Part shown: positions 1 to 64,000 of the stretch, piece after piece
How positions within the stretch are numbered: position 1 is the stretch's first letter
Layout of the letters: each line of letters opens with the position of its first letter
Assembly: GCA_024231025.1 (NCBI GenBank)
Contig: JAAEQW010000327.1
Coordinates: forward strand, 16,022 to 80,021
DNA from: Candidatus Omnitrophota bacterium
GTDB taxonomy: Bacteria; Omnitrophota; Gorgyraeia; Duberdicusellales; 4484-171
Length of the DNA: 64,000 nt
Direction: 5' to 3'
Notes under the pieces: model-generated
Seen by the model: only the letters and a program-made list of their open reading frames with translations
Database searches by the model: none
Told to the model about the DNA's origin: nothing
Translations under genes and position numbers: made by a program

Positions 1-1
1 C

Positions 2-412
2 GACTTAAACGATAATTCACTAAATCTCATCCAACGTGACGTTGACAACTCTTGTGTAAAATGTCTACCAAGCAGTGAAGAATGCGTTTACTACACAATA
101 AGATTCAAAACACCTACCGGTCGCAATGCAAACGGAGAAATAAATTCCTGGTCCAGTGACATAATTTATACACTCAGCCCAAATCAAATTACCCGACAAG
201 ATGCGATCGCTACTACTGTTTTAGTTGATAACATAACTTTAGTTACCAGAACAGCAGGCAACGGTTATGCGAATGATCCTAATTCTTTTGGCTCAGGTTT
301 TGAGCGTTTGGCATCAAACCGAATTAAAATCTCTTTGGCCGCAGAGCGACAAAGTTTAACTAAAAGAAGCGTGAGATTAAAAATAGGAACGATCGTTTAT
401 TTGAGGAATTAA
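2..412 (+). CDS. Partial CDS: C-terminal 136 aa of a hypothetical protein, 5' end outside the window. It sits immediately upstream of the PilX-like gene and may be pilus-associated.
   Basis: Open frame with no stops from the window edge to a TAA at 410-412. It ends 2 nt before the next start. No recognisable motifs. Confidence 0.3.
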   Translation, partial: DLNDNSLNLIQRDVDNSCVKCLPSSEECVYYTIRFKTPTGRNANGEINSWSSDIIYTLSPNQITRQDAIATTVLVDNITLVTRTAGNGYANDPNSFGSGFERLASNRIKISLAAERQSLTKRSVRLKIGTIVYLRN

Positions 413-414
413 TT

Positions 415-1713
415 ATGAGAAAAGGAATAATCTTAATAGCCGTATTAACGCTGGTGGTCATCATCTTAGGGATGGCTAGCGCATATTTTTCTTATGTTGT
501 AACTGAAAAAAAGGCACTAGACAGAAATCTCGGCCTCATCAAAGCGTTTTATATTGCTGAGGCTGGTCTTGACCGATGCCTTTCAAGATTAAAAAATAAT
601 ATCACAACAAACTTAACAGAAAGTTTTGGCGAAGGCTTCTATTCCATTAGCGCTACAAACATCGGCGGACTAGCATACCGCCTTACCTCAACCGGCACAG
701 CACAAAATAGCTTAGGTGATACCTTAGCAAGTAAAACTTTTAGCATTTATGTGAAGGAAACGCCTTTTAATGTTTTCTCTTACTTTACCAACAATGAATA
801 TTTCACTCAGTGCTCAAGAGGATGGTGTTGGCAAACACCGGTATGGTTTACTACCGGTGATGCCCTGTATGGACCAATCTTTACTAACTCTGAATTCCAT
901 ATCGCTGGAGACCCAGCCTTTCACGGACCAGTAGGTAGCGCTACTGACGAAATAATTTATATGAATGGCGGTCCACCCAATGATAATCCCTATTTTGATC
1001 CGGCATATGATCCTAATCCCAGTTTAGGCCAAGACACCATTGACATGCCTACTTTTGACGATTCAAATTTACAAGATCTAAAAGCTGATGCTGTAAATTT
1101 CACTGGTGATACAAAAATAGATTTTATCAACGATGGAACAATGACCGTAACGAATGCCAATAAGGGTTGGGTTAACCACAACATGGCCCTACCAGCAGAA
1201 AAAAGTGTTTTTGTTGACGGTGGCAATCTTTACGTTTCCGGCACACTTGATGGAGAAATGACTCTTGGGGCGGATACAAACGCCTCCGGGGGCAAAGGCA
1301 ACATTGTTGTCACCGACAATTTACGTTTTAAGGACCGCTATGATGGAGCAGCGCTTCGTGCCGACCCAATGCTTGAGTCTAGTAGCACCAATTACTTAGG
1401 GTTAGTCGCAGGAAAAGATGTTATTGTTGATAAGAATGCTCCCAGCGATTTAGAAATTAACGCGTCAATCATGGCCCTTGGTGACTCGTTTATTGTAGAG
1501 AGATGGTGGGATTCGAATTATAATAAAGGAACATTGCTGGTTCTTGGCGGAATAATCCAAGAAGAACGTGGACCGGTTGGAACATTTCGGGGTGATACAA
1601 AAATAAGTGGCTTTAGCAAAAGTTATCATTACGATGAGCGGCTGTTAACAAAAAATCTTCCTTACTTTCCAACAACTGGTGAATATGAGGTGGTATCATG
1701 GAAAAGAAACTAG
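415..1713 (+). CDS. PilX-like type IV pilus assembly or minor pilin protein (PilX N-terminal domain)
   Basis: N-terminus MRKGIILIAVLTLVVIILGMASAYFSYVV...FYIAEAGLDRCLSRL matches the PilX_N pattern (a transmembrane helix followed by an A-E-A-G-L motif). It lies at the head of the pilMNOPQ cluster. Confidence 0.55.
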   Translation: MRKGIILIAVLTLVVIILGMASAYFSYVVTEKKALDRNLGLIKAFYIAEAGLDRCLSRLKNNITTNLTESFGEGFYSISATNIGGLAYRLTSTGTAQNSLGDTLASKTFSIYVKETPFNVFSYFTNNEYFTQCSRGWCWQTPVWFTTGDALYGPIFTNSEFHIAGDPAFHGPVGSATDEIIYMNGGPPNDNPYFDPAYDPNPSLGQDTIDMPTFDDSNLQDLKADAVNFTGDTKIDFINDGTMTVTNANKGWVNHNMALPAEKSVFVDGGNLYVSGTLDGEMTLGADTNASGGKGNIVVTDNLRFKDRYDGAALRADPMLESSSTNYLGLVAGKDVIVDKNAPSDLEINASIMALGDSFIVERWWDSNYNKGTLLVLGGIIQEERGPVGTFRGDTKISGFSKSYHYDERLLTKNLPYFPTTGEYEVVSWKRN

Positions 1714-2018
1714 ATAGAAAAGTTATTCTGGGTGTAATTATTATTATTCTAATTATTTTTGCCCTAAGCCGCTCTAATCCCCCCAAAAAAACACTTAAAG
1801 TCCCTACCTCTAGGCAAATAAAAGCAACGCCTTCTTTAGATACTGCTCCAATAGCTTTTCCTGAAATTACCGGCAAAACAATAAAAAATCTCGATAAGGC
1901 CACTGAGAAAGAAATAAGAAAAAACGTTCCCAAAAAAAGACAAAATGACGAATTCGAGCTGGCTCCCACCGCGGAAGAATTAATAGAAATGAAAAGAGAA
2001 AAAAGAAAAGTTTACTAG
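1698..2018 (+). CDS. Small membrane protein with one N-terminal transmembrane helix and a lysine-rich C-terminus. It overlaps the end of the PilX-like gene by 16 nt.
   Basis: Six-frame ORF with a hydrophobic segment ILGVIIIILIIFAL. Same strand and operon context. No homology recognised. Confidence 0.3.
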   Translation: MEKKLDRKVILGVIIIILIIFALSRSNPPKKTLKVPTSRQIKATPSLDTAPIAFPEITGKTIKNLDKATEKEIRKNVPKKRQNDEFELAPTAEELIEMKREKRKVY

Positions 2019-2174
2019 GGTGTTTAAAAATCAATTACTATTTCTGAAATTCTTTTAACAGCAGTTATTCTCGCTTAAGAAGTTTAAGCGCCAGCGGATC
2101 AACAACTTATGGCATCACAAGCTGGCAAGAACAACAAAACCCTTATCCATTAACCCCTTAATCAATTTGCCTGA

Positions 2175-2203
2175 TTGACAATAAGTGATATATATACTAA
2201 TAT
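2175..2203 (+). promoter_or_regulatory. Putative sigma-70 promoter for the pilM operon: TTGACA, 17-nt spacer, TAATAT
   Basis: TTGACA at 2175-2180 and TAATAT at 2198-2203 with a 17-nt spacer, immediately upstream of the pilM start at 2211. This would give a very short leader. Confidence 0.3.
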
Positions 2204-2210
2204 ATTTTAG

Positions 2211-3197
2211 ATGGGCAATAAAAATATCATCTCTGGTATCAGTAAATTTCTTGACGACAAAGACACCGAATTTGTTTCTTTGGATTTAGGAACAAAATAC
2301 ATCAAATGCCTTGAAATAAAAGACAAGAAAATTTGTAACGTTTTTGTAGAAGATAGCAGAAAACCAACCGTAAAAAGCGCCATCGAACTTCTTAAAAAAA
2401 GAGGTCTTACGTCAAAAAAAATAAAGCTCACTTTAAAAGGACCCGACACAATCATAAGATATGTAAATTTTCCAAAGCTAGATAAAGCAAAATTGAAAGA
2501 ATCCTTTGGTTTTGAACTTTCAAAACACATTCCCTTTCCCCAGCAAGACGTATATTACGATATTTTCGTCTTAGACGAAAACTATTCTCAAAAAGAATTT
2601 TTGGTTCTTCTAGCCGTTGCAAAAAAAGAGCTAATCGACTCTTTGCTAGAGGAGTTTACGAAAGAAAAAATTTCTATAGCCGACATCAGTCTAAATGCGA
2701 TATCACTTATAAACCTCTATTACCATACTCACCATCCTGATTCCAATGTAGCAATCCTCGACATGGGGTTTTCTTCTACCATTCTTAGCTTGCTCAAAAA
2801 AGATAAGCCTTATTTAAGTAGAGAAATACGCATCGCCGGCAAAGCGCTCATTAAAAAAATTGCAGCCGCTAGCGGGATGGCAAATGAAGAAATCGACAGA
2901 AATTTACTCAACCCCACTCAACAAAAAGAATTACTTGCTGTTGGTGAAGAAGTTATCACCGACTTATGCGATGAAGTAAAGAACTCTTTTGACTACCTTG
3001 AAATGAACACTGGAGAACAAATACAAACCATTTATCTTACCGGAGGCCTAGCGGCAATTAACGGAGTTAAAGACACCATCGATGCAATTTTGGGAATTGA
3101 AACAAAAATATGGCAACCGTGGAATAAACTAAATACTGGCAAAGAATCATATTTCCCAAAAGAAATGCTAAGCGCGGTAGCTGGGCTAAATTTATGA
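2211..3197 (+). CDS. pilM: Type IV pilus assembly protein PilM (actin-like ATPase fold)
   Basis: N-terminal KFVSLDLGTKYIKCL region and the overall 328-aa PilM architecture. It is followed by N-, O-, P-like and secretin genes with 4-nt overlaps. Confidence 0.75.
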   Translation: MGNKNIISGISKFLDDKDTEFVSLDLGTKYIKCLEIKDKKICNVFVEDSRKPTVKSAIELLKKRGLTSKKIKLTLKGPDTIIRYVNFPKLDKAKLKESFGFELSKHIPFPQQDVYYDIFVLDENYSQKEFLVLLAVAKKELIDSLLEEFTKEKISIADISLNAISLINLYYHTHHPDSNVAILDMGFSSTILSLLKKDKPYLSREIRIAGKALIKKIAAASGMANEEIDRNLLNPTQQKELLAVGEEVITDLCDEVKNSFDYLEMNTGEQIQTIYLTGGLAAINGVKDTIDAILGIETKIWQPWNKLNTGKESYFPKEMLSAVAGLNL

Positions 3198-3757
3198 AGA
3201 AAATAAAAATCAATCTTCATCCCGTGCAAGCACAAGAAGAAACAAAACTTGTCAAAACAGCTGGTCAATATATGCCTTTTGCAATTTTAGGATTAGCTGG
3301 ACTGATTGTTGCAAACCTTATCATCTTTGCTTTTGCCAATGTACTGCGGCTATCCTACAGCGGGCGCCACAAACACTGGAAGAGCCTTTCGCCACAAGTT
3401 CAAGAAATAGTTCAGTTAAAAGACGAACTGCAAAAACATATTGTTGAGAAAAAAGATTTCCAAAATCTCCTTAGTGAGCATTTATCATTTTCTCAAATAA
3501 TGGCTGAATTTTTCTCATCAGCACCAAAAAACATTTGGCTCCGAGACATGTCAATAAACGAAGAAACCGTAAAAATAAACGGTTATGTAGTAAAGTGGAA
3601 AGAAGATCGTCTTGTATCGTTAGATAAATTAATCAAGGCACTTAATGAGCAGACGTATTTTATCGAAAAATTCAGAAATGTTGGTTTAAAAAATTACAGA
3701 AAGAGCACGCTAAATGGAGTCGATATAATTGAATTTAGAATGGAGTGCGCAAGATGA
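3194..3757 (+). CDS. pilN: PilN-like pilus assembly protein
   Basis: 187 aa with a single transmembrane helix after about 30 residues (FAILGLAGLIVANLIIFAF). It directly follows pilM with a 4-nt overlap. Confidence 0.55.
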   Translation: MKKIKINLHPVQAQEETKLVKTAGQYMPFAILGLAGLIVANLIIFAFANVLRLSYSGRHKHWKSLSPQVQEIVQLKDELQKHIVEKKDFQNLLSEHLSFSQIMAEFFSSAPKNIWLRDMSINEETVKINGYVVKWKEDRLVSLDKLIKALNEQTYFIEKFRNVGLKNYRKSTLNGVDIIEFRMECAR

Positions 3758-4293
3758 TTTTAAATAAAAAAACTGCCATTTATGCCGGGGTGACTACCGG
3801 ATTTATCGCGATTGCCTTTGTGCTTACTCCCCTTCAATTAAAAAGCATTTTCACTTTGAACACCAAAATAGACGATTTAAAGGAAAACATATCCAAAACC
3901 ACAGCTGACATTAATTCTAAGCAACAATTTATCTCTGATATCAAAAAAATCAAAGAAAGTATCGCTTCTCTTAAGGGAGAAATTATTCCTTCTCAAGATA
4001 TATCTACTCTACAGGCATATTTATCAAAACAAGCAAAAGAAAATAACATTGAAATCGTTGAAACCGGGTCCGGTATGCCAATCGTTGCAAAAATAATAAA
4101 CACGGAACGTTTTCTTTATGTTCCAATCAGCATCGCTACCCAATGCGGATTCCATAGTTTGGGTCGTTTTTTGTCGGAAATAGAAAAAGGGAAATACTCA
4201 TTAAAGATAGATAGCCTAACCATAAGCGGTTCAAAGCCTTACCATAGCGTAAGCATCCGGCTTTTGGCCTTAGTTAAGGAAGAGGTTTTATGA
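3745..4293 (+). CDS. pilO: PilO-like pilus assembly protein
   Basis: 182 aa with an N-terminal transmembrane helix and a coiled-coil region. Its position is between the pilN-like gene and the secretin. Confidence 0.5.
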   Translation: MRKMILNKKTAIYAGVTTGFIAIAFVLTPLQLKSIFTLNTKIDDLKENISKTTADINSKQQFISDIKKIKESIASLKGEIIPSQDISTLQAYLSKQAKENNIEIVETGSGMPIVAKIINTERFLYVPISIATQCGFHSLGRFLSEIEKGKYSLKIDSLTISGSKPYHSVSIRLLALVKEEVL

Positions 4294-4619
4294 TTAAATT
4301 TGCCTTACTCTGCTTTTTCTTGGTAATCTCCTTTGTGGCAGGTGCTTTCGATTACCCTCATACTACCCTTAGCAGTAGAGACCCCTTCTATCCATTGATT
4401 AATGAAAAGGGAGAAATAACAATTCGCGAAGAAAAAGGAATCGGTGATATAATGCTACAAGGAATTATATACCTGCCGGAAGGAAGTAGTGTTATAATTG
4501 ATAATAGAATGTTTGGCGAAGGCGATAGTTTCGAAAAATATAAGATAAAAAAAATAGAGGAACGTGGGATTATTTTGGAAAATGATGGTAAAGAATACTT
4601 TTTAAAATGGGAGGGATAA
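4290..4619 (+). CDS. PilP-like small secreted or lipoprotein
   Basis: 109 aa with an N-terminal signal-like hydrophobic segment. It sits immediately upstream of pilQ with a 4-nt overlap. Confidence 0.35.
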   Translation: MIKFALLCFFLVISFVAGAFDYPHTTLSSRDPFYPLINEKGEITIREEKGIGDIMLQGIIYLPEGSSVIIDNRMFGEGDSFEKYKIKKIEERGIILENDGKEYFLKWEG

Positions 4620-4620
4620 G

Positions 4621-6183
4621 ATGAAGGTTTATAGTTTTCGATTTTCATTTGGCAGTCTTGCTTTGATTTCTTTGTTTTCGATAATTTTTTTATTTTCTTC
4701 ATTATCAGGGTTTACCCAGGAGGAGGGAGTTCTTCCTTCCTTAAAATTTAAAGATGCTGACATTAGTGTAGTTTTACAAGCCATCGCTCAAAAAGCAACC
4801 AAAGACGGCAAACATGTAAACATCATTATTGCCCCTGAGGTAGAAGGCCCTGTTACAGTTGATTTAAAAGATGTCAATTGGCAAACAGCTTTAGACGCAG
4901 TGCTAAAGATTTACGATTACAGTTATGAATGGGTTGGTAAGGATATTGTTATGGTCACAACTCTGGAAAGACTGGCAGAAAAGCGAGAAAAAGAAGCCTT
5001 AGCCGCTCAGCAAGAACCCCTAGAAACATTTACTTACAGACTTATTTATCTTGATGCTCATGATATAGAAACAATGATACGGCCTCAGCTCACTCCGCGT
5101 GGAAAAATTACTGTTTTAGATATCGCCAGTCAAAAAGGATGGCGAGCACGCGGCGGTTTTGACACTCAAAGCGGCGCCGGACAATTTGAAAGAGCCCAGC
5201 GAGAAACAGGCGCAAGACCCAGAACAAAAACACTAATCATTACTGACACCAAATCCAATATTCGGACTCTTCTTGATGCCATTAAGAAAATCGACATCAT
5301 GCCAAAGCAAATATTAATTGAAACTCGCTTCATGGAAGTTAACAAAGATGTTCTTCGAGATATTGGCCTTGATTACGGCACAGGCGCAACAGGCGACGGA
5401 AGTGTGCAAGGGTTTAATAGCTCAGACACAAAAGTTGGTGGAGGCACCATTTCCAGCGATGGAGTTGCCCCTTCTATTTTTAATGCTCGGTCGTCAATCA
5501 ACGGAAGCAGTCCGTACGGTTCAGGATTAGAATTTGTTTTCAGAAAGCTTAATGGCACTGAGTTCCAGATTGCACTACACGCCCTTGAGGAAGATGTACA
5601 CACCAACACTCTTTCTGCTCCGCGAGTTCTAACTTTAGACGGTCAAGAAGCTTACATCATGGTTGGCGAAAAACGCCCGATCATCGAATCAAGTATCAGT
5701 TCAAGCGAAACAACTGTCGCGATAAACAAAAATTTGGGTTACTACCAGAATTTGGGAATCGAACTTAATGTTGTTCCTCAAATTTGTGGAGATAATTTTG
5801 TAAATATGGTAATTTACCCATCAGTAACATCTTCTTCGTCAGATGTAACCGCAAGATCGCAAATTGGCGATAGCTATTCTGACGACGACTACCCAATCAT
5901 TACAGTACGAGAAACTCAAACTCAAGTTTTAATGAAAGACGGAGAAACGATCTCTATCGGTGGTCTCTTAAAAGATGTAAAAAGTGAAAGCGTCTATAAA
6001 GTTCCTTTTTTAAGCAGCATTCCTTTTTTCGGAAAACTTTTTCAGCGCGAAACAAATGATACAGAAAAAATTGATCTAATTATCTTTATTACAGTGAGAA
6101 TTATGGACCCCGCTGCTGAATTAAGGAAATCACTTGAAGAAGAAGCTCAAGCAGCAGAAGAGGCAGAAATAATCATAGAATAA
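4621..6183 (+). CDS. pilQ: Type IV pilus secretin PilQ (secretin family outer-membrane channel)
   Basis: N-terminal secretin_N-like region (DISVVLQAIAQKA...DVNWQTALDAVL). C-terminal secretin domain (ETRFMEV..., VLTLDGQEAYIMVGEKRPI, ITVRETQTQVLMKDGETISIGGL). Confidence 0.8.
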   Translation: MKVYSFRFSFGSLALISLFSIIFLFSSLSGFTQEEGVLPSLKFKDADISVVLQAIAQKATKDGKHVNIIIAPEVEGPVTVDLKDVNWQTALDAVLKIYDYSYEWVGKDIVMVTTLERLAEKREKEALAAQQEPLETFTYRLIYLDAHDIETMIRPQLTPRGKITVLDIASQKGWRARGGFDTQSGAGQFERAQRETGARPRTKTLIITDTKSNIRTLLDAIKKIDIMPKQILIETRFMEVNKDVLRDIGLDYGTGATGDGSVQGFNSSDTKVGGGTISSDGVAPSIFNARSSINGSSPYGSGLEFVFRKLNGTEFQIALHALEEDVHTNTLSAPRVLTLDGQEAYIMVGEKRPIIESSISSSETTVAINKNLGYYQNLGIELNVVPQICGDNFVNMVIYPSVTSSSSDVTARSQIGDSYSDDDYPIITVRETQTQVLMKDGETISIGGLLKDVKSESVYKVPFLSSIPFFGKLFQRETNDTEKIDLIIFITVRIMDPAAELRKSLEEEAQAAEEAEIIIE

Positions 6184-6185
6184 GA

Positions 6186-6983
6186 ATGTACCTTGATTAT
6201 TACGGATTAAAACATTCTCCTTTTAATATTACGTGTAATCCTGACTTTTTTTACGGCAGCGCTTCCCACCAAGAAGCTTTAGCCGCCCTGCTTTATGGGG
6301 TACAAGAAAAAAAGGGAATCATTTTAATTACTGGTGAAGTAGGAACTGGTAAAACTACGCTTTGCCGCACATTACTTAACCGGCTTCCTCCATCGATTAA
6401 AACTTCTTTTATTCTTAATCCTTATTTTAGCCAAACTCAACTGCTGCAAGCAATCGTTGAAGATTTCGGGATAAAACCAAAGCGAAGAACGCGCTTATCT
6501 TTGGTAAACGAATTAAACACTTTTTTGTTAGAAGTAAACAAACAGGGCTCAACCGCGACTTTGATTATTGATGAAGCGCAAAATCTTACTGCTCGCCAAC
6601 TCGAACAAGTTAGACTCCTAACAAATCTTGAAACCGCCAGGGAAAAACTACTACAAGTCATTCTTTCTGGACAGCCAGAGTTAACTGAAAAATTAAAAAA
6701 AACTGATTTACGTCAAATCCGTCAACGTATTTTTGTAAAATGCAACCTTTCTCCTTTAAAAGAAAAAGAAGTGCAAAATTACGTTGAGCATCGCTTAAAT
6801 CAAGCCGGCACTAAAGCGGTCGAAATATCATCCGAAAGCTATGAAACAATTTATGAATTTTCAAAGGGTATCCCCCGTTTAATTAATATGCTTTGTGACA
6901 GGGCTCTGCTTTGCGGATTTGCAAAGGAGAAAAAAACTTTTAATCGCAAGCTGTTTCAAACATGCATTGAGGAGTTAAAATGA
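6186..6983 (+). CDS. ExeA/GspA-like AAA+ ATPase, a secretion and secretin-assembly associated protein
   Basis: Walker A motif GEVGTGKTT, Walker B motif LIIDEAQNL, and an ExeA-like architecture directly after the secretin gene. Confidence 0.65.
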   Translation: MYLDYYGLKHSPFNITCNPDFFYGSASHQEALAALLYGVQEKKGIILITGEVGTGKTTLCRTLLNRLPPSIKTSFILNPYFSQTQLLQAIVEDFGIKPKRRTRLSLVNELNTFLLEVNKQGSTATLIIDEAQNLTARQLEQVRLLTNLETAREKLLQVILSGQPELTEKLKKTDLRQIRQRIFVKCNLSPLKEKEVQNYVEHRLNQAGTKAVEISSESYETIYEFSKGIPRLINMLCDRALLCGFAKEKKTFNRKLFQTCIEELK

Positions 6984-7420
6984 GTATTATTTATGATGCC
7001 TTAAAAAAAGCTGATAAGGATCCTGTTGGCTCAGCCTCTAAGAGTGAAGTAAAAATTGTAAAAACACCTAAAAAAGTTCCTAAAAAAATTGTTTTACCGA
7101 TAATTCTTATAGGGGTGGTCATATTTTTTATTTTCCATCTTAAAAATCAACCCGAAAATCAAGCTTCTCACAAACTTACGTCATCCTCCAGAGGAGTCCA
7201 AAGAAAAAGAAAGCCTATTCCTAAAAAAACTTACTCTAAGGGCAGCTATATTTTAGAAGGAATAATTTATGACGAGATTTCACCGCTTGCGGTTATTAAC
7301 GGTCGCATGTTAAACATTGGTGAGGCATTAAAACAAATGAAAGTTACACAAATAACCCCAACAAAGGTTACCCTTACCAACCTTGATAACAATAAAAAAT
7401 CTATCCTTTCTATCAATTAG
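6980..7420 (+). CDS. Hypothetical membrane protein with a K/P-rich region, a possible GspB-like partner of the ExeA-like ATPase
   Basis: Single transmembrane helix (IVLPIILIGVVIFFIF). 4-nt overlap with the upstream ATPase gene. No catalytic motifs. Confidence 0.35.
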   Translation: MSIIYDALKKADKDPVGSASKSEVKIVKTPKKVPKKIVLPIILIGVVIFFIFHLKNQPENQASHKLTSSSRGVQRKRKPIPKKTYSKGSYILEGIIYDEISPLAVINGRMLNIGEALKQMKVTQITPTKVTLTNLDNNKKSILSIN

Positions 7421-7473
7421 ATTAGGTCACGCGTCTTATCATTATGTATACCGGATAAATACAGGTAGATAAA

Positions 7474-8424
7474 CTACGATGAAAGTTTCTTTATTTTCGC
7501 AATAAAAAAAGCTTCCATATATTCATTGGGCAGGATTCTTCTGCAAAGCTGTACCGATTGATCATATTTCTTTTCTCGCCAACGAAGTCGCCCCGGCTGG
7601 ACATTATCTAAGCCGATCTTCAACGGTAAAACCGTTAATTTATTCCTAAATTTATTTATAAACCAATCAACCATTCCCTCATTCTCCTCAGGCGAAAAAG
7701 TGCAAGTTGAATATATTAACTCTCCGCCTTCTTTTAAAGCAAAAAACGCTGCACCGAGAAGCTTTTTCTGCGTGCGAACCATCTCTTTTACCTTTTTATC
7801 AGACCAGTACTTATACGTTTTTGGATTTTGAATATAAAATCGACCCTCCGTTGTACAGGGGGCATCAACTAAAATCTTGTCAAAATATTCAGGAAATTTT
7901 TTACGCACCAACGCCCCTTCACCAAGATAAACTTTAACTGAATTTCCCGCACCTTGTGTTTTTATATTAGTTAAGAGCTTATAATAACGTATGCGCGCTT
8001 TTTCATAAGCAACCAAATGCACTTTGGGTGCTAAAGATACAATTTGTGTTGTTTTCGCTCCGGGAGCAGCACATAAGTCAAGTACCGTATCGTTATCTAA
8101 AGGATCAAGTAAAATCGGCGAAAGCATGCTTGCGACATTTTGCACATAAACCAATCCGTCATTATAGATATCCGTTTTTTGCAATTGGCTTAAGGGTGTT
8201 TTTAACAAAAAGGCTCCCTTGGGAAAATCCAGCTCCTTAAATCTTATCCTGTTTTTAGAAAGCAGTTGGCGCAAGGTAGTGAGGTCCGTTTTTGTATAAT
8301 TTATCCTAAAAGACTGGATTTTTTTTTCTAAAAACGTACTGGTGATGCTTTCAAAGCGATCAGGATACAATTTACGAAGTTTTTGCAAAAAATTATTCGG
8401 TAATTGATGAATTAGTTCTTTCAT
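7474..8424 (-). CDS. RsmB/RsmF (NOL1/NOP2/Sun) family RNA m5C methyltransferase
   Basis: SAM-binding motif DLCAAPGAKT. Catalytic motifs DAPCTTEG and TCT...E, typical of Sun-family m5C methyltransferases. Confidence 0.75.
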   Translation of the reverse strand: MKELIHQLPNNFLQKLRKLYPDRFESITSTFLEKKIQSFRINYTKTDLTTLRQLLSKNRIRFKELDFPKGAFLLKTPLSQLQKTDIYNDGLVYVQNVASMLSPILLDPLDNDTVLDLCAAPGAKTTQIVSLAPKVHLVAYEKARIRYYKLLTNIKTQGAGNSVKVYLGEGALVRKKFPEYFDKILVDAPCTTEGRFYIQNPKTYKYWSDKKVKEMVRTQKKLLGAAFFALKEGGELIYSTCTFSPEENEGMVDWFINKFRNKLTVLPLKIGLDNVQPGRLRWREKKYDQSVQLCRRILPNEYMEAFFIAKIKKLSS

Positions 8425-8426
8425 TT

Positions 8427-9398
8427 TTAAAAGACCTCTACCCGTCCCCAGAGTTTAAAAGTTTCTGTCATTACCGGATACCACTTACTCATCTTAGCAA
8501 AGTCACCTTTCACTTTGACTTTACCTTGCGTTGACGCTACAAAGGGGTCAATTTTTCTATTAAAAACTTTTTTTAATATTTCTTCTGTCCCAGAAATTAC
8601 AAACTCTGCCTCTTTGCTTTGGTCAACTTTAACAATTTTGCCATTCTGATAGTGAAAACAAACACTATTATCAGAATCTTGGTCTTCTACGGCTAAGGTG
8701 CACGTCAAATCGTATTGTTTACCTAACTGCTGCACTTGCTGATCTTCATTGATAATTTTAACAAGCAATTCAATATGTTTACCGGAAAGGAGCTTTTCCT
8801 TATGCGAAGTTGAATAATCCTCATCTGCATCAAGAGAGATTTTAGCATCTTTACCTCTAACTGTTAGGTTTACTCTTGATTGCTCTTCCAACAATTCAAT
8901 AAGACTAAAACTTTCTTTAAAGTCTTTTCCCATCGCAACAACGCCATGATTTTTCAAAACAATAACATTTCCATCTTCTAAGGCTTGCACAACTGGCCCA
9001 ACATCGGTAACCGTTGGCGTCTTTTGCGGAAGGACCGCTATATCACCCAAATAAAACTTAGCCTCAAAAGAAAAAATATCCAATTTATTAAAATAATGGA
9101 AAAATGCTGTTGAAAACGGCGAGTGAGAATGCAGTACAACCGATATATCTTTAAATTTATTATGTACCGCTAAATGAAGTTGTGTTTCACTGCTGGGAGG
9201 ACGTTTTCCTTCTAAGACATTGCCATTTAAATCCATCAATAGAATATCGTCTTCTTCTAAATGCCCTAGATAACAGTCGTGGCAAGTTATCAAAATATTG
9301 GCACCAACCTTACAAGACACATTGCCACTTCTTGCGGTTATAAGTCCTCTTTCGTTTAACAACTTTGACCAATAAACTATATCTTTTTTCAGGTTCAT
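8427..9398 (-). CDS. Class II aldolase/adducin-family protein (MtnB-like dehydratase/aldolase) fused to a C-terminal SCP2-like domain
   Basis: N-terminal RSGNVS...HSHSP metal-binding motifs of class II aldolases. The C-terminal 100 aa resembles an SCP-2 sterol-transfer fold (KVKVKGDFAKMSKW). Confidence 0.6.
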   Translation of the reverse strand: MNLKKDIVYWSKLLNERGLITARSGNVSCKVGANILITCHDCYLGHLEEDDILLMDLNGNVLEGKRPPSSETQLHLAVHNKFKDISVVLHSHSPFSTAFFHYFNKLDIFSFEAKFYLGDIAVLPQKTPTVTDVGPVVQALEDGNVIVLKNHGVVAMGKDFKESFSLIELLEEQSRVNLTVRGKDAKISLDADEDYSTSHKEKLLSGKHIELLVKIINEDQQVQQLGKQYDLTCTLAVEDQDSDNSVCFHYQNGKIVKVDQSKEAEFVISGTEEILKKVFNRKIDPFVASTQGKVKVKGDFAKMSKWYPVMTETFKLWGRVEVF

Positions 9399-9859
9399 TT
9401 TAATATCTCCTCTTCTATAAATTCATCTTGTGCTTCTACCATATCGTCCTTGCTTGCATTTAGGATAAACCGCTTACCTCCCAGAGTTGACACGTTCGCC
9501 TCTGATTGAAACTGAGCCGCTGCTGCAACCTCAATCTTTACATTATGTAATTTGCTCAAAAGCGCTACCTGCAAACTTCCGGTTAATGCAAATACTCCAT
9601 CTTTAGTTTGATTTTTGCAAAAAATAATTGTTTTATATATCCTGTTTTGTTGAAAAAGTAATCCCAGCGCGTTATCAGTACAATAAACAAACTGGATATT
9701 CTTTTTCTTTAGTAATGGGCAGTTGTGCAACAATCCAACCATGAATGGACGATTTTCAGCAACCACAACGAGCCACCCGCTTTGACGAATTCGCAAAATC
9801 CCCTCTTCAGATATTGGCCCCCAAACTAAAACTGCTTTTTTGATGTCGTTAAGCTTCAT
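9395..9859 (-). CDS. Truncated eIF-2B/MtnA-family paralog (Rossmann-like half only)
   Basis: VVVAENRPFMVG...FALTGSLQVALLSKLHNVKIEV parallels the ETRPYLQG...NKLGTYSLACLAKHFGIAFY segment of the adjacent full-length gene. Confidence 0.4.
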   Translation of the reverse strand: MKLNDIKKAVLVWGPISEEGILRIRQSGWLVVVAENRPFMVGLLHNCPLLKKKNIQFVYCTDNALGLLFQQNRIYKTIIFCKNQTKDGVFALTGSLQVALLSKLHNVKIEVAAAAQFQSEANVSTLGGKRFILNASKDDMVEAQDEFIEEEILK

Positions 9860-10755
9860 ACTGGTAATTTCACGCTTTCCGTTACAAACTCACCATCGGT
9901 AACGTCAAATGATGGGTAAACTGCGTCGATTGAAGAAAAATCTCCGCCTAAAAACATAAATGTTTCTTTTTTGGGGCGCTCCTCAATCACAACATTATTA
10001 ATGTCGATATCCCGTGGATACTGCGTTAGGGGATAAAACGCAATGCCAAAATGTTTTGCTAAACATGCCAAAGAATATGTTCCCAATTTATTTATTATTC
10101 CACCGCTTGCTGCAGCACGATCGGCACCGCTAATAACGCAATTAACCAGCCCCTTTTTCATAACTACTGCTGCCTGGTTATCACAAAGAACCTTAGTTGG
10201 AATTTTATTACGCTGCAACTCCCAAAATGTAAGACGACTGCCCTGTAGATACGGCCTAGTCTCACACACATAAAAAGTTCCCGCCTTGCCTAGTCTTTCT
10301 AATTCTTGATAAAGATATATCAGCTCTCCGTTAACATTACATATTGTTAAAATGTTTGCTGGAGTTGGTAATATTGACGCTAAATAACTTGCCCTTTTGC
10401 GCCGAGCATTATCAAACATCTTCACAAAACCAAAAGCCGCATCGCTAACAGTAAATCCATTTCCAATTTGATACTTGATCATTTCGGCCATCATTGGAAA
10501 ATCAAAAGTAGGGCGCAACGCACTAAACCTCTTACAAATATCATCGACTGTTCCTTCTTTATGAAAAAAAACACAGGAATAAAAAAATAACAAAACTTGC
10601 CCCAAAGCCCTGGTCTTCATCTGCCCCAAAACAAAAAGAGCGTCATCCAAATTTTTTACATCGATATATTCTTCCTTAAAAGGAATCAGCGTTTCATCAA
10701 GCACCAAAAGCGCTTTTCCCTTTATTCTAACTGGAAATAGAAGTGGACTATCCAT
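9856..10755 (-). CDS. mtnA: Methylthioribose-1-phosphate isomerase / eIF-2B family sugar-phosphate isomerase
   Basis: CETRPYLQGSRLTFWEL and GADRAAASGGIINKLGTYSLACLAKHFGIAFY are hallmarks of the MtnA / ribose-1,5-bisphosphate isomerase family. Confidence 0.7.
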   Translation of the reverse strand: MDSPLLFPVRIKGKALLVLDETLIPFKEEYIDVKNLDDALFVLGQMKTRALGQVLLFFYSCVFFHKEGTVDDICKRFSALRPTFDFPMMAEMIKYQIGNGFTVSDAAFGFVKMFDNARRKRASYLASILPTPANILTICNVNGELIYLYQELERLGKAGTFYVCETRPYLQGSRLTFWELQRNKIPTKVLCDNQAAVVMKKGLVNCVISGADRAAASGGIINKLGTYSLACLAKHFGIAFYPLTQYPRDIDINNVVIEERPKKETFMFLGGDFSSIDAVYPSFDVTDGEFVTESVKLPV

Positions 10756-10761
10756 GAAAAA

Positions 10762-10793
10762 GTCGTAAGTTATAAGTCGTAAGTCGTAAGTTA
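10762..10793. repeat. Short tandem repeat (gtcgtaagt x3) immediately upstream of the mtnA-like start
   Basis: Read directly in the sequence: agtcgtaagttataagtcgtaagtcgtaagtt. Confidence 0.8.
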
Positions 10794-10832
10794 TTGACTT
10801 TGACTATTTGAAAAAATAAATATATTTGCATA

Positions 10833-11717
10833 TTAACTAAAAAGATTTAAGAAATTTTTGCTGGTTATCTTTTCTTTTAAATCATCCCCTAACTCATCAA
10901 GCATCGCGATATTGCTGCTGATATCGCCACATACCGGATAATCTGAGCCCCACAACACCTTGTCTTGACCGAATAAATCTATTGCCTGATTAATATTACT
11001 TAATGGTGACCCGGATGTATCTACATATACGCCTTTCAAAATATTAGACGGATCATCACCCAAATCTTTGACCATGCCTCGCGCTCTTAGCATAGTATAC
11101 ACTCTATCAAGACGATCTTTCAAAAAAGGCACAATACCTGCCAAGGAAGAGAAAATAAATTTAGCACCACTGCTTAAGATTCCTTCGGTCATTAAAATCC
11201 CCAGACACATCGAAACGTCAAAGCTGTATTCCAACACCGGCATAAGCAATGGGTCCTTAACTCTTTCAAAGCCAATTGGATTAATCGTTTGCGGATGGAC
11301 AAAAATAACCAAATTATTTTCCTGCGCAGATTGCGCCAATAAAGCTATTTTCTCAGTTAAAAATTTACCACCCTCAGAAGACGCAATGCTCACCGCGCTA
11401 AAGCGCTGCTCTCTAATTTGTTTTATCTGTGCTGGTATGTCGCTATCGAAATCGACAATACCCGCACCAATTATTTTTTTATTTTTGGTAATAATTTTAG
11501 AAATTTCGCTATTATAAAGGTCGCACACTCGTCTGGCTCCTAAGCTGGTTGCGGCATCGGTCGAAGGATAAACTAAAAAAGCTTTATCAACGCTATCAAG
11601 ATAAGACAAAAGCTTATCCTCATCAGACCAAACTCCTTTATAAAATAAAGTGGCTTCGGATATTTTAGGCGGAATGAAATGAATATGACTATCACAAATC
11701 ATAGCTACACCCCTCAT
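10833..11717 (-). CDS. Amidohydrolase-2 (ACMSD/LigW-like TIM-barrel metal-dependent hydrolase or decarboxylase) family protein
   Basis: N-terminal CDSHIHF metal-binding motif and C-terminal WGSDYP motif, typical of the amidohydrolase_2 family. Confidence 0.6.
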   Translation of the reverse strand: MRGVAMICDSHIHFIPPKISEATLFYKGVWSDEDKLLSYLDSVDKAFLVYPSTDAATSLGARRVCDLYNSEISKIITKNKKIIGAGIVDFDSDIPAQIKQIREQRFSAVSIASSEGGKFLTEKIALLAQSAQENNLVIFVHPQTINPIGFERVKDPLLMPVLEYSFDVSMCLGILMTEGILSSGAKFIFSSLAGIVPFLKDRLDRVYTMLRARGMVKDLGDDPSNILKGVYVDTSGSPLSNINQAIDLFGQDKVLWGSDYPVCGDISSNIAMLDELGDDLKEKITSKNFLNLFS

Positions 11718-13581
11718 CCAATTTTAATCTCTCTATTGTTTCAGACAAAACCTCACCTTGGTTAGTCCAACCACGCTTAAGATAATACGCCTCTAGGAGA
11801 TTGTCGTATTTTTGCCTGTCTAATTTCATTTCCTTATCCTCTTTGCGCACTCCTGCGGTTTCCTTTAATGGCTCAAATGTTTTTTGAGGAGGATAGTCGT
11901 CTTTCCTAGTTATGCCTTCGCGCTGCAAATAAAGTCTTTCTATATTAATAAGCCTTTCTCCTATCTCTTTTAGCTCCTCTTGGGAAAACTTCTCTCCGTA
12001 TGCTGTTTCTATTATCCGAGAAAAAATAGAAAAAGTTATCCCCGGAGGCAACGAATGAAAACCCATGAATTTACATAATCCTAGCATATCAAACATCGCT
12101 AAATAATGCTCCCACCATAAAACAACAATCTCTTTATCTTTATAGGATAAGGCATCGGAATCTACATCTTTTCCATAAACTTCTTTCAAGTCTTTGGTCG
12201 GAAATTCAAAAGCTACCCAAATTGGCCTGCTACGTAAATGATCTGAACCACGAGAAGCTACCGAGTTACTTAAAGCAAAGGCCGGCAAGCAACGCAAATC
12301 TGCTGGTTCTGATTGCACTATTTTTTTACTCCAGCAAAGGTATTGCTCTGACGCTTTCGGCATTTGCTTTAACATATTACGCGGACCAATTGCTATAAAA
12401 TCACCTAGACCGCGTCGATACGCAATATCCTGAATTAAGGAATAAACTAACTCTTGAGAAGACCACTTAAGTTCCTTTCCCTGAGTAAATTTATCGTCTA
12501 TCACCTTATCCTGGTAAAGATCAATCAACCAAGCAATAATATTTGCCGCCGAAGAGGCATCTAGCCCTAGCCGATTCACTAAATCATTGAGCACCAAGCA
12601 GTCTTCTATTCTATTCATGCCTAGCACTGGTCCAAAATGAGCTAAAACACCGTATTCCGGCCCCTCGTTTTTTATTCCTTTGTACTCATAAACATAGTGG
12701 CAGGCAATCACGCAATTCTGACAACCTGCTTTTTTGGTATGAAATTTCTTTAATTCTTCAATATTTATATTTTCATTATTAGTAAAAGCCAAGGTTCTAC
12801 CGTTTTTCACTCTCCCCATGCCTATACTTTCATTAACGATTTCAAAAAGATGACTCGAGCCATATTTTTTAAGCCGATCAGTTAAAAATTCTTTCTGCAG
12901 AAATTGGTTTACTTCTCGCAGGCAATTAGCAAACTCCTGGCTTTGTTCTGGCTCTAAATCCTGCTCACTCACGCAAGAAACAATTGCCTTAACGTTTTTC
13001 GATCCCATAACTGCGCCCATACCGCAACGAGCGGCGGCGTTTTTACGGCGGTTTATAATGCAGGCAAAAACAACCTGGCGCTCTCCGGCCGGACCGATAC
13101 AAAGGGTTTCACTCCCAGGATATTTTTCACAAATTTCACTTTGAGTGTCTTGCGTATCTTTACCCCAAAGATGGTCGGCATCTTCTATGCTTACTTTACC
13201 TTTATTAATAACCACCATCTTTGGAGATTTAGCCTTGTTTTTTAGGATAATGTAACCAAATCCTTGCTTTCTAAGGCTTACACCAAATCCTCCGCCAATG
13301 TTGGCATCACCTAAAATTGCCGACTCCGGTGATTTAGCAGTAATTGTCGTACGAGAGAAATTAAGACCCTTGAGCCCGGTAAGTAATCCTGTTCCAACAA
13401 TAAGAACGTTATCCTTACCTAGGGGGTCGGTAGATGCATCGGTGTATTGATAAAGCAAATAGGAATTAACTCCCCTGGCTCCTAGGTATTTTTTAATGAG
13501 CTCCGGCGCCAAGGCTTTAATCTCTATCTTTTCAGTTTCAAGATCAACAATAATTATTACGTTGGTTTCTTTAATCTTCAT
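11692..13581 (-). CDS. Tungsten-type aldehyde:ferredoxin oxidoreductase (AOR family)
   Basis: N-terminal AOR_N pattern (LIVDLETEKIEIKALAPELIKKYLGARGVNSYLL...LIVGTGLLTG). About 630 aa with a conserved cysteine-containing C-terminal domain. Confidence 0.8.
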   Translation of the reverse strand: MKIKETNVIIIVDLETEKIEIKALAPELIKKYLGARGVNSYLLYQYTDASTDPLGKDNVLIVGTGLLTGLKGLNFSRTTITAKSPESAILGDANIGGGFGVSLRKQGFGYIILKNKAKSPKMVVINKGKVSIEDADHLWGKDTQDTQSEICEKYPGSETLCIGPAGERQVVFACIINRRKNAAARCGMGAVMGSKNVKAIVSCVSEQDLEPEQSQEFANCLREVNQFLQKEFLTDRLKKYGSSHLFEIVNESIGMGRVKNGRTLAFTNNENINIEELKKFHTKKAGCQNCVIACHYVYEYKGIKNEGPEYGVLAHFGPVLGMNRIEDCLVLNDLVNRLGLDASSAANIIAWLIDLYQDKVIDDKFTQGKELKWSSQELVYSLIQDIAYRRGLGDFIAIGPRNMLKQMPKASEQYLCWSKKIVQSEPADLRCLPAFALSNSVASRGSDHLRSRPIWVAFEFPTKDLKEVYGKDVDSDALSYKDKEIVVLWWEHYLAMFDMLGLCKFMGFHSLPPGITFSIFSRIIETAYGEKFSQEELKEIGERLINIERLYLQREGITRKDDYPPQKTFEPLKETAGVRKEDKEMKLDRQKYDNLLEAYYLKRGWTNQGEVLSETIERLKLDEGCSYDL

Positions 13582-15298
13582 CTACGTATTTTGTGTAATC
13601 GAGCTCTGCTTCTTTTAAAATGGTTTTCATTAACCCCTTAAAGGCCGCTGGTACTTCCTGAAAAAAAGCTGTTGCCACCTCTTTTTCCGAAACTAGTCCT
13701 TTATTGTTCTCTCTTGCTAGATTTTCGGACTTCGCTTTCACCATTTTTTCAGCTATACGACGATGAAAGAATGGCATCTTAGAAATTGTTAAATCAAACT
13801 TCCCTTGCGCTTGAGCATCCCAAGAAACCTCAACAGTGCTTGGTTTTTGCCGGGTGGCCGCTCGTTCAAATTCGGTTATATTTTCCATAAAATCCTTCAC
13901 GCATAATTTTGCCAACTCGTCATAAGGTCCTTGAAAAAGCCGCCCGGTTCTGTGAGGCACCGAGAAAAATTCTCGCATACACCATGCTCCTAGCCGACCA
14001 ACATCATCTATAGATAGGTGATTGGTGGGTATAACCGGATGCTGAAAGTCCCATTCGCGCAGATCTAAAGTTTCTAAATTAATCCAACCGCGATCGATAT
14101 ATTTTTTCCAAAACGGCGATCCAGGAACAGGCGTAAAAAACTGTAAAGCAAAAATATCCGGATCAGCCTCATTGGCAAAATCAAATCTACGCTTTATTTT
14201 GGCCTCATCGTCATCTTCTAAACCAACCATAAACGTTCCTATGCTCATTATCCCGTGCTTACGTAAAATTTCGATTGTCTTTACAATCTGATGAGTGCTT
14301 ACATTCTTGCCTATTTTCCTTAACTCCTCATCGCTGGCAACCTCTACCCCTAAAAGCCCCATAAACATACCGGCCTCTTTCATTAAAGGGATAAGCTCAA
14401 GCTGATTTACCCAATCGTCCGCACGGCCTAAAATAACCCATTTCATGTCAATCTTTCTATCTATCATTCCTCTGCAAACTTCTTCAACTATTTTTTTGTT
14501 AACGTTAAACGCGTCATCTTGAAAAACTATAGTTTTGACACCATGTTTTTTGTTTAGCACTTCGAGCTCTTCGAGAATTTTTGGCGCAGATTTTGTTCTC
14601 CAAGATATGAAATCTTTCGGTGAACGAGGATCATATTGCGACCATTCATAGCAGAACACACAACCGCCAGGGCACCCACGAGATACCATCAACTCAGCAA
14701 ACGGTTTCCAATGGCTATGCCCAACGTATTTCTCCATCGGAAACAAATCATAAGCCGGTGTGGGCAATACATCAAGATTCTGAATCAAATTTCTATGCGG
14801 TCCGATAACTGCCTTACCAGCTTTATTGGAAGCTAAGCCCGCGACCTCAGAAAAATCGGTTTCTCCTTCTTTTAGTTTGATCAAAAGTTCTTCTAAGGTT
14901 AGTTCGGCCTCGCCAATAATAACAAAATCTATATCGGGATTGCGCTCCAAAGTATCTTCCCAAAGGGCAGAAAACCACAATCCCCCTACAACGATTTTTG
15001 TTTGTGGTAAAACCTTCTTTATTTCCTTTGCGGCATTGCAAAAATACCAAATCGGAGCAAATCCACCAGTAGAATGAAGAATTTCACCTAGAAAAATAAC
15101 ATCAGGGTTAATTTGTTTTATCTGCTCTATCATCTCAGAAAATTCTATTTTATCTGGACGAGCATCTATAGCAAAGGGTTCTGCTACCCTCTTCTCTCTG
15201 ATATACGCGATCAGTTGAGCATGAAACTGATTAGGCGCACAATGATTACCATGAGTAACCCAAGCACCTAAGGGTGGATTAATAAATGCTATTTTCAT
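13571..15298 (-). CDS. B12-binding radical SAM protein with a C-terminal PCP_red-like domain
   Basis: N-terminal cobalamin-binding domain. Radical SAM CxxxCxxC (CPGGCVFC). The C-terminal ~40 aa (FFQEVPAAFKGLMKTILKEAELDYTKYVDED) is paralogous to the ORF at 23453..23713. Confidence 0.8.
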   Translation of the reverse strand: MKIAFINPPLGAWVTHGNHCAPNQFHAQLIAYIREKRVAEPFAIDARPDKIEFSEMIEQIKQINPDVIFLGEILHSTGGFAPIWYFCNAAKEIKKVLPQTKIVVGGLWFSALWEDTLERNPDIDFVIIGEAELTLEELLIKLKEGETDFSEVAGLASNKAGKAVIGPHRNLIQNLDVLPTPAYDLFPMEKYVGHSHWKPFAELMVSRGCPGGCVFCYEWSQYDPRSPKDFISWRTKSAPKILEELEVLNKKHGVKTIVFQDDAFNVNKKIVEEVCRGMIDRKIDMKWVILGRADDWVNQLELIPLMKEAGMFMGLLGVEVASDEELRKIGKNVSTHQIVKTIEILRKHGIMSIGTFMVGLEDDDEAKIKRRFDFANEADPDIFALQFFTPVPGSPFWKKYIDRGWINLETLDLREWDFQHPVIPTNHLSIDDVGRLGAWCMREFFSVPHRTGRLFQGPYDELAKLCVKDFMENITEFERAATRQKPSTVEVSWDAQAQGKFDLTISKMPFFHRRIAEKMVKAKSENLARENNKGLVSEKEVATAFFQEVPAAFKGLMKTILKEAELDYTKYVDED

Positions 15299-15312
15299 AT
15301 AACTGCCTCCTA

Positions 15313-16080
15313 CTACTTAACTGGGTGAGCTTGTTTAAATGGAATTACTGGTTTTGTCCATGGAGTTTGCTGATTTATTACCGCAAGCTCCAACGGATTA
15401 ACGTTACCTGTTTGACTAAGCGCAAACATTACTGTATCTGTTATCGCATCCGGCTCCATTAATAAATTGCTATCTACCGAAACATCCTTAAGCTTTCCGG
15501 TTAATGGCGTGCGAGTTACTCCTGGAAAAATTGAAGTAACTTTTATCCCGAAATCACGCATTTCCCAGAAAAGCCCCTTTGCAAAGGCACGCAAAGCAAC
15601 CTTTAATGACGTATATACTATAAAATTACGCGGCGGTGGATCAACCATTACCGAACCACTGGTTATATTAACAATGTGCCCACTACCTTGCTCTTTCATC
15701 TGATTTACAACAAGACGTGCCAGCATGACATAGCTATAATAGTTTGTATACATTACCTTTTCGATATCCTCTAGCGGTTGTTGCCAAAATGGATGCTGAC
15801 TAGATACACCGGCGCCGTTAATTAATATATCGATTTTGCCAAACTTGTTGATTGTCTCATTAACTACATTTTCCAAATCATCCTTTTTGGTAACATCGCA
15901 CTTTAAACATAAAATCTGCTCTTTGTTAGGCATATTGGCCTTAAGTTCTTCTAAAACTTGTTGTCGGCGTGCGGCCAAAACCAAACTCGCGCCAGCCTCA
16001 CTTAAACGCTTAACCATTGATTGACCAATTCCACCTGATGCGCCAGTTACAATACAAACTTTGCTTTTCAAATCAACCAT
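15313..16080 (-). CDS. Short-chain dehydrogenase/reductase (SDR), a candidate ketoreductase
   Basis: TGASGGIGQS NAD(P)-binding motif. NGAG and a downstream catalytic region. 255 aa. Confidence 0.8.
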   Translation of the reverse strand: MVDLKSKVCIVTGASGGIGQSMVKRLSEAGASLVLAARRQQVLEELKANMPNKEQILCLKCDVTKKDDLENVVNETINKFGKIDILINGAGVSSQHPFWQQPLEDIEKVMYTNYYSYVMLARLVVNQMKEQGSGHIVNITSGSVMVDPPPRNFIVYTSLKVALRAFAKGLFWEMRDFGIKVTSIFPGVTRTPLTGKLKDVSVDSNLLMEPDAITDTVMFALSQTGNVNPLELAVINQQTPWTKPVIPFKQAHPVK

Positions 16081-17213
16081 TATCTCCCTCCTGATATAAT
16101 TTTTTCTTTTTTTCTCAAAATAAAACCTAACGAAACAATTGCTACAGCAGCAATTAAAAAATGAAATTCGAAACCAAAAACAAAAATAATTTTTCCTCCC
16201 AAAAATGCCCCTAACCCGCCGGCAATGAAGCGTAAAGCGCTGTTAAGACTTGCCGCATCGCGTAAAAATTCATCCGGTAAACTAGTCAAATATGTTGATA
16301 AGCCAACATGATTAAATGCCCAGCCCGCACCCCAAAAAACAATAATAAAAAAAACCGCCTTGCCGGGCTCAAACAATCCCAACAAAAATATAAACAACCC
16401 CATAGAAAATAATCCCCATGATGCTATTTTTAGCGGAGATATTCGCCCGGACAACAAGCCGCCAAAACTTTCAGAAAAAATTGCGACCAAACTTGATATA
16501 GTAAAAACTAGGCTAATCAAAAATTGATTAAACAAGTATCCTTTCGCTAAAAATACCCCTAACCATTGCTGCACGCCATGATAAAAAAAACTTGCCATAA
16601 ATATAAATCCGAATAGGTGCAAAATTTCTTTGTTTTTGAGTGTTTGAAAATAGGTAATTTTAAAAGAGCTTGTATAATTATAAGCTTTTAGCCAATAAGC
16701 TGCCAGGCCTACAGTTACAGTTCCAACAAAAAAAGGAATAAAATAAACTGCCCGCCAAAATAAAAATCCACTACAAAATGTGCCAATCAACCCCGACAAA
16801 AAAGATAGTGAAAAAAGAATGCCAACGTATTTTGGCTTCTTCTTCGTTTTTATTTCTTTGCCGACGATGATCAAGCTTATCGGCACAAAGCACGAACCAA
16901 ACACCCCCATCCCAAAGCGGCCCCAAAAGGCTGCCTGTAAAGTCGGCGCGGTGCTTATTGTAAACGCCGACAACGAAAACAGCGACAACGCAACAAGAAG
17001 TAGTCTCTTAACAGAAAACTTTCTGGTAAGTGGCCCCCAAAAAAGAGCGCACAATCCATACGGAATCATATAAGCCCAAATAAGTTTGCCGGTAGCAATC
17101 GCAGATTGGCCAAAATAATCAGCAATCGCCGGAATAAGCGGCGCAGTCGCCGCTACACTAAAAGATAGTGTTAAAAAAAGTAAACATAAAATAGAAAATG
17201 AACGTTTATCCAT
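16080..17213 (-). CDS. MFS transporter
   Basis: About 12 predicted transmembrane segments. 377 aa. A 1-nt boundary with the SDR gene. Confidence 0.65.
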   Translation of the reverse strand: MDKRSFSILCLLFLTLSFSVAATAPLIPAIADYFGQSAIATGKLIWAYMIPYGLCALFWGPLTRKFSVKRLLLVALSLFSLSAFTISTAPTLQAAFWGRFGMGVFGSCFVPISLIIVGKEIKTKKKPKYVGILFSLSFLSGLIGTFCSGFLFWRAVYFIPFFVGTVTVGLAAYWLKAYNYTSSFKITYFQTLKNKEILHLFGFIFMASFFYHGVQQWLGVFLAKGYLFNQFLISLVFTISSLVAIFSESFGGLLSGRISPLKIASWGLFSMGLFIFLLGLFEPGKAVFFIIVFWGAGWAFNHVGLSTYLTSLPDEFLRDAASLNSALRFIAGGLGAFLGGKIIFVFGFEFHFLIAAVAIVSLGFILRKKEKIISGGR

Positions 17214-17642
17214 TTAGTTTTTCTCGATAATCTCCTTAAATCTCAGAAGATTTGATTTTGAATGCTTATTTATAAGATCTTGAACTTGATCATCATTAAA
17301 TTTTGCGCCTTTATCCATTTTGAAATCCTGGATCCAGGTCATCTCGATGCCGCCTTCGACCTCTCTATAGAGCCATACAATCTTCATATATTCAAAAGGA
17401 AACATTGGATCCATTCTTGACGCATAGGCAAATTTATCTTCTTTAAAAAGAAGACGATAGGATTGCCAGCTATTGCCATTTTGATGAGTTAGTTTAAAAA
17501 CAATTTTGTTATCTTTTTTTTCGACTACATCCGATTCAGTATACTCAGTAAAAAATTCTTTCCAGAGACTAATATCATTACTCATATCAAAAACCTTATC
17601 GTACGTTGCATTAATCACAATCGAGTTTGCTGTGTGCGCCAT
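17214..17642 (-). CDS. SRPBCC (Polyketide_cyc2 / Bet v1-like) polyketide cyclase/dehydrase-family protein
   Basis: 142 aa with the N-terminal HTANSIVINATYDKVFDMSNDISLWKEFF pattern typical of the Polyketide_cyc2 family. Confidence 0.55.
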   Translation of the reverse strand: MAHTANSIVINATYDKVFDMSNDISLWKEFFTEYTESDVVEKKDNKIVFKLTHQNGNSWQSYRLLFKEDKFAYASRMDPMFPFEYMKIVWLYREVEGGIEMTWIQDFKMDKGAKFNDDQVQDLINKHSKSNLLRFKEIIEKN

Positions 17643-17762
17643 TTAGACCTCCTTATGTTAGACCAAAGACCATAGACCAAAGACTATAGACCTTTGGAGG
17701 GATTCCTTTATTATTGATACGCCTTTATGTTATTAGAATTTCTCATATTCATCTTTTGTCTT

Positions 17763-18614
17763 CTATCTTCGATCGGAGTTTGTCCCGCCTTTGGCGGGAG
17801 CCTCTGATCCAACCAAAGCTACAACTCTTGCCCAAGCTGCACCGGTTCGTTTTATTTTTACAGGAAAGCACATAATTTTAAATCCATAATCTGGTAGGCT
17901 GCTTAAGTTAGCTAATCTTTCAATGTGAATAAATTCTCGTTTGCGTCCATGAAAATGTGCTGGCCAAAGCGCACATGCATTACCAGTGTCTAGAAATTCC
18001 TTCATCATAAATCGATAGGGCCGATCGATCCCCATTGTATCTACGCCGAATATTTTAATTCCCCGATCCAGTAAATAATCTATTGCTGTGGGATCAACCC
18101 CAGGATAATGCGTGAAATATTTTTGCGTTGTGAATAGCTTGTCGCTACCAGTATAGAATAAAACAATATCATTTGGTTTTAGTTGATAATTAATCTTCTC
18201 CAGTGCTGTTTCAACATCTTTAGCACTTATAAATTCATCAGGTTTTTTGGCACAAAAATCAAGTTTTACTCCGTTTTGATAACATAGCCAAAGCGGAATG
18301 TCTTCTGCCGGTTTGGAATCTCTGCCTTCGCACTTGCTCCCATAATGATAAGAATAGTCAAGATGTGTTCCGCTGTGAACCGAAGAATAAACCATTTCTA
18401 AAGATAAGAACTCTTCTTCGGGCAAATCTTCTTTTTTCACGATTCTCTTGCCTAATAAATATTTTAATTTACCAAAAGGTTGCCGACTCAACATCACCTG
18501 GTTAAGTTTTTCAACTCCTTGGGCATGCGTTGTTCGTTCAATCCGAAGAGGGTGAACTTCATAGGCCTCGTCGTCGATTGGCAAACTTAGATCAACTATC
18601 TGCTGATTATCCAT
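17763..18614 (-). CDS. Cyclase-family protein (PF04199-like; kynurenine formamidase / putative polyketide cyclase fold)
   Basis: HSGTHLDYSYHYG metal-binding motif. The start was re-set to the ATG at 18614 (MDNQQ...) because the longer six-frame ORF overlaps the ACP gene by about 150 nt. Confidence 0.6.
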   Translation of the reverse strand: MDNQQIVDLSLPIDDEAYEVHPLRIERTTHAQGVEKLNQVMLSRQPFGKLKYLLGKRIVKKEDLPEEEFLSLEMVYSSVHSGTHLDYSYHYGSKCEGRDSKPAEDIPLWLCYQNGVKLDFCAKKPDEFISAKDVETALEKINYQLKPNDIVLFYTGSDKLFTTQKYFTHYPGVDPTAIDYLLDRGIKIFGVDTMGIDRPYRFMMKEFLDTGNACALWPAHFHGRKREFIHIERLANLSSLPDYGFKIMCFPVKIKRTGAAWARVVALVGSEAPAKGGTNSDRR

Positions 18615-18843
18615 TCTTTTTCTTTTCAACAATTTCAATAATTTCGTTTGGCGTATTTTTATTAGTGACTTCACCGGGAGACAAGGTGATTCCGATATGC
18701 TTTCCAATCGCAATCGAGAGCTCAACCATCTCGGTTGAATCAACACCCACGCCATCATACAAACTTACGCCTTCTTTAATTTCATCAGAACCTACATCTA
18801 AAGTTTTCGCTATAAGGTCAATTATCTCTTCCTTCATGCTCAT
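18607..18843 (-). CDS. Acyl carrier protein
   Basis: 78 aa with GVDSTEMVEL, a phosphopantetheine-attachment Ser in a DSx motif, and a four-helix ACP length. Confidence 0.8.
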   Translation of the reverse strand: MSMKEEIIDLIAKTLDVGSDEIKEGVSLYDGVGVDSTEMVELSIAIGKHIGITLSPGEVTNKNTPNEIIEIVEKKKNG

Positions 18844-18852
18844 AAAACCTCC

Positions 18853-20100
18853 TTATTTTTCAATTCCTAAAATTATATTTATCCCGCCCCTGCCTCTTGC
18901 CATAATTAAGGCTCTATTGATTTCTTTTTGTTGCGCTTTATTGGGGGTGCAATCAATTTGACAGCGCGGATCCCTTTCATCAAAATTAATTGTTGGCAAG
19001 ACCAGGTTATTCTTCATTGATAAAAGAGTGGCAATTACATCCAATGCGGTTTGCGCGCCTAATAAATTACCGAACATACTTTTTGGCGCACTCATTGCGA
19101 TATTTTTAAGACTCATGCCAAAAAAATTGTTTAACGCTTGTGCCTCTAAAATATCTCCTGTTTCTGTTGCCTCTCCATCTAAACAAATATAGTCAACATC
19201 GTCTTTTGACCAGGCACAATCTTTCAAGCACTCTTTAATCGCATATTCTAAGCTTTCGGTGTTCATTGAAGGCTTCGCGTAATGCTGCCCATCACAGCTA
19301 AAGCCAATGCCTTTTAAAAATCCAGAAATTTCAACACCTCTTTTCCTTGCATCGCTCTCACGTTCCATTGCAACAATGCCTGATCCTTCACCAATAACAA
19401 ATCCATCACGATATAAATCATACGGCCTGTATGCTTTAGACGGGGTCAAATTGTTCTTTGATAAATCACCCTGAGTATTAGCGCTTAAAAGCGCATACGG
19501 CGTGACAGGGGCCTCCATCCCTCCGGCTAAACAATAATCATTATGCCCATCTTGCAAAACCTTTGCCCCATACCACAAGGCTAGTGCGGACGACGCTCTA
19601 TCAGACACAACTGTTTTGCTGTAGCCCTTTAACCCATAATATATGGTTACTTGCCCCTGCGGTGCAGCAGGAAACCATGCGCTTGCCATATATGGCGATA
19701 TTCCTTCTCTGCCTTCCAAATAAAGATCACGCAATTCAGTTTCAGCAAAAAGCCACCCTCCTAAAGCATTGCCCATAAAAACACCGGCACGATTTTTATC
19801 GATGCTATCTAGCTTTATTTCGGCATCACTTATTGCTTGTTGGCAGGCAACCAATGCCATATGTGAAAAAACATCAATTTTTTTCACAAGCCTGCCAGAA
19901 AGATGTGAATAGGCGTCTAACTGATGTACTTGCCCAGCAATCCGCGATGGATACAACGTCGCATCAAAACGCGTCACTTCATCAACAAAGGAACGCCCTG
20001 ATTTTAAATTTGCCCAGAAAGTCTCCTTCTTTAGTCCTGCGGGAGAGACAACCCCCATGCCTGTTATCGCAATTCTCTCCTTCATTATTTTCCCTCCCAA
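18853..20100 (-). CDS. Ketosynthase-like protein lacking the active-site Cys and His residues (chain-length-factor / KS-beta-like)
   Basis: Thiolase-fold KS homology (GMGVVSPAG...). The active-site position reads VVSDRASSA with no Cys, and the two KS His positions are substituted. It overlaps the upstream KS gene by 16 nt. Confidence 0.75.
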   Translation of the reverse strand: MGGKIMKERIAITGMGVVSPAGLKKETFWANLKSGRSFVDEVTRFDATLYPSRIAGQVHQLDAYSHLSGRLVKKIDVFSHMALVACQQAISDAEIKLDSIDKNRAGVFMGNALGGWLFAETELRDLYLEGREGISPYMASAWFPAAPQGQVTIYYGLKGYSKTVVSDRASSALALWYGAKVLQDGHNDYCLAGGMEAPVTPYALLSANTQGDLSKNNLTPSKAYRPYDLYRDGFVIGEGSGIVAMERESDARKRGVEISGFLKGIGFSCDGQHYAKPSMNTESLEYAIKECLKDCAWSKDDVDYICLDGEATETGDILEAQALNNFFGMSLKNIAMSAPKSMFGNLLGAQTALDVIATLLSMKNNLVLPTINFDERDPRCQIDCTPNKAQQKEINRALIMARGRGGINIILGIEK

Positions 20101-21341
20101 TTCTTAAAGATCAAACTGGAGTGTATTCCTGAAAATCCACTACTGGTTTTTAGTATGTATTTTGGTTTTTTCTCAATCGCCTTATTCGGAATATAGTTTA
20201 AATCACACTTAGGATCTGGTTCTTTTTGATTAATTGTCGGAGGCAACACTCCTTTTTTAAAAGCCATTGCGCACAAGACACCCTCAACCGCATTAGCCGC
20301 AGCTAGTGGGTGTCCGACCATTGACTTAATTGAACTTATTGGAATTTCATAAGCATAATCACCAAACACTGCCTTATAAGCGTTAGTCTCAAAAACATCA
20401 TTTTGACGAGTTGAACTTCCGTGCGCGTTGATATAATCTATTTCTTGCTTTTCGACTTTTGCATCAGCAAAAGATGCCTCAATTGCCTTTACCATTGCAT
20501 CACCTTCGGGAGGAAGGTCGGTCATATGATAAGCGTTGCAACTTGTTCCATATCCCATAATTTCAAAATAGATATCTGCTCCTCTTTTTCTCGCATGCTC
20601 CAGCTCTTCCAAAATTAGTATTCCGCACCCCTCAGACACAACAAATCCACTTCGCCGATTATCAAAAGGGCAACTAGCTTCACCAGGGGAATCATTGTTT
20701 TTTGCTAAGGCATTAATAACATCGAACGCACCAAAGGTAATCGGCGTAATTGGCGCCTCACTTGCACCAGCGACAATAACATCTTGGCGACCATCGCGTA
20801 TTAGTTCATAACTAAATCCGATTGAATCACTTCCCGCAGTGCAACCGGTAGAAACTGTTGTGTTAAGTCCTTTTAAATTGTAAATTGCAGCAATCTCGGC
20901 AGAAGGAGTGTTAAACATCGCAGCATCATAAAGATAATGGCGCCCTTTTCTTGGATCGATAGGATTTTTACCCCAATCAGTAACAAGCAAAAATTCTTCT
21001 TCCATGTAGCGTGTCCCGCAAATCGCATTCGCTAAAATTACACCGCTACGAAAAAGATCAATTTTAGATAGATCTAAGTTGCTATCTTCAATGGCTCCTT
21101 TTGCCGCAGCAATAGCAAACTGAACATATCTGTCCATGCGATCAGGGTTTTTTATACCAAAATTTTGTGGATCAAAATTTAAATCTTGCGAAGCAATTTT
21201 GGAATTAAATAAGCTTACATCAAAGTTATTTACCTTTTCCACGCAGGGCTTTCCATCGATAAGATTTTGATAAAAAGTATTTTTATCTTCACCGGCCGCT
21301 GAAATTATACCGATACCTGTTACAACAACACGTCTTTTCAT
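20085..21341 (-). CDS. Beta-ketoacyl synthase (KS-alpha / FabF-like, catalytically intact)
   Basis: Active-site VSTGCTAGSDSIG. His motifs NAHGSST and SMVGHPLAAA. 418 aa. Confidence 0.85.
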   Translation of the reverse strand: MKRRVVVTGIGIISAAGEDKNTFYQNLIDGKPCVEKVNNFDVSLFNSKIASQDLNFDPQNFGIKNPDRMDRYVQFAIAAAKGAIEDSNLDLSKIDLFRSGVILANAICGTRYMEEEFLLVTDWGKNPIDPRKGRHYLYDAAMFNTPSAEIAAIYNLKGLNTTVSTGCTAGSDSIGFSYELIRDGRQDVIVAGASEAPITPITFGAFDVINALAKNNDSPGEASCPFDNRRSGFVVSEGCGILILEELEHARKRGADIYFEIMGYGTSCNAYHMTDLPPEGDAMVKAIEASFADAKVEKQEIDYINAHGSSTRQNDVFETNAYKAVFGDYAYEIPISSIKSMVGHPLAAANAVEGVLCAMAFKKGVLPPTINQKEPDPKCDLNYIPNKAIEKKPKYILKTSSGFSGIHSSLIFKNWEGK

Positions 21342-21946
21342 TCTTGCTCCTTTTGGCTGTCTATTCTTTTTATTTTAAACTTTATAAAGCCTCCATCTGG
21401 ACAGGCAGTTTGTGTTTTACACTTTGGATCCTGCTCAAATGAAAATGTCGCGTCAAAATTCAAAGCAAATAAAACAGGGAATATCGCGCTATAGGCTGCA
21501 CCACAAAATCCGTCTGGGGTTTTTAATCCCGTAAGTTCCCACTTATCCCCCTGCTTATAGTTAAAAAAACATTTGCCGCTTACTTCCTCAACCTCAACCT
21601 CTAATTTTTTAGGATTAGGGGCACTTGGTTTTTCTAATTGTGGCTTGTTGATAACTTGGTCATTGTCGTCTAAAACCTCTATTTTACAGAGCAACTTTCC
21701 TCCATCGGGACAAGCTGTTGTAATTGATTTTGTATTTTTCATAAATTTAAATTCGCCGCCGAAGGTTAAAGCATAAAAACATGGAAAAGCTACTTTTGTA
21801 AGACCGGCACAAAAATGTTTTGGCGGATGAGTAAAATCATCTAAAATAAATTCGCTACCAACCTCATAACCATGGTAACAATAACCCTTTTTCTCAAGCA
21901 CGGTTACCTTTAATTTGGGAAATTTAGTTTTTTGCATATTGTCCAT
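21338..21946 (-). CDS. Uncharacterised protein made of two tandem ~95-aa Cys-containing repeats (FC[AG]...FP...ACPDGG)
   Basis: Internal duplication: CAGLTKVAFPCFYALTFGGEFKF...TACPDGGKLLCKIEV versus CGAAYSAIFPVLFALNFDATFSF...TACPDGGFIKFKIKRI. 4-nt overlap with the KS gene. Confidence 0.45.
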   Translation of the reverse strand: MDNMQKTKFPKLKVTVLEKKGYCYHGYEVGSEFILDDFTHPPKHFCAGLTKVAFPCFYALTFGGEFKFMKNTKSITTACPDGGKLLCKIEVLDDNDQVINKPQLEKPSAPNPKKLEVEVEEVSGKCFFNYKQGDKWELTGLKTPDGFCGAAYSAIFPVLFALNFDATFSFEQDPKCKTQTACPDGGFIKFKIKRIDSQKEQE

Positions 21947-21957
21947 TTTTACCTTCC

Positions 21958-22959
21958 TTATCGTGTTTGGTCATAAATTGCATCAATCAACTCTTCCTTT
22001 GAAAGAAAATCCCCTCCTTGTTCGATCTGATGCACCAGTCTTACTATTTTTGTATTCAATGGCGCCTCTATGTGCTCCTCACCTGCAAGGCGTACGATTT
22101 CACCATTTATATAGTCAATCTCTGATTTTTTACCTCGCTTTATGCTTTGCAGTATTGACCCATAAAGCGGTTCCTCACCCAATGTGCTCATGACTTTAGA
22201 AAACAAGACGGCAGCAGTTTCGATTTGCATGGAAACCAACCCCTCCAACTTTTCCTTAGGGTATGTCGGCAAGCTTTCTAAAATAATTTTACTTTTCCGG
22301 ATAGCAACAAAGGCTTCTCGATTAAGTTCGATCGCTAATTTTGCTATATCCAAATCTGAAAATACTTCCTGCATTGGCTTCCCTAACACAGCCGAAATAC
22401 AATTGTTTAAATTAACAAACAGCTTTAAGTATTTGGCGCCTCTTATATTATTTAAGGTAATCGCGTTAAATGCCCCACCAATACTTTTTGCAACATATTT
22501 TGCTTTTTCCATTGATCCATTAAAAATATTACCGACGATTAAATCACCTTTAAAATTATGAACAATTTTATTCGGCGGATAATACGTGCCGGCAAACATA
22601 ACGATTCCGGTAACAATGTTCTCTTTAGGAAAATATTTATTTAAAATATAGTCGGCCTTTACACCATTCTGCGTTGAAACAATCGTCGCTTCTTTTAAAA
22701 ACTCCACATTTTCCTTAATCAGCGGCTCTAGATCATCTATCTTTGTTGCAAATATTGCGATATCAACTTTTTTTTCCAATTTAACGGCCGCATTAACCTT
22801 TACTTTTTTAGCACCGGCTGCACCATCAATGAGTAATCCTTCTCTATCTAAGGCTTGTTTTTGGTAATCTTTTACAATACCAACAACATCGCAGCTCTCA
22901 GAAAGATACCCTAAAAATAATCCGCCAATGGCGCCACAACCTAAAACTGCTATCTTCAT
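21958..22959 (-). CDS. 2-dehydropantoate 2-reductase (ApbA/PanE) family NAD(P)-dependent oxidoreductase
   Basis: MKIAVLGCGAIGG Rossmann motif and the ApbA-family length and C-terminal domain. Confidence 0.7.
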   Translation of the reverse strand: MKIAVLGCGAIGGLFLGYLSESCDVVGIVKDYQKQALDREGLLIDGAAGAKKVKVNAAVKLEKKVDIAIFATKIDDLEPLIKENVEFLKEATIVSTQNGVKADYILNKYFPKENIVTGIVMFAGTYYPPNKIVHNFKGDLIVGNIFNGSMEKAKYVAKSIGGAFNAITLNNIRGAKYLKLFVNLNNCISAVLGKPMQEVFSDLDIAKLAIELNREAFVAIRKSKIILESLPTYPKEKLEGLVSMQIETAAVLFSKVMSTLGEEPLYGSILQSIKRGKKSEIDYINGEIVRLAGEEHIEAPLNTKIVRLVHQIEQGGDFLSKEELIDAIYDQTR

Positions 22960-23007
22960 TTTGTTAAATTATCCTTATGCCCTACTAAGCCTTTAGGCCT
23001 ACAGGGT

Positions 23008-23460
23008 TTACCTTGCTGAAGCTTGTTTTTTCTCTAGATATTTCTTTAACATTTCCAAAATTAAATCAACATTTTCTATATGTTTCTTTTTTCCAATGAT
23101 ATTCCACATCATCTGATTAAAAAACCCTTTTGGACGACAATCAAAACTATAAACAAGTTGCGTAAACTTGCCCCTGTTTAAATGCATTTCCTCAAACCCA
23201 TCAAAAGCGCCTTTATAAAAAATTCTTTTTAAATAAAACCTGCTCTCATCAATCACTTCATTTTTTGCTTTCCATCTTGGGCCAAAAGGAGTAGTCACAA
23301 TATATGAATAGGTTGCCTCCTCAACAGCAGACTCATCCAAATTACAAATACGCATAATGCTTTCGCTAGGCCACCATTCACTGCTGCCCCAAGAAAGCAT
23401 TTGATTAAAAATATCTTTAGGATTAGCATCGACCATAACGCTTTGTGTGATTCTACTCAT
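23008..23460 (-). CDS. SRPBCC-fold (polyketide cyclase/dehydrase-like) protein
   Basis: N-terminal SVMVDANPKDIFNQMLSWGSSEWWP resembles the Polyketide_cyc2 start. 150 aa. Confidence 0.45.
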   Translation of the reverse strand: MSRITQSVMVDANPKDIFNQMLSWGSSEWWPSESIMRICNLDESAVEEATYSYIVTTPFGPRWKAKNEVIDESRFYLKRIFYKGAFDGFEEMHLNRGKFTQLVYSFDCRPKGFFNQMMWNIIGKKKHIENVDLILEMLKKYLEKKQASAR

Positions 23461-23713
23461 TTATATGCTCCTTATAATCAATTTTTAGATGATCGAGCAG
23501 GCGCACCATCATATCCTTAAAAGCCGGTGGCACCTCTTTAAAAAACGCTTTGATTAAATCAACCTTTTCAACTACTTCTGCGTTACGTGCGCGCGCCAGA
23601 TCTTCTGCCGACCCTTTAACTAAGCTTTGCGCAATGCTACGGTGAAATTGCGGAAGATTGCTGGTTATTTTTTCAAAAAGTTCTTTAGCCTCTTTTTCCC
23701 ACTCTATTGACAT
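23453..23713 (-). CDS. Small PCP_red-like domain protein, a paralog of the C-terminus of the B12-radical SAM protein
   Basis: FFKEVPPAFKDMMVRLLDHLKIDYKEHINE aligns with FFQEVPAAFKGLMKTILKEAELDYTKYVDED of the ORF at 13571..15298. Confidence 0.45.
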   Translation of the reverse strand: MSIEWEKEAKELFEKITSNLPQFHRSIAQSLVKGSAEDLARARNAEVVEKVDLIKAFFKEVPPAFKDMMVRLLDHLKIDYKEHINE

Positions 23714-23715
23714 AC

Positions 23716-24513
23716 TTACTCCTTATTGTTTGCCATTGAAGCCCCACCAATTAAATCAAACGCCCCTTTGATCATTTTTGCTTCTGATTCAAAAAATTTA
23801 TAATCAGTAAATCCAAGCTTTCCGGTAATCAGATTGTCGGAAACAGATAAAATCGCTGCCACTTTTTTCTTATAAAGATTAGCCACCGTAACAAACGGAC
23901 TGGTTACCATGTCTACCGCAATCGACCCTTTATCAATGTAAGAATTAACGATCTCTTTTGTTTCTCGAAAGATTGCATCGGTTGTCCATATTCCACCACG
24001 ATGAGTCGGACTAATATTTTTAAAATGTGCCTCTAGCTTATCGGTTAGCTCTTTATCTATATAAGAGGTAAAATCATCATCAACATAATACTTAGTTGCC
24101 CCATCACCGCGCTGCACTGAATCAGCAATAATGAAATCACCGATTTCGATATCTTCGCGTAAAGCTCCACATGAACCAATACGGATTAAAGTTTCAATTC
24201 CCCCAACACATAAAAGTTCAGTAGCAAGAGCTGAGTCAGGAGCATAAAAACCCCCGTTACCAACAGTCACCTTCTTTCCTTTATAGTTGCCGCTCCAAAA
24301 AGTGTATCCCAAAAAAGTAAAATTTTTCACGGGATTTTCCAATTTTTGAAGGCACATTTTCGCACGATGAGGCTGACCACTAATTATACCCACCTCACCA
24401 AAATCACCCGGGTGAAATTGTAAAGAATCCAATAAATCCTGCGGTTTCATGTGAACATCTTTTTGCATCATTGATTTGCTCCTCTTTAAAAGACCAAAGA
24501 TCGTAATCTCCAA
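23716..24513 (-). CDS. Purine/uridine nucleoside phosphorylase, DeoD-type (PNP/UDP family); could act as an MTA phosphorylase
   Basis: ISGQPHRAKMCLQKL...GNYKGKKVTVGNGGFYAPDSALATELL...IRIGSCGAL parallels the DeoD phosphate-binding and ribose-binding motifs. Confidence 0.7.
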   Translation of the reverse strand: MEITIFGLLKRSKSMMQKDVHMKPQDLLDSLQFHPGDFGEVGIISGQPHRAKMCLQKLENPVKNFTFLGYTFWSGNYKGKKVTVGNGGFYAPDSALATELLCVGGIETLIRIGSCGALREDIEIGDFIIADSVQRGDGATKYYVDDDFTSYIDKELTDKLEAHFKNISPTHRGGIWTTDAIFRETKEIVNSYIDKGSIAVDMVTSPFVTVANLYKKKVAAILSVSDNLITGKLGFTDYKFFESEAKMIKGAFDLIGGASMANNKE

Positions 24514-24522
24514 CTTTTCAAT

Positions 24523-24557
24523 CTATGGTCTATGGTCTATGGTCTATGGTCTATGGT
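24523..24557. repeat. Heptamer tandem repeat (ctatggt x5) overlapping the last four codons and the stop of the acyl-CoA ligase gene
   Basis: Read directly. Related ggtctatggtct copies occur at 17660-17695 (intergenic) and 35703-35745 (inside the giant gene, encoding RDHRPETID). Confidence 0.85.
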
Positions 24558-26040
24558 CTAACTCGCTTTTGTCAATTTTGCCGACTCTGTTTTTTGGTAA
24601 TTGGCTCACAAATTCAAAGTAATGCGGAATCTTAAAGTGCGCCAGGTGTTGCTTTAAAAATTCTTTTAGCTCGACCTCCTCTAAGCTTTCTCCTTTCTTA
24701 ATTACGATAAAAGCTTTAGGAACCTCACCGCGTAATTTATCGAACACACCAATAACCGCCGTTTCTTCAACTTTTGTGTGGCGTTGTATTTTTTCTTCTA
24801 CTTCAAATGAAAAAACAATCTCACCGGCAACTTTGATCATTTCTTTTATCCGACCAATTATATAATAAAGTCCGTCTTGATCACGTCGGGCAATGTCGCC
24901 GGTTTTAAGCCACCCATCTTCGGTTAGTGTCTCTTTTGTTAATACCGAATTTTTATAATAGCCGACCATAACCCCCTCGCCTTTAATTAAAAGCTCCCCT
25001 TGATCGACAAGATTTCCTTCATCGTCAATAAGTTTTGCTTCAGTATTAAAATCAAATTTACCAATACTATTAATTTTTGATATATCTTGAGGCGAAAAAG
25101 CATTCGGGGCCGCTGTTTCAGTCATTCCCCAACCATTAAGTAATTTTGCTTCTGGAGAAAGCTCTTGAAACTTTTTTAATAACACCGGCGAAGAAGGCGC
25201 GCCAAAAACAACCGCATAGCGTAATGATGAAAAATTAAATCGTGCTGCATCTTTTAAAGAAAGAATTGCAATAAACATTGCCGGCACAATACAAAATATA
25301 GAAACCTTATGTTTTTCAATGTTTTTTATGAATTCAAAAGGATTAAAGCGCGTTGTTAAAACAAGTGTTGTCGCGAAATTCAACATAAAAAGAATGTAAT
25401 CTAATCCTCCCAAATGCGAAAAAGGCACTCCCGCACACATAAACACATCTTGATCAGTTACTTCTAGAAAATGATTAACATTTTTAACCGGATTATCAAG
25501 ATGACTATAGTTTAGCATTACTCCTTTTGGCTGGCCGGTAGAGCCAGATGTATAAAAAATAGACGATAAGCTATCTTCTTTAATATCGACATCTGGAGCA
25601 TCGGAACTGGCTTGGCAAACTTGCTGCCAAGAAGTAAACTCCGCAAGTTCTTGATCTGGCTGCCCACAAACTACTATTTCTTTTAAATTCGGACACTTTT
25701 GTTTTATGCTATTTAAATCAATTCCCTTTTTAGGAAAAACGATTAAGATTTTTGCTTCGCTGTGATTAATAATATGGATCATTTCACTCTCGGTGAGCAT
25801 AAAATCTACCGGAACGGCACAAGCTCCTTTGCTAAAAACACCGAGCAGAGAAAAAACTGCTTCAGGAATATTTGGAAGATAAACCGCAATCTTCTCGCCA
25901 ACACTGACTGAAAGATGGTTGGCAACCCTAAAAGATGCCTCTTTCAGCTGTAAATACGTGATGGTCCGATCTTCAAAAAGAATTGCGCTCTTTTTGGGGT
26001 AGTTTTCGGCCTGTTTGACTAATAATTCCTTGATATTCAT
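24544..26040 (-). CDS. AMP-dependent synthetase/ligase (acyl-CoA or acyl-ACP ligase)
   Basis: AMP-binding motif YTSGSTGQPKGV. Downstream GWGMTE and DGWLKTGD motifs. 498 aa. Confidence 0.85.
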   Translation of the reverse strand: MNIKELLVKQAENYPKKSAILFEDRTITYLQLKEASFRVANHLSVSVGEKIAVYLPNIPEAVFSLLGVFSKGACAVPVDFMLTESEMIHIINHSEAKILIVFPKKGIDLNSIKQKCPNLKEIVVCGQPDQELAEFTSWQQVCQASSDAPDVDIKEDSLSSIFYTSGSTGQPKGVMLNYSHLDNPVKNVNHFLEVTDQDVFMCAGVPFSHLGGLDYILFMLNFATTLVLTTRFNPFEFIKNIEKHKVSIFCIVPAMFIAILSLKDAARFNFSSLRYAVVFGAPSSPVLLKKFQELSPEAKLLNGWGMTETAAPNAFSPQDISKINSIGKFDFNTEAKLIDDEGNLVDQGELLIKGEGVMVGYYKNSVLTKETLTEDGWLKTGDIARRDQDGLYYIIGRIKEMIKVAGEIVFSFEVEEKIQRHTKVEETAVIGVFDKLRGEVPKAFIVIKKGESLEEVELKEFLKQHLAHFKIPHYFEFVSQLPKNRVGKIDKSELDHRP

Positions 26041-26187
26041 AGTTAAATTTTAATAGTAAAATTTTACTATTTCTGCCAAAATAGTCAAGCTTTTTATCCA
26101 TCACAAAAGGGGTCAGGTCTTTCTTGTTTCACATTAAAATTACAAATAACAATAAATAGTCTCAAAAACCAAAACGGGTTTTATTTT

Positions 26188-26390
26188 GCAGAAAATAGAG
26201 AGTAAACGCATAATAAGAAGCTTTTACTCTTGTTTTATGCGAGGGAAATAGCGATGTTTATATCAGCGCGTAACGTAGGCCTGAAGCGAAGCCAGGCCAG
26301 GTGATTTTCCGCAGCAGAAAATATAGCGTAAAAGCTTCGACTTCCGGGACTTGCGACTTTTACTCTTGTTCTATGCGAGGGAAATAGTGA
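26188..26390. repeat. Two direct repeats of ~70 bp (core cttttactcttgttYtatgcgagggaaatagYga) in the 5' region upstream of the ligase gene
   Basis: Copy 1 at 26188-26254. Copy 2 at 26314-26390. The 34-bp cores are about 94% identical. Confidence 0.6.
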
Positions 26391-26405
26391 GTAAAGGCGC
26401 ATGGG

Positions 26406-27563
26406 TTAACTATTGTGAGGTGTTTTGCTTAAAAAAGTGAGGCACTCCATGTGGTGGGTATGCGGGAAAAAATCAAAAGGCTCTATAAAATCAGGCTTGT
26501 AACTACTTTTCAAACCTTTTAAATCAGTAAAAAGCGTAGTCGGATTACAAGATGAGTAAATAATTCTTTTAGGATTAAGGCGCAATATCGCCCTGATAAT
26601 CTTTGGGTTAAGGCCGCAACGTGGCGGATTTATAATCAAAAGGTCAACATCTCTATAAAAAGTGCCTTGTGTATTAAGAAAGCGCCGCGCGTCCTCAGCA
26701 AAAAAAGAAATATTCTTTATATTGTTTTTTTTAGCATTGATAAAAGCAGCATCAACAATTTGTTTGTGTATTTCAACTCCCCAAACAAACTTCGCCGCTT
26801 CTGCTAAAAATATTCCGATTGTCCCAACGCCACAAAACAAATCTAATACTCGTTCTTTTCCGGTTAATGACGCATATTCTTTAACTTTTCTGTAAAGTTG
26901 CGTAATTCCAACCGGGTTTACCTGAAAAAAAGAATCAATCCCAATATTAAAGGTAAACCCGTCCAGCGTCTCTTCAATATACTCATCTCCCCAAAGCAAT
27001 TCTTTTTTCTCAAAAACAACCGCATCGGACCATGAATCGTTGGTAATCAGATAAATTGATTTAAGTTTAGCTTTTAAGTTTAATGCTGTCAAAACTTTAA
27101 CAAACTCATCTCTGTGAAAATCAACTTTACTCGTTGCAACAACTCCAACCATAAGTTGCCCGCTAAATTTAGCTTCTCTTACAATTAAGTTACGCAAAAA
27201 TCCTTGGTATGTGTATTTATTATATGCGGTATATTTTTTTTCTTTGCAAAACTTAAGAATCGCACCGAGGATAATTTCGGTATCCGGCGAAAAAATTAAA
27301 CATTCCTCAATATTAAAAACTTTTTTCTTTTTTAGCCGGCTATACATTCCACAAACAAGGTCTTCTTCGTTTGAAAAAGTAAACTCCATTTTGTTGCGGT
27401 AAAAATATTCTTGATAATGGTTGATTGGACGCAATTCAGTATCAATGTTGCCCTCAGAAATAAGATCTTTTATGCGTTGCTCTTTACCTTTAAGCTGTGT
27501 TACATAAGGCATGTCTTGAGTTTTACAGCTTCCACATTCACCAAAGTGTTTACAAGTTTTCAC
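26406..27563 (-). CDS. rlmD: 23S rRNA (uracil-5)-methyltransferase RlmD/RumA family (TRAM + Fe-S + SAM methyltransferase)
   Basis: N-terminal CKHFGECGSCK Fe-S cysteines. SAM motif DLFCGVGT. C-terminal catalytic region. Confidence 0.8.
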   Translation of the reverse strand: MKTCKHFGECGSCKTQDMPYVTQLKGKEQRIKDLISEGNIDTELRPINHYQEYFYRNKMEFTFSNEEDLVCGMYSRLKKKKVFNIEECLIFSPDTEIILGAILKFCKEKKYTAYNKYTYQGFLRNLIVREAKFSGQLMVGVVATSKVDFHRDEFVKVLTALNLKAKLKSIYLITNDSWSDAVVFEKKELLWGDEYIEETLDGFTFNIGIDSFFQVNPVGITQLYRKVKEYASLTGKERVLDLFCGVGTIGIFLAEAAKFVWGVEIHKQIVDAAFINAKKNNIKNISFFAEDARRFLNTQGTFYRDVDLLIINPPRCGLNPKIIRAILRLNPKRIIYSSCNPTTLFTDLKGLKSSYKPDFIEPFDFFPHTHHMECLTFLSKTPHNS

Positions 27564-28496
27564 CTACATCCACCAATATCCTAATTCTTTTAAAATCCTT
27601 GGTTTTTGCTGCCAGTCTTCTAAAACTTTAACCCATAATTTCAGAAACACTTTGTTGCCCAAAATTTCTTCTAAATCCAAACGTGCTTGCTTGCCTGCTT
27701 CTTTTAGCCCCTCACCATTTTTACCAATAATGATTTTTCGTTGTGAAGAACGATTCACATAAATGGTTACAGCAATGTCGGTTATCTTTTGCCCTTGAGT
27801 GGTTTGGCGCTCTGCCATTTCTCCAACCTCAACCGCAATTGAATGAGGCAGCTCGCGCTTCAATTGAAGAAAAAGCTTTTCTCTTACTACATCAGCAATA
27901 CGAAATTTTATTGGAAAATCTGTTTTACTTTCTGGATCATAAAATGGTGGATGAACCGGTAAATTATCAACAATTATATCACGCAATGTATCAATATTTT
28001 TACCGGTTTTAGCTGATAGTGGCATATAAACAATAAGGAAATCTTTGCCTTTTTTTGCCTCAATGTGTGTTTTCCAAAAGTCGATATAGTCATTTAAATA
28101 GCGAGAACCTAAATCCATCTTGTTTAGGGCCATAACTACTTTGGTTTCTTGTCTTAATAGAATATCGATTATTCTCTTTTCTTCATCGCCAACCCTGCGA
28201 GAAACATCAGCAACATATATAATTAAATCACACCCGTCCAAAGACCTAGCCGCAATCGTATTAAGATGCTTTGCTAAGCTATCTTTAAAAGAATGCACTC
28301 CCGGAGTATCTAAAAATACAATTTGTGCGCCCTCAACATTTAAAATTCCTCTTATTTGATGACGTGTGGTTTGAGGAATCGGCGAAACAATGCTGATTTT
28401 GTTACCGACTAAAGCATTAAGAACGGTCGACTTACCAACATTAGGTCGCCCCAAAATAGCTACAAACCCACATTTAAACTCTTCTTTCATAGGCAA
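27564..28496 (-). CDS. era: GTPase Era
   Basis: G1 motif GRPNVGKST, G3 motif DTPG, G4 motif NKMD, and a C-terminal KH domain. Confidence 0.9.
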   Translation of the reverse strand: MPMKEEFKCGFVAILGRPNVGKSTVLNALVGNKISIVSPIPQTTRHQIRGILNVEGAQIVFLDTPGVHSFKDSLAKHLNTIAARSLDGCDLIIYVADVSRRVGDEEKRIIDILLRQETKVVMALNKMDLGSRYLNDYIDFWKTHIEAKKGKDFLIVYMPLSAKTGKNIDTLRDIIVDNLPVHPPFYDPESKTDFPIKFRIADVVREKLFLQLKRELPHSIAVEVGEMAERQTTQGQKITDIAVTIYVNRSSQRKIIIGKNGEGLKEAGKQARLDLEEILGNKVFLKLWVKVLEDWQQKPRILKELGYWWM

Positions 28497-28529
28497 TTAT
28501 TCTACACTAAACTTTATAATTGTAAAACG

Positions 28530-31500
28530 TTAATCACAGAAAGCCAAATCTCTATTTCTTTGGCGTTCAATACTGATAATTTCAAATGTAAACCCGCCGA
28601 AATCGTTAATATCAAATTCGACTGCGTTCGGGATAAAATTATTTATTCCTTCTCCTTGCACATCTATGTTTAATTTATTCGGATTAAAATCGATGCCGCC
28701 GGGGATACCCTTAGAGTGGGCGCCGACTATCCCGGCGGCTTTTGTCGACGCTTTTGAAGACGAGCGGACGTAAATTTCTTTTACCTGCGCCTCATAGGCT
28801 TTTTTGCGCTCAGTCAACTTCTCTTGATCAAAAACTGGCTGATACTCTTCATTGTGAACAACTACTCCGGGCATTGTCCGTAATGAAAATTCTCTTTGCT
28901 TAACTAGCTTAAGACCTAAATCTATATTATCCGGATCATAATTACGAATGATCAATAAGCTTGGCCCGCCTTTAACCGAAAGCTCGTGGTGCTCAAATTC
29001 TCCTCCCTTTGAAGAGAAAAAATCTCCAAGATCTTCATTGTGCTGTAAACTAAGACCTGCTAAATCAACAAATGCCACACCATTAGGTTTTAAAACACGC
29101 TTGATCTCTTCCAACACAAAAACCTTATTCTGAAGATAAGTAGCTACTGCTGGCCCTAAAAATACTACTTCAAATGACCTATCTTTGTAAGGAAGCCCAT
29201 AACTAACATCGGCGGTAATATGGCCTCGCTGCATTTTTTCAACAAACTTGTGCGCTTGCTCTAACGAAAGCTGTCCAACTCCTTTTGTCTCTGCCGCCTG
29301 CTCATCAATAACTGCTTTTAAACTTTCTGCTGAATGAAGATAGTTTTCTTTAGAGATTGCGCTAACGCTATTTAGATGCTTATAACGCGAAAGAAGATCA
29401 TAGACAATTTTTCCTCGGCCAACACCAATACATAAAACATTTTGCGCGCGATTTAAATAGGGCGATATACCAACGGTAATGTCGTTTTGGAAATCTTCAA
29501 TAAAACTATCCAGGCCGCGACCAACATTCTCCTCTCTATAAATTGGTTGCTCAAGTTTTAGAAGCGCCTGGACCCTCTTGATGCCCGGCCGACATCTTTC
29601 AATTAAGGCTTGACCGCGAGAAGTGGATAAATGTTGCTGGGCTGCTTTGTCGTATTCAAAAATAGCTGCACTACCTTCATCGGCATAGGAACCCCTGCGC
29701 ACAATTAATTCAGCAATCCCGTGAGCAATTGTTTGCGCTGATGCGCCGTCATGAACATAAACGATTTTTCTCCTGCGGCCCGTATGTTCCTGATGGCAAA
29801 CTCCTTTTTTATCTTTGTATAAATAACCTCGACCTTCAGTATCAAGAACAATGATCCTAACCTCTCCAATTTCCTCCGTGGAAACAATAATATCCGGTTT
29901 AAGTTTAAGATCATCTTGCGGCAACCAAGAGCTCTTCCCTCCAGCAACTAATTCTCTAAGTTCAATGATTCTTTCCTGATACATCTTACTCTGAACTTCC
30001 GGCCGCTGGGCAATAAGCCTAAAGATCTCTTTATGGAAAGGTGCCTGTTGGGCTATGCCTTGGTCGGAGATGGCGTAGCTTTGTGCCGGCACCAAGATGT
30101 TAGCCTGCTCGATCAAATCGGACCCAGCAGCTGCAAAAGGCATAACTTCTCCAAAATCAGGTATTTTGCGCGCAGCAGGATAGTAAATGATTTTTTCCGT
30201 TGCCACGAGTTCTTTTTTGATTTGAGGGTGTTGGCGCCAGTTGAGCATCCCCTCGATTTCTTCTCGGGAAAAAGTTAAATTGATAAAGCTTTCATCTTCT
30301 TTTAATTCTTCAATACGGTTTTGCCTTTTCGTTACCTCTTGTTTTTGCGGTTGCGCAATTGGAATTGTTAGATCAAAGGTTCGAACTAACAACAGCAAAA
30401 CCAAATCTTCATAGGCCTGGATGAATTTTTTTCGTTCATTTTTATCCTTTATTTTTTCTAAAATTTCTTTTCTGGTTTCCAAATAATTTAAACCGTCTAA
30501 GATTCTCTCGATACTTCCTTTTCTTTGCAACAAAGCATTCACCTGACCGGAAACTAAATTAGCGTGAATTTTTTCCGTTAGCGCCGAAAAGAAACCCGGA
30601 AAAAATGGGCTAGTAATTCCTAATCGTTGTTCAGCAATAAGGTAGATACCAAAATCCGGATCACCGATTTCGTGAGAAACAGAAATATTTTCTTCTTCAT
30701 TTTGATCACGATAAATATTATTTAATTTTTTTATGGCTCGAACTTTAATTTTTCGAACCCCCTCTCGAGTTGAATAAAAATACTCTTTCGCGATTCGAGC
30801 TGAGGGAATTTCGCACTCCTCTTTTGAACCATTAGTGCCAATTTCTTGTAAAACTTGTCTGCTCACACCCTTCCCATAATGCAATTTTAATACCACCCGC
30901 TCCTGAATTGTTAATCTCGCCAAAAGTTTAGATGAATACTGCTGGTTCAATAAAATCTCGTGTATCTCTACCGGAGAAGACACCTTTGGTCTAAACCTCT
31001 CTTTATGGACTACCCCTTTTCTTTCTCCTACTAAAGTCTCAAAAGAAAGAGCGGGAAAAAAACTACGAAACTCTTTTAAGTGCTTAATCTTTTCCTTTAG
31101 GGTAGCGGGAGGGTCCGTGTTAATCTCTTGGGCTATTTCTTCCAAGGTCGGTCGCCGGTAATCGCCACCCTCGCGCAATCGCTGAAGAATCTTTTTCTGC
31201 GCAGCTTCAGTGTCATGACTTAAGCGTCGAAAATGTTCGGGCATTTTCAAGGCATAAAGCGAGCAGTGAAGCAAGAAATTAACCATCTCTTTCTGCATCT
31301 TTATATGGGAGTAGGTCGTAAAAAGAACACCCTTGCGCCAATCAATTTTATCTACTGCGATCGATAAACCTAAATTCGCGGCTGCAATTAACTCCTCTTT
31401 CACGATATGCCTATTTTTACCTTGATCAGCAAAGATTCCCGCTGTTTGAGCTGCCCAGCGTAAATGCCCGCCAACAACGCACTCCTTAATTCTCCCGTAT

Positions 31501-34500
31501 CTAGCCGTGGTCTTTGAGTCAACTTTTTTTCTAATCGCTTCTGCTTCAGACAAAAGTAAAACTTCTTCAGCACGGCTTAACTTAAAATCAGAAAGAAGCG
31601 CTTTTCCTTGCAAATCATATGTCACCTCTGATCGATAGCGACTAAGGATATTCTCTACTTTTTTGTCGCGCTTTTGAAAAAACTCACCACTTACAATAAA
31701 CCGATTATCCCGCTTTCCATCCTCACTGATCTGGCCAAACCCCAAATCCGCCCCTTGCTTGATTTGCCAAAGCGGTTGAAAAACTGCCTCGATTGCTTTT
31801 CTTGGTATTCCTTTGGCACTATTTTTAGCGCAATCCATCATTGAAAATAAACCATTACGAAACAATTCAAGTTCAATCGCAACTTGCGCGGTTAACTCTT
31901 TTTCTTTATCGGCAAGCTTTTCGGCTTTTTCGTGATACGTTTTAATAGCGGCAACGTCTTCTTCTTGGCGAATATACTTGCCCTGGACATCATAGTTTTT
32001 TGCGCGAGCACGGAATTCAGTAATTTCATGAGTAATTTGCGCAGCAGTTACTCCTTCATGAACATAAACACGCCTGCGTTCTCTTCCAAGATGGCCGTGA
32101 TGCTTAGTGTCTTTTTTATCTTTGTATAAATAGCCTTGGCCTTTGGTGTCAAGGATAACAACTTCAACATCGCCAATTTCGGTCGGAATTGTAAAATCAA
32201 TATTGATTGGCAAATCCTGATCCGGTGCAATTCTTTCGTCCCCCTCAACCTTCACCCGTAACTCTTGGATTTTATCTTTCAGCCCTTTGCCTTGCAGTTC
32301 CGGTCGCTGGGCAATAAACTCAAAAATCTCTTTATGGAAAGGTGCCTGTTGGGCGATGCCTTCGGTGGAGATTGCGCCAACTGATTCGATTTTTTGCAAG
32401 TGCAATTGAGGTTGGAAATCAATCGTAGCAAGGGTTTTTGGAAGTTTACCCGGTAACACAATGTTCAGCCTCTGCGCCAAGAACAAGTTAAGCGCTCTGG
32501 CGCGTTCGCGGCGAGCCTCTTTCATTTGTTTTTTTCCATTATAAGAAAAAGAGTCTTTTTTACCATTGAGAAAATCAAATTTCATTGACGCTTCTTGAGC
32601 AGCTTCAAAAACCCTCTCTCGTGATAATAAATCTCTTTCTATCTTATCTTCGATCGCGGCAACTAAAAGAAGAAACGTCGCGCTTTCCATGCAAATATTC
32701 TCCTTGAACGTCTCGATTAAAAATAAATCTATATTTGTGTCAAAACAAAAATTATTCTTGGCAATTGTTTTCATTATTTCTGGTCGATCAAAAGTTAAAA
32801 TCAAATAAGAAAACATATCTTTTTCTTCTTCGGAAAGTGAAATAGCATTAGTTTTTGTTTCCGCACGATATTGCTTCATAAACTGAGGCATTATCATTTT
32901 TATTTCCTCATAATTTATTGCCTGTCTGTCTAGTCCAAAAAGAGACCCGATATCTTCTTGTGTCCATCCTAAAATTCTTAACTTTAAGACTACTCTTCTT
33001 CTGCCTGGCTTTACCCTGGCTAAAACGCGAAACATCTGTCTAGCCCTCTCCCAAAGCATTACATCACCAAAAGGAGACAAATTTCTCGAAGGCACTAAAT
33101 CTTTACGAGTTAGCGCTGTTTCTTCGCTAATTGAAGCGTCTAGCGGAACCGCCGAAGAATACATCTTTTCAACGGCAACAACCTGCTCTGCTGTGACTTT
33201 GCTTTCTTTCGCAACTTGCTCTATTGTTGCTTTTGCACCTAAGCCTTTTCTTGCATTTTTTATGGCATAGATTTTGTCGGTGTGCTTTCTATTAACCGGA
33301 CCGCCTTGTTCATCAAAAGCATTTCTCATTTTTCCATTGGTTGATCGCTTTATAAAACTGGCAAATAGGGCTTCACCGTTTGGGTCAAATTTCTTTTTTC
33401 GCATCACCCGTAATACTTCTAGCTCGCCTACAGCAGCTAGATCATCAATATGAGTTAATTCCAAGTTAATTTTTCGCGCACGCCATATAAGCAATTTTTT
33501 CAGCGAACTAATTACACACGCCTCGATTTCTTTTTTGAGACGATTATCTGCAGTTGAATAATATACAGTAAAAAGAATTTGCTCTTCTTCTCTGTTTAAA
33601 GCTTCTCTAAGATAGGCCTCATTGGGATGATCCGAGGTTTTGCGATCGGCGAGAATTTGTTCGGCTTTCGTGCGCAGGCGCATGTTTCCTTTGCTTTTCT
33701 CATCTGATGCGCCTACTGCACCCCCTGTATGTGCACCTCCAAAATTTTTTGTGCCCGAAGTAGTAGGAAATTTTAAAGTAAATGTAGTCCCTTTGCCAAG
33801 GGCACTTTCGATTTCGATTTTTCCTCCGACATTGTCCATTACCTTTTTAACAAAATAAAGGCCCATCCCTGTGCCGCCAAGGCGCCCGGTAAAACCTTTT
33901 TCAAATAACAAACTATAAATATCTCCGTCGCTTGCCTTTTTGCCTTTGGCTACTATTCTTTGTATTCTTTCTAAAACATCTTTCTCGATTTTATGCACAG
34001 AAACTTCGGACTCGTTATCGGTGGAAATTATTTCTTGGGCTTTCTCTAATATTTTTTCTTTATCAATCCCCACACCAGAGTCGCTTATCCGCACTATCTG
34101 ATGCACTTGCCCAGCTTCGGTTTGGCTCTCAATGGTTACAGCGACTTCTTTAACGTGAGCTGCCTGCTGAGCGTTGATAAACAAATTAAGCATCATAATG
34201 ATAAAGCTATTCGGACTCACCGCAATAATCGATTCTTTGTCGTTATCTTTTTTAAGATTAACCTCTAGTCCAATTCCGGCAACCATCTCAGCTGCCAAGT
34301 CAACTAACGGCGCCAACACTGCATATCCAAGTTGTTTTTGCCTAAGCTCAGAAACAAATTTTCTAAATCGTTTAAGCGAAACAATCGCCTGACGATTTCG
34401 TTTAGTGTTAACAATCTCCCCTCTGGTCAATCCAAGTTCCTTTAAAAATTCTTTCGGCACCCTTTGTTTATATTGTGATGCCCTTTTATGAAGACCAATC

Positions 34501-36434
34501 GCTTCAGACAAAATCTCTTCAATCAAAACAAAAAGCTTTGCGGTTAAATCCCCGCGTTTCTCCAGCGAAGCCGTCTGGGTCAAATTCTGCGTTGCTACCC
34601 ATAATCCGCTAAGCTGCATCCTTTCTTTTACTAGTTGCTTTCCTGCATCATCGTGCTCAAACACTTCGTTGTAATAATCAATTGCCTTAAACACAACCGT
34701 CATCGTGTTTGCAATAAGATGAGTAAAGTCCCGCATTTTTATAAGCTCACTTGAGATATAGCCGCTATTTTCTCTATTCTGTGTTGTTCCTTCTATTTGT
34801 TTAAGAATTTCTCTTTTCACGCGTATGTACCATATTTGCTTTTGAATTTCCTCGGGACGCTCTTTGCTGATCGCTTCTTGTATGTTCCTGAAATTCTCTT
34901 CAAAAAACGGCTGATTGCGCCTAACGATGTCGGCCCTTGATAGATTTCTGATTACACTGCTTTGGCGAGAATAAGCTGAAGTAAAAGTTACAGTTCCAAA
35001 AAAGCTTTCATCGGGTATATTTTCAAGTATAGTTTTTAAGAATACCGACTTGGCAGTTGTTCTGCCAGAAGTCTTTTTCCCCTCGATGTTTAGCGCACCT
35101 AGCTCAGCGGTCATTTTAACTGGTTTTGGCACCTGTTTGTCACCTGAAACAACTTCTACTGTTTCGGCAATTTCACTGGCAAAAAATCCGCCGGAAAAAT
35201 ACTTACGATTAACGTGTTTATTTAGAATTTCGTCAAAATCCCTTCGAATATAGTTGTACACACCTTTTTTGTAGGCCTCTAGGTACTGATTATAAATTTT
35301 TTCTTTTATTTGGGGGTCCGTGCCTTCAATACCTTTGGTTTTGTTTTTACCGATATATATTTTGTCTAATAGGTGTGTGGTTAATTCGTCTTCCGGGGAC
35401 ACGTACCGTTCTCGGCCTTCGGCCTGCGCTTTCGGTACATGTCCCCGTAGGCTGTCAACTGAACGGCGAAGCCGTTGCTTAAACCAGGTTGCAAGAATCA
35501 AGGCATCGTAAATTTGGCGTAGGTAAGCGAACTGTTTACCATTGTTTATTTCCTCTTCGATCATCGGAAGGATAATCTCTTTCGCGATTTGGAATGATAT
35601 ATTGCTAGAGGGCACGGCACGCCGTGCCCCTACGATATTTAAAATAGGGACTGTCCCCTCTTCTGCCAGGGATTGATCTTTGGTCGGCGCCTGTCCCTCC
35701 CCTACGAATTGGTCTATGGTCTCTGGTCTATGGTCTCTGGTCTGATTACGTTGCTGTGCAACGTAATCTTCCTCCATCATCACTTTGAGATGATTATCAC
35801 CCAGAGTTGCCCTATCTCCTTGTTCATACACAATTGCTCTCTCAGGTACAATCCAAATTTTGTTAAAAGTGTTGATCGCAACATTGCTTGTGCCATAAAG
35901 CTGGTACGCTTTGTTGTGCACTTTTTTCCAGAATTGTTTTCCCAATGGGTTATCTGGATAAGTTAAAGAAGCCAGAAGCTGCTTTAGGATGTAGTCTTCC
36001 CCTAGAAGATCTTTACCCATATCAGTTAAACCTAGTCCATGAGCAACAACCGTATCCTTCTCATAAGGCGAAAGGTTAACCCAGAAATCTTCTTCGGGAA
36101 TGGTTAACGCAGATAAAAAGTATTTTATTAACCTTTGGCCCTCTGTTCTCAATTCTTTATCGCTATGGTTTGAATCGCCTTCACTTAATATGAAGTCAAA
36201 TTTGAATGGGTTGTCGGCGTAAAGCTTAATCCCCTTTAAGGATAAAGGGTTATATCTAGCGGTCAAGCCAATCAATTCTGTTGGCGCAGGCATATATGGC
36301 AGTGCTGAGGCATAGCCTGCTGAGTCTTTTGCCAAATAAACCCCAATGGTTGAGGCTATAAAGGCAGCCAGAATAAAGAATGCTACCATCCTAAACGGAG
36401 CACTAGCTCGTTTCTTACATAAATATAGGGTCAT
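28530..36434 (-). CDS. Giant (2634 aa) membrane-anchored multidomain protein. It carries the N-terminal domain shared with two paralogs, two sigma-70-like modules, an HATPase_c domain, an internal 120-aa duplication, and a class I SAM methyltransferase-like domain.
   Basis: N-terminal transmembrane helix. Conserved WVNLSPYEKD domain. FTTYSHIKMQKEMVNFL and FASFIKRSTNGKMRNAF region-2-like segments and HTH region-4-like segments. HATPase G-box GGTGMGLYFVKK (~33750-34150). Methyltransferase motifs VLCIGVGRG and LKPNGVAFV (~28950-29460). Confidence 0.7.
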   Translation of the reverse strand: MTLYLCKKRASAPFRMVAFFILAAFIASTIGVYLAKDSAGYASALPYMPAPTELIGLTARYNPLSLKGIKLYADNPFKFDFILSEGDSNHSDKELRTEGQRLIKYFLSALTIPEEDFWVNLSPYEKDTVVAHGLGLTDMGKDLLGEDYILKQLLASLTYPDNPLGKQFWKKVHNKAYQLYGTSNVAINTFNKIWIVPERAIVYEQGDRATLGDNHLKVMMEEDYVAQQRNQTRDHRPETIDQFVGEGQAPTKDQSLAEEGTVPILNIVGARRAVPSSNISFQIAKEIILPMIEEEINNGKQFAYLRQIYDALILATWFKQRLRRSVDSLRGHVPKAQAEGRERYVSPEDELTTHLLDKIYIGKNKTKGIEGTDPQIKEKIYNQYLEAYKKGVYNYIRRDFDEILNKHVNRKYFSGGFFASEIAETVEVVSGDKQVPKPVKMTAELGALNIEGKKTSGRTTAKSVFLKTILENIPDESFFGTVTFTSAYSRQSSVIRNLSRADIVRRNQPFFEENFRNIQEAISKERPEEIQKQIWYIRVKREILKQIEGTTQNRENSGYISSELIKMRDFTHLIANTMTVVFKAIDYYNEVFEHDDAGKQLVKERMQLSGLWVATQNLTQTASLEKRGDLTAKLFVLIEEILSEAIGLHKRASQYKQRVPKEFLKELGLTRGEIVNTKRNRQAIVSLKRFRKFVSELRQKQLGYAVLAPLVDLAAEMVAGIGLEVNLKKDNDKESIIAVSPNSFIIMMLNLFINAQQAAHVKEVAVTIESQTEAGQVHQIVRISDSGVGIDKEKILEKAQEIISTDNESEVSVHKIEKDVLERIQRIVAKGKKASDGDIYSLLFEKGFTGRLGGTGMGLYFVKKVMDNVGGKIEIESALGKGTTFTLKFPTTSGTKNFGGAHTGGAVGASDEKSKGNMRLRTKAEQILADRKTSDHPNEAYLREALNREEEQILFTVYYSTADNRLKKEIEACVISSLKKLLIWRARKINLELTHIDDLAAVGELEVLRVMRKKKFDPNGEALFASFIKRSTNGKMRNAFDEQGGPVNRKHTDKIYAIKNARKGLGAKATIEQVAKESKVTAEQVVAVEKMYSSAVPLDASISEETALTRKDLVPSRNLSPFGDVMLWERARQMFRVLARVKPGRRRVVLKLRILGWTQEDIGSLFGLDRQAINYEEIKMIMPQFMKQYRAETKTNAISLSEEEKDMFSYLILTFDRPEIMKTIAKNNFCFDTNIDLFLIETFKENICMESATFLLLVAAIEDKIERDLLSRERVFEAAQEASMKFDFLNGKKDSFSYNGKKQMKEARRERARALNLFLAQRLNIVLPGKLPKTLATIDFQPQLHLQKIESVGAISTEGIAQQAPFHKEIFEFIAQRPELQGKGLKDKIQELRVKVEGDERIAPDQDLPINIDFTIPTEIGDVEVVILDTKGQGYLYKDKKDTKHHGHLGRERRRVYVHEGVTAAQITHEITEFRARAKNYDVQGKYIRQEEDVAAIKTYHEKAEKLADKEKELTAQVAIELELFRNGLFSMMDCAKNSAKGIPRKAIEAVFQPLWQIKQGADLGFGQISEDGKRDNRFIVSGEFFQKRDKKVENILSRYRSEVTYDLQGKALLSDFKLSRAEEVLLLSEAEAIRKKVDSKTTARYGRIKECVVGGHLRWAAQTAGIFADQGKNRHIVKEELIAAANLGLSIAVDKIDWRKGVLFTTYSHIKMQKEMVNFLLHCSLYALKMPEHFRRLSHDTEAAQKKILQRLREGGDYRRPTLEEIAQEINTDPPATLKEKIKHLKEFRSFFPALSFETLVGERKGVVHKERFRPKVSSPVEIHEILLNQQYSSKLLARLTIQERVVLKLHYGKGVSRQVLQEIGTNGSKEECEIPSARIAKEYFYSTREGVRKIKVRAIKKLNNIYRDQNEEENISVSHEIGDPDFGIYLIAEQRLGITSPFFPGFFSALTEKIHANLVSGQVNALLQRKGSIERILDGLNYLETRKEILEKIKDKNERKKFIQAYEDLVLLLLVRTFDLTIPIAQPQKQEVTKRQNRIEELKEDESFINLTFSREEIEGMLNWRQHPQIKKELVATEKIIYYPAARKIPDFGEVMPFAAAGSDLIEQANILVPAQSYAISDQGIAQQAPFHKEIFRLIAQRPEVQSKMYQERIIELRELVAGGKSSWLPQDDLKLKPDIIVSTEEIGEVRIIVLDTEGRGYLYKDKKGVCHQEHTGRRRKIVYVHDGASAQTIAHGIAELIVRRGSYADEGSAAIFEYDKAAQQHLSTSRGQALIERCRPGIKRVQALLKLEQPIYREENVGRGLDSFIEDFQNDITVGISPYLNRAQNVLCIGVGRGKIVYDLLSRYKHLNSVSAISKENYLHSAESLKAVIDEQAAETKGVGQLSLEQAHKFVEKMQRGHITADVSYGLPYKDRSFEVVFLGPAVATYLQNKVFVLEEIKRVLKPNGVAFVDLAGLSLQHNEDLGDFFSSKGGEFEHHELSVKGGPSLLIIRNYDPDNIDLGLKLVKQREFSLRTMPGVVVHNEEYQPVFDQEKLTERKKAYEAQVKEIYVRSSSKASTKAAGIVGAHSKGIPGGIDFNPNKLNIDVQGEGINNFIPNAVEFDINDFGGFTFEIISIERQRNRDLAFCD
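29715..30075 (-). repeat. Intragenic duplicated module, copy 2 (GIAQQAPFHKEIF...YLYKDKK...YVHDGA), within the giant gene
   Basis: Protein-level repeat of ~120 aa. The DNA retains a near-identical 50-nt stretch (ctttatggaaaggtgcctgttgggc...) at 30020-30075 and 32328-32385. Confidence 0.7.
32025..32385 (-). repeat. Intragenic duplicated module, copy 1
   Basis: Same ~120-aa module as 29715-30075. Confidence 0.7.
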
Positions 36435-36550
36435 TTTGTCTTACAGCCCGAATAAAGGGCTTTTTTGGCCGGCCACGGTCAGCATGTCATATTAAGGTAT
36501 CACATAAAGATAACATTTTTTTAGACAAAAAACCACCTAATTTCATATTA

Positions 36551-36604
36551 AGGAGACGCTGTCGGCAACCCCTTCCCATGCAAGAACTTATAAAACAAAT
36601 ATTT
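36551..36604 (-). promoter_or_regulatory. Conserved 54-nt leader element upstream of giant gene 1 (aggagacgctgtcg...cttataaaacaaatattt)
   Basis: About 85% identical to 40973-41026, which lies upstream of giant gene 2. It sits 117-170 nt upstream of the start codon. Confidence 0.5.
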
Positions 36605-36685
36605 AATTGGTAAGATACAAAAAGAAAGGCATGAAAACTAATTTACCCATGCACACCGCGTAGGTGTACATGGGTTTTGAGTTAT

Positions 36686-39600
36686 TTAATCTAGTAGCGG
36701 TCTAATTGATTTAATATCACGAATACCGAGAACTTTAATCCCCGCATTATTAAAAAATTCCGGATTAATATTGAAAGTTTTACCCATCCAGTCTTCAGAA
36801 GATCCTGTTACATTTAAAGCATTGTCTAAGCCTTCAATTTTTACACCACCGTGGGCACTGCTAAGACCTGCGGAGCTTCTTCGTGTTGATCCGCCACTAC
36901 CATTATTGAGAAGCCCTGAACCTTGTTTTGTCCCAGAAGGCCCTTGACCTCCACCATTGAAAGGATCACCTGGATCATCATCGCTAGAAAGAACACCGCC
37001 AATTTGATCAGCATCAACCGCAACGAAGCGCGAATCTTTACGCATCGACAGCTCGTGCAGCCGCGCTTCAGCCCTCGCCTGGACCTCGCTGTCCTCCTTG
37101 GCAAAAGCATTTTCTGCAACAATCACTCGCGAAAAATCTGTTCCTAACAGTTCATACAACTCAATTAAAATTGACCCTCGCACGTATGTTCCGTTGGCTT
37201 CCTCTCCAAAGCGCTTTGAGTCCTCCCCAATATCATATCCCAGCACGTGATCATAGCGGCTTTCGGCGTTCATGTCTAGCGCTAAGAATATTCCTTCACA
37301 CCCTAGTGTATCATCCATTGCGTCTTGCAACGCGCTAACAACATCATAAAGTTTAGACCGCTTTGTATTGTCCAGCGCAACTAACGTTTTCTGGGCCGTA
37401 GCAGCCGCAACCTCTAACCCTTTAACTGATGCCTCAACGCTAGAGTAGCCTGCGGCAACCAAAGAAATTTCATTAACTGCCAATCCCGGAAAATCACTCT
37501 GAGCCTGCTGCGGAGAAAGAGCCAAGGTAGTATAGACATTTTGTGCGGCTGGCGAAGCAGAACGCCCTTGCGATAAGTCGCTATTGCCATAGACATATGT
37601 TAAAACCTTTTCCCGCTCCCAAACTGTGGCTTCTATTGTTTGTAGCACCCCCCCTGGTTTAGTAGCTAAATCAATAATTTGATCGGCTCGATTAACTTGA
37701 TCGGCTTGATCGCCTCGATCAGCTTTTTTGTTAGCATAGGTGTACTCACGCAATTCAGGGGCATTACCTGAGGCACGCATATGGAACCGATCGCCATAAC
37801 TGTCCCACATTACGATCCCATCAATAAGATGATCGCCAAAGGCCAAATGAACAATTTCTCCAAAACCCAATCCTGCGTGATAAAAATTTTCCATCTTTTT
37901 GCGTAAATTAATCGCATCAGCAACAAGTTCGTCCTGGTCATCATAAGAAACGGTGGAAGAATCATCTTCTCCCCGTAAGATAACAGTCATTGTTCTGTCG
38001 GCATCATTAAACATAACCTCGGAAACATTGTGACGATGTAAACTATATTCCTCATGAATAAGCTGCCCCGTACGCTTTTCTCCCGGTAAAACTGGTAGTT
38101 CGTGGATCAATCCTGCATTATCTTCGTAATTGTCAAGCTCTCCAACAAAAAATTCTGAAACATTTTTGTTATGTTTTATTGCCTCTAAAAAAATAATCAT
38201 CGGCGTTGGCAGTGCGTCGCGGGTGATTAGTTCATCTAACGGCTGACCATTGGGTAATATTATGTTGGGCCCAATAAAAATCCCGCCGTTAACCTCCTGA
38301 CCAATGACCTTAAGGTTCGGGTTCTTGCGCAACATCCATCGCATTAAATATTTATGGTAGGGTGAACCGACCGAACAGTGTTTCACCACAATACCGTCTT
38401 TTGCTAACTGATCATCAACGTCTTGATTTCCGGTTAGCGATTGGACAACAGCATCCACTTTCAGGGCCCGCGCCACCGGCACGATTGTTACGTCGCCGCG
38501 CCAAAATATGCCATTTTCATCAATCACCATCGAGCGATCACCATCGCCGTCAGCCGAAGTTTCACCCAGCAAAATAACGTCCTCACCGTCAACCCTAATC
38601 ACGGTTTTGCCTTCTACCTCACGAGCACCATAGTCTTTCTTAACCGTGCGCATATCCTTTTTGATGTCAGCCAAATGCTCTTTAGTCATGTTTTCGGTAT
38701 CTAAAGCAATGAAAGAGTTTGATCGGCGACGCCGCTCAATAACTTTCATCCCTAAGGCTCGATAAATATCCACATGCTCTTGAACTGCTACCGTTGAATG
38801 GCCCCAATAAACAACGGCATACCCTTTAAAAGGTTGAGGGTTGTCCGCAGTTGAAAAAGCATCAACAAAGCGCTGAATATAAATTTTCTTAGCCTCATCA
38901 TTAACTTTGATCGCATTAATGTCTACGTTGGCTCCCGGCTTAAATAGGCCCCTAACTCCAAAAATAGAATCCGTCGCCGCCTGCTTGTAAAGAACTTCTC
39001 GTCGGGCTTTAACCGCAGCGATAATACCCTCTTTATCGGAAACGCCATCGTCTTTTTCTTCGGCCTCATTAAGCACCTCACCATCTTTACTATAAAGCTT
39101 TAATCCGTTAAATTTACCTGCCGTGTGACTTCCGGTAATCATGATCCCCGGCAAATTATATTTCTGACAATAGTAGGCCATAATTGGCGTTGATACCTCA
39201 TCTAGAAAATCAACTTCTACCCCTAAATCACGACAAGCAGTGGCTATCGCATTAGCAAACACTGGCGAGCTTCTGCGAAAATCCATAGCTAACACCATCT
39301 TCTGACCGGGAACTATCGCTCCATTATTATCAACCGCTAATTGCGCTTTGCTCACTAGCCAGTCAGAAAAACCACTGGTTATGGCATAAGGCTCAATGTC
39401 CTTCATCACATCTACCAGCCCACGAAAACCACTCGTGCCCATGCCGGTCGGCTTTGGAGTATAGTCCATTTCTTGAAGCAAACAACCGGGAGGATACACT
39501 GCGGGATCAAGCTCCTGATCAGAAAAGCTTTTGCGATCAATCTCAGCGGCTAAAGTAACTCGCTGCACGCGCTGCTCAAAAGGTATTTCTAAGCTTGGAT

Positions 39601-40813
39601 TAGCTATCATTTGTGCTCCCGGAAAAATATATTCTCCTTCAGACCCGTCACTACCGCTAGGTCCATCATTTGGTGGCCCGTCATCTGGATTCGAAATCAT
39701 CGTAGAATCAGCTACTTGCGCATTACCTTCAAAAGAAACAGCCGCAAGATCCTCCGCTATTACAGGAACTGCGTCGCTTATTTCTGGCAAATCCTCTTGA
39801 GTGTATCCACCAGAGAAATAACGCCGTTTGATTCTTCTATTTGTTGCTGGGTCAACCTCTTTTTTGATATAATCATACAGTTTTCCCTCAAACGCCTCAA
39901 CATAAAGATTATAAACCTTTTGTTTAATTTCCTTATCAGAAATCGCGATTCCATCAACTTTTGCCTGATTAATAAAGTGCTTATAAAAAGAATCTTGAAA
40001 CTTCTTTTTAAACCACGTAGCCAATACCATCGAATGGTATATTTGACGCAAAGTTGCAAAGTTTTTTCCTTGGTTTATTTCGTTATTAATTTTCGGTAAA
40101 ATTACCTGGCGCAGAGCATTGGAGGTTATCTCGTCTACTTCATCTGTCCGATCAATGCCTGTAGCATTTTTGCGAGCAAGAAAGTCTTCTTCCAATACCG
40201 CTTTTAGTTGTGCGTCGTTGATTAAAGCAACGTTTTCGTGCTCATAAACTTCAGCTGTATACGGAGTGATCCAAATTTTATTAAATGTGTTTATCGAAAC
40301 TTTTGTTGTTCCAAGGGTGTCGGTTAAGTCTTGATAAATTTTATCCCAATAATTTTTTCCGGCTTGACTATCAGGGCAAGTAATTGACGCCGATAGCTGT
40401 TTTAAAATATAATCCTGAGAAAGCAAGTCACGCCCTAGGTCAGTTGCGCTTAATTCATCTGGAAGAATTCGATTTTGCTCATATGGCGATAAGTTAACCC
40501 AAATATCCTTCTCGGCCATGGTAAGGCCAGCAAGAAAATAATTAATCAAACGCTTTGCGTCTTTTTCACTTATCTTCTCCTTGCTTCCGGTGTCAATAAT
40601 GAATTCAATATGCAAAGGGTTTTCGTAATCCAATCGCAAACCTTTTAGTACCGGAAAGGAGTAATTCTCCGACAACGGCACCATTGTTTGAGGACCAGGC
40701 AAGTCAAGAGTGTTTGCAAAAGTGACGAAAGGCGTTTGAATTAAAAGGGATACGACAAAAAAGAAAAGAGTTACGAAATTCAACTTAACGGATTGAGTGC
40801 GTAAATGCACCAT
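36686..40813 (-). CDS. Giant (1375 aa) secreted paralog with the conserved N-terminal domain, a phosphohexomutase-like domain and a Gly-rich C-terminus
   Basis: Signal peptide. N-terminal domain shared with the 2634- and 1084-aa proteins. GTSGFRG and TGSHTAGKFNGLKLY resemble the PGM/PMM GTSGLR and TASHNP motifs (~38800-39450). Confidence 0.65.
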   Translation of the reverse strand: MVHLRTQSVKLNFVTLFFFVVSLLIQTPFVTFANTLDLPGPQTMVPLSENYSFPVLKGLRLDYENPLHIEFIIDTGSKEKISEKDAKRLINYFLAGLTMAEKDIWVNLSPYEQNRILPDELSATDLGRDLLSQDYILKQLSASITCPDSQAGKNYWDKIYQDLTDTLGTTKVSINTFNKIWITPYTAEVYEHENVALINDAQLKAVLEEDFLARKNATGIDRTDEVDEITSNALRQVILPKINNEINQGKNFATLRQIYHSMVLATWFKKKFQDSFYKHFINQAKVDGIAISDKEIKQKVYNLYVEAFEGKLYDYIKKEVDPATNRRIKRRYFSGGYTQEDLPEISDAVPVIAEDLAAVSFEGNAQVADSTMISNPDDGPPNDGPSGSDGSEGEYIFPGAQMIANPSLEIPFEQRVQRVTLAAEIDRKSFSDQELDPAVYPPGCLLQEMDYTPKPTGMGTSGFRGLVDVMKDIEPYAITSGFSDWLVSKAQLAVDNNGAIVPGQKMVLAMDFRRSSPVFANAIATACRDLGVEVDFLDEVSTPIMAYYCQKYNLPGIMITGSHTAGKFNGLKLYSKDGEVLNEAEEKDDGVSDKEGIIAAVKARREVLYKQAATDSIFGVRGLFKPGANVDINAIKVNDEAKKIYIQRFVDAFSTADNPQPFKGYAVVYWGHSTVAVQEHVDIYRALGMKVIERRRRSNSFIALDTENMTKEHLADIKKDMRTVKKDYGAREVEGKTVIRVDGEDVILLGETSADGDGDRSMVIDENGIFWRGDVTIVPVARALKVDAVVQSLTGNQDVDDQLAKDGIVVKHCSVGSPYHKYLMRWMLRKNPNLKVIGQEVNGGIFIGPNIILPNGQPLDELITRDALPTPMIIFLEAIKHNKNVSEFFVGELDNYEDNAGLIHELPVLPGEKRTGQLIHEEYSLHRHNVSEVMFNDADRTMTVILRGEDDSSTVSYDDQDELVADAINLRKKMENFYHAGLGFGEIVHLAFGDHLIDGIVMWDSYGDRFHMRASGNAPELREYTYANKKADRGDQADQVNRADQIIDLATKPGGVLQTIEATVWEREKVLTYVYGNSDLSQGRSASPAAQNVYTTLALSPQQAQSDFPGLAVNEISLVAAGYSSVEASVKGLEVAAATAQKTLVALDNTKRSKLYDVVSALQDAMDDTLGCEGIFLALDMNAESRYDHVLGYDIGEDSKRFGEEANGTYVRGSILIELYELLGTDFSRVIVAENAFAKEDSEVQARAEARLHELSMRKDSRFVAVDADQIGGVLSSDDDPGDPFNGGGQGPSGTKQGSGLLNNGSGGSTRRSSAGLSSAHGGVKIEGLDNALNVTGSSEDWMGKTFNINPEFFNNAGIKVLGIRDIKSIRPLLD

Positions 40814-40972
40814 GGCGTTACCTCCAGCTTAAAAGTTTTACTTTTCCTACTGAATCACAACTGTGTTGGTAACGCCTCCCCCTACACCCGCAAAGTCGCA
40901 TTCTAACCTAAGACCTGTAGTAAGTAAATGTAACATTTTTTGTAAGCGTTGTCAAGAAACCGCTTACAAAAT

Positions 40973-41026
40973 AGGAGACGCTGTCGATAACTCCTTCGCA
41001 TGCAGTGGCTTATAAAACAAATATTT
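40973..41026 (-). promoter_or_regulatory. Conserved leader element, second copy, upstream of giant gene 2
   Basis: See 36551-36604. Confidence 0.5.
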
Positions 41027-41110
41027 CAATTAATGAAGCGCTGATCGTTGGATTGTGAGAATGATGGAAAACAAGGGGAATTGATTGGTAACTCATTGCA
41101 AGACAATTAG

Positions 41111-41485
41111 TTATGGACAACGTCTTGAAAGTTTTTTAAAGAATTCTCGGCACTCAGGTAAGTTGCGTAAATTTTCTAAGTCACTGTCTTTAAAGAGGTA
41201 ATCAAAATCATCGTAGCCTAAAACAATTGCCTCTTTTAATTCTTCTAGGGCAGTTTGCAAATCACCGGTTAAAGACAGGCTACAAGCTAAATTATAGTGA
41301 ACATGAGGATCTTGAGGTTTCAGTTCTGCTAATCTCTTATCAACAGCGAGGCCTTCTTTGTAAAAACCCCCTCTGGTGTAAGCATCACCTAAAGAGGCTA
41401 GGGCATGCACAAAGTTTGGTCTTTTTTGAATAAGATTTTCGTAAAATTTAATTTCAAAATCTTTACGCCTAATTCTCTTTTTCAC
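41111..41485 (-). CDS. TPR-repeat protein
   Basis: 124 aa with TPR-like helical repeats (ALASLGDAYTRGGFYKEGLAV...). Confidence 0.55.
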   Translation of the reverse strand: MKKRIRRKDFEIKFYENLIQKRPNFVHALASLGDAYTRGGFYKEGLAVDKRLAELKPQDPHVHYNLACSLSLTGDLQTALEELKEAIVLGYDDFDYLFKDSDLENLRNLPECREFFKKLSRRCP

Positions 41486-41533
41486 CTTGTTAAGCCTTTC
41501 CTCATCCAGCCGAAACTCTAGGGTTAGCTGGGT

Positions 41534-43906
41534 TCATTGTGTTTTTTGCAAAATTACTTTTTCTCCGAGTCGATAAAATACTTCTTCCAAATTCTTTTTA
41601 AACTCTGGGTAATCTTCCTTTGCAACAAAACGATTTTTTAAAGAGAATTCCTGTTTTGTTGAAAATGTTTTTTCGTTTTGGGTGTATTGCGTTTTAAAAT
41701 CAAACCACTGGGTAGTTAAAACATAATCTTTTGGAAAATACTTTATTTTCAAATTGTTCGGTAAATTAATCTCAACCGAAGATGTTTTCTTAAACAGCCC
41801 TACAAATTCTACTGGATATCTGCGGCTATCCTTTCCAACGTAAGAAACATCAATGCCGACATCACTCAAAAATGGAATTACACGCAAATCTTTAGCTGGC
41901 TTTAGAAACCTCCGCGCTTGGAAGGTGTATACGATTGTTGGATCTTTCATAAAATCAAAAGGGTCGATTATTTGGTGATCCAAGAATTTGGTTAAAGGTG
42001 AAATTGCCTTCATCTTGTCTTGAAGGGTGTCTTTTATAATCTGCGGGTGAGTATACTTTAGAAAATACCGCTGAAAACTTGCAAAACTTCCCTTGGCTAT
42101 AACTTGGCGCTTAACAGTCGCGGTTTCATTTTTATCAATGTCCAAAGTCATCTTATAAATTGTTTCATTGGCAATAGTTAGTGGAGTTTCGATTAGTTGA
42201 TAATCGTCTTCAAGGAAAACTAAAGTTAACCGCTGCTGATCTGAAAAAGGTAAATCGTAATAAGATGACGTTGTAGACGTCGGATCTAAAAAGGTTAATT
42301 TACCTTCGCAACGTATTGCAGCGATTGCATGATTAAAATTTATTGAAGGGAAATCTTCGCTTATCTGATACACCCCTCGAGTAGGAATTAAAACCGGATA
42401 GGCTGACAAGTTTGCCTCTTGAGCCATAGCAACCAGAAGAATGGCTTGATCCTTACAGTCTCCATATCGATTAAGAAAGATATCAACCGCTTTGTGCGGC
42501 TCATGCCCGCTTTCACCATATTCAACACCAACATAGCGAATATTTTTGGCACAAAACTCATGAATTTTTCTTGCTTTTTCTAAATCGTTTTTGCAATCTT
42601 TTGTTAACTCCTTAACAAAAGTTTTTATTTCATCATTTAGAGCGAGCTTGTCCTCATAAAGAGCCGTCCACCAAGTAAAGATTTCACCCCAAGACTCAAA
42701 GCTTGAGATAATTATCGCCGGATTTATTTTAGAAATCGGCGGCATTTTATCTTCAGGAATAATCGGATCGACCTCTTTGATATCCCAAGTGTATATTATT
42801 TCCGCTTTTGTTTTTTTAATCTTTGGCGTGAGGCTAAATCCTTTAGAATATTGTTGATTTAAATATTTAAAACTAGCTTTTTTCTTTTTAGGAACAAACA
42901 ATTTAAATTTTTGCCGAGCGATTGGATAAGCATCCCTTAGGCGATAAATATACGTGAAGTCGTCTTCGTTCACCATTTTAGATGAGTATATTTTTGCTTT
43001 ATACTCAACGATCGCACCAACATCAACCGAAGGCATTGAGATTATAAAAGCTTTTGCGTTGCTATAGAGAGGAAAGTTTAAGTATTTACTTACGTCGCGA
43101 ATGTTTTCTTTACCGGCATATACAACTTTTCCCTCGGGAGTAATTGTTCTGGCATATTCCAGCTCTACTCTTTCGTAAGTAGAGTCGTAGCCGATTTGAA
43201 CCTCGCCAATTTCTTTGCCCTTTTCTTTAAGAACTTTTTGAATGACGTGTACCACAGATAGCGTTGAGTTATCGCTTTTTATTTTGGTTGATTCGTCAAC
43301 AAAAAGGGTCACTGCTTCCTCTTCCTTAATTGTTGAAAGAAACTTTTTTTGCTGCTTAAGAAGCTTTTTTATTTCTTTGGGAACTTTATCCTCTATCTTT
43401 AAACCTATTTCTTCTATCCTCTCTTGGGCAATTTCCTTAAACGGTCCTTTTAGTTTAGCGTAGAGCTTTACCGCTTTAGGAAAAAGGTTTTTCTCCTCGG
43501 CCGTTTTAGCATACAGATAAATGTATTCGTTATCTTTAACCGGACCGAGCTTTTCAAAAACTTCTATCGCTTGGGTGTATTCTTTTAAATTCACATAGGT
43601 TTTAGCAAGAAGAATTCTTGCTTTTTTGTCTTGGCAAAGTTCTAAAATTTCTTTAGCTTTTTTGTAATCATTAAACTTATAATAAAATTTTGCAGCTTCA
43701 AGCTTTGTTGATTCTTTAGGCCGGCTTTTAAGTTTTTTCTCATAAAGAGATGCTGTTTTTTTATAAAGGGAAAGTGCCTTGTCCGCGGGGGATCCGCATC
43801 CGAACAAAGACCATAAACAACAAGCCATAAGTATTAGATAATAAGGTGCCCTTTTTTGTTTTTCTTTTTTTACTGAGTTCATAGTTTTTTTCCTCGCATT
43901 ATGCAA
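41534..43906 (-). CDS. Transglutaminase-like domain protein with N-terminal TPR repeats (DUF3857/transglutaminase-type)
   Basis: Lipoprotein-like N-terminus. TPR region. Transglutaminase core YGDCKDQAILLVAMAQ with downstream His and Asp. Confidence 0.65.
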   Translation of the reverse strand: MHNARKKTMNSVKKEKQKRAPYYLILMACCLWSLFGCGSPADKALSLYKKTASLYEKKLKSRPKESTKLEAAKFYYKFNDYKKAKEILELCQDKKARILLAKTYVNLKEYTQAIEVFEKLGPVKDNEYIYLYAKTAEEKNLFPKAVKLYAKLKGPFKEIAQERIEEIGLKIEDKVPKEIKKLLKQQKKFLSTIKEEEAVTLFVDESTKIKSDNSTLSVVHVIQKVLKEKGKEIGEVQIGYDSTYERVELEYARTITPEGKVVYAGKENIRDVSKYLNFPLYSNAKAFIISMPSVDVGAIVEYKAKIYSSKMVNEDDFTYIYRLRDAYPIARQKFKLFVPKKKKASFKYLNQQYSKGFSLTPKIKKTKAEIIYTWDIKEVDPIIPEDKMPPISKINPAIIISSFESWGEIFTWWTALYEDKLALNDEIKTFVKELTKDCKNDLEKARKIHEFCAKNIRYVGVEYGESGHEPHKAVDIFLNRYGDCKDQAILLVAMAQEANLSAYPVLIPTRGVYQISEDFPSINFNHAIAAIRCEGKLTFLDPTSTTSSYYDLPFSDQQRLTLVFLEDDYQLIETPLTIANETIYKMTLDIDKNETATVKRQVIAKGSFASFQRYFLKYTHPQIIKDTLQDKMKAISPLTKFLDHQIIDPFDFMKDPTIVYTFQARRFLKPAKDLRVIPFLSDVGIDVSYVGKDSRRYPVEFVGLFKKTSSVEINLPNNLKIKYFPKDYVLTTQWFDFKTQYTQNEKTFSTKQEFSLKNRFVAKEDYPEFKKNLEEVFYRLGEKVILQKTQ

Positions 43907-44189
43907 TGATTTTTAAAACTTCTTTTATTGCCTGGCCCTTATAAATTCCTAGTTTTTTTGCCTCAGGAGAAACAGCAAAAGCTTTTGCCTTAACTGCCTG
44001 CTCGATAGTGGAAATGCCGGTAATTTTTACTGCTACTTCCTTAAACTTAGTTGCGGTCTTCATGTTAAGATAACCACACATAATGTAGCCCCCGCTTGCC
44101 TTCAAAACAATTAAACTTTTATCGCAAAGTTTTATGCAAAAGGCATAAACAGTTTTCTTTCCAACTTTAATTTTTTTGGTAACAATCAT
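43899..44189 (-). CDS. Small DUF1805/YunC-like protein
   Basis: 96 aa. Tentative family resemblance only. Confidence 0.35.
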   Translation of the reverse strand: MIVTKKIKVGKKTVYAFCIKLCDKSLIVLKASGGYIMCGYLNMKTATKFKEVAVKITGISTIEQAVKAKAFAVSPEAKKLGIYKGQAIKEVLKIIA

Positions 44190-45337
44190 TGCAGCTTGCT
44201 TAAAACTCTTTCAATTCTGATGATTGCTTCTTTTAAGTTTTCCTGCGTATTAGCGTAAGAAATTCTGATATTATAATCATATTGCTTACCAAAGGCTGTA
44301 CCTGGAACGACGGCAACTTTTTCTTCGAAAAGCAATTTTTTAGCAAAATCTAAAGCTTTTATTTTAAACTTTTTCAGCGAAGGAAAACAATAAAAAGCAC
44401 CTTGAGGCATTACCGTATCTAACCCCAAATTGTTTAGCTCTCTTACAATAAAATCACGTCTGCGCTTATATTCGACGCGCATTTGGGCCACTTCTTTCTG
44501 AGCCCTCAAAGCTTCTGAGGAGGCAATTTGTGAAACAATTGGCGCACATAGCGCTGAATAAGCATGAATTTTTGTTATTGCTGATATTATTTTGCTGTTT
44601 CCGCAAGCATATCCCGAGCGAAATCCGGTCATTGCATAGCCTTTTGAAAATCCATTCAGCAGAATCGTTCTTTCTTTTGCTTTTTTATCCAAACAAGAAA
44701 AAGGAATATGCTCGCCTTCGTAGTTTAATTCATCGTAAACTTCATCACTAATAACTACGATTTCTTCGCGTGATAAAATTTTCCAAATTTCCTTTAGCTC
44801 CCCGCGACAATAGCTCACCCCTGTAGGATTACACGGGTAATTTAGAATAATTGCTTTTGGCCGTTTTTTAACAAGCTCACTTAAAACTTTGGGATTAATT
44901 TTAAAATTTTCTTCCTGCGTGGTAGTTAAAAAAAGTACTTTATTGCCATTAGCCTCCGGCAACGCCGGATATGCAACATAGTGCGGGCTAACCACAATTA
45001 TCTTATCTTTCGGATCTGAAATTGCTCTAATCGCCAAATCAAATGCTTCGCTAACTCCAGAGGTTATAACAATTTCTTTTTTGGGATCATAGCGTAACGC
45101 GTATTTTTTTTTGTAATGGTTGGCAATATCTTGGCGCAAAACAAAAAGCCCCTGATTAGACGTATACGAAGTTAGACCTTCTTCTAAGGCAGTTATCGCT
45201 TTTTCTCGCACTCTCCAAGGACTAATAAAATCCGGCTCTCCAACGCCTAAAGAAACAACATCCGGCATTCCTAAAACCAAATCAAAAAACTCCCTAATTC
45301 CCGAAGGGGCCAGTTTCTCTATGTGCTTAGCAATCAT
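44186..45337 (-). CDS. Class I/II PLP-dependent aminotransferase (aspartate or aromatic aminotransferase-like)
   Basis: PLP-lysine region FSKGYAMTGFRSGY. Aminotransferase fold and length. An Lrp/AsnC regulator is adjacent. Confidence 0.8.
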   Translation of the reverse strand: MIAKHIEKLAPSGIREFFDLVLGMPDVVSLGVGEPDFISPWRVREKAITALEEGLTSYTSNQGLFVLRQDIANHYKKKYALRYDPKKEIVITSGVSEAFDLAIRAISDPKDKIIVVSPHYVAYPALPEANGNKVLFLTTTQEENFKINPKVLSELVKKRPKAIILNYPCNPTGVSYCRGELKEIWKILSREEIVVISDEVYDELNYEGEHIPFSCLDKKAKERTILLNGFSKGYAMTGFRSGYACGNSKIISAITKIHAYSALCAPIVSQIASSEALRAQKEVAQMRVEYKRRRDFIVRELNNLGLDTVMPQGAFYCFPSLKKFKIKALDFAKKLLFEEKVAVVPGTAFGKQYDYNIRISYANTQENLKEAIIRIERVLSKLQ

Positions 45338-45338
45338 A

Positions 45339-45821
45339 TTAATAAGTTATTGCGAGCCTTTTGTTTTTATCTCTTTTTATTAAAACCACACCGTCTTCTT
45401 TATATTTCTTAAGCATAAAATGTGTTGTTGTTCCTTTAACGCTGCTTAAAGGAGCTAGCTTTTCCGAAACAAAATTCGCAACCGTATTGATATCCTTTCC
45501 CTCCACAATTAAAAGAAGATCATATGTTCCCGACAAAAGATAGCAGCTTCTTACTTCGGGAAACTTATAAACCCTTTCCGCTACGGCATCAAAGCCAACA
45601 TCTTTTTGAGGCATAACTTGAACTTCAATTATTGCAAAAACTCCTTTTTCACCAACAATTTTATTTTTATCGATTACGGCTTTATATTTTACAATTACTC
45701 CCTTTTTTTCATATCCTTTAATTGCTTTCTCGATATCTTTTTTCGGTTTTCCAGTTAAGCGAGCCAAATCTTCTAAAGAAATTCTTGCGTTCTGTTCCAA
45801 AAGTTCTAATATGTCCTCCAT
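45339..45821 (-). CDS. Lrp/AsnC-family transcriptional regulator
   Basis: N-terminal HTH (ILELLEQNARISLEDLARLTG) and a C-terminal RAM/ACT-like domain. Confidence 0.8.
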   Translation of the reverse strand: MEDILELLEQNARISLEDLARLTGKPKKDIEKAIKGYEKKGVIVKYKAVIDKNKIVGEKGVFAIIEVQVMPQKDVGFDAVAERVYKFPEVRSCYLLSGTYDLLLIVEGKDINTVANFVSEKLAPLSSVKGTTTHFMLKKYKEDGVVLIKRDKNKRLAITY

Positions 45822-45948
45822 GTTTCCTCCTGATATAGTTTTCAGACATCGCCCAAATTAAGGTTGTGCCTGATTTTGTAAATTATCTTTGATTGCCTTG
45901 TTCACTTATTTTAAAGAAACATTCTCTCTTTGTAAAGAATCTTTATTT

Positions 45949-46533
45949 CTAAGATTTCTTACTGCTACCATAGCGAGATAGGATTTCTTCTAAAGATTTT
46001 TCTTTTGATATCTCAAGCAGCTTTGCAAACACCTTAGCTGTAACCAAGGCATCTTCTAAGGCACGATGAAAATTTTGTGGACATTCTATATTGAAAAATT
46101 TCACAACTGTTTCTAAATTATACTTTTGCGATTTAATAAGACACCGAGCCATGGTTAGGACATCAATTACCGGCCCACTCCAGGGAGCATACATCATCCT
46201 GCCCAATTCACTATTAATGAAGCCCGCATCAAAAGGTGCGTTGTAGGCACAAATCACACCTCCTTCAAGAAACTCAAGCAAATTTTCCGCGATGTCTTTA
46301 AAAAATGGCGCGTCTTTGACATCTTCGTTGGAAATTTTGTGAATCTTATAAACATGATAAGGAATTTCCTGCCCTGGATTAACCAAGCACTGAAACTTGT
46401 CCACCACCTCATGGTTTCTCACCTTTACTGCACCAATTTCACAAATGGCTTCTCCGGCAGCGGCGCTTAACCCGGTTGTTTCCACATCAAGAAAAACTAA
46501 ATCATATTCATTTATGTTTTTTGTTAAGTTCAT
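45949..46533 (-). CDS. DnaQ-like 3'-5' exonuclease (DEDDh family)
   Basis: Exo I motif FLDVETTGL, plus downstream Exo II and Exo III motifs (H...D). Confidence 0.75.
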   Translation of the reverse strand: MNLTKNINEYDLVFLDVETTGLSAAAGEAICEIGAVKVRNHEVVDKFQCLVNPGQEIPYHVYKIHKISNEDVKDAPFFKDIAENLLEFLEGGVICAYNAPFDAGFINSELGRMMYAPWSGPVIDVLTMARCLIKSQKYNLETVVKFFNIECPQNFHRALEDALVTAKVFAKLLEISKEKSLEEILSRYGSSKKS

Positions 46534-46566
46534 CGGTATTTCTCCTGGACTTGTCTACTTGCCAAT

Positions 46567-47106
46567 ATGCTTATCTCATATATTCAGGTTATTATAGGCA
46601 ATTTACGGACCCGCCACAAGAAAAAGTTTAATTGTTATAAGACAAATGGAATTATCAATTATTGGGATGATGTCCCAAACCAATATAATAATATCGAAAG
46701 GGGTCAATATATTATCACGCCTAACCATGTTCATGGAATTATAAATATCGTAGGGGTCGACCTATGTGTCGACCCGGATAAAAATAAAATATCAAATGAC
46801 GATCATAAAATAAATCATAACGGGCGGACACAGGGGTCCGCCCCTACAATATTATCATTGTCTAATATAATCCAACGTTTAAAAACATTAACCACAAAAA
46901 AATATATTGATGGTATCAAAAATAATAATTGGTCACCATTTGCCAAACGTCTCTGGCAACGTGATTATCATGACCATATTATTCGCAACAAAACATCATT
47001 AAACAAAATACGTGAATATATAACCAATAATCCCATAAATTGGCAATTTGATGTTGAAAATCCTGACAGAGTTGGTAAGATGGAATCAGATACAATTACC
47101 GCATAA
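46567..47106 (+). CDS. REP-associated tyrosine transposase-like (IS200/COG1943-type HuH Y1 transposase), carrying an in-frame GTAG-palindrome pair
   Basis: HuH motif NHVHGII. Catalytic-Tyr region LWQRDYHDHIIRNKTSLNKIREYITNNP. Confidence 0.55.
   Translation: MLISYIQVIIGNLRTRHKKKFNCYKTNGIINYWDDVPNQYNNIERGQYIITPNHVHGIINIVGVDLCVDPDKNKISNDDHKINHNGRTQGSAPTILSLSNIIQRLKTLTTKKYIDGIKNNNWSPFAKRLWQRDYHDHIIRNKTSLNKIREYITNNPINWQFDVENPDRVGKMESDTITA
46750..46847. repeat. Pair of inverted REP-like hairpins (GTAG + GC-rich palindrome ... palindrome + CTAC) embedded in-frame in RAYT-like gene 1
   Basis: gtaggggtcgacctatgtgtcgaccc at 46750-46775 and gggcggacacaggggtccgcccctac at 46822-46847. The 5' GTAG is the E. 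coli REP hallmark recognised by RAYT proteins. Confidence 0.7.
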
Positions 47107-47160
47107 CAACGCAATCCAGCGGACGCTGCTTCGCATCGCCACTGATCTCGGATGTTATGT
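47101..47160. repeat. Structured intergenic palindromic repeat (REP-like), copy 1 (cataacaa...tgttatg)
   Basis: Outer inverted repeat cataaca/tgttatg around a GC-rich core. One of six related copies between genes of the 46.5-50.5 kb island. Confidence 0.65.
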
Positions 47161-47168
47161 AAAAAATT

Positions 47169-47561
47169 ATGAAAAATAAAATTCTAATCACTACATTGTT
47201 TCTCTTATTTTCAATTTCTTCATCGGCATTTTCCGAACAGATTAATCCTGAAAAATTCATAATTGATCTAATTAAAGCCGCTCAGGATAATAATTTAAAA
47301 GAAATTGAGGCTTATGCTGATCTTAAAATGATAGCATCGCATCCTCGTCATTCAATGGAACCAAAAGAATTTATTGAATTTCTTAAAGGTATTGATTTAG
47401 AAAGAATCGAATTTCAAAAATTAGTTAACCGTGGAATAGAAAAAGGAAGAATCCTGGTGAGAATTTTAAAACCTATTAGTTGCGATTTTGAATTAGAAGT
47501 ACAGCCGGATTCAACAACAGAAATAGGAACAAAAATACGGGTTGTTGACGTTCATCCGTGA
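47169..47561 (+). CDS. Hypothetical secreted protein (signal peptide)
   Basis: N-terminal hydrophobic signal ILITTLFLLFSISSSAF. Flanked by REP-like repeats. Confidence 0.4.
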   Translation: MKNKILITTLFLLFSISSSAFSEQINPEKFIIDLIKAAQDNNLKEIEAYADLKMIASHPRHSMEPKEFIEFLKGIDLERIEFQKLVNRGIEKGRILVRILKPISCDFELEVQPDSTTEIGTKIRVVDVHP

Positions 47562-47569
47562 ACAAAAAA

Positions 47570-47643
47570 CATAACAAGGCACTGCAGCTGACCCTACTAC
47601 GCCCCTTCGGGGCTTCGAAGGACAGCTGAGTTTGAATGTTATG
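47570..47643. repeat. REP-like structured repeat, copy 2, with a UUCG-tetraloop hairpin (gccccttcggggc)
   Basis: cataacaaggcactgcagctgacc...ggacagctgagtttgaatgttatg. Confidence 0.7.
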
Positions 47644-48364
47644 TGAAAAAAATAAAATGATTAACGAACTATTTAAATCTTCTTTAACAGGGCCACTATC
47701 TTACAAAATTTTCTCCTTTGTATTGATCGCTGCGATCTTTATTTGGATCTTTTGGGGAAATAAAATTGCCCAAAAACAAGAGGCGAGAAAAAATCAAAAA
47801 GCCGAACAAGCTGAGCAGATTAAACAACGCCCTTGGGTTGATGTGGACTTTGAAATAATGACCCCCCTTTCTTATGACAACAAAGAATGGGATGCTGGAA
47901 CACGCTGGCATGTGACTATAAAATATCGTTTAGAAAATGTCGGGAAAACACCTGCAAACAAAGCTTCTTTTATGGCAAAAATGATTCCATTGACTTCTAG
48001 CGTAAACGTTACTCAGGAATTTGATGCCCTTTACAAGTATCAACAACAACTAGCTAAGCATAATATGGGTTTCGGACAAACTCTTTTTCCAGAAAAAAAG
48101 CGCATTGTTAAATTTGTCTTGAATGGGAATCCAAGAATTTTTGACGAAATTAAAAAAAATCCAAGTGGCTATGCTGGGCATTTTCTTGTTATTGTTTGTG
48201 CAACCTATAATTCAACTTATAATAACGAGTTATTCCACACAGCAAAAGCGTTTCAACTATTCAAGCGTTCTGGAAATAAATTCATAGATCCAAATGGGGA
48301 AACCATTCCTGTAAAGGATCTCGCAATTGTACCGCATCCTATACAAGGGAGCCGTGCAGAATAA
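47636..48364 (+). CDS. Hypothetical membrane protein
   Basis: One N-terminal transmembrane helix (IFSFVLIAAIFIWIFW). No recognised domains. Confidence 0.4.
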   Translation: MLCEKNKMINELFKSSLTGPLSYKIFSFVLIAAIFIWIFWGNKIAQKQEARKNQKAEQAEQIKQRPWVDVDFEIMTPLSYDNKEWDAGTRWHVTIKYRLENVGKTPANKASFMAKMIPLTSSVNVTQEFDALYKYQQQLAKHNMGFGQTLFPEKKRIVKFVLNGNPRIFDEIKKNPSGYAGHFLVIVCATYNSTYNNELFHTAKAFQLFKRSGNKFIDPNGETIPVKDLAIVPHPIQGSRAE

Positions 48365-48391
48365 GGTAAATCTAATTGAATATTAAAAACA

Positions 48392-48455
48392 CATAACAAA
48401 TCACTGCACCTGACCAAAAAGCTGCGCTTTTCGGCAGGTGAGTTCTGATGTTATG
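48392..48455. repeat. REP-like structured repeat, copy 3
   Basis: cataacaaatcactgcacctgacc...ggcaggtgagttctgatgttatg. Confidence 0.65.
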
Positions 48456-48484
48456 ATATACAAAAACAAGGACAAGGAGAACAA

Positions 48485-49327
48485 GTGAAAAAAACAAATT
48501 TAACAGCCGTCGCCTTTCTTTTGCTTTTTGCTGTGGCATTATTTTCTTTCGCTGAAACAAAAACAGAAGAACAATTATCTTTAAGCAAAGCACAATCTTT
48601 TTTAACGCAACAGGCTTTTGATAAAGCAATTGAACAATTTCAAAAAGTCTTATCATTAAATCCACAAAACGATCAAGCTCTTTTTAGCATGGCCTTTTTA
48701 TCCTTTCAGCTGCACCAAGACTATGATAAATCTCTTTATTATGCGAGCAAGGTTTCTGATAATTTTAAAAACAAATATCTTGCAAACATTATTGCAGGCC
48801 ATTGCTTAGCAGCAAAAGGCAAAACCGATGAAGCTATATCAAACTTTGAAATAGCCTTAAAAACGGATCCTGACGATGAGGACTCCTTGATGCTTTTAGG
48901 AACTTTATATTTTAGCGAGAAAGGAAACCCTGCAAAAGCAAAACATTACTTTGAGAGACTTCTACAAGTTTCGCCAAACCATGAAGATGCTCTTTTAGGT
49001 TTAGGCTTGGCTGCACAATCCGACAATCAAACAATAAAATATATGGAAAAACTAATAGAAATAAACCCAAATCATCCTGACGCATACGCAACATTAGCAA
49101 CCTCATATGGAAATAAGGGGGACTTTGACACAGCAATCACAAACTATAAAAAAGCTATAAAACTATCTCCTAACGATCCCTATAACTATCAAGGCTTAGG
49201 GCTATGCTACAAGGATAAAGGAAACTCTGAAAAGGCTCTAGAATTTCTTAAGAAAGCAGCAGAAATAAATACTGATAGCAACGTTGCAAAAGAAATTGAA
49301 GCAGAAATTGAGAAGTTAAAAAAATAA
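48485..49327 (+). CDS. TPR-repeat protein with a signal peptide
   Basis: Multiple TPR repeats (AxxxLGxxYxxxGxxxxA pattern) after an N-terminal signal sequence. Confidence 0.7.
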   Translation: MKKTNLTAVAFLLLFAVALFSFAETKTEEQLSLSKAQSFLTQQAFDKAIEQFQKVLSLNPQNDQALFSMAFLSFQLHQDYDKSLYYASKVSDNFKNKYLANIIAGHCLAAKGKTDEAISNFEIALKTDPDDEDSLMLLGTLYFSEKGNPAKAKHYFERLLQVSPNHEDALLGLGLAAQSDNQTIKYMEKLIEINPNHPDAYATLATSYGNKGDFDTAITNYKKAIKLSPNDPYNYQGLGLCYKDKGNSEKALEFLKKAAEINTDSNVAKEIEAEIEKLKK

Positions 49328-49330
49328 AAT

Positions 49331-49392
49331 CATAACAAGGCACTTCAGCTGACCAAAACCTGCGGTTTCGGCAGCTGAGTTTGAATGTTATA
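49331..49392. repeat. REP-like structured repeat, copy 4
   Basis: cataacaaggcacttcagctgacc...ggcagctgagtttgaatgttata. Confidence 0.65.
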
Positions 49393-49399
49393 ACAGATA

Positions 49400-49795
49400 A
49401 TGAAAACAAAATATAAATTCACTTTTTGGGGTATAATCTTCATTTTGTTTGGAACCTTTGGCTTTTTGGCAAACACTCTTTGTTGTTATTTCTATTTCTT
49501 CGAGAAACAACTACCTACCGGCAAAATGGGATCTTTTTTAAGCTTTATGTGTGCACCATCCACTCATCTGTCTTTATCTTCTGCTTGGCCAAGTCCTTGG
49601 AGTATGTGCACATTAATGGTTGCTACTACTTTAATATTTTCCTTATTTATTTGGATAGGATTATTTTCATTAAAAAAAGATGGCTCACATTTAAAGGCAG
49701 ATATGAATCCTGAATTAAAGCAAGCTCTTGAAAATAATGATTTTGAAAAAGCGGCTTTATTGCGTGACCAAGCAAAAAGAAAACAAGACATCTAA
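49400..49795 (+). CDS. Hypothetical membrane protein
   Basis: Two or three hydrophobic segments. The 3' end overlaps the next ORF, so the boundaries are uncertain. Confidence 0.3.
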   Translation: MKTKYKFTFWGIIFILFGTFGFLANTLCCYFYFFEKQLPTGKMGSFLSFMCAPSTHLSLSSAWPSPWSMCTLMVATTLIFSLFIWIGLFSLKKDGSHLKADMNPELKQALENNDFEKAALLRDQAKRKQDI

Positions 49796-50342
49796 CAAAT
49801 CACTACAGCTGACTAAAACCTGCAGTTTTGTGCAAGTGATTAAGGAAAATATATTTGGTGAAATAAAAAATAATGGGATATCCGTAGGGGCCGACGGCTG
49901 TCGGCCCTCTATAGATGTAAAATTAAATGAATTTGGTTTAATTGTTAATGACGAATTAAAAAATTCTGAAATTATTCGAAACGAAATAAAATTGAACGAT
50001 CATGTAATTATGCCAAATCATATACATGGAATTGTTATAATTCAAAATAATATCATAAAGGGCCGACAGCCATCGGCCCCTACGGATAAAATTAATCAAA
50101 AACAATCATTATCATTATTTGTCGCCGGTTTTAAATCCTCGGTAACAAAACGCATCAACACCTTACGTAATACACCAGGGAATCCTGTTTGGCAAAGATC
50201 GTTTTATGACCATATTATCCGCAACAAAACATCATTAAACAAAATACGTGAATATATAACCAATAATCCCATAAATTGGCAATTTGATGTTGAAAATCCT
50301 GACAGAATTGGTAAGATGAAATCAGATACAATTACCGTATAA
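49728..50342 (+). CDS. REP-associated tyrosine transposase-like, second copy, with an embedded GTAG-palindrome pair flanking the HuH-coding segment
   Basis: HuH motif NHIHGIV. Catalytic-Tyr region WQRSFYDHIIRNKTSLNKIREYITNNPINWQF. The C-terminal 45 aa is nearly identical to the first copy. The true start is probably downstream of 49728. Confidence 0.55.
   Translation: MKIMILKKRLYCVTKQKENKTSNKSLQLTKTCSFVQVIKENIFGEIKNNGISVGADGCRPSIDVKLNEFGLIVNDELKNSEIIRNEIKLNDHVIMPNHIHGIVIIQNNIIKGRQPSAPTDKINQKQSLSLFVAGFKSSVTKRINTLRNTPGNPVWQRSFYDHIIRNKTSLNKIREYITNNPINWQFDVENPDRIGKMKSDTITV
49792..49850. repeat. REP-like structured repeat, copy 5 (partial), lying inside the 5' part of the second RAYT ORF call
   Basis: ctaacaaatcactacagctgactaaaacctgcag... 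Confidence 0.5.
49876..50083. repeat. 24-bp terminal inverted GTAG-palindromes flanking a 160-bp AT-rich segment that encodes the HuH motif of RAYT-like gene 2
   Basis: gtaggggccgacggctgtcggccc at 49876-49899 and gggccgacagccatcggcccctac at 50060-50083. The two are reverse complements with one mismatch. Confidence 0.7.
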
Positions 50343-50465
50343 CAACGCACTGCCACGTGAGCCCTTCGGGCAACGTGGCCTACGTCCCGCAAAAACGGGA
50401 CTGCGGCAGCCGAAGTCGCGTTTGACAACAAAGTTGTCATCACGCGATGAGTTTGAGTGTCATAC
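50338..50465. repeat. REP-like structured repeat, copy 6 (long, multi-hairpin; a UUCG tetraloop gcccttcgggc inside the stem ccacgtg/cacgtgg)
   Basis: tataacaacgcactgccacgtgagcccttcgggcaacgtgg...gtcccgcaaaaacgggac...gcgtttgacaacaaagttgtcatcacgc. Confidence 0.65.
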
Positions 50466-50558
50466 CCAATAAAAACAAATTTGATAAATGTCAGATTTAA
50501 CAACCAGAGGTCGGGAGATTAAAGAGTCAGGTTGGCAAGTTGTAACCCTTTTGTTATC

Positions 50559-50969
50559 TTATTGGACTATCTTAACAACCACTTTTCTTTGCCGAGACCT
50601 TGTATCAAAATCAATTAAAACAACCTGCTGCCACCTGCCAAGATCGAGCTTACCGCAAGTGACCGAAACAAAAAAGCTTGTTTTTAAAAAAGAGCTCCTT
50701 AAGTGAGAATGCCCGTTATCATCCGACCATGTCGCGTTATGTGCATAATCTTTTTTATAAGGAAAAAGGTTTTCAAAGGTTTTGGTCATATCTTCAACTA
50801 AGCCGGGCTCAAATTCCATTGTCGTAAGCGCCGCGGTAGACCCAATAATCGAAAGAAACAGAATGCCTTCTAAAATCTCTGCCTTTTCAACCATGTCTTC
50901 TAAGTGCGGGGTGATATCAATTATTTCGGCGTTACCTTTTGTGTCAATTTCTATATATTTAGTTTTCAT
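50559..50969 (-). CDS. YjbQ/UPF0047-family protein (secondary thiamine-phosphate synthase-like)
   Basis: Family pattern DNGHSHLRSSFL...LGRWQQVVLIDFD. Confidence 0.7.
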   Translation of the reverse strand: MKTKYIEIDTKGNAEIIDITPHLEDMVEKAEILEGILFLSIIGSTAALTTMEFEPGLVEDMTKTFENLFPYKKDYAHNATWSDDNGHSHLRSSFLKTSFFVSVTCGKLDLGRWQQVVLIDFDTRSRQRKVVVKIVQ

Positions 50970-51286
50970 CCTACAGTGCTTCCGGGTTCAACTTTTGTGT
51001 CCGTCGTGAGTACAGTTAGTTTTTCTCCCCCCTTGGCCGCCAGAAGCATGCCGCAGGACTCTACTCCTCTTACTGTTTTTGGTTCTAAATTTCCCAAAAC
51101 AACAACTAATTTATTTTCTAGGTCTTCTGGGGCATAAAATTGTTTTATTCCTGCCACCAGTTGAACCTGCTTTTCTCCGATGTCAACTTTCAAAACATAT
51201 AATCTATCTGCGTCGGGATGATCACTCACCTCCAGCACTTTGCCAACCCTTAACTCCAATTTAGAAAAATCCTGATAGGTGATCAT
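50966..51286 (-). CDS. tRNA-binding domain protein (CsaA/EMAP-II-like OB fold)
   Basis: F..LELRVGKVLEV..HPDADRLYVLKVDIG ... ESCGMLLA is the typical tRNA_bind domain. Confidence 0.7.
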   Translation of the reverse strand: MITYQDFSKLELRVGKVLEVSDHPDADRLYVLKVDIGEKQVQLVAGIKQFYAPEDLENKLVVVLGNLEPKTVRGVESCGMLLAAKGGEKLTVLTTDTKVEPGSTVG

Positions 51287-53961
51287 TCCTCCTCCTTTTG
51301 CTTCATAATTCCTTTTATTGTTTGACTTAATACAGAAAGCTCATAAGGTTTCGCGGCTGCTCCCTTAAATCCGTATTCCTGAAAATCAACCATAACCGGA
51401 TCCGTAGAGTATCCGCTTGAAGCAATTGCTCTAACTTTTGGATCTATTTTTAACAGCTCTCCAATTATTTCTTTGCCTCCCCTTCCTCCCGGAATTGTTA
51501 AATCAAGAATTACCACATCGAAAGGCGTTCCGGTATCAATCGCTTCTTTATAAAGCTTTATGGTGTCTTCGCCATTAGCGGCAAAACTCGCCTTATACCC
51601 CAGATTATGAAAAACAATCTTTAGCGCCTTAACTAAAGATGCTTCATCGTCCATAACCAAAAGGCTTCCTTCCCCCTTGGTAACTTTACTTTTCTCGTTT
51701 TTTTTAGTTTCTTGTTGTAAAGACACCGGAAGATAAATAGAAAACGTTGTCCCCTGCCCTTGTTTCGCCTTTACGTTAATGTGCCCACCGTGTTTTTCTA
51801 TAACAGAAAAAACAACTGCCAAGCCCAATCCACTTCCTTTTTGTTTAGTAGTAAAGTAAGGGTCAAAAATTCTTTTCATGTGTTCTTCGGGAACGCCCAT
51901 TCCGTGGTCACTAATTGTTATCTCGATGTATTTACCCGCCTCAAGCAGCTGACTATTGTTTTTACTTAAAGTAATATTTTTAGCGCTAATTTTTATAGTT
52001 CCTCCATCAGGCATGGCTTGTTGGCCGTTAAGCACAAGATTTTGAACAACTTGACTCATTTGCCCAAGGTCAATCTCAACCGAAGAAAGATTTTCATCGA
52101 TATCAAAATCTCCCCTAACATTACTGCCTCTTAAAGTAAATTCGCCTACATCCTTAAGCATCTCTTTAATCGCCGCTGTTTTTTTAATCGGCACGCCTCC
52201 TTTAGAAAAGGTAAGCAACTGTTGCGTTAGGTTTTTAGCTTGCACCGAGGCCGCTTCTGCTTCAATGAGTCTTTCTAAGATTTTTTCTTGCCCCTCTCCA
52301 TACATTTTTGCAAGGTCTAAATTTGTTAAAACAACTGTAAGAATATTATTAAAGTCATGCGCAATCCCTCCGGCAAGAACTCCTAAAGATTCTATTCTTT
52401 CCGTTTTCTGTCGCGTTTCTTCTTCTTTTTTACGTTCGGTAACATCACGGCCTATTCCTAAAACAGCCGTATCTCCTTTCATCTTAACCGGGAATGTTCT
52501 TATCTCTACCGTTACACGGCTACCGTCTTTTCTTTTTACGATAATTTCTTCCGGCCCTCCAGCGTTTCCTGCCGCGTTTTGAGACAAAAGTTTTTCTGCT
52601 TTTTCACTCTCTTCTTCGAGGGTAAACTTTGCTATCAAATCTTTACCAACCAACTCTCCCTTATCGTATCCGGTTAACTGCTCAACGGCCCTATTACCAT
52701 CGATAAAAACCCCCCTTAGATCACTTATATAATACGCGTCGGGCGCGTATTCAAACAAAATTTTTAGCCGCTCTTGCGAGGCTCTAAGCTCTTTCTCAAC
52801 CTCTTCTCTTTCAACAATTTGCCGCATTAATTGCTTATTAGCAAAACTTAGTTCATAGGTTCTTTCTTCTACGCGTTTTTCTAATTGTTGTTTTGCTTTC
52901 TGTATCGCTTCTTCTGCTTTTTTGCGCTGGGCAATGTCACGAACAATGCAAATTGTTCCGGCAGTATCATTTTTTTCTTCGCGTAAAATTGACGTTAGGA
53001 AATCTACGCAAATAAGCTTTCCCTCTTTTGTCTTAATCGGAAAATCGCTGTTTTTGATTTGCTCTCCCTTCATTATTTTTTCTAAAAAATTCTCTTCGTT
53101 ATCTTGCTCGGGAAAAAGCAATCCAATAGTGTTACCTTTAAGCTCCTCCTCTTTAAACCCCAACAGGTTCTCGGCGGCGGGATTTATCGTTGTGATTTTT
53201 GCTTTATCATCTAGCAGAATTAAAGCTTCGTTCATCGCGGAAATGATGTTGTTAGCAACTGAGGCTGGGGTCACCACCAAAAATTTATATTTTGTAATCG
53301 CATAAGCTATTCCCATTGCCCAAATTAAAGCAACGATATGCGCCAAATCCGGAACGCCTAGGAATCCTAGTTTTGGTAAAACAATGTTTACCGATGTTCC
53401 TAACGGAACCCCGATTACTGAGGAAATAAAAATTATTCTTGCCTGTTTTCTTCTTGCAGGATTTGTCGTGTTACGAGAAACCTCAAAAATAAAGTACACC
53501 CCCACCACAATACAGATTCCATAATACGTAAAAAATAACCCGGTCCAAAACAGCGGTTTCCAGACTAGTCCCCACCCATAAGCAGTTGGTAAGTAGTCGA
53601 TTATGGCCTGCTTGCTCCATTGCTGAAAAATTAACAGTGCGGGTATAATGAAAAGGGTTATCAACAAGCCTTTGTTTTCGGCTATTCTTTGCTTTTTAGC
53701 AAACAGTAGCGCAAAATACAAAAAGAAAGCACTAAAACCAAACGACCCCACACAAGCAATTCTTTCAAAAAAGTGAACCATTTCATATGAAACAGCTGAA
53801 CTTTGAATAAAAATTTTCCCAAAGCTCCAGGCAACAAAACAAAAGGATAGCACGGCGCAAACCCGATTAATCTTTTGCTTGGGGTTTTTTACAAAAACGT
53901 ATACTCCTAGAAAGAGATACACTAAAAAGCTGAAAAAATTTAAAAATGGAAGAAAAGTCAT
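51283..53961 (-). CDS. Hybrid sensor histidine kinase (7TM sensor, two PAS domains, HisKA, HATPase_c, C-terminal receiver)
   Basis: N-terminal 7 transmembrane helices. PAS regions. H-box IAHDFNN. G-boxes DHGMGV and GSGLGL. C-terminal receiver LVMDDE...DLTIPGG. Confidence 0.85.
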   Translation of the reverse strand: MTFLPFLNFFSFLVYLFLGVYVFVKNPKQKINRVCAVLSFCFVAWSFGKIFIQSSAVSYEMVHFFERIACVGSFGFSAFFLYFALLFAKKQRIAENKGLLITLFIIPALLIFQQWSKQAIIDYLPTAYGWGLVWKPLFWTGLFFTYYGICIVVGVYFIFEVSRNTTNPARRKQARIIFISSVIGVPLGTSVNIVLPKLGFLGVPDLAHIVALIWAMGIAYAITKYKFLVVTPASVANNIISAMNEALILLDDKAKITTINPAAENLLGFKEEELKGNTIGLLFPEQDNEENFLEKIMKGEQIKNSDFPIKTKEGKLICVDFLTSILREEKNDTAGTICIVRDIAQRKKAEEAIQKAKQQLEKRVEERTYELSFANKQLMRQIVEREEVEKELRASQERLKILFEYAPDAYYISDLRGVFIDGNRAVEQLTGYDKGELVGKDLIAKFTLEEESEKAEKLLSQNAAGNAGGPEEIIVKRKDGSRVTVEIRTFPVKMKGDTAVLGIGRDVTERKKEEETRQKTERIESLGVLAGGIAHDFNNILTVVLTNLDLAKMYGEGQEKILERLIEAEAASVQAKNLTQQLLTFSKGGVPIKKTAAIKEMLKDVGEFTLRGSNVRGDFDIDENLSSVEIDLGQMSQVVQNLVLNGQQAMPDGGTIKISAKNITLSKNNSQLLEAGKYIEITISDHGMGVPEEHMKRIFDPYFTTKQKGSGLGLAVVFSVIEKHGGHINVKAKQGQGTTFSIYLPVSLQQETKKNEKSKVTKGEGSLLVMDDEASLVKALKIVFHNLGYKASFAANGEDTIKLYKEAIDTGTPFDVVILDLTIPGGRGGKEIIGELLKIDPKVRAIASSGYSTDPVMVDFQEYGFKGAAAKPYELSVLSQTIKGIMKQKEEE

Positions 53962-54049
53962 CGTTTTTTTAATTTGTACGTGGCTTCTATAAGTAAAATA
54001 ATACTACTCGGGTGGTGGTAAGTCAAGACGTTGTCGCTTAATGACTTAC

Positions 54050-57000
54050 TTAATTATCAACGTTATCAGTAAAATACGAGGCATTGGCAGGAAAAACTCG
54101 ATAGACAATTGGACTAGCCCTAATAAGAGGAGACATCTCATAATCTTTATTCTTAACTAAATCATTAAACCTTGTTGCCTCTCCTTGAGTTTGCAAATCC
54201 CACATAGCAGAATCAAAATCAATTCCACCAGTAGAGGTTTTTGAATCGGTCAAAGGCAAGCCTTCTTGTTTTATGCCTTTGTTTTCAGCAAAAGCATTGA
54301 AAATATAAGCCTCCTTGCCAGAATACACTATAAGTTGCTTCGTTGTTGGTCTGAAAACTAAGCTCCATGGATGTTTTCCGGAATTAACTTCTACGAATTT
54401 TAATGTTTTGATTCCGAATTTCCTTGCTAAGTATTCTTCTGACTCATGTGCAAACCTCATCGCTCCTCGCATGTTATTGCTTAAATATATAGCCTCTTTC
54501 TCTCCATCACCCAAGTATTCAATATATTTTCTAAATGGCCTTTTCCCCCATAGCCTAGGTGCCTCACGTTTAAAATGGAATAAAGCGTAGTTGTCCGTGC
54601 ACTTATCCCGTATTAAAACCGCATGACACCCAGAAAAGCCATGGCTTCTCATAGGAATCAATCCTTCACTAAGCATCCCTTCATTTTCCTGAACCCATAT
54701 TGTCTCAAATTTATTTTCCAATATATCCAAACCTTCTTTACCGGATAAAACATCAGCAACAAACACCCTTTCTCCACCTTCTTCAGTCAAAAAGTCTGTC
54801 TGTTTATCGGGCTTTATTATCTCAAAACTACGAAACTCAATAATAGCCCGAGGAACATCTTCTAAGCTTAATCCCATCAAGGAAAAAGAGTTATTCCCCA
54901 TCCAAGAATCAAGAAAATCGTTTATATCTTCTCCCTCAGGATATACTTTATAGTACTCATCAGAAACAGCTTTTTTAACAATCGCAATGGCTTTATCTTT
55001 CACCTCTCCCTGCAATTCTGGATTCGTGGCTGTGATACTTAATATTCTAAAAGCACTTTGAGAAGAAAACTCTTCCCCACGCTTAAACACCTCTCCTATC
55101 GCCTCAACAATTTTGGGTGTTACGGCTTGAGGATTTTCCAAAGAAATATCCTTTAATACCGTATCTAAAACATAACTAGACGTACTTTCGACGTCGGAAT
55201 GCAGAGCTTCGATAAAAATATCATAAACTATTTCTTCATACCCCGGTCTTCGGATGAAATATTTTAATTTGTTACACGCTCCCTGAATAACCTTTTCATT
55301 TCTGTGGTATAACAACTCTTTAAGAAAATAAAGAGCTTTATCGAGATCAAAATGAGCTAAGACTTCTATATCGCCAAAAATACTTCTATCTAATTGCTCG
55401 AGGTTTTGATGTTCTATTAAATAATATAGCCTCTTCCGAACATTTGAAAGAATCTTCCTATGATCATCTGAAAGAATCTTCTCTTTTTCACGAATTACAG
55501 CTCGCCCAACCTCCCATAGCCATGCCCTAAATCCTGGCACTCTCTGGGAAACATCACGCTCAAAACTTGCTGCAATTCCAGCATCTTCTTGGGTCGATCG
55601 AAATTCCATCCTTCTAATCTCAGCAATGCTCCCAGCATGTTCACCCCCTCTATCTTCAGCCACCTTAATGGACGATTCAAAAGCACTCATTCCTTGACCA
55701 TAATTTTGGCCCTCAAACTCTCCTCCTTTATGCCAGCGAAGTTCTTCTTTTTCACGTTCTTTTTGCTGTTTGATCTCACCCTGAAAACCAACTATCACGC
55801 CTTGCCCGCCATCAGTTCCAGGCAATAATAAATGTATTACTTTAACGCCCTGGCCGTCTGCTCCCTTCATTACTTCTTGAACAACTTCTTCTCCTAAAGT
55901 AGTGACTTTAAGTCTGTCGGAAAGGATATAAATAATATTTCCATCGCTATCAATATCTTCGGTTATCAAATGTCCTTTGCCATTGTCTCGTCTTTTAAGA
56001 TACTTAATTACCGCCATCATAATGTCATCTTCTTTAGCCTCTTTTGGCAGACTCATAAATTCTGGTTCTTTACTTAGAGCAATGCGGTCTAAAACACCAT
56101 AAAGATGATCTAACTTCTTGGCTACGTCAATATATACCTGAGCAACAAACGCCTCACCATGGGTTTCATGTTTTATATCATTTTCTAAAACGGCTGACGA
56201 CACATTTTGCTCTTGAATAGCATCTGGATTATGGTGGGTATATCCACCAGAAAAGTATTTTCTACTAATCGCCTTATGCTGATACAAGTCATATTCTTTC
56301 TTTATGTAATTATAAACACCAGCCCTATACGCTTTAACATATTGCTGGTAAATTTCATTCTTTAGCTCTTTATCTTCAACGTCCACACCACTAACTTCAC
56401 CTTTATCAGCATAAGACTTACCCAACAAACCTTCCTTTAAATTACGTTTAAACCATGTTGCCAAAACCATAGAATAAAAAGCCTGTCGTAGTTTTGCAAA
56501 GTGCTCACCTTGATTAACCTCCCTCTCAATTTCGGGCAAAATTATTTCTTTCATAATTGAGGAAGAAACATCATTTATTTCCTTACTATTCTGAATATCC
56601 GACTTAACAGTTTTTGCCTCAAGGTTATACAAATTCTTTTTAAAAGCTAAATAATCACTTTCCAACATGACTTTTAAATGTCCCTCTACAACAAAAGCAG
56701 TATCACCATTCACATGGATTAAAACTTTCTCAGGCATAATCCATACTTTGCTAAACGTATTGATGGGCATATCAACTGCACCGTATAATTCATTTACTTT
56801 GGCATAAACTCTATCCCAGAACTTTTTACCTAATTCACTTTCAGGATAAGTTAAGGAAGACATTAATTGCTTAAGAATGTAGTCTTGTGCTAGTAGTTCT
56901 ACTCCCATTTCAGTCATGCCAAGCTTTTCAGGAATAACTCTATCTTTTTCGTAAGGCGAAAGGTTAACCCATAAATCTTCCTCTGGAATTGCTAAAGAAG

Positions 57001-57304
57001 CTAAAAAATACCTCACAAGCTTAGATGTTTCGACTTTTAAATTATTTTCATCAATATCAGCATCGCCAGTATCTACGATAAAATCAAATTTTAAAGGGTT
57101 ATCAGGATAAACTTTCATTCCTTTCAAAACTGGGTAAGAATGAGGTTTAGAGCTTAAAAGCAATTGTATCGGTTGAGGCAAATCACAAACTGCTGGTTCA
57201 AAAAACTTAGAACGCAACAACCCTGATAGAATAGCAGCCCCCAGGATAGCCACTGCTACAATTGCTGCGATTAACTTAAATGAAATTGTTCCTTCTCTAA
57301 ACAT
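54050..57304 (-). CDS. Giant-family paralog 3 (1084 aa) with a conserved N-terminal domain. The rest is uncharacterised.
   Basis: Transmembrane/signal N-terminus. N-terminal domain about 45% identical to the other two (WVNLSPYEKDRVIP). C-terminal GGIDFDS tail motif shared with the 2634-aa protein. Confidence 0.65.
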   Translation of the reverse strand: MFREGTISFKLIAAIVAVAILGAAILSGLLRSKFFEPAVCDLPQPIQLLLSSKPHSYPVLKGMKVYPDNPLKFDFIVDTGDADIDENNLKVETSKLVRYFLASLAIPEEDLWVNLSPYEKDRVIPEKLGMTEMGVELLAQDYILKQLMSSLTYPESELGKKFWDRVYAKVNELYGAVDMPINTFSKVWIMPEKVLIHVNGDTAFVVEGHLKVMLESDYLAFKKNLYNLEAKTVKSDIQNSKEINDVSSSIMKEIILPEIEREVNQGEHFAKLRQAFYSMVLATWFKRNLKEGLLGKSYADKGEVSGVDVEDKELKNEIYQQYVKAYRAGVYNYIKKEYDLYQHKAISRKYFSGGYTHHNPDAIQEQNVSSAVLENDIKHETHGEAFVAQVYIDVAKKLDHLYGVLDRIALSKEPEFMSLPKEAKEDDIMMAVIKYLKRRDNGKGHLITEDIDSDGNIIYILSDRLKVTTLGEEVVQEVMKGADGQGVKVIHLLLPGTDGGQGVIVGFQGEIKQQKEREKEELRWHKGGEFEGQNYGQGMSAFESSIKVAEDRGGEHAGSIAEIRRMEFRSTQEDAGIAASFERDVSQRVPGFRAWLWEVGRAVIREKEKILSDDHRKILSNVRKRLYYLIEHQNLEQLDRSIFGDIEVLAHFDLDKALYFLKELLYHRNEKVIQGACNKLKYFIRRPGYEEIVYDIFIEALHSDVESTSSYVLDTVLKDISLENPQAVTPKIVEAIGEVFKRGEEFSSQSAFRILSITATNPELQGEVKDKAIAIVKKAVSDEYYKVYPEGEDINDFLDSWMGNNSFSLMGLSLEDVPRAIIEFRSFEIIKPDKQTDFLTEEGGERVFVADVLSGKEGLDILENKFETIWVQENEGMLSEGLIPMRSHGFSGCHAVLIRDKCTDNYALFHFKREAPRLWGKRPFRKYIEYLGDGEKEAIYLSNNMRGAMRFAHESEEYLARKFGIKTLKFVEVNSGKHPWSLVFRPTTKQLIVYSGKEAYIFNAFAENKGIKQEGLPLTDSKTSTGGIDFDSAMWDLQTQGEATRFNDLVKNKDYEMSPLIRASPIVYRVFPANASYFTDNVDN

Positions 57305-57550
57305 TAAACAAACCTTCTCCTATCGATATATATATCATTAAAGTGTAACATATTAAATATACAAAAACGAGGGTGATTTCGAAGAAAATGCCTGATTTTG
57401 TTGGGTTTTTTGTAAGCGGTTTCGAGGCACTACAATCGTTTGCCTGCGGCAATACTCGGGGAAGCCTTAGTGGAAAATGCTCTAAATAATTAGGGCTTGC
57501 AAACTCTTTTGCCTGTCGGCAAAAACGAGTTCTCCTCGCGCAACCCCCTA

Positions 57551-57590
57551 AAAACAAAAAACCGCCCGAAAGGGCGGATTTTTTATTTTT
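57551..57590. terminator. Bidirectional rho-independent terminator (ccgccc-gaaa-gggcgg flanked by A- and T-tracts) ending the minus-strand tRNA transcript
   Basis: Perfect 6-bp GC stem with a GAAA loop, T-run 57579-57590 and A-run 57551-57561. It lies directly 3' of tRNA-Asp on the minus strand. Confidence 0.7.
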
Positions 57591-57668
57591 GGCGGGGCCG
57601 ACGAGATTCGAACTCGCGATCACTTGATCGACAGTCAAGGGACTTAAACCAGGCTAATCGACGGCCCC
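57590..57668 (-). tRNA. tRNA-Asp (GTC), CCA encoded
   Basis: Manual fold: acceptor GGGGCCG/CGGCCCC, anticodon stem CTTGA/TCAAG with loop CTGTCGA, T-arm GCGAG-TTCGAAT-CTCGT, discriminator G. Confidence 0.7.
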
Positions 57669-57768
57669 ATATTGTGTTATCTTTTACTGAAATAGATTTT
57701 ATAGTATTTGCGCTTCTTGTCAACCTTTTTAGGCAACTTTCGTTTTCCTCTTCCTTGCTTACAACAAC

Positions 57769-57845
<77 letters not shown>

Positions 57846-57859
57846 TTATTGATTTAAAA

Positions 57860-57945
57860 TGGGCGGGGAGGGAATTGAACCCTCACGTCCGGTAAAGGAC
57901 ATGGGATTTTAAGTCCCAGGCGTCTGCCAATTCCGCCACCCGCCC
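57860..57945 (-). tRNA. tRNA-Leu (TAA), type II long variable arm, no encoded CCA
   Basis: Acceptor GGGCGGG/CCCGCCC, anticodon loop CTTAAAA, variable arm TGTCCTTTACCGGACGT, T-arm GAGGG-TTCAATT-CCCTC, discriminator A. Confidence 0.8.
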
Positions 57946-58000
57946 TCGTTTTCCAATTTGTTTTTTGAATGAACACTTAATTGCTCAAAGGCAAAATTTA

Positions 58001-58072
58001 AGGCGTGGGCCGGACTCGAACCGGCGCATAGCGATTTTGCAGACCGCTGCCTTACCACTTGGCTACCACGCC
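58001..58072 (-). tRNA. tRNA-Cys (GCA), discriminator U
   Basis: Acceptor GGCGTGG/CCACGCC, anticodon stem GCGGT/ATCGC with loop CTGCAAA, T-arm CCGGTTCGAGTCCGG. Confidence 0.75.
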
Positions 58073-58097
58073 GAAGTCGGCATTAAATACAAAGAGT

Positions 58098-58301
58098 TTA
58101 TTTTTTTCTTTTTACTCTAATCCTGCCTGCGGCAACTTCACGCAAAGAATTATTTAAGGCCTTCTCCCCCGGCTTATCAATTAGGGGCCTTTCTCCATCC
58201 GCTAAAGTCTGGGCTCGTTTAGCAACTAATATCGTAAGCTTGTAAATCGATCCGTTGCCAGCTGGCAAAAGCTCTTCCACTGGTATATGCATTCGCTTCA
58301 T
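58098..58301 (-). CDS. rpoZ: DNA-directed RNA polymerase subunit omega
   Basis: 67 aa with SIYKLTILVAKRAQTL, the RpoZ signature. Downstream of gmk as in the common gmk-rpoZ operon. Confidence 0.8.
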   Translation of the reverse strand: MKRMHIPVEELLPAGNGSIYKLTILVAKRAQTLADGERPLIDKPGEKALNNSLREVAAGRIRVKRKK

Positions 58302-58328
58302 TTTTTCTCCTGGTTTATTTTTGTACTA

Positions 58329-58928
58329 TTAGAAGCTGCTCTCTTTCGCAAGTATATCTTCCAATTCTTTAAGGGTTACGTCAAGATTTTTGTTTATTAC
58401 TAAATAATCATATTTTCTGCAAAATTGCAACTCTTTTTTTGCTAGCTCTATTCTTTTTTTCATAGCCTTTTTTTCATCGGCTCGTTTGCTCATCCGAACA
58501 TATAGGTCCTTTTTTGTTGGTGCAGAAATAAAAATTGTTACCACTTTTGCTTGTTTAAAATTTTTCTTTAAGTTCACTCCCCCTTTAACATCGATGCATA
58601 AGATTAAATCTTTTTTTTCTTTATTGGCTTTCGAATAAAGTGCCAGGGGGGTTCCGTAATAGTTATCAAGAACTTTTTCGCTCTCTAAAAACTTACCTTG
58701 TTTTTTTTGCTCTAGGAATTTTTCCCTGCTTATAAAAAAGTAGTCTTTGGCCTCTTTTTCTTTCGGTCTTTTTTGCCGCGTTGTAGCTGAAGTTCCCTTG
58801 ATAAAGTTTTCTTTTATAGCTTTTCTTCGAAACAAACGCGCCACAAGAGTGGTTTTACCAACTCCTCCTGGTCCAGAAATAACAAAAATTCTTGTTTTCT
58901 TTTTTCCCATTTTTGGCGGGTTATTCAA
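58329..58928 (-). CDS. gmk: Guanylate kinase
   Basis: P-loop GPGGVGKTT. Guanylate-kinase region SATTRQKRPKEKEAKDYFFIS. Confidence 0.8.
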   Translation of the reverse strand: MNNPPKMGKKKTRIFVISGPGGVGKTTLVARLFRRKAIKENFIKGTSATTRQKRPKEKEAKDYFFISREKFLEQKKQGKFLESEKVLDNYYGTPLALYSKANKEKKDLILCIDVKGGVNLKKNFKQAKVVTIFISAPTKKDLYVRMSKRADEKKAMKKRIELAKKELQFCRKYDYLVINKNLDVTLKELEDILAKESSF

Positions 58929-59703
58929 TATTTTGCGCTTGTTCTCTTATTCTTCCCAAATAGCTTTTCGATTCTACAATTGTTGCTGCCAGGCTCTTCT
59001 TTTTTGTTTTGCTAGATGCTGCGTTAAGCTCCCGCAAGAGTTCTTGCGTTAAGAAGTCGATGGACTTCCCGCTTGAAACGGTTTTTTCTGAACTAATGCT
59101 TTGTTGCATCTTATCAAGATAAAAAGAGATAAGAGAAATTTCTTCATCAATATCTTCTTTGGTGTTTCCATCACATGCCGCTTTTGGTTTGTGTTTTCTC
59201 ATCTTTTCGGTATTTGCCTTTAGTTTTCGCAGGTTTTTGTTCATCTCTCGCTTAATCGCTTCGCCTTCTTTTTTCTTAAACTCCAAGAGCTGCTTTATTG
59301 CTTCTTTTGCGGCAAGAAAAATTAGACTTCCTCCGTCATGCTTTTTTTCTTGGACCCAAACCACTTGTGGTAACGCTAAAAAGTCTTTTATTCTGATGTC
59401 TGGCTTTAGTTTGTGTTTTCGTGCTAGTTTTTTTGCTTGAGAAACATATTGCGAAAGAGCTTTTTCGTTAATTCTAATCTTTCCTTCCGGTGGGTATTTT
59501 GAAAAAACATAAACTTCGATTTTTCCCCGTTTAATTTTTCGATTTATTTCTTTTTTTATCTTTTCCTCCAACTCCATATTTTCCGGAGGAAAATTGTGCA
59601 AAGAAACATTTAGGTATTTGAAATTAGTGGAACGCAAAGCAATCTGAACGCTTTGCTCCTTTTCTGTTTTATGCACACAAGCATATGCTGTCATTGATTT
59701 CAT
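58921..59703 (-). CDS. yicC: YicC-family stress-induced protein
   Basis: N-terminal MKSMTAYA (YicC_N pattern), 260 aa, and the conserved yicC-gmk-rpoZ gene order. Confidence 0.7.
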   Translation of the reverse strand: MKSMTAYACVHKTEKEQSVQIALRSTNFKYLNVSLHNFPPENMELEEKIKKEINRKIKRGKIEVYVFSKYPPEGKIRINEKALSQYVSQAKKLARKHKLKPDIRIKDFLALPQVVWVQEKKHDGGSLIFLAAKEAIKQLLEFKKKEGEAIKREMNKNLRKLKANTEKMRKHKPKAACDGNTKEDIDEEISLISFYLDKMQQSISSEKTVSSGKSIDFLTQELLRELNAASSKTKKKSLAATIVESKSYLGRIREQAQNIE

Positions 59704-59722
59704 CTGTGTTGCTCCTTTTGAA

Positions 59723-60169
59723 TTACACTATTTCATCGGGCCTAAACCAAAGTTCGATTTCTCGTTCGGCTTCTTCGCTGCTGCTTGAGGCATGAATTAC
59801 GTTCTCATATAATCCGTTCGTTAAAATTCTTCCGTACGCTCCCCGAACGCTAACCGGGTCTGCTTCTTCAGGGTTTGTTGTGCCCGCAATTTGACGCACT
59901 TTTTCAATTGCGTTTTCTCCGGCGTAAACCAAAGCCAACACTCTGTTTTCTCCGTATGGTTCTCCGGTTATGTATTTTAAAAGTTCCGAAAAAAAAGGCT
60001 TTTCTTGTAAATGATGATAGTGTTTACGTGCCAGCTCTTCGGCTACTTTCACCACTTTAGCGCCAACTATTCTTAGTTTGGTTTCCGAAAGCCTAGTCAA
60101 AATATTCCCAGTAAGAGATTTTTTCAATCCATCAGGCTTAATAATAACTAGGGTTGCTTCGTCTTTCAT
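59723..60169 (-). CDS. ndk: Nucleoside diphosphate kinase
   Basis: TLVIIKPDG...NAIHAS-like active region (NVIHASSS). 148 aa. Confidence 0.85.
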   Translation of the reverse strand: MKDEATLVIIKPDGLKKSLTGNILTRLSETKLRIVGAKVVKVAEELARKHYHHLQEKPFFSELLKYITGEPYGENRVLALVYAGENAIEKVRQIAGTTNPEEADPVSVRGAYGRILTNGLYENVIHASSSSEEAEREIELWFRPDEIV

Positions 60170-60987
60170 GTTATCCTCCTGGTAATTCTCTCTAAGTCGT
60201 TTAAACTATAGTATTCGATGATCATTTTCCCCTTGTTTGTTCTTTTGTTTGTAATTGTTACTTTTGTTCCTAGGGCTTGCTGAAGCTTTTCTTCAAGCTC
60301 GCGAACAAAAGGATCGTCTTTTTTCTTTTTTGGCTTAGTGCGTTTTTCTATCTCTCGTACCGAAAGACCACCCTTGAGTATATCATGAAATAAAGAAATT
60401 TGTTTAGTTTCTCCTGAGACTGACAAAATCGTTCTTGCCTGACTACGATTGATTATTCCTTTGCGCAGTGCTTTTCTTATTTCCAAAGGAAGCTTTAACA
60501 ACCTGAGCGTATTTGCAATTGTGGTTTTGTCTTTTCCTACAACCTTCGCAACATCTTCCAAAGAAAAAGCAAATTCGTCCATTAACCGCTTAAGAGCCTG
60601 TGCCTCATCAATCGCGTTTAGATCTGTTCTTTGTAAATTTTCAACAATTGCCAAAATAAAAGTGTCCTTATCGTCAAGCTCCTTAACGATCGCCGGAATA
60701 TCTTTAAGTTCAAGTAGCTTCGCTGCCTGATATCGTCGCCCTCCGGCAACAAGTTCATATTCATCTTCCCCTGTTTTACGAACCAGCACGGGCTGGATAA
60801 TTCCTTTCTCCCTTATGGAACGTGTTAATTCGCTTAACTCCACCGGGTTCATCTCTTGGCGGGGCTGGTACTTTCCGATCCTTATCTTGTTTAGCGATAA
60901 GTGAACAAACTCTCTAGCTGCGATCTCTTCTTTTGGTTTTTTTGGTATTAAGGCCGCTAAACCCTTTCCCAGTGCTCTTTTTTGCAT
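60166..60987 (-). CDS. parB: Chromosome partitioning protein ParB/Spo0J
   Basis: N-terminal KRALGKGLAAL. ParB-box GIIQPVLVRK...YELVAGGRRYQAAK. HTH domain. Confidence 0.9.
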   Translation of the reverse strand: MQKRALGKGLAALIPKKPKEEIAAREFVHLSLNKIRIGKYQPRQEMNPVELSELTRSIREKGIIQPVLVRKTGEDEYELVAGGRRYQAAKLLELKDIPAIVKELDDKDTFILAIVENLQRTDLNAIDEAQALKRLMDEFAFSLEDVAKVVGKDKTTIANTLRLLKLPLEIRKALRKGIINRSQARTILSVSGETKQISLFHDILKGGLSVREIEKRTKPKKKKDDPFVRELEEKLQQALGTKVTITNKRTNKGKMIIEYYSLNDLERITRRIT

Positions 60988-61036
60988 TCTTGGTTCCCTC
61001 CTCTAGGATAGACATAACTCCTTCGGACACAGTGTG

Positions 61037-61915
61037 TTATGCACTAATTCTTTTCTCATCGAAAGCAACGCTTTCTTTCGATTGTTCGGATTTTTTGTCT
61101 ATTTCAATTTTTTCTTTTAAAATTTCTTCAGCTAGATTGAGATATGCCTTCGCCCCAACACACCCAGGGTCGTAAAAATGTATCGGTTGCCCAAAACTGG
61201 GCGCTTCAGCAAGTTTTATATTGCGTGGAATAATCGTATTAAACGTTCTTTCTTTAAAAAAATTGCGCACCTCCTCTATCACCTGCAGGGTCAACCTGGT
61301 TCTGAAATCGCCCATGGTAAGCAAAACTCCTTCGATACCTAGCGCCGGATTTAATCTCTCCTTTACTAAGTCCATGGTGTGCAACAACTTAGAAACCCCC
61401 TCCAACGCATAATATTCGCATTGTATTGGTATGATTAGCTTATCTGCCGCAACAAGAACATTCACGGTAAGCAACCCTAGTGATGGCGGCGCATCAATCA
61501 CGATGTAAGAGAAGTCGTCTTTAATTTTGGACAGTTCTTCCTTTAGTTGGAGTTCTCGGTTTTCCAGATTTACCAACTCTATTTCTCCGCCAGTTAAGGA
61601 AATGTGTGCGGGAATAATATAGTGGTTAGGCCATTGCGTCGGATAAATACTTTCTTCCAAGGAGGCGTTCCCCATAATTACTTCATATATGGAGTTTTTT
61701 CCTTCACTATCAAATCCTGACCCAGACGTTGCGTTCCCCTGCGGATCCATATCGACCAACAAGGTTTTTTTGCCAGCGAGCCCAAGATAGGAGCTGACAT
61801 TAGTTGCGGTAGTGGTTTTTCCTGTTCCGCCTTTTTGGTTACATACTCCAAAAATTTGTCCCATATCCCCTCTTTTGTTAAATTGTGGGATTGTTGCATT
61901 TTGCAACAGTACCAA
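61037..61915 (-). CDS. parA: Chromosome partitioning ATPase ParA/Soj (the true start is probably the ATG near 61864)
   Basis: Deviant Walker A motif NQKGGTGKTTTATN. ParA-family length. Confidence 0.9.
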   Translation of the reverse strand: MVLLQNATIPQFNKRGDMGQIFGVCNQKGGTGKTTTATNVSSYLGLAGKKTLLVDMDPQGNATSGSGFDSEGKNSIYEVIMGNASLEESIYPTQWPNHYIIPAHISLTGGEIELVNLENRELQLKEELSKIKDDFSYIVIDAPPSLGLLTVNVLVAADKLIIPIQCEYYALEGVSKLLHTMDLVKERLNPALGIEGVLLTMGDFRTRLTLQVIEEVRNFFKERTFNTIIPRNIKLAEAPSFGQPIHFYDPGCVGAKAYLNLAEEILKEKIEIDKKSEQSKESVAFDEKRISA

Positions 61916-61929
61916 TACTTATTCGCTGC

Positions 61930-61945
61930 GTTTTCACGTGAAAAC
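61930..61945. promoter_or_regulatory. parS site 1 (gttttcacgtgaaaac)
   Basis: Matches the canonical parS TGTTTCACGTGAAACA at 14 of 16 positions, with the central 12 identical. Perfect palindrome. Confidence 0.8.
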
Positions 61946-61963
61946 GCTTCTTGCTCTTGCCAG

Positions 61964-61979
61964 GTTTTCACGTGAAAAC
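61964..61979. promoter_or_regulatory. parS site 2 (gttttcacgtgaaaac)
   Basis: Identical 16-mer to site 1. Confidence 0.8.
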
Positions 61980-62220
61980 CTGCTCTTATTGTAATACCAA
62001 ACTAGGGCGTTTGTCAAGACTAAGTTTTATACCGGACAAGTTTAGCCCTCTCTCGCTGCCAACTTCTTTAAGACTGCTAGAACCTCTGAGGGTGCTGTTG
62101 TAGAATACAACCACACCACTGTTTGTTGCTGTGTAGATTGTGCAAAAATTTTCCTTTTTTGGTTTGGTGGTGTTTGCGATTTGCGTATTGTTTGCGGGAC
62201 TTTTTTTGCACGCTGGGTGC

Positions 62221-62236
62221 GTTTTCACGTGAAAAC
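62221..62236. promoter_or_regulatory. parS site 3 (gttttcacgtgaaaac)
   Basis: Identical 16-mer to site 1. Confidence 0.8.
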
Positions 62237-62243
62237 GCTCTTC

Positions 62244-63800
62244 TTAGGTGGTTCTTTTTTTCGCTGCTTTCCACTGAGTATGAAAAGTAAAAAGACTATT
62301 TGTGAACCAATATAGCAAAAGTGCAGCCGGTAGATTATACAGAAACAAGATCATCATTACCGGAAAGATAGTCGCCATGATTTTCTGCTGCTGTGCTTGC
62401 TCAGAGTCCACCGCCGGGCTGGTAAACTTCATCTGCATATACATCAAAATAGCGGTCAGAATTGGTAAAATGTTTATCCACGGCCCTAGATTAAACGGCA
62501 AAGAAAAAGGAAGATGGAACAGCCTGTCCGGTAACGACAAGTCTTTGATCCATAAAAACTTGGCTCCTTTGAATTCAAGCGCTCTGGGAACAACATTCCA
62601 AAAAGCCCATATTATTGGGATTTGAAAAAACATCGGTAAACAGCTGCTAGAACAGCCTTTCATTGGATTAAAATTGTGTTTTTTATAAAAAGTAAGGGTT
62701 TCTTGGTGGAGCTTTTGCGGATTATCCTTGTACTTATTCTTAAGTTTTTTTATCTCTTCGTTGTGCGCCTCCTGAAATTCGCGCATTTCCATCATCCCTT
62801 TGGTGCTTTTACTCGTCAAGGGGTAGAGGAGAAGATAAAGCCCGCTACTGAAAAGAATAACACACAGCCCCCAGTTCCGCACAGCGAGGTGGAGGAGGTG
62901 GAGAATTTTAACCATAACAACACCGATGCCGTGGAAAAATCCATAGTGTATAACTCCTTGCAGCCCAAGTGGTTTTAAAAGTTCCTTTTTTTGAGGCCCT
63001 AAGTAAAGGGTTATTTCTGCTCCCGGATTGTTCGCATATAGTGCAATTGTTTTGCCTTTCTCGCCTTTTACCCACCTTATATCATAATCGCCTTCGATCA
63101 GCGCAGCACAAAAATACCGCCCACGACTCCCAGCAAACTTTACGTTTTCAAAGGAGATTTCATTCGACACCAAAGGCGCTTCCTGCCCTTGTAGCGACCC
63201 TGTTGCTCTGCTTACGAGAGATTTTTTGGGAACGATTTTTTTAAAGGCCTTTCGCTGGACACCTTCTTCGGTCGAATAGAAAAACTCTTGATATCTTTGG
63301 TCTAACATGTTGGTAGACAGCGCGTTAGAGAAAAGTACCACCTGCTTTTCATTTGACGAAAATTCTATTTTTAATTGATTCCCCTCAAAAGTGTATGTTT
63401 TTTTGACCCCATCGGCCGAAACAAACATCAGTTTGTTGTTTTGGACTTCGGCTGCAAACTCAATACCCTTATGCGAGGGGACCACGCCAATATTCTCAAA
63501 TCCAAGGTCCTGCTCAAAGGCATTAGAACGAACAGAGAAAATATATCCGCCTGTGGGGGAGTAGGTTATGACGTAATTGTCCATTTCTACCTGCGGAAGG
63601 TCTTCTTTTTTGGCTTCGGAGATTTCTTCAATTCCCACCGCTGAAGCTTGTTGGCTTAGAGCTTGCGGTCGAGGTTGACCCTGAAAGTCATTTTGCTGTT
63701 TTTCCGAAGCTGGCTGAGGAGTAAACCGGCCTACAAGGTGAGAATACCCTATGAACAAAAGGATCGTTAGGATAAATGCGTAAAAAAATCTTTTTTCCAT
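62244..63800 (-). CDS. yidC: Membrane protein insertase YidC
   Basis: N-terminal transmembrane helix, a periplasmic domain, and the C-terminal 5-TM core with NWGL.I.L......PL..KS...M..M...QP....L......D...........LYKKH..NP..GCLP.L.Q.PI-type motifs. Confidence 0.85.
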   Translation of the reverse strand: MEKRFFYAFILTILLFIGYSHLVGRFTPQPASEKQQNDFQGQPRPQALSQQASAVGIEEISEAKKEDLPQVEMDNYVITYSPTGGYIFSVRSNAFEQDLGFENIGVVPSHKGIEFAAEVQNNKLMFVSADGVKKTYTFEGNQLKIEFSSNEKQVVLFSNALSTNMLDQRYQEFFYSTEEGVQRKAFKKIVPKKSLVSRATGSLQGQEAPLVSNEISFENVKFAGSRGRYFCAALIEGDYDIRWVKGEKGKTIALYANNPGAEITLYLGPQKKELLKPLGLQGVIHYGFFHGIGVVMVKILHLLHLAVRNWGLCVILFSSGLYLLLYPLTSKSTKGMMEMREFQEAHNEEIKKLKNKYKDNPQKLHQETLTFYKKHNFNPMKGCSSSCLPMFFQIPIIWAFWNVVPRALEFKGAKFLWIKDLSLPDRLFHLPFSLPFNLGPWINILPILTAILMYMQMKFTSPAVDSEQAQQQKIMATIFPVMMILFLYNLPAALLLYWFTNSLFTFHTQWKAAKKRTT

Positions 63801-64000
63801 TAGATTAAAGGGTCATACCCGCCGCGGGCCCAAGGGTTGCACCGAAGGATTCTGTAAAAAGTGAGTCTACCTGCCTTTAAAAAAGAGTATTGAGAAAAGG
63901 CTTCCTTAGCATATTGAGAGCAAGTAGGGAGATACTTACACCTAGCCGGTAAAAATAACGTCGAAATTTTTTGGTAAAAAGCAATCAGAAAAAGCGCAAG
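63800..64000 (-). CDS. yidD: Membrane protein insertion efficiency factor YidD (partial, 5' end outside the window). Its stop overlaps the yidC start (TAATG).
   Basis: Manual minus-strand translation ends ...LTFYRILRCNPWARGGYDPLI*, matching the YidD C-terminal signature R.LRCHPW..GG.DPVP. Confidence 0.7.
   Translation of the reverse strand, partial: LALFLIAFYQKISTLFLPARCKYLPTCSQYAKEAFSQYSFLKAGRLTFYRILRCNPWARGGYDPLI

Follow-up and report, generated by a model that had tools for sequence, protein, structure and literature searches.

A putative integrase-less integron cassette array carrying truncated RAYT-like genes in a Candidatus Omnitrophota chromosome

Integrase-less clusters of attC sites (CALIN) are defined by two or more attC sites that lack an intI in their vicinity and lie on one strand with neighbours at most 4 kb apart (Cury et al. 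2016, PMC4889954). Arrays of ~5-6 sites are typical, and one of the origins proposed for them is that cassettes integrate at a secondary site of the chromosome. [quoted passage not shown] The isolated cassettes of the attG/SALIN type are inserted at genomic sites other than att sites (Loot et al., bioRxiv 10.1101/2022.09.11.507474). In the REPtron, described for E. coli TnpA-REP (4ER8; Ton-Hoang 2012, Messing 2012, Quentin 2018), a protein with an HuH motif and the tyrosine Y115 is associated with GTAG-tagged, GC-rich hairpins, and RAYT genes usually occur as single copies that are inherited vertically.

The locus studied here is an island in a 64 kb stretch of Candidatus Omnitrophota DNA (the window, meaning the whole stretch that was analysed). 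A sequence-only reading had described it as a RAYT island, in which the palindromes between the genes are REP-like. The assignment of two of its proteins to the RAYT/Y1-HuH family was upheld, but the palindromes are better explained as attC sites and the island as an integrase-less integron cassette array, a reading to which we give a probability of about 0.88. It has the size of a typical CALIN but differs from those described in its host phylum, in the two cassettes with RAYT-like genes, in one half-deleted attC and in a terminal attC with a non-canonical R' box (GTC). A limited literature search found no paper on integron attC sites in Omnitrophota.

The island and its chromosomal setting

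The island spans positions 46534-50558 of the window (~4 kb) and lies on the strand opposite to the two genes that flank it. The flanking genes, and the cassette ORFs other than the RAYT-like ones, are as follows.

45949..46533, - strand: DnaQ-like DEDD 3'-5' exonuclease gene, left flank, chromosomal backbone (PF00929, 8e-34; synteny)
47169..47561, + strand: cassette 2 ORF, 130 aa, signal-peptide-like N-terminus, no family match
47636..48364, + strand: cassette 3 ORF, at most 242 aa, N-terminal transmembrane segment, no Pfam match
48485..49327, + strand: cassette 4 ORF, TPR-repeat protein of 280 aa (TPR_2, TPR_8, TPR_1, E ~1e-30)
49400..49795, + strand: cassette 5 ORF, membrane protein of 131 aa with a C-terminal UVR motif (PF02151, 23.7 bits)
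50559..50969, - strand: yjbQ/UPF0047 gene, right flank, chromosomal backbone (PF01894, 9e-32; synteny)

The order tRNA-binding, yjbQ, dnaQ-like, lrp, aminotransferase is kept in ~24 related contigs. The distance between yjbQ and the dnaQ-like gene is 7-170 bp in the relatives and 4,025 bp in the window, and the cassette array thus splits a conserved gene pair of the chromosome. It consists of six units with one ORF each, all co-oriented, and the spacing between R' boxes is 484, 812, 937 and 1072 bp. The function of the cargo is mostly unknown and resistance genes are absent from it; the TPR protein of cassette 4 also has a signal-like N-terminus. The listed ATG of cassette 3 lies inside the R' box of attC2, and the ATG at 47658 may be the true start.

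No integron integrase (IntI) or fragment of one was found when all 64 kb were searched at thresholds as loose as E<=10, which leaves the array in an integrase-free stretch reaching 46 kb upstream and 13 kb downstream. Five intact sites and one broken site lie within 3.4 kb and the window has no integrase; the island is therefore classed as a CALIN.

Anatomy and distribution of the palindromes

The six palindromes are labelled attC1 to attC6 after the preferred reading. They were scored with a covariance model, R1, which was built only from eight integrase-adjacent sites of other genomes and served as a stand-in for the IntegronFinder attC model.

47101..47160, + strand: attC1, 60 nt (R1 33.7 bits, E 1.7e-7; bottom-strand fold -14.1 kcal/mol)
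47569..47644, + strand: attC2, 76 nt, TTCG-tipped variable terminal structure (R1 62.5 bits, E 1.2e-16; fold z-score -4.8)
48391..48456, + strand: attC3, 66 nt (R1 59.6 bits, E 1e-15; fold z-score -5.7)
49330..49393, + strand: attC4, 64 nt (R1 59.2 bits, E 1.4e-15)
49790..about 49835-49845, + strand: attC5 remnant (R1 13.7 bits, E 0.36; fold z-score -1.3, no stable fold)
50337..50465, + strand: attC6, 129 nt, branched variable tip (R1 18.6 bits, E 0.01; fold z-score -5.8)

The top six R1 matches in the window are these elements, all on the + strand and with nothing else above noise; the 5' motif of the window had been the seed for both R1 and the comparison loci, and the independent evidence is the 3' half, the other sites of the arrays and the linkage to integrases. 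Of the six palindromes of 60-130 nt that had been proposed from the sequence, all are present, on the + strand and 3' of ORFs, except that the fifth is represented by its 5' half only. The proposed consensus was correct, as were the TTCG loops of elements 2 and 6.

The R'' and R' boxes of attC sites have the consensus RYYYAAC and GTTRRRY. Sites 1-4 read xCATAAC...GTTATxx, and attC6 reads GTATAAC...GTCATAC, so that its R' box is GTCATAC against GTTRRRY, with GTC in place of GTT at the crossover position. The bottom strands of elements 1-4 fold into an R stem of 6-8 bp, an asymmetric internal loop, a bulged L stem and a variable apical stem. In the R1 alignment the L arm consists of 3 bp, a bulge, 6 bp and then a bulged top-strand A, which is T in the bottom strand, and in the R''-L'' arm an unpaired central spacer of 3-4 nt / 5 nt precedes the L helix. 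The first extrahelical base, a conserved G in published attC sites (PMC5371416), varies here (C, A or T on the bottom strand). The five intact sites all fall inside the 57-141 bp known for attC and differ in length mainly through their apical part. In all five the bottom strand folds more stably than the top, by 0.7-4.3 kcal/mol, which is weak support for bottom-strand recombination. In attC5, which matches the 5' motif with one mismatch, R'' and L'' survive together with part of the variable tip; the L'/R' arm is deleted and the remnant is fused to the second RAYT-like ORF. With attC5 broken and attC6 carrying GTC and scoring weakly, two units or more have probably lost the ability to be excised.

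Stable folds (z-scores -2.8 to -5.8) immediately 3' of each ORF would also be expected if the palindromes acted mainly at the RNA level, as intrinsic terminators or mRNA-stabilising hairpins punctuating an operon of small genes. The coding strand has no T-run after them, however, and a terminator scan returned three sites against 3.3 expected, none of them at a + strand palindrome, so that the earlier suggestion of a terminator role was not borne out. Furthermore, the AAC/GTT ends, the fixed bulges and the linkage to integrases are properties of a DNA recombination site. An RNA-level role as the main one is thus highly improbable; the palindromes may have a secondary effect on transcripts.

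The distribution of the sites points in the same direction as their anatomy. Within the 64 kb window the palindromes are confined to the island (five motif matches against 0.06 expected), while the 5' motif, TAACAANNCACTNCANCTGAC, was found in more than 118 genomes of many phyla. An IntI1 homolog is encoded within a few kb in ten of these motif loci, divergent from the attC top strand in nine of the ten as in canonical integrons, and all eight integrases tested pass the TIGR02249 'integron integrase' model (382-452 bits against a cut-off of 265). In other loci R1 detects arrays of 6-17 sites on a single strand; two of these loci, L049 and L050, have 6-7 sites located downstream of an intI that is divergent from them. 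The class of attC site seen in the window is also carried by complete chromosomal integrons, both of Omnitrophota and of other phyla (among them L049, L050, L034 and L022), in one-strand arrays with a spacing of ~400-1200 bp. Unlike the window, these integrons have a TIGR02249 integrase, divergently oriented and 1-3 kb away from their first attC. R1 gave zero matches in 168 kb of syntenic relatives.

The class as a whole has the consensus xTAACAA-NN-CACT-N-CAsCTG-A-C ... G-CAGsTG-AGT-TTGAA-TGTTAx. Across 150 sites, eight of the ten pairs of the L helix have changes on both sides, with 95.7% of cells paired, and the AAC/GTT pairs are conserved in 146-150. The outermost R positions of the same 150 sites frequently do not pair, a pattern to be expected if cassettes exchange the R' bases that lie beyond GTT.

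These results bear directly on whether the palindromes are REP/REPIN elements spread by the two flanking RAYTs, the island being a REPtron-like unit with trapped cargo. At 60-129 nt they are longer than the 20-40 nt given for REPs in PMC3733652; they have no 5' GTAG or CGTC tag, and all six are co-oriented with no inverted pairs. The same sites form arrays beside integron integrases in genomes free of RAYT-like genes, such a gene being present in only 2 of 118 loci that bear them, and no further copies occur in the rest of the 64 kb window. The palindromes do extend well beyond this locus, as the sequence-only reading required; they do so as a cross-phylum integron site, however, and not as a genome-specific REP.

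The RAYT-like genes and their hairpins

The features of the two RAYT-like genes are listed below.

46567..47106, + strand: RAYT-like ORF 1, first cassette, 5'-truncated and degenerate (PF01797 26.9 bits; NF047646 45 bits)
46750-46775 (+) and 46822-46847 (-): two GTAG+GC-hairpin (REP-like) units, inverted, inside ORF 1
46945..47113 and 50181-50349, + strand: direct repeat of 169 nt, RAYT-like 3' ends plus R'' box
49728-50342, + strand: RAYT-like ORF 2, 5'-truncated, family part 49836..50342 (PF01797 24.6 bits; NF047646 56 bits)
49879-49912 and 50055-50088: 34-nt inverted repeat pair in ORF 2, 94% complementary

As proposed from the sequence, these are two ORFs with a Y1/HuH signature that bracket the other cargo, and both pass the PF01797 cut-off of 23 bits; their NF047646 (REP_Tyr_transpos) scores lie below its cut-off of 80 bits. 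Both match only the C-terminal half of the profiles, ORF 1 only positions 60-121 of PF01797. Alignment to TnpA-REP (4ER8; PMC3479197) places an HuH motif and a Y115-equivalent tyrosine in both copies, supporting membership of the RAYT/Y1-HuH family for the two predicted proteins. The WQR..DHIIRN segment, earlier regarded as the catalytic-Tyr region, is a conserved motif, but Y115 of TnpA-REP corresponds to the Y of REYITNNP.

In the alignment, both window copies lack the family's N-terminus (RLKxYDYSxxGxYFITICS...), a stretch of ~27-55 residues. In ORF 1, clear family homology begins at ~46693, just before the HuH motif ITPNHVHGI, and a tblastn alignment with P0020 starts only at query residue 77. 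ORF 2 is 62-68% identical to full-length Omnitrophota homologs; its homology starts at KENIFGEI, with ~27 N-terminal residues missing and with the HuH motif MPNHIHGIV and REYITNNP kept, and the first 36 codons of the ORF result from read-through out of the upstream cassette and across the broken palindrome. The truncated copies are probably inactive because the N-terminus is missing.

The R'' boxes of attC1 and attC6 overlap the stop codons of ORF 1 and ORF 2, respectively. RAYT-like homologs in three other loci (L119, L120, L121) likewise have an attC at their end, overlapping the stop codon; in L122 an attC lies directly upstream of the RAYT-like gene. attC1 belongs to a RAYT-associated attC subtype (AATCCAGCGGAC...) which is common to L119, L121 and L122. 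Here, as in L120, the array opens with a RAYT-like gene, and that of L119 is at the contig edge; the first position could be more than coincidence. In L121 a single RAYT-like cassette lies within a conserved gene cluster, a position like that of the attG/SALIN cassettes. The window array likewise sits within a housekeeping cluster that is otherwise conserved, with no integron platform nearby, and differs from these cassettes in comprising six units. Judged from sequence, the RAYT-like genes are cassette cargo and would not act on the palindromes, because the Omnitrophota homologs also end in attC sites of a distinct subtype.

The family does have hairpins of its own. In ORF 2 the HuH-coding segment lies between the two arms of the inverted pair, each of which is a GTAG+hairpin unit. 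In both ORFs the GTAG hairpins sit in frame and are translated, and do not flank the gene. These palindromes are conserved at the DNA level, with differing reading frames. Distant members of the family carry GTAG-tagged palindromes and lack attC-type sites; in Stanieria (L204) one such palindrome flanks the gene, 42 nt past the stop codon. One further GTAG hairpin is present in the 64 kb window (~35604-35633, - strand, intragenic). The DNA partner of this RAYT family therefore appears to be GTAG-tagged GC hairpins within genes, and not the intergenic palindromes. This association is shared with the REPtron, from which the locus differs in that its GTAG hairpins are intragenic, its flanking palindromes are attC sites and not REPs, and its RAYT-like genes are truncated, present in two copies and carried on cassettes.

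The family membership of both proteins, the position of their genes at both ends of the island and the overlap of a palindrome with each stop codon, here and in the three homologous loci, are what a spread of the palindromes by RAYTs would predict. The absence of such sites from distant family members, which have GTAG palindromes instead, and the loss of the N-terminus from both local copies weigh against it. Taken with the anatomy and distribution of the sites, this origin is strongly disfavoured and has very little probability, and the palindromes were not substantiated as REP-like substrates of a RAYT.

The 3' ~135 nt of both RAYT-like ORFs and the R'' box are 97-98% identical, against 45-65% in the rest of the genes, and the 169-nt direct repeat looks like a recombination or gene-conversion patch. 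It could instead mark the boundaries of a composite unit that moves or rearranges at these repeats, through homologous recombination or HuH-mediated processing of single-stranded DNA, and whose attC sites were inherited from an integron past. The terminal location of the RAYT-like genes and their first place in the small L120 array would suit such a unit, but both copies are truncated, a second copy of the whole unit was not found and target-site features were not detected. Because these 169-nt repeats are direct and lie within the array, gene conversion between two paralogous cassettes is more likely. A composite unit is accordingly rated as very unlikely.

Proposed history and significance

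Under the cassette-array reading, IntI would recognise the folded attC and cleave between the G and the TT of the R' box, so excising or inserting a unit of ORF plus attC as a circle. The island would comprise six such cassettes, encoding a first truncated RAYT-like protein, a secreted protein, a membrane protein, a TPR protein, a membrane/UVR protein and a second truncated RAYT-like protein. A deletion would have taken the 3' half of attC5 together with the 5' end of the second RAYT-like gene, fusing cassettes 5 and 6. The RAYT-like genes would represent an Omnitrophota clade travelling with its own attC subtype. As the window has no integrase, we infer past recombination of these sites by IntI, and further mobility would need IntI in trans.

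An interplay between the two systems, in which a RAYT-like protein nicks or helps to fold attC, or in which the intragenic hairpin pair is a DNA-level switch or self-target, is speculative and considered unlikely. If true, a RAYT-like protein could mobilise integrase-less arrays, for which its gene being first here and in L120 is of interest; two systems acting on single-stranded DNA hairpins would interact beyond hitch-hiking. In the alternative form, the intragenic GTAG hairpin pair would control the RAYT-like gene.

If the locus is a cassette array, it stores accessory genes that can be exchanged, in a phylum that is uncultivated and poorly known, and is no repeat system driven by a transposase. 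Omnitrophota would then join the lineages with integron cassettes, and the locus would provide an example of a cassette array that splits a conserved housekeeping gene cluster. The attC class, being common to many phyla, could be used for mining cassettes from metagenomes. The cassette-borne RAYT-like genes and their intragenic GTAG palindromes are modest leads for work on HuH nucleases and REPINs.

Anatomy of the palindromes and sites of the same class beside integrases

Six co-oriented plus-strand ORFs lie between positions 46,534 and 50,558 of the window, each followed by a palindrome. The palindromes (attC1 to attC6, attC5 being a 5' half only) and the flanking genes are listed here.

Palindromes and flanking genes of the island
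45949-46533, minus strand: DnaQ-like exonuclease gene, left flank
47101-47160, plus strand: palindrome attC1
47569-47644, plus strand: palindrome attC2
48391-48456, plus strand: palindrome attC3
49330-49393, plus strand: palindrome attC4
49790-~49845, plus strand: palindrome attC5
50337-50465, plus strand: palindrome attC6
50559-50969, minus strand: yjbQ/UPF0047 gene, right flank

This arrangement of ORFs and palindromes, first described in the sequence-only reading, is real and far above chance; the common 5' motif has 5 matches in the window against 0.06 expected, all within the island and on the plus strand; the palindrome consensus drawn there is also accurate. The palindromes end in xCATAACAA...TGTTATGx, i.e. 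AAC...GTT, and the bottom strand, folded as DNA, has a 6-8 bp terminal stem, an asymmetric internal loop, a bulge-interrupted second stem and an apical stem-loop of variable length. In the covariance model alignment the R''-L'' arm consists of 3 bp, a bulged base, 6 bp and a second bulged base (top A / bottom T). Published attC sites are 57-141 bp long and have four repeats (R'', L'', L' and R'), a central spacer that is unpaired, extrahelical bases and a terminal structure that varies; they conserve just three nucleotides, at the cleavage point (PMC5371416). The window palindromes match this description, with lengths of 60, 76, 66, 64 and 129 nt. R'-box to R'-box spacings are 484, 812, 937 and 1072 bp, with one ORF per unit. 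Judged on sequence and folding, the six palindromes are integron attC sites.

The 5' motif TAACAANNCACTNCANCTGAC, searched in one genome per species, was found in more than 118 loci from Omnitrophota, Desulfobacterota, Planctomycetota, Cloacimonadota, Gammaproteobacteria, Cyanobacteria and other phyla. In a tblastn screen of these loci with an IntI1 query, homologs of the integron integrase IntI (41-52% identity) were present in ten, and all eight that were tested passed the NCBIfam model TIGR02249 'integron integrase' (382-452 bits, cut-off 265). As is canonical for integrons, intI diverges from the top strand of the site in nine of the ten loci. The sole co-oriented integron of the ten is in a Myxococcota MAG (L007), where intI (3124-2144) and attC are both on the minus strand. 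The 3' halves of the integrase-adjacent sites (CAGsTGAGTTTGAATGTTAx), which were outside the search pattern, match those of the window.

A covariance model (R1) was trained on eight integrase-adjacent sites from other genomes, with zero window sequence. When the 64 kb window was searched with filters off, the top six matches were exactly the six palindromes, all on the plus strand (62.5, 59.6, 59.2, 33.7, 18.6 and 13.7 bits), and the remainder was noise. Elsewhere the model found seven sites ~600 bp apart downstream of intI in locus L049, and arrays of 6, 17 and 16 sites in L050, L027 and L085; every array keeps to one strand. In an alignment of 150 sites, which was fitted to the model and is therefore biased towards the structure modelled, 95.7% of the L helix is paired and eight of its ten pairs have both-sided changes. 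Positions at the outer end of R are frequently unpaired, as expected if the R' bases past the G|TT crossover are exchanged between cassettes.

The palindromes had been read as REP-like elements and possible substrates of the RAYT-like proteins. Their spread over many phyla is unlike that of a lineage-specific REP, and a RAYT-like gene is present in only 2 of the 118 attC-bearing loci; that explanation is very improbable, the sites belonging instead to a class common to integrase-linked loci. A purely RNA-level role, as terminators or stabilisers of transcripts, is similarly hard to credit: the terminator scan was at background and the palindromes lack a downstream T-run. An Rfam scan of 45.5-51.5 kb gave nothing but two sub-threshold chance matches, and a promoter scan was uninformative (23 found, 16.5 +/- 4.1 expected).

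Two features were observed at the right end of the island. In the R' box (50459-50465) of attC6, which closes the array, the crossover position reads GTC, where GTT is otherwise invariant; this could be a hybrid junction from recombination with a non-att chromosomal site, or a plain point mutation. A 60-nt segment at 50498-50557, between attC6 and the stop codon of yjbQ, starts with TAACAA and ends with TTGTTAT. It is unscored by the model, and the window is expected to contain ~1.9 matches of this kind; the segment could be a seventh attC in decay, mark the site of the original insertion, or have arisen by chance.

Insertion between a conserved gene pair without an integrase

Some 24 related metagenomic contigs (YjbQ identity 62-72%) share the gene order tRNA-binding protein, yjbQ, dnaQ-like, lrp, aminotransferase. 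The gap between yjbQ and the dnaQ-like gene is 7-170 bp in these relatives versus 4,025 bp in the window, where it is filled by the island on the opposite strand. The covariance model found zero sites in 168 kb of syntenic relatives, a result that doubles as its negative control. Neither IntI nor a fragment of it was detectable in the 64 kb window, even when Omnitrophota IntI sequences served as queries at E<=10. The integrase search covered this window; exact-protein look-ups of window proteins and of the proteins P0001 and P0025 matched no record. IntegronFinder defines a CALIN, an attC cluster without an integron integrase, as at least two attC sites with intI not nearby (PMC4889954), and by that definition the island is a CALIN. 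An integrase-less cassette array is the best explanation of the whole, with a probability of about 0.88.

Seven relatives (L136, L139, L140, L143, L146, L148 and L150) carry variable insertions of 1.3-4.4 kb between dnaQ-like and lrp, one gene away from the insertion point in the window. These insertions lack attC sites, so the region as a general cassette hotspot was rejected; the conserved cluster seems rather to attract unrelated insertions in general. In the other 120 attC/RAYT loci the four cargo proteins are without homologs, generic TPR similarity aside, so nothing shows directly that these particular cassettes are shared.

Truncated RAYT-like genes and their GTAG hairpins

The assignment of the first (46567-47106, copy 1) and last (49728-50342, copy 2) ORFs to the RAYT family was right, as both pass the Pfam Y1_Tnp cut-off; their scores against the NCBIfam RAYT model stay under its cut-off, and for either ORF the match is confined to the C-terminal half of the profile. 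The family has 6,658 matches, annotated as either 'transposase' or 'REP element-mobilizing transposase RayT'; the best (99% identity) is from a Candidatus Omnitrophota MAG, and this match identifies the host. A PDB search with the full-length member P0020 as a single sequence gave no match; E. coli TnpA-REP (4ER8) was reached via the family profile alone (E 5e-5), with the HuH motif aligned. For TnpA-REP, residues Y115, H59 and H61 are given in PMC3479197. The catalytic Y115 aligns with the Y of REYITNNP, and the WQR..DHIIRN stretch previously taken for the catalytic-Tyr region is a neighbouring conserved motif.

Full-length members begin ...RKxIRLKxYDYSxxGxYFITICSxNRxNIFGEI.... In copy 2 homology starts at KENIFGEI, directly after the broken attC5, and the annotated N-terminus comes from reading through cassette 5 and what is left of attC5; a single deletion therefore took both the L'/R' arm of that site and the gene's 5' end. 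The N-terminal loss of copy 1 is larger. Identity between the copies is 45-65% along most of the gene and 97-98% in the last ~135 nt and on into the R'' box, a pattern suggestive of a recent patch of recombination or gene conversion. That the island is a composite unit bounded by 169-nt direct repeats was also considered, and is most unlikely.

In the Omnitrophota homologs of L119, L120 and L121 an attC overlaps the stop codon at the gene end, and in L122 it lies directly upstream. The RAYT-associated attCs, window attC1 included, form their own subtype (AATCCAGCGGAC...CGCTGATTTTGG..GTTAT), and the gene and its attC therefore move together as a cassette. No attC accompanies the Thermodesulfobacteriota, cyanobacterial and Scalindua family members. 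The RAYT-like genes of the window are cargo, both copies damaged. On an Omnitrophota chromosome (CP070837.1, L120 5930-6000) an attC 3' half (TGATTTTGGTTGTTAT) is located upstream of a full-length RAYT-like cassette and directly after an EF-G-like gene (PF00009 GTP_EFTU and EFG domains), so that a small integrase-less array begins with a partial attC, again adjacent to a housekeeping gene. Nothing relevant on RAYT genes in integron cassettes was found by title or abstract, no paper describing attC sites in Omnitrophica/Omnitrophota was found, and a Y1-HuH phylogenomics paper mentions neither integrons nor attC.

Every gene of the clade contains two GTAG + GC-hairpin units in inverted orientation, which bracket the HuH-coding segment in the Omnitrophota clade.

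GTAG hairpins in RAYT-like genes
Window 46750-46847 and 49879-50088: intragenic hairpin units
L119-L123 and L035: intragenic hairpin units
L204 4271-4298 and 4600-4627: intragenic/adjacent palindromes
L205 4293-4320: intragenic palindrome

The hairpins are translated in frame (VGADGCRP / GxQPSAPT / VGVNGRSPL / CRGVLQYAPT). By inspection, their stems vary between genomes yet stay complementary. Distant members carry a full palindrome at one common protein position in different reading frames: GTAGGGGTGAACGGCCGTTCACCCCTAC in Stanieria (L204; frame 0, VGVNGRSPL; second copy 42 nt past the stop codon) and GTAGGGGCGTATTGCAATACGCCCCTAC in Scalindua (frame 1, CRGVLQYAPT). The covariation and the shared position in different frames imply that selection acts on these palindromes at the DNA level. 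The REP hallmark recognised by TnpA-REP is a 5' GTAG tag and a hairpin (PMC3479197). The GTAG hairpins fit this hallmark and are likely the DNA partner of the family, which further argues against the attC palindromes as RAYT substrates. No description of intragenic REPs in RAYT genes was found in the literature examined.

Upstream of the island, two very large minus-strand ORFs (2634 aa and 1375 aa) occupy 28530-40813. The former (28530-36434) contains a further GTAG + hairpin unit (GTAGGGGCACGGCGTGCCGTGCCC, ~35604-35633, minus strand), which may be a dispersed REP-like copy inserted in frame.

Proposed assembly of the array

On established integron biology, the cassettes would have been assembled or inserted by an IntI that recombines folded bottom strands at G|TT, and cassettes 2-4 would still be excisable given IntI in trans. 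Cassettes 5 and 6 are fused, as the R' of attC5 is lost, and the terminal attC6, with its GTC, may be inert or a hybrid junction. The GC skew of the plus strand is negative across the window, and the majority of genes are on the minus strand; if this skew reading holds, the attC bottom strands would tentatively be placed on the lagging-strand template, an orientation reported to favour folding and recombination (PMC5371416).

The island thus belongs to a known class of elements, here in a phylum that has been little studied. It offers two modest leads, namely RAYT-like genes as cassettes and GTAG palindromes conserved at the DNA level within RAYT-like ORFs.

Follow-up and report, generated by a model that had tools for sequence, protein, structure and literature searches.

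In-frame REP-type hairpin pairs in two truncated RAYT/TnpA_REP genes of a Candidatus Omnitrophota bacterium

Two RAYT/TnpA_REP genes in the window (the whole stretch analyzed, 64,000 nucleotides of contig JAAEQW010000327.1) each contain, in frame, a pair of GC-rich hairpins with GTAG or CTAC feet (Table 1), all four where the first-pass annotation had placed them. RAYT/TnpA_REP nucleases recognize REPs as single-stranded DNA hairpins carrying a 5' GTAG foot and cleave beside them. We consider it likely, with a probability of about 85%, that these hairpins are REPs of the cognate RAYT-type enzyme which accumulated in cis, in the manner of a REPtron, inside genes of subclass 2.4. [quoted passage not shown] Because they are a published hallmark, the finding is largely ordinary; the exception is the integron-cassette setting of the two genes.

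Table 1. Positions of the genes, motifs, hairpins and attC-like sites in the window.
Feature	Positions	Strand	Details
Solitary REP, same class as the gene 1 and gene 2 arms	35610-35633	-	aatatcGTAGGGGCACGGCGTGCCGTGCCC
Gene 1, RAYT/TnpA_REP subclass 2.4, type A sublineage	46567-47106	+	Pfam Y1_Tnp; 5'-truncated
HuH codons, gene 1	46723-46734	+	NHVH
REP, gene 1 5' arm	46750-46775	+	GTAG+GGGTCGAC-CTATGT-GTCGACCC; GTAG foot, 8-bp GGG...CCC stem, 6-nt loop
REP, gene 1 3' arm, inverted	46822-46847	-	GGGCGGAC-ACAGGG-GTCCGCCC+CTAC; + strand shows hairpin, then CTAC
169-nt gene 1 3' end	46945-47113	+	91% identical to gene 2 50181-50349
Y motif, gene 1	47011-47034	+	REYITNNP
attC-like site	47100-47162	+	Directly 3' of gene 1 stop codon
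attC-like site	47568-47647	+	
attC-like site	48390-48457	+	
attC-like site	49329-49394	+	
Gene 2, RAYT/TnpA_REP subclass 2.4, type B sublineage	49728-50342	+	Pfam Y1_Tnp; 5'-truncated
Degenerate attC-like site	49789-49856	+	Without R' end; fused to truncated 5' end of gene 2
REP, gene 2 5' arm	49884-49907	+	GTAGGGGCCGACGGCTGTCGGCCC; GTAG, 8-bp stem, GGCT loop; in beta1:alphaA loop
HuH codons, gene 2	50016-50027	+	NHIH
REP, gene 2 3' arm, inverted	50060-50083	-	GGGCCGACAGCCATCGGCCCCTAC; hairpin + CTAC; in beta3:alphaC loop
Y motif, gene 2	50247-50270	+	REYITNNP
Putative long attC-like site	50338-50462	+	3' of gene 2 stop codon; TATAACAACGC...GTGTCATAC

The two genes and their hairpins

Both genes encode Y1 HuH proteins of the RAYT/TnpA_REP family with the motifs NH[IV]H, WQR, and YITNNP, and by sequence they belong to TnpA_Y1 subclass 2.4 (Bertels group 4). 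The residues with which E. coli TnpA_REP reads GTAG (W94, Q95, H101, and R104) and its catalytic tyrosine align in both genes; the Y-motif tyrosine of gene 1 aligns with Y115. Together with the subclass motifs, these residues argue for the earlier proposal that the hairpins serve a RAYT-type enzyme as REP-type substrates. The E. coli enzyme (subclass 2.2; 4ER8; Messing et al. 2012, PMC3479197) shares the Y1 HuH fold and a substrate signature of GTAG plus hairpin, although sequence identity is only ~18% and its E100 is replaced here by D. Unlike the genes described here, its gene contains no REP, and the E. coli REPs are longer, bulged, extragenic, and present in hundreds of copies. That subclass 2.4 enzymes would bind or cut the hairpins within their genes is extrapolated from this subclass 2.2 enzyme. 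In the AlphaFold model of a full-length homologue (P0019, pLDDT 79.9), for which 4ER8, TnpA_REP bound to REP, is the best PDB match, the low-confidence loops are the two REP-encoded segments, which are placed at the surface between beta1 and alphaA and between beta3 and alphaC.

The gene 2 arms form an inverted repeat reaching 34 nt with 94% complementarity, and its 32 matched bases compare with a maximum of 19 among 300 shuffles. They bracket a segment of 152 nt (GC 20%), rather than the 160 first given, which contains the HuH codons. In gene 1 the HuH codons lie upstream of both arms, which are spaced 46 nt apart (spacer GC 20%) and together form a 33-nt inverted repeat with 79% complementarity; the 110-nt hairpin unit has a folding energy of -20.4 kcal/mol (z = -4.5). 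The one point in favor of chance or an assembly artefact is that the sequence comes from a metagenome-assembled genome; shuffle controls exclude chance, and the same architecture recurs in independent assemblies from many phyla, complete genomes included, so that this explanation can be practically dismissed.

The peptides encoded by the 5' and 3' arms are as first reported, VGVDLCVDP and GRTQGSAPT in gene 1 and VGADGCRP and (K)GRQPSAPT in gene 2. However, the 3' arm of one gene is 2 nt longer than that of the other, and the two begin in different codon phases, so the similar "GR.Q" reflects similar DNA read in different frames, and a common frame is found only at the "...SAPT" end.

Within the 64 kb, the pattern GTAGGGGYCGAC with at most one mismatch is matched only by these four arms, and REPs of this class number just five, too few to demonstrate a genomic REP population in this organism. 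The fifth is a solitary copy located in frame (VGARRAVP) within a 2634-aa ORF (28530-36434), an example of the REP/RPE-type in-gene insertions described by Di Nocera et al. (2013, PMC3733652). Such palindromic repeats are likewise tolerated in frame in protein loops, as are Rickettsia palindromic elements according to work cited there, but their occurrence is sporadic and their host genes are unrelated, whereas in subclass 2.4 it is the gene of the cognate enzyme that hosts the REP, at a position kept throughout the subclass. No extragenic REPs flank gene 1 or gene 2 in the window. The 26 nt of the gene 1 3' arm are also found, identical, at an unrelated locus of a metagenome-assembled genome (L169).

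Conservation of the hairpins across subclass 2.4

A hairpin follows the HuH motif in 65 of 68 genes. In the wider set, a perfect stem of 8 bp or more directly downstream of the HuH codons is present in 117 of 157 homologous genes, which come from many phyla; codon-shuffled versions gave 5 of 157, and the conserved core gave 7 of 157. GTRG and/or CYAC feet accompany 88 of these 117 stems, which comprise 96 distinct hairpin sequences, and both stop-free frames are in use. Changes on both sides were seen in 6 of 8 stem pairs, in covariation sets that were picked by the hairpin detector, which makes any "percent paired" figure circular. Homologues retain the hairpin DNA and its feet, while compensatory changes renew the sequence of the stem, and frame and peptide vary. 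Since 96 different hairpins in different frames mostly keep GTAG/CTAC feet, the conserved entity is the DNA and not the peptide.

The first-pass annotation had named homologues encoding the same peptides without palindromic DNA, together with hairpin symmetry explicable by codon constraints alone, as evidence against its reading; the reverse is found. It is accordingly very improbable that VGxDxC and GRxxSAPT represent ancestral peptide motifs with a function of their own and that the palindrome is a by-product of codon choice. VGADGCRP and GGQP[SA]APT do appear conserved within a close Omnitrophota-type clade, but elsewhere the same position codes for VGAHGRAPL, RGGSRTAPT, RGVLQYAPT, VGAIHELPL, and many more, and the DNA is still a GTAG...CTAC palindrome. 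The diversity of hairpins and the use of both open frames, the shifted codon phase of the two 3' arms, and the low-confidence loops in which the segments lie all speak against this explanation, as do stems kept intact through paired non-synonymous changes (GRQPSAPT, GGQPSAPT, GGQPAAPT, GGQPATPT). Also disfavored is the earlier suggestion that REPs originated from coding sequence: compared with most members of the family, gene 2 carries its 5' arm as an insertion, and hairpin sequences turn over completely between homologues.

Among 261 extragenic REP-like hairpins, 72 match an in-ORF REP at their own locus with at least 95% identity, and 70 lie no more than 100 nt from the gene. A RAYT enzyme would prefer to act in cis on REPs folded in single-stranded DNA, and REPs would consequently build up within its own gene and close by (a REPtron). 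The only copies to survive inside the gene would be stop-free and in frame, in tolerant loops, and they would be held homogeneous with the local REP family. In-gene REPs are frequently identical to those just outside the same gene, and the two arms of one gene are far more alike than arms of different genes.

An unlikely alternative is that the hairpins act mainly in mRNA, for example by attenuating translation or stabilizing the transcript and thereby limiting the transposase, rather than as DNA substrates. They would form in mRNA too, compensatory stem changes fit RNA as well as DNA, E. coli REPs influence mRNA stability and translation, and down-regulation of RAYTs by REP hairpins is discussed in literature cited by PMC3733652. 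RNA folding does not, however, explain the conserved GTAG/CTAC feet outside the stem or the perfectly symmetric "double-foot" palindromes. The identical copies on either side of the ORF and the retention of GTAG-reading residues by the enzyme also count against this role.

Two gene architectures

The REP doublet downstream of the HuH motif (type A) is common to the relatives of gene 1 (P0122-P0128). The inverted pair bracketing the HuH segment (type B) recurs in ~15 independent homologues; it is common to the loci L161-L168 and is also present in about a dozen more distant genes. Type B arms are 0.90 identical within genes and 0.63 between genes, and they co-evolve. The different module orders had been taken to imply rearrangement at the hairpins. 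Because each sublineage keeps its own order, types A and B are two stable architectures, neither derived from the other by local rearrangement.

The hairpin pairs resemble REPINs (Bertels & Rainey 2011, PMC3116915) in having two inverted REPs able to pair and in the concerted evolution of the arms. Classical REPINs lie outside genes in many copies, their spacers short and non-coding, whereas the spacers here are 46 or 152 nt of coding sequence, the latter encoding the catalytic HuH motif. The inverted pair of gene 2 could in principle make the HuH segment excisable or invertible, the enzyme toggling its own gene, a possibility already raised in the first-pass annotation that the REPIN-like arms and their concerted evolution in many genes would suit. 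A natural deletion variant (P0135, locus L169) in which the N-terminus is joined directly to a duplicated 3' REP and the entire HuH segment is gone fits as well, but this single variant is equally explicable as ordinary decay at a repeat. Segment orientation and an intact ORF are kept in 8 close and about a dozen distant homologues, and no inverted or empty-site alleles were found among the loci. Frequent excision would be hard to reconcile with the intact ORFs seen across the clade, and we regard such a switch as quite improbable, somewhat more so than action in mRNA.

[quoted passage not shown] That study places the insertions "generally" between HuH and Y, with maps only, and its main and supplementary text, as searched, describes no inverted pair that brackets the HuH segment, places one of its arms in the beta1:alphaA loop, and has co-evolving arms. 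The copies in the window differ from those published in being truncated, in having no flanking REPs, and in lying within attC-like cassettes.

Truncation, a shared 3' end, and the attC-like array

Gene 1 (identical to P0121) can be aligned to full-length relatives only from ~46660, and ~57-60 N-terminal residues are absent, including strand beta1; tblastn matches with P0122, P0124, and P0126 begin at their residues 57-61. Homology in gene 2 (identical to P0001) begins at ~49842, with ~31 N-terminal residues absent, again including beta1, and the tblastn match with P0012 begins at its residue 32. The annotated ORF of gene 2 runs through the degenerate attC-like site. Given the absent 5' ends and the cassette position in an attC-like array, both genes are probably decaying, inactive remnants with inherited hairpins, inactivity being judged from the absent beta1 strand only.

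The array is made up of single ORFs in one orientation, with an imperfect palindrome of 57-80 nt behind each. These attC-like sites are bounded by ATAAC...GTTAT and contain an unpaired spacer, an inner stem interrupted by bulged bases, and a loop that varies. The degenerate site folds weakly (z = -1.1) and was detected by the covariance model at E = 0.008, outside its training set. The model does not detect the putative long site 3' of gene 2 (fold z = -5.4), which may be attC-like given its sequence resemblance to the beginning of the 47100 site. CALINs are clusters of attC sites lacking an integrase. The array resembles integron cassettes and CALINs in this layout and in the structure of its sites. 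No integrase was found in the 19 ORFs screened, array-flanking ORFs included, and our literature search turned up no report of RAYT genes as cassettes or in an attC-like context. The subclass precedent, the 5' truncation of both copies, and the cassette array were absent from the first-pass annotation. Several full-length relatives likewise have attC-like sites alongside.

Outside the 169-nt 3' end, which is 91% identical between them, genes 1 and 2 fall in different sublineages. The tail NWQFDVENPDR is native to the gene 1 lineage, which suggests recombination or gene conversion of the 3' tail into gene 2.

REP hairpins in two truncated RAYT genes

Gene 1 (ORF 46567-47106, +) and gene 2 (ORF 49728-50342, +), two 5′-truncated RAYT/TnpA_REP genes of the window, each contain two GTAG-footed hairpins in inverted orientation. 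The first-pass annotation had reported these four hairpins, and direct reading of 46500-50400, a repeat finder and a pattern search all recover them. Each is an arm of a pair, one arm being one REP, a GTAG-footed DNA hairpin acted on by RAYT/TnpA_REP enzymes, and all four arms combine GTAG with GGG...CCC stems of 7-9 bp. In gene 1 the HuH codons (NHVH, 46723-46734) precede both arms, which are separated by a spacer of 46 nt with 20% GC. The arms of gene 2 enclose 152 nt (20% GC) that include the NHIH codons (50016-50027), and at full extent the inverted repeat covers 34 nt with 94% complementarity in the repeat finder. The hairpin observation is real and highly non-random. In a seed-based inverted-repeat test the gene 2 pair has 32 matched bases, a score that never exceeded 19 across 300 shuffles, and its single arms have fold z-scores of −3.5 and −2.5. 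The gene 1 pair is not significant in the same test (11 matched bases versus a shuffle mean of 10.3) because its arms are only 79% complementary; the case for gene 1 rests on its two individual hairpins and the fold z-score of the unit, −4.5.

Hairpins, putative cassette array and other features of the window, with attC-like sites at homologous loci
Feature	Position	Strand	Sequence or remark
Gene 1 5′ arm	46750-46775		GTAG-GGGTCGAC-CTATGT-GTCGACCC
Gene 1 3′ arm	46822-46847		GGGCGGAC-ACAGGG-GTCCGCCC-CTAC
Gene 2 5′ arm	49884-49907		GTAGGGGCCGACGGCTGTCGGCCC
Gene 2 3′ arm	50060-50083		GGGCCGACAGCCATCGGCCCCTAC
Solitary REP	35610-35633	-	aatatcGTAGGGGCACGGCGTGCCGTGCCC
Co-oriented short ORFs with attC-like sites	~46.6-50.5 kb (46625-50462)	+	
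Four-tRNA cluster (Rfam)	57593-58072	-	
attC-like sites by RAYT homologue	L162:5531-5605 and 6088-6165		
attC-like site by RAYT homologue	L161:824-886		
attC-like site by RAYT homologue	L165:5019-5075		
attC-like site by RAYT homologue	L166:1561-1636		
attC-like site by RAYT homologue	L001:2832-2901		
attC-like site by RAYT homologue	L110:421-503		
attC-like site by RAYT homologue	L082:2050-2130		

REP and REPIN copies are typically numerous, dispersed and for the most part extragenic; the 64-kb window harbors five REPs of this class, every one within an ORF. The in-gene REP families comprise GTAGGGGCCGACGGCTGTCGGCCC, GTAGGGGCGGCCGGCTGGCCGCCC and the two arms of gene 1. A pattern search for GTAGGGGYCGAC with at most one mismatch found no further occurrence in the window, and no extragenic REP lies beside gene 1 or gene 2 in the window, so that neither has the flanking REPs of a REPtron. 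An Rfam scan of the window returned nothing at the hairpins, only four tRNAs. The fifth REP, which is solitary, lies in frame (VGARRAVP) within a 2634-aa ORF (28530-36434) and shares its 5′ flank, AATATC, with the gene 1 5′ arm.

Pfam Y1_Tnp matches both ORFs barely over its cutoff, via their C-terminal halves, and identical proteins in a Candidatus Omnitrophota MAG are annotated as “transposase” (P0001) and “hypothetical protein” (P0121). Table 1 of Quentin et al. 2018 (PMC6006769) gives NH[IFV]H, “WQ” and “YIxNNP” as the motifs of TnpA_Y1 subclass 2.4, and both genes carry them. In addition to the HuH motif, both genes encode WQR (at 46954 and 50190) and REYITNNP (at 47011 and 50247), the catalytic tyrosine of which aligns with Y115 of 4ER8. 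According to the same source, this subclass corresponds to RAYT group 4 of Bertels et al. A family profile searched against the PDB matched only E. coli TnpA_REP (4ER8); among the residues that PMC6006769 names as contacting GTAG, W94, Q95, H101 and R104 are kept and E100 is replaced by D. The full-length relative P0019 stood in for the truncated window proteins in a test of the HuH Y1 nuclease fold: its AlphaFold model (pLDDT 79.9) shows the fold, a ferredoxin-like β-sheet bearing HuH and a helix bearing the catalytic tyrosine, and Foldseek placed 4ER8_A first (E = 3e-7), followed by ISDra2 and IS608 TnpA. Assignment to a prophage or an IS200-type mobile element was dropped, there being no TnpB and no IS ends, and the motifs being those of class 2, not class 1.

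A full-length subclass 2.4 protein has ~194 aa and a complete Y1 core from β1 to αD; genes 1 and 2 are fragments of such members. Homology to full-length relatives starts at ~46660 in gene 1 (their residues 57-61, with ~57-60 N-terminal residues absent) and at ~49842 in gene 2 (residue 32, with ~31 absent). Since β1 occupies residues 21-29 in the P0019 model, both genes lack it, and they are probably inactive remnants. An alignment of gene 2 to P0019 reaching residue 4 at 49758 was rejected as run-on because the homologue P0012 and the gene 2 alignment A1 put the start at ~49842.

The text of PMC6006769 describes, for subclass 2.4, in-frame REPs that form an insertion of variable length and sequence between β3 (HuH) and αC, and cognate REPs that either combine a GT[AG]G foot with a long stem opening in three G-C pairs or are “double foot” palindromes. 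Both window genes carry the β3-αC insertion, the family survey agrees, and the P0019 model supports its position in a loop. The window hairpins match this description exactly: all four arms fit, and relatives carry 28-nt double-foot palindromes. The earlier claim of REP-like substrates inside RAYT genes was thus right, but such in-gene REPs had been published for this subclass before. We consider, with a probability of about 0.85, that the hairpins belong to a subclass 2.4 RAYT as its cognate REPs, that they are fixed in frame at two tolerant loops and conserved as DNA, and that the window copies are decayed members of two sublineages. By extrapolation from E. coli TnpA_REP, the enzyme would bind the folded REP in single-stranded DNA, read the GTAG, and cleave and ligate near the REP. 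The finding mainly rediscovers a known feature in decayed gene copies; the window adds Omnitrophota examples and a clear side-by-side case of two architectures. A subclass with the substrate inside the enzyme's own gene, already in the literature, is a natural test system for cis-preference, self-regulation and enzyme-REP co-evolution, and bears on the spread of REPs and on the persistence of RAYT genes as single domesticated copies.

Conservation of the hairpin among homologues

The survey set comprised 169 homologue loci from genomes and metagenomes. A metagenome scan with the gene 2 protein returned only relatives of at most 49% identity, its close clade being absent, and eight close gene 2 homologues were collected individually. 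In the first set, a GC-rich hairpin immediately follows the HuH strand in 65/68 genes; very often this hairpin is a perfect palindrome of 28 nt, GTAGGGGC-N12-GCCCCTAC, the inner 12 nt of which vary by genome. Across all loci, a perfect stem of 8 bp or more is found in the linker from HuH to αC in 117/157 genes, compared with 5/157 after codon shuffling and 7/157 in the conserved 210-nt core. GTRG and/or CYAC stands immediately at the foot in 88 of the 117 stem-bearing genes, among which there are 96 distinct hairpin sequences. The density of REP-like hairpins is 2.53/kb in the genes versus 0.17/kb in flanking DNA (~15-fold).

These counts bear on whether the hairpin-encoded peptides are protein-level motifs. 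That reading is contradicted by the survey, in which the DNA hairpin is kept while peptide and frame vary. Both stop-free frames occur, encoding unrelated peptides such as VGAHGRAPL, RGGSRTAPT, RGVLQYAPT and VGAIHELPL. Within the close clade, paired stem substitutions change the peptide (GRQPSAPT, GGQPSAPT, GGQPAAPT, GGQPATPT), and 6/8 stem pairs are changed on both sides; the proportion of stem positions that are paired, 99%, is a circular figure because the hairpin detector picked the sequences. The first-pass annotation had named homologues with the same peptides and no palindromic DNA as the outcome that would speak against it, and the opposite is seen. It had also noted a peptide shared by the two 3′ arms. 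This needs correcting in part: the 3′ arms begin in different codon phases, and the shared “GR.Q” therefore reflects similar DNA in different frames.

Hairpins of the same type are also found outside the ORFs. Many homologous loci have flanking REPs, and of 261 extragenic REP-like hairpins, 72 share at least 95% identity with an in-ORF REP of the same locus and 70 lie within 100 nt of the gene. At loci L003, L020, L029, L030, L042, L051 and L076, an identical or near-identical double-foot palindrome is located ~280-330 nt past the in-gene one. In many homologous loci this second palindrome stands directly past the stop codon, which puts the C-terminal half with the catalytic tyrosine between two copies of the same REP. 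The short homologues P0021 and P0024 have no genomic context on record. A mainly RNA-level role may exist as a further function but leaves the feet, the double-foot symmetry and the identical copies outside the ORF unexplained. The survey therefore indicates that the DNA hairpin with its feet is conserved as part of a local REP family, and that the peptide is a by-product.

A putative attC-like cassette array

Six short ORFs, 46567, 47169, 47636, 48485, 49400 and 49728, share the + strand, with an attC-like site after each. They encode the two RAYT fragments, two small Pfam-less proteins, a TPR protein and a small UVR-motif protein. The sites are imperfect palindromes of 57-80 nt with the form CATAACAA...TGTTATG. 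In the folds of four of them, the ATAAC/GTTAT ends pair, the spacer stays unpaired, the inner stem contains bulged bases and the loop varies. Integron attC sites have R″/R′ boxes with AAC...GTT, an unpaired spacer, an L″/L′ stem with extrahelical bases and a variable loop, an architecture that the four folds appear to show. Ahead of gene 2 stands a degenerate site, which is fused to the truncated gene. A CALIN by definition lacks intI and consists of co-oriented, promoterless units, each with one ORF and a terminal attC; the window ORFs fit in their common strand and in the site that follows each. No Phage_integrase match was found in the 19 ORFs screened, array-flanking ones included; the genes on either side, for an RNase_T-type exonuclease and a UPF0047 protein, are housekeeping ones. 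On sequence features, the cluster resembles an integron cassette array set between housekeeping genes, with no integrase among the ORFs screened.

A covariance model built here from nine such sites detected further sites adjoining RAYT homologues in L001, L082 and L110; it missed a putative long site at 50338-50462. A heuristic attC scanner was discarded, as it gave 0.198 hits/kb in real and 0.163/kb in shuffled DNA and missed sites visible by eye. At L162, in a complete Omnitrophota genome (CP070837.1), a training site follows the stop codon of a full-length gene, and the 3′ part of another attC-like site can be seen by eye just upstream of the gene start. L161, L165 and L166 have one adjacent site each. 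The homologues with direct attC-like flanks are full-length RAYTs in other Omnitrophota, Planctomycetia and metagenome contigs; such RAYT genes thus seem to exist as gene cassettes. Our literature searches found nothing linking RAYTs with attC sites or cassettes, and nothing relevant on Omnitrophota and integrons. RAYT genes as integron-type cassettes would link two hairpin-based single-strand DNA recombination systems and, if true, suggest a route for horizontal spread of REP/RAYT systems.

Two recurrent architectures

The differing module order of the two genes had been taken to imply rearrangement at the hairpins. This is wrong, as each layout is common to the gene's own relatives. Gene 1 represents type A, a REP doublet after HuH. 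Its nearest relatives, P0122-P0128 (57-68% identical), all have this doublet, read as VG[VA]DP[RC]VDP, a short AT-rich spacer and GRTQGSAPT, and share with gene 1 the C-terminal tail NWQFDVENPDR. Gene 2 represents type B, in which an inverted REP pair brackets the HuH segment. The gene 2 relatives at L161-L168 (56-70% identical) all have a “+” REP 129-159 nt upstream of HuH and an inverted REP 44-62 nt after it; in the alignment, the 5′ arm of gene 2 is an insertion that most family members lack. The bracketing layout is also found, with quite different stems, at L002, L071, L082, L086, L102, L110, L118, L131, L137, L139 and L150-L160. Arm identity in this layout is 0.90 within genes versus 0.63 between genes, and the arms therefore evolve in concert. 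REPIN arms are likewise concerted; the type-B spacer differs in encoding the HuH motif. In the P0019 model the REP-encoded peptides fall in low-confidence loops, at residues ~40-52 (β1-αA) and 101-108 (β3-αC).

Type B recurs in ~15 independent lineages, with co-evolving arms and the HuH-coding segment as the spacer of an inverted REP pair. Combined with the repeated cassette location (the window, L001, L110, L161, L162, L165 and L166), this recurrence could point to a compacted REPtron in attC-type cassettes. That the layout is such a functional design, and not tolerated junk, seems to us unlikely. If true, the substrate inside the ORF would keep enzyme and REP together during cassette shuffling by an integron integrase. 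The type-B pair might additionally be a site of self-excision or autoregulation. The bracketing layout is not described in the text of Quentin et al. 2018 (PMC6006769), and its recurrent, co-evolving architecture and the attC-cassette context are modestly new.

The last 169 nt of gene 1 (46945-47113) and gene 2 (50181-50349), a stretch that includes the first bases of the attC-like site that follows, are 91% identical, the rest being divergent. The gene 2 clade normally ends in NWEQDIDNLINL, and gene 2 therefore probably took the 3′ end of gene 1 by recombination; the shared end points to an exchange between cassettes, by recombination or gene conversion. A programmed excision or inversion switch is very improbable: one anecdotal deletion allele (P0135, at L169) would favor it, against many intact, co-oriented alleles. 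Cognate REPs in tolerant loops remain our preferred reading of the hairpins. In the natural deletion allele (L169:4001-4456), an N-terminus, RKQPRLKGYDYSQ, runs straight into a partly duplicated 3′ REP with the same sequence as the gene 1 3′ arm, and β1 through HuH is lost. The L169 gene is flanked by another REP family, of the double-foot form.
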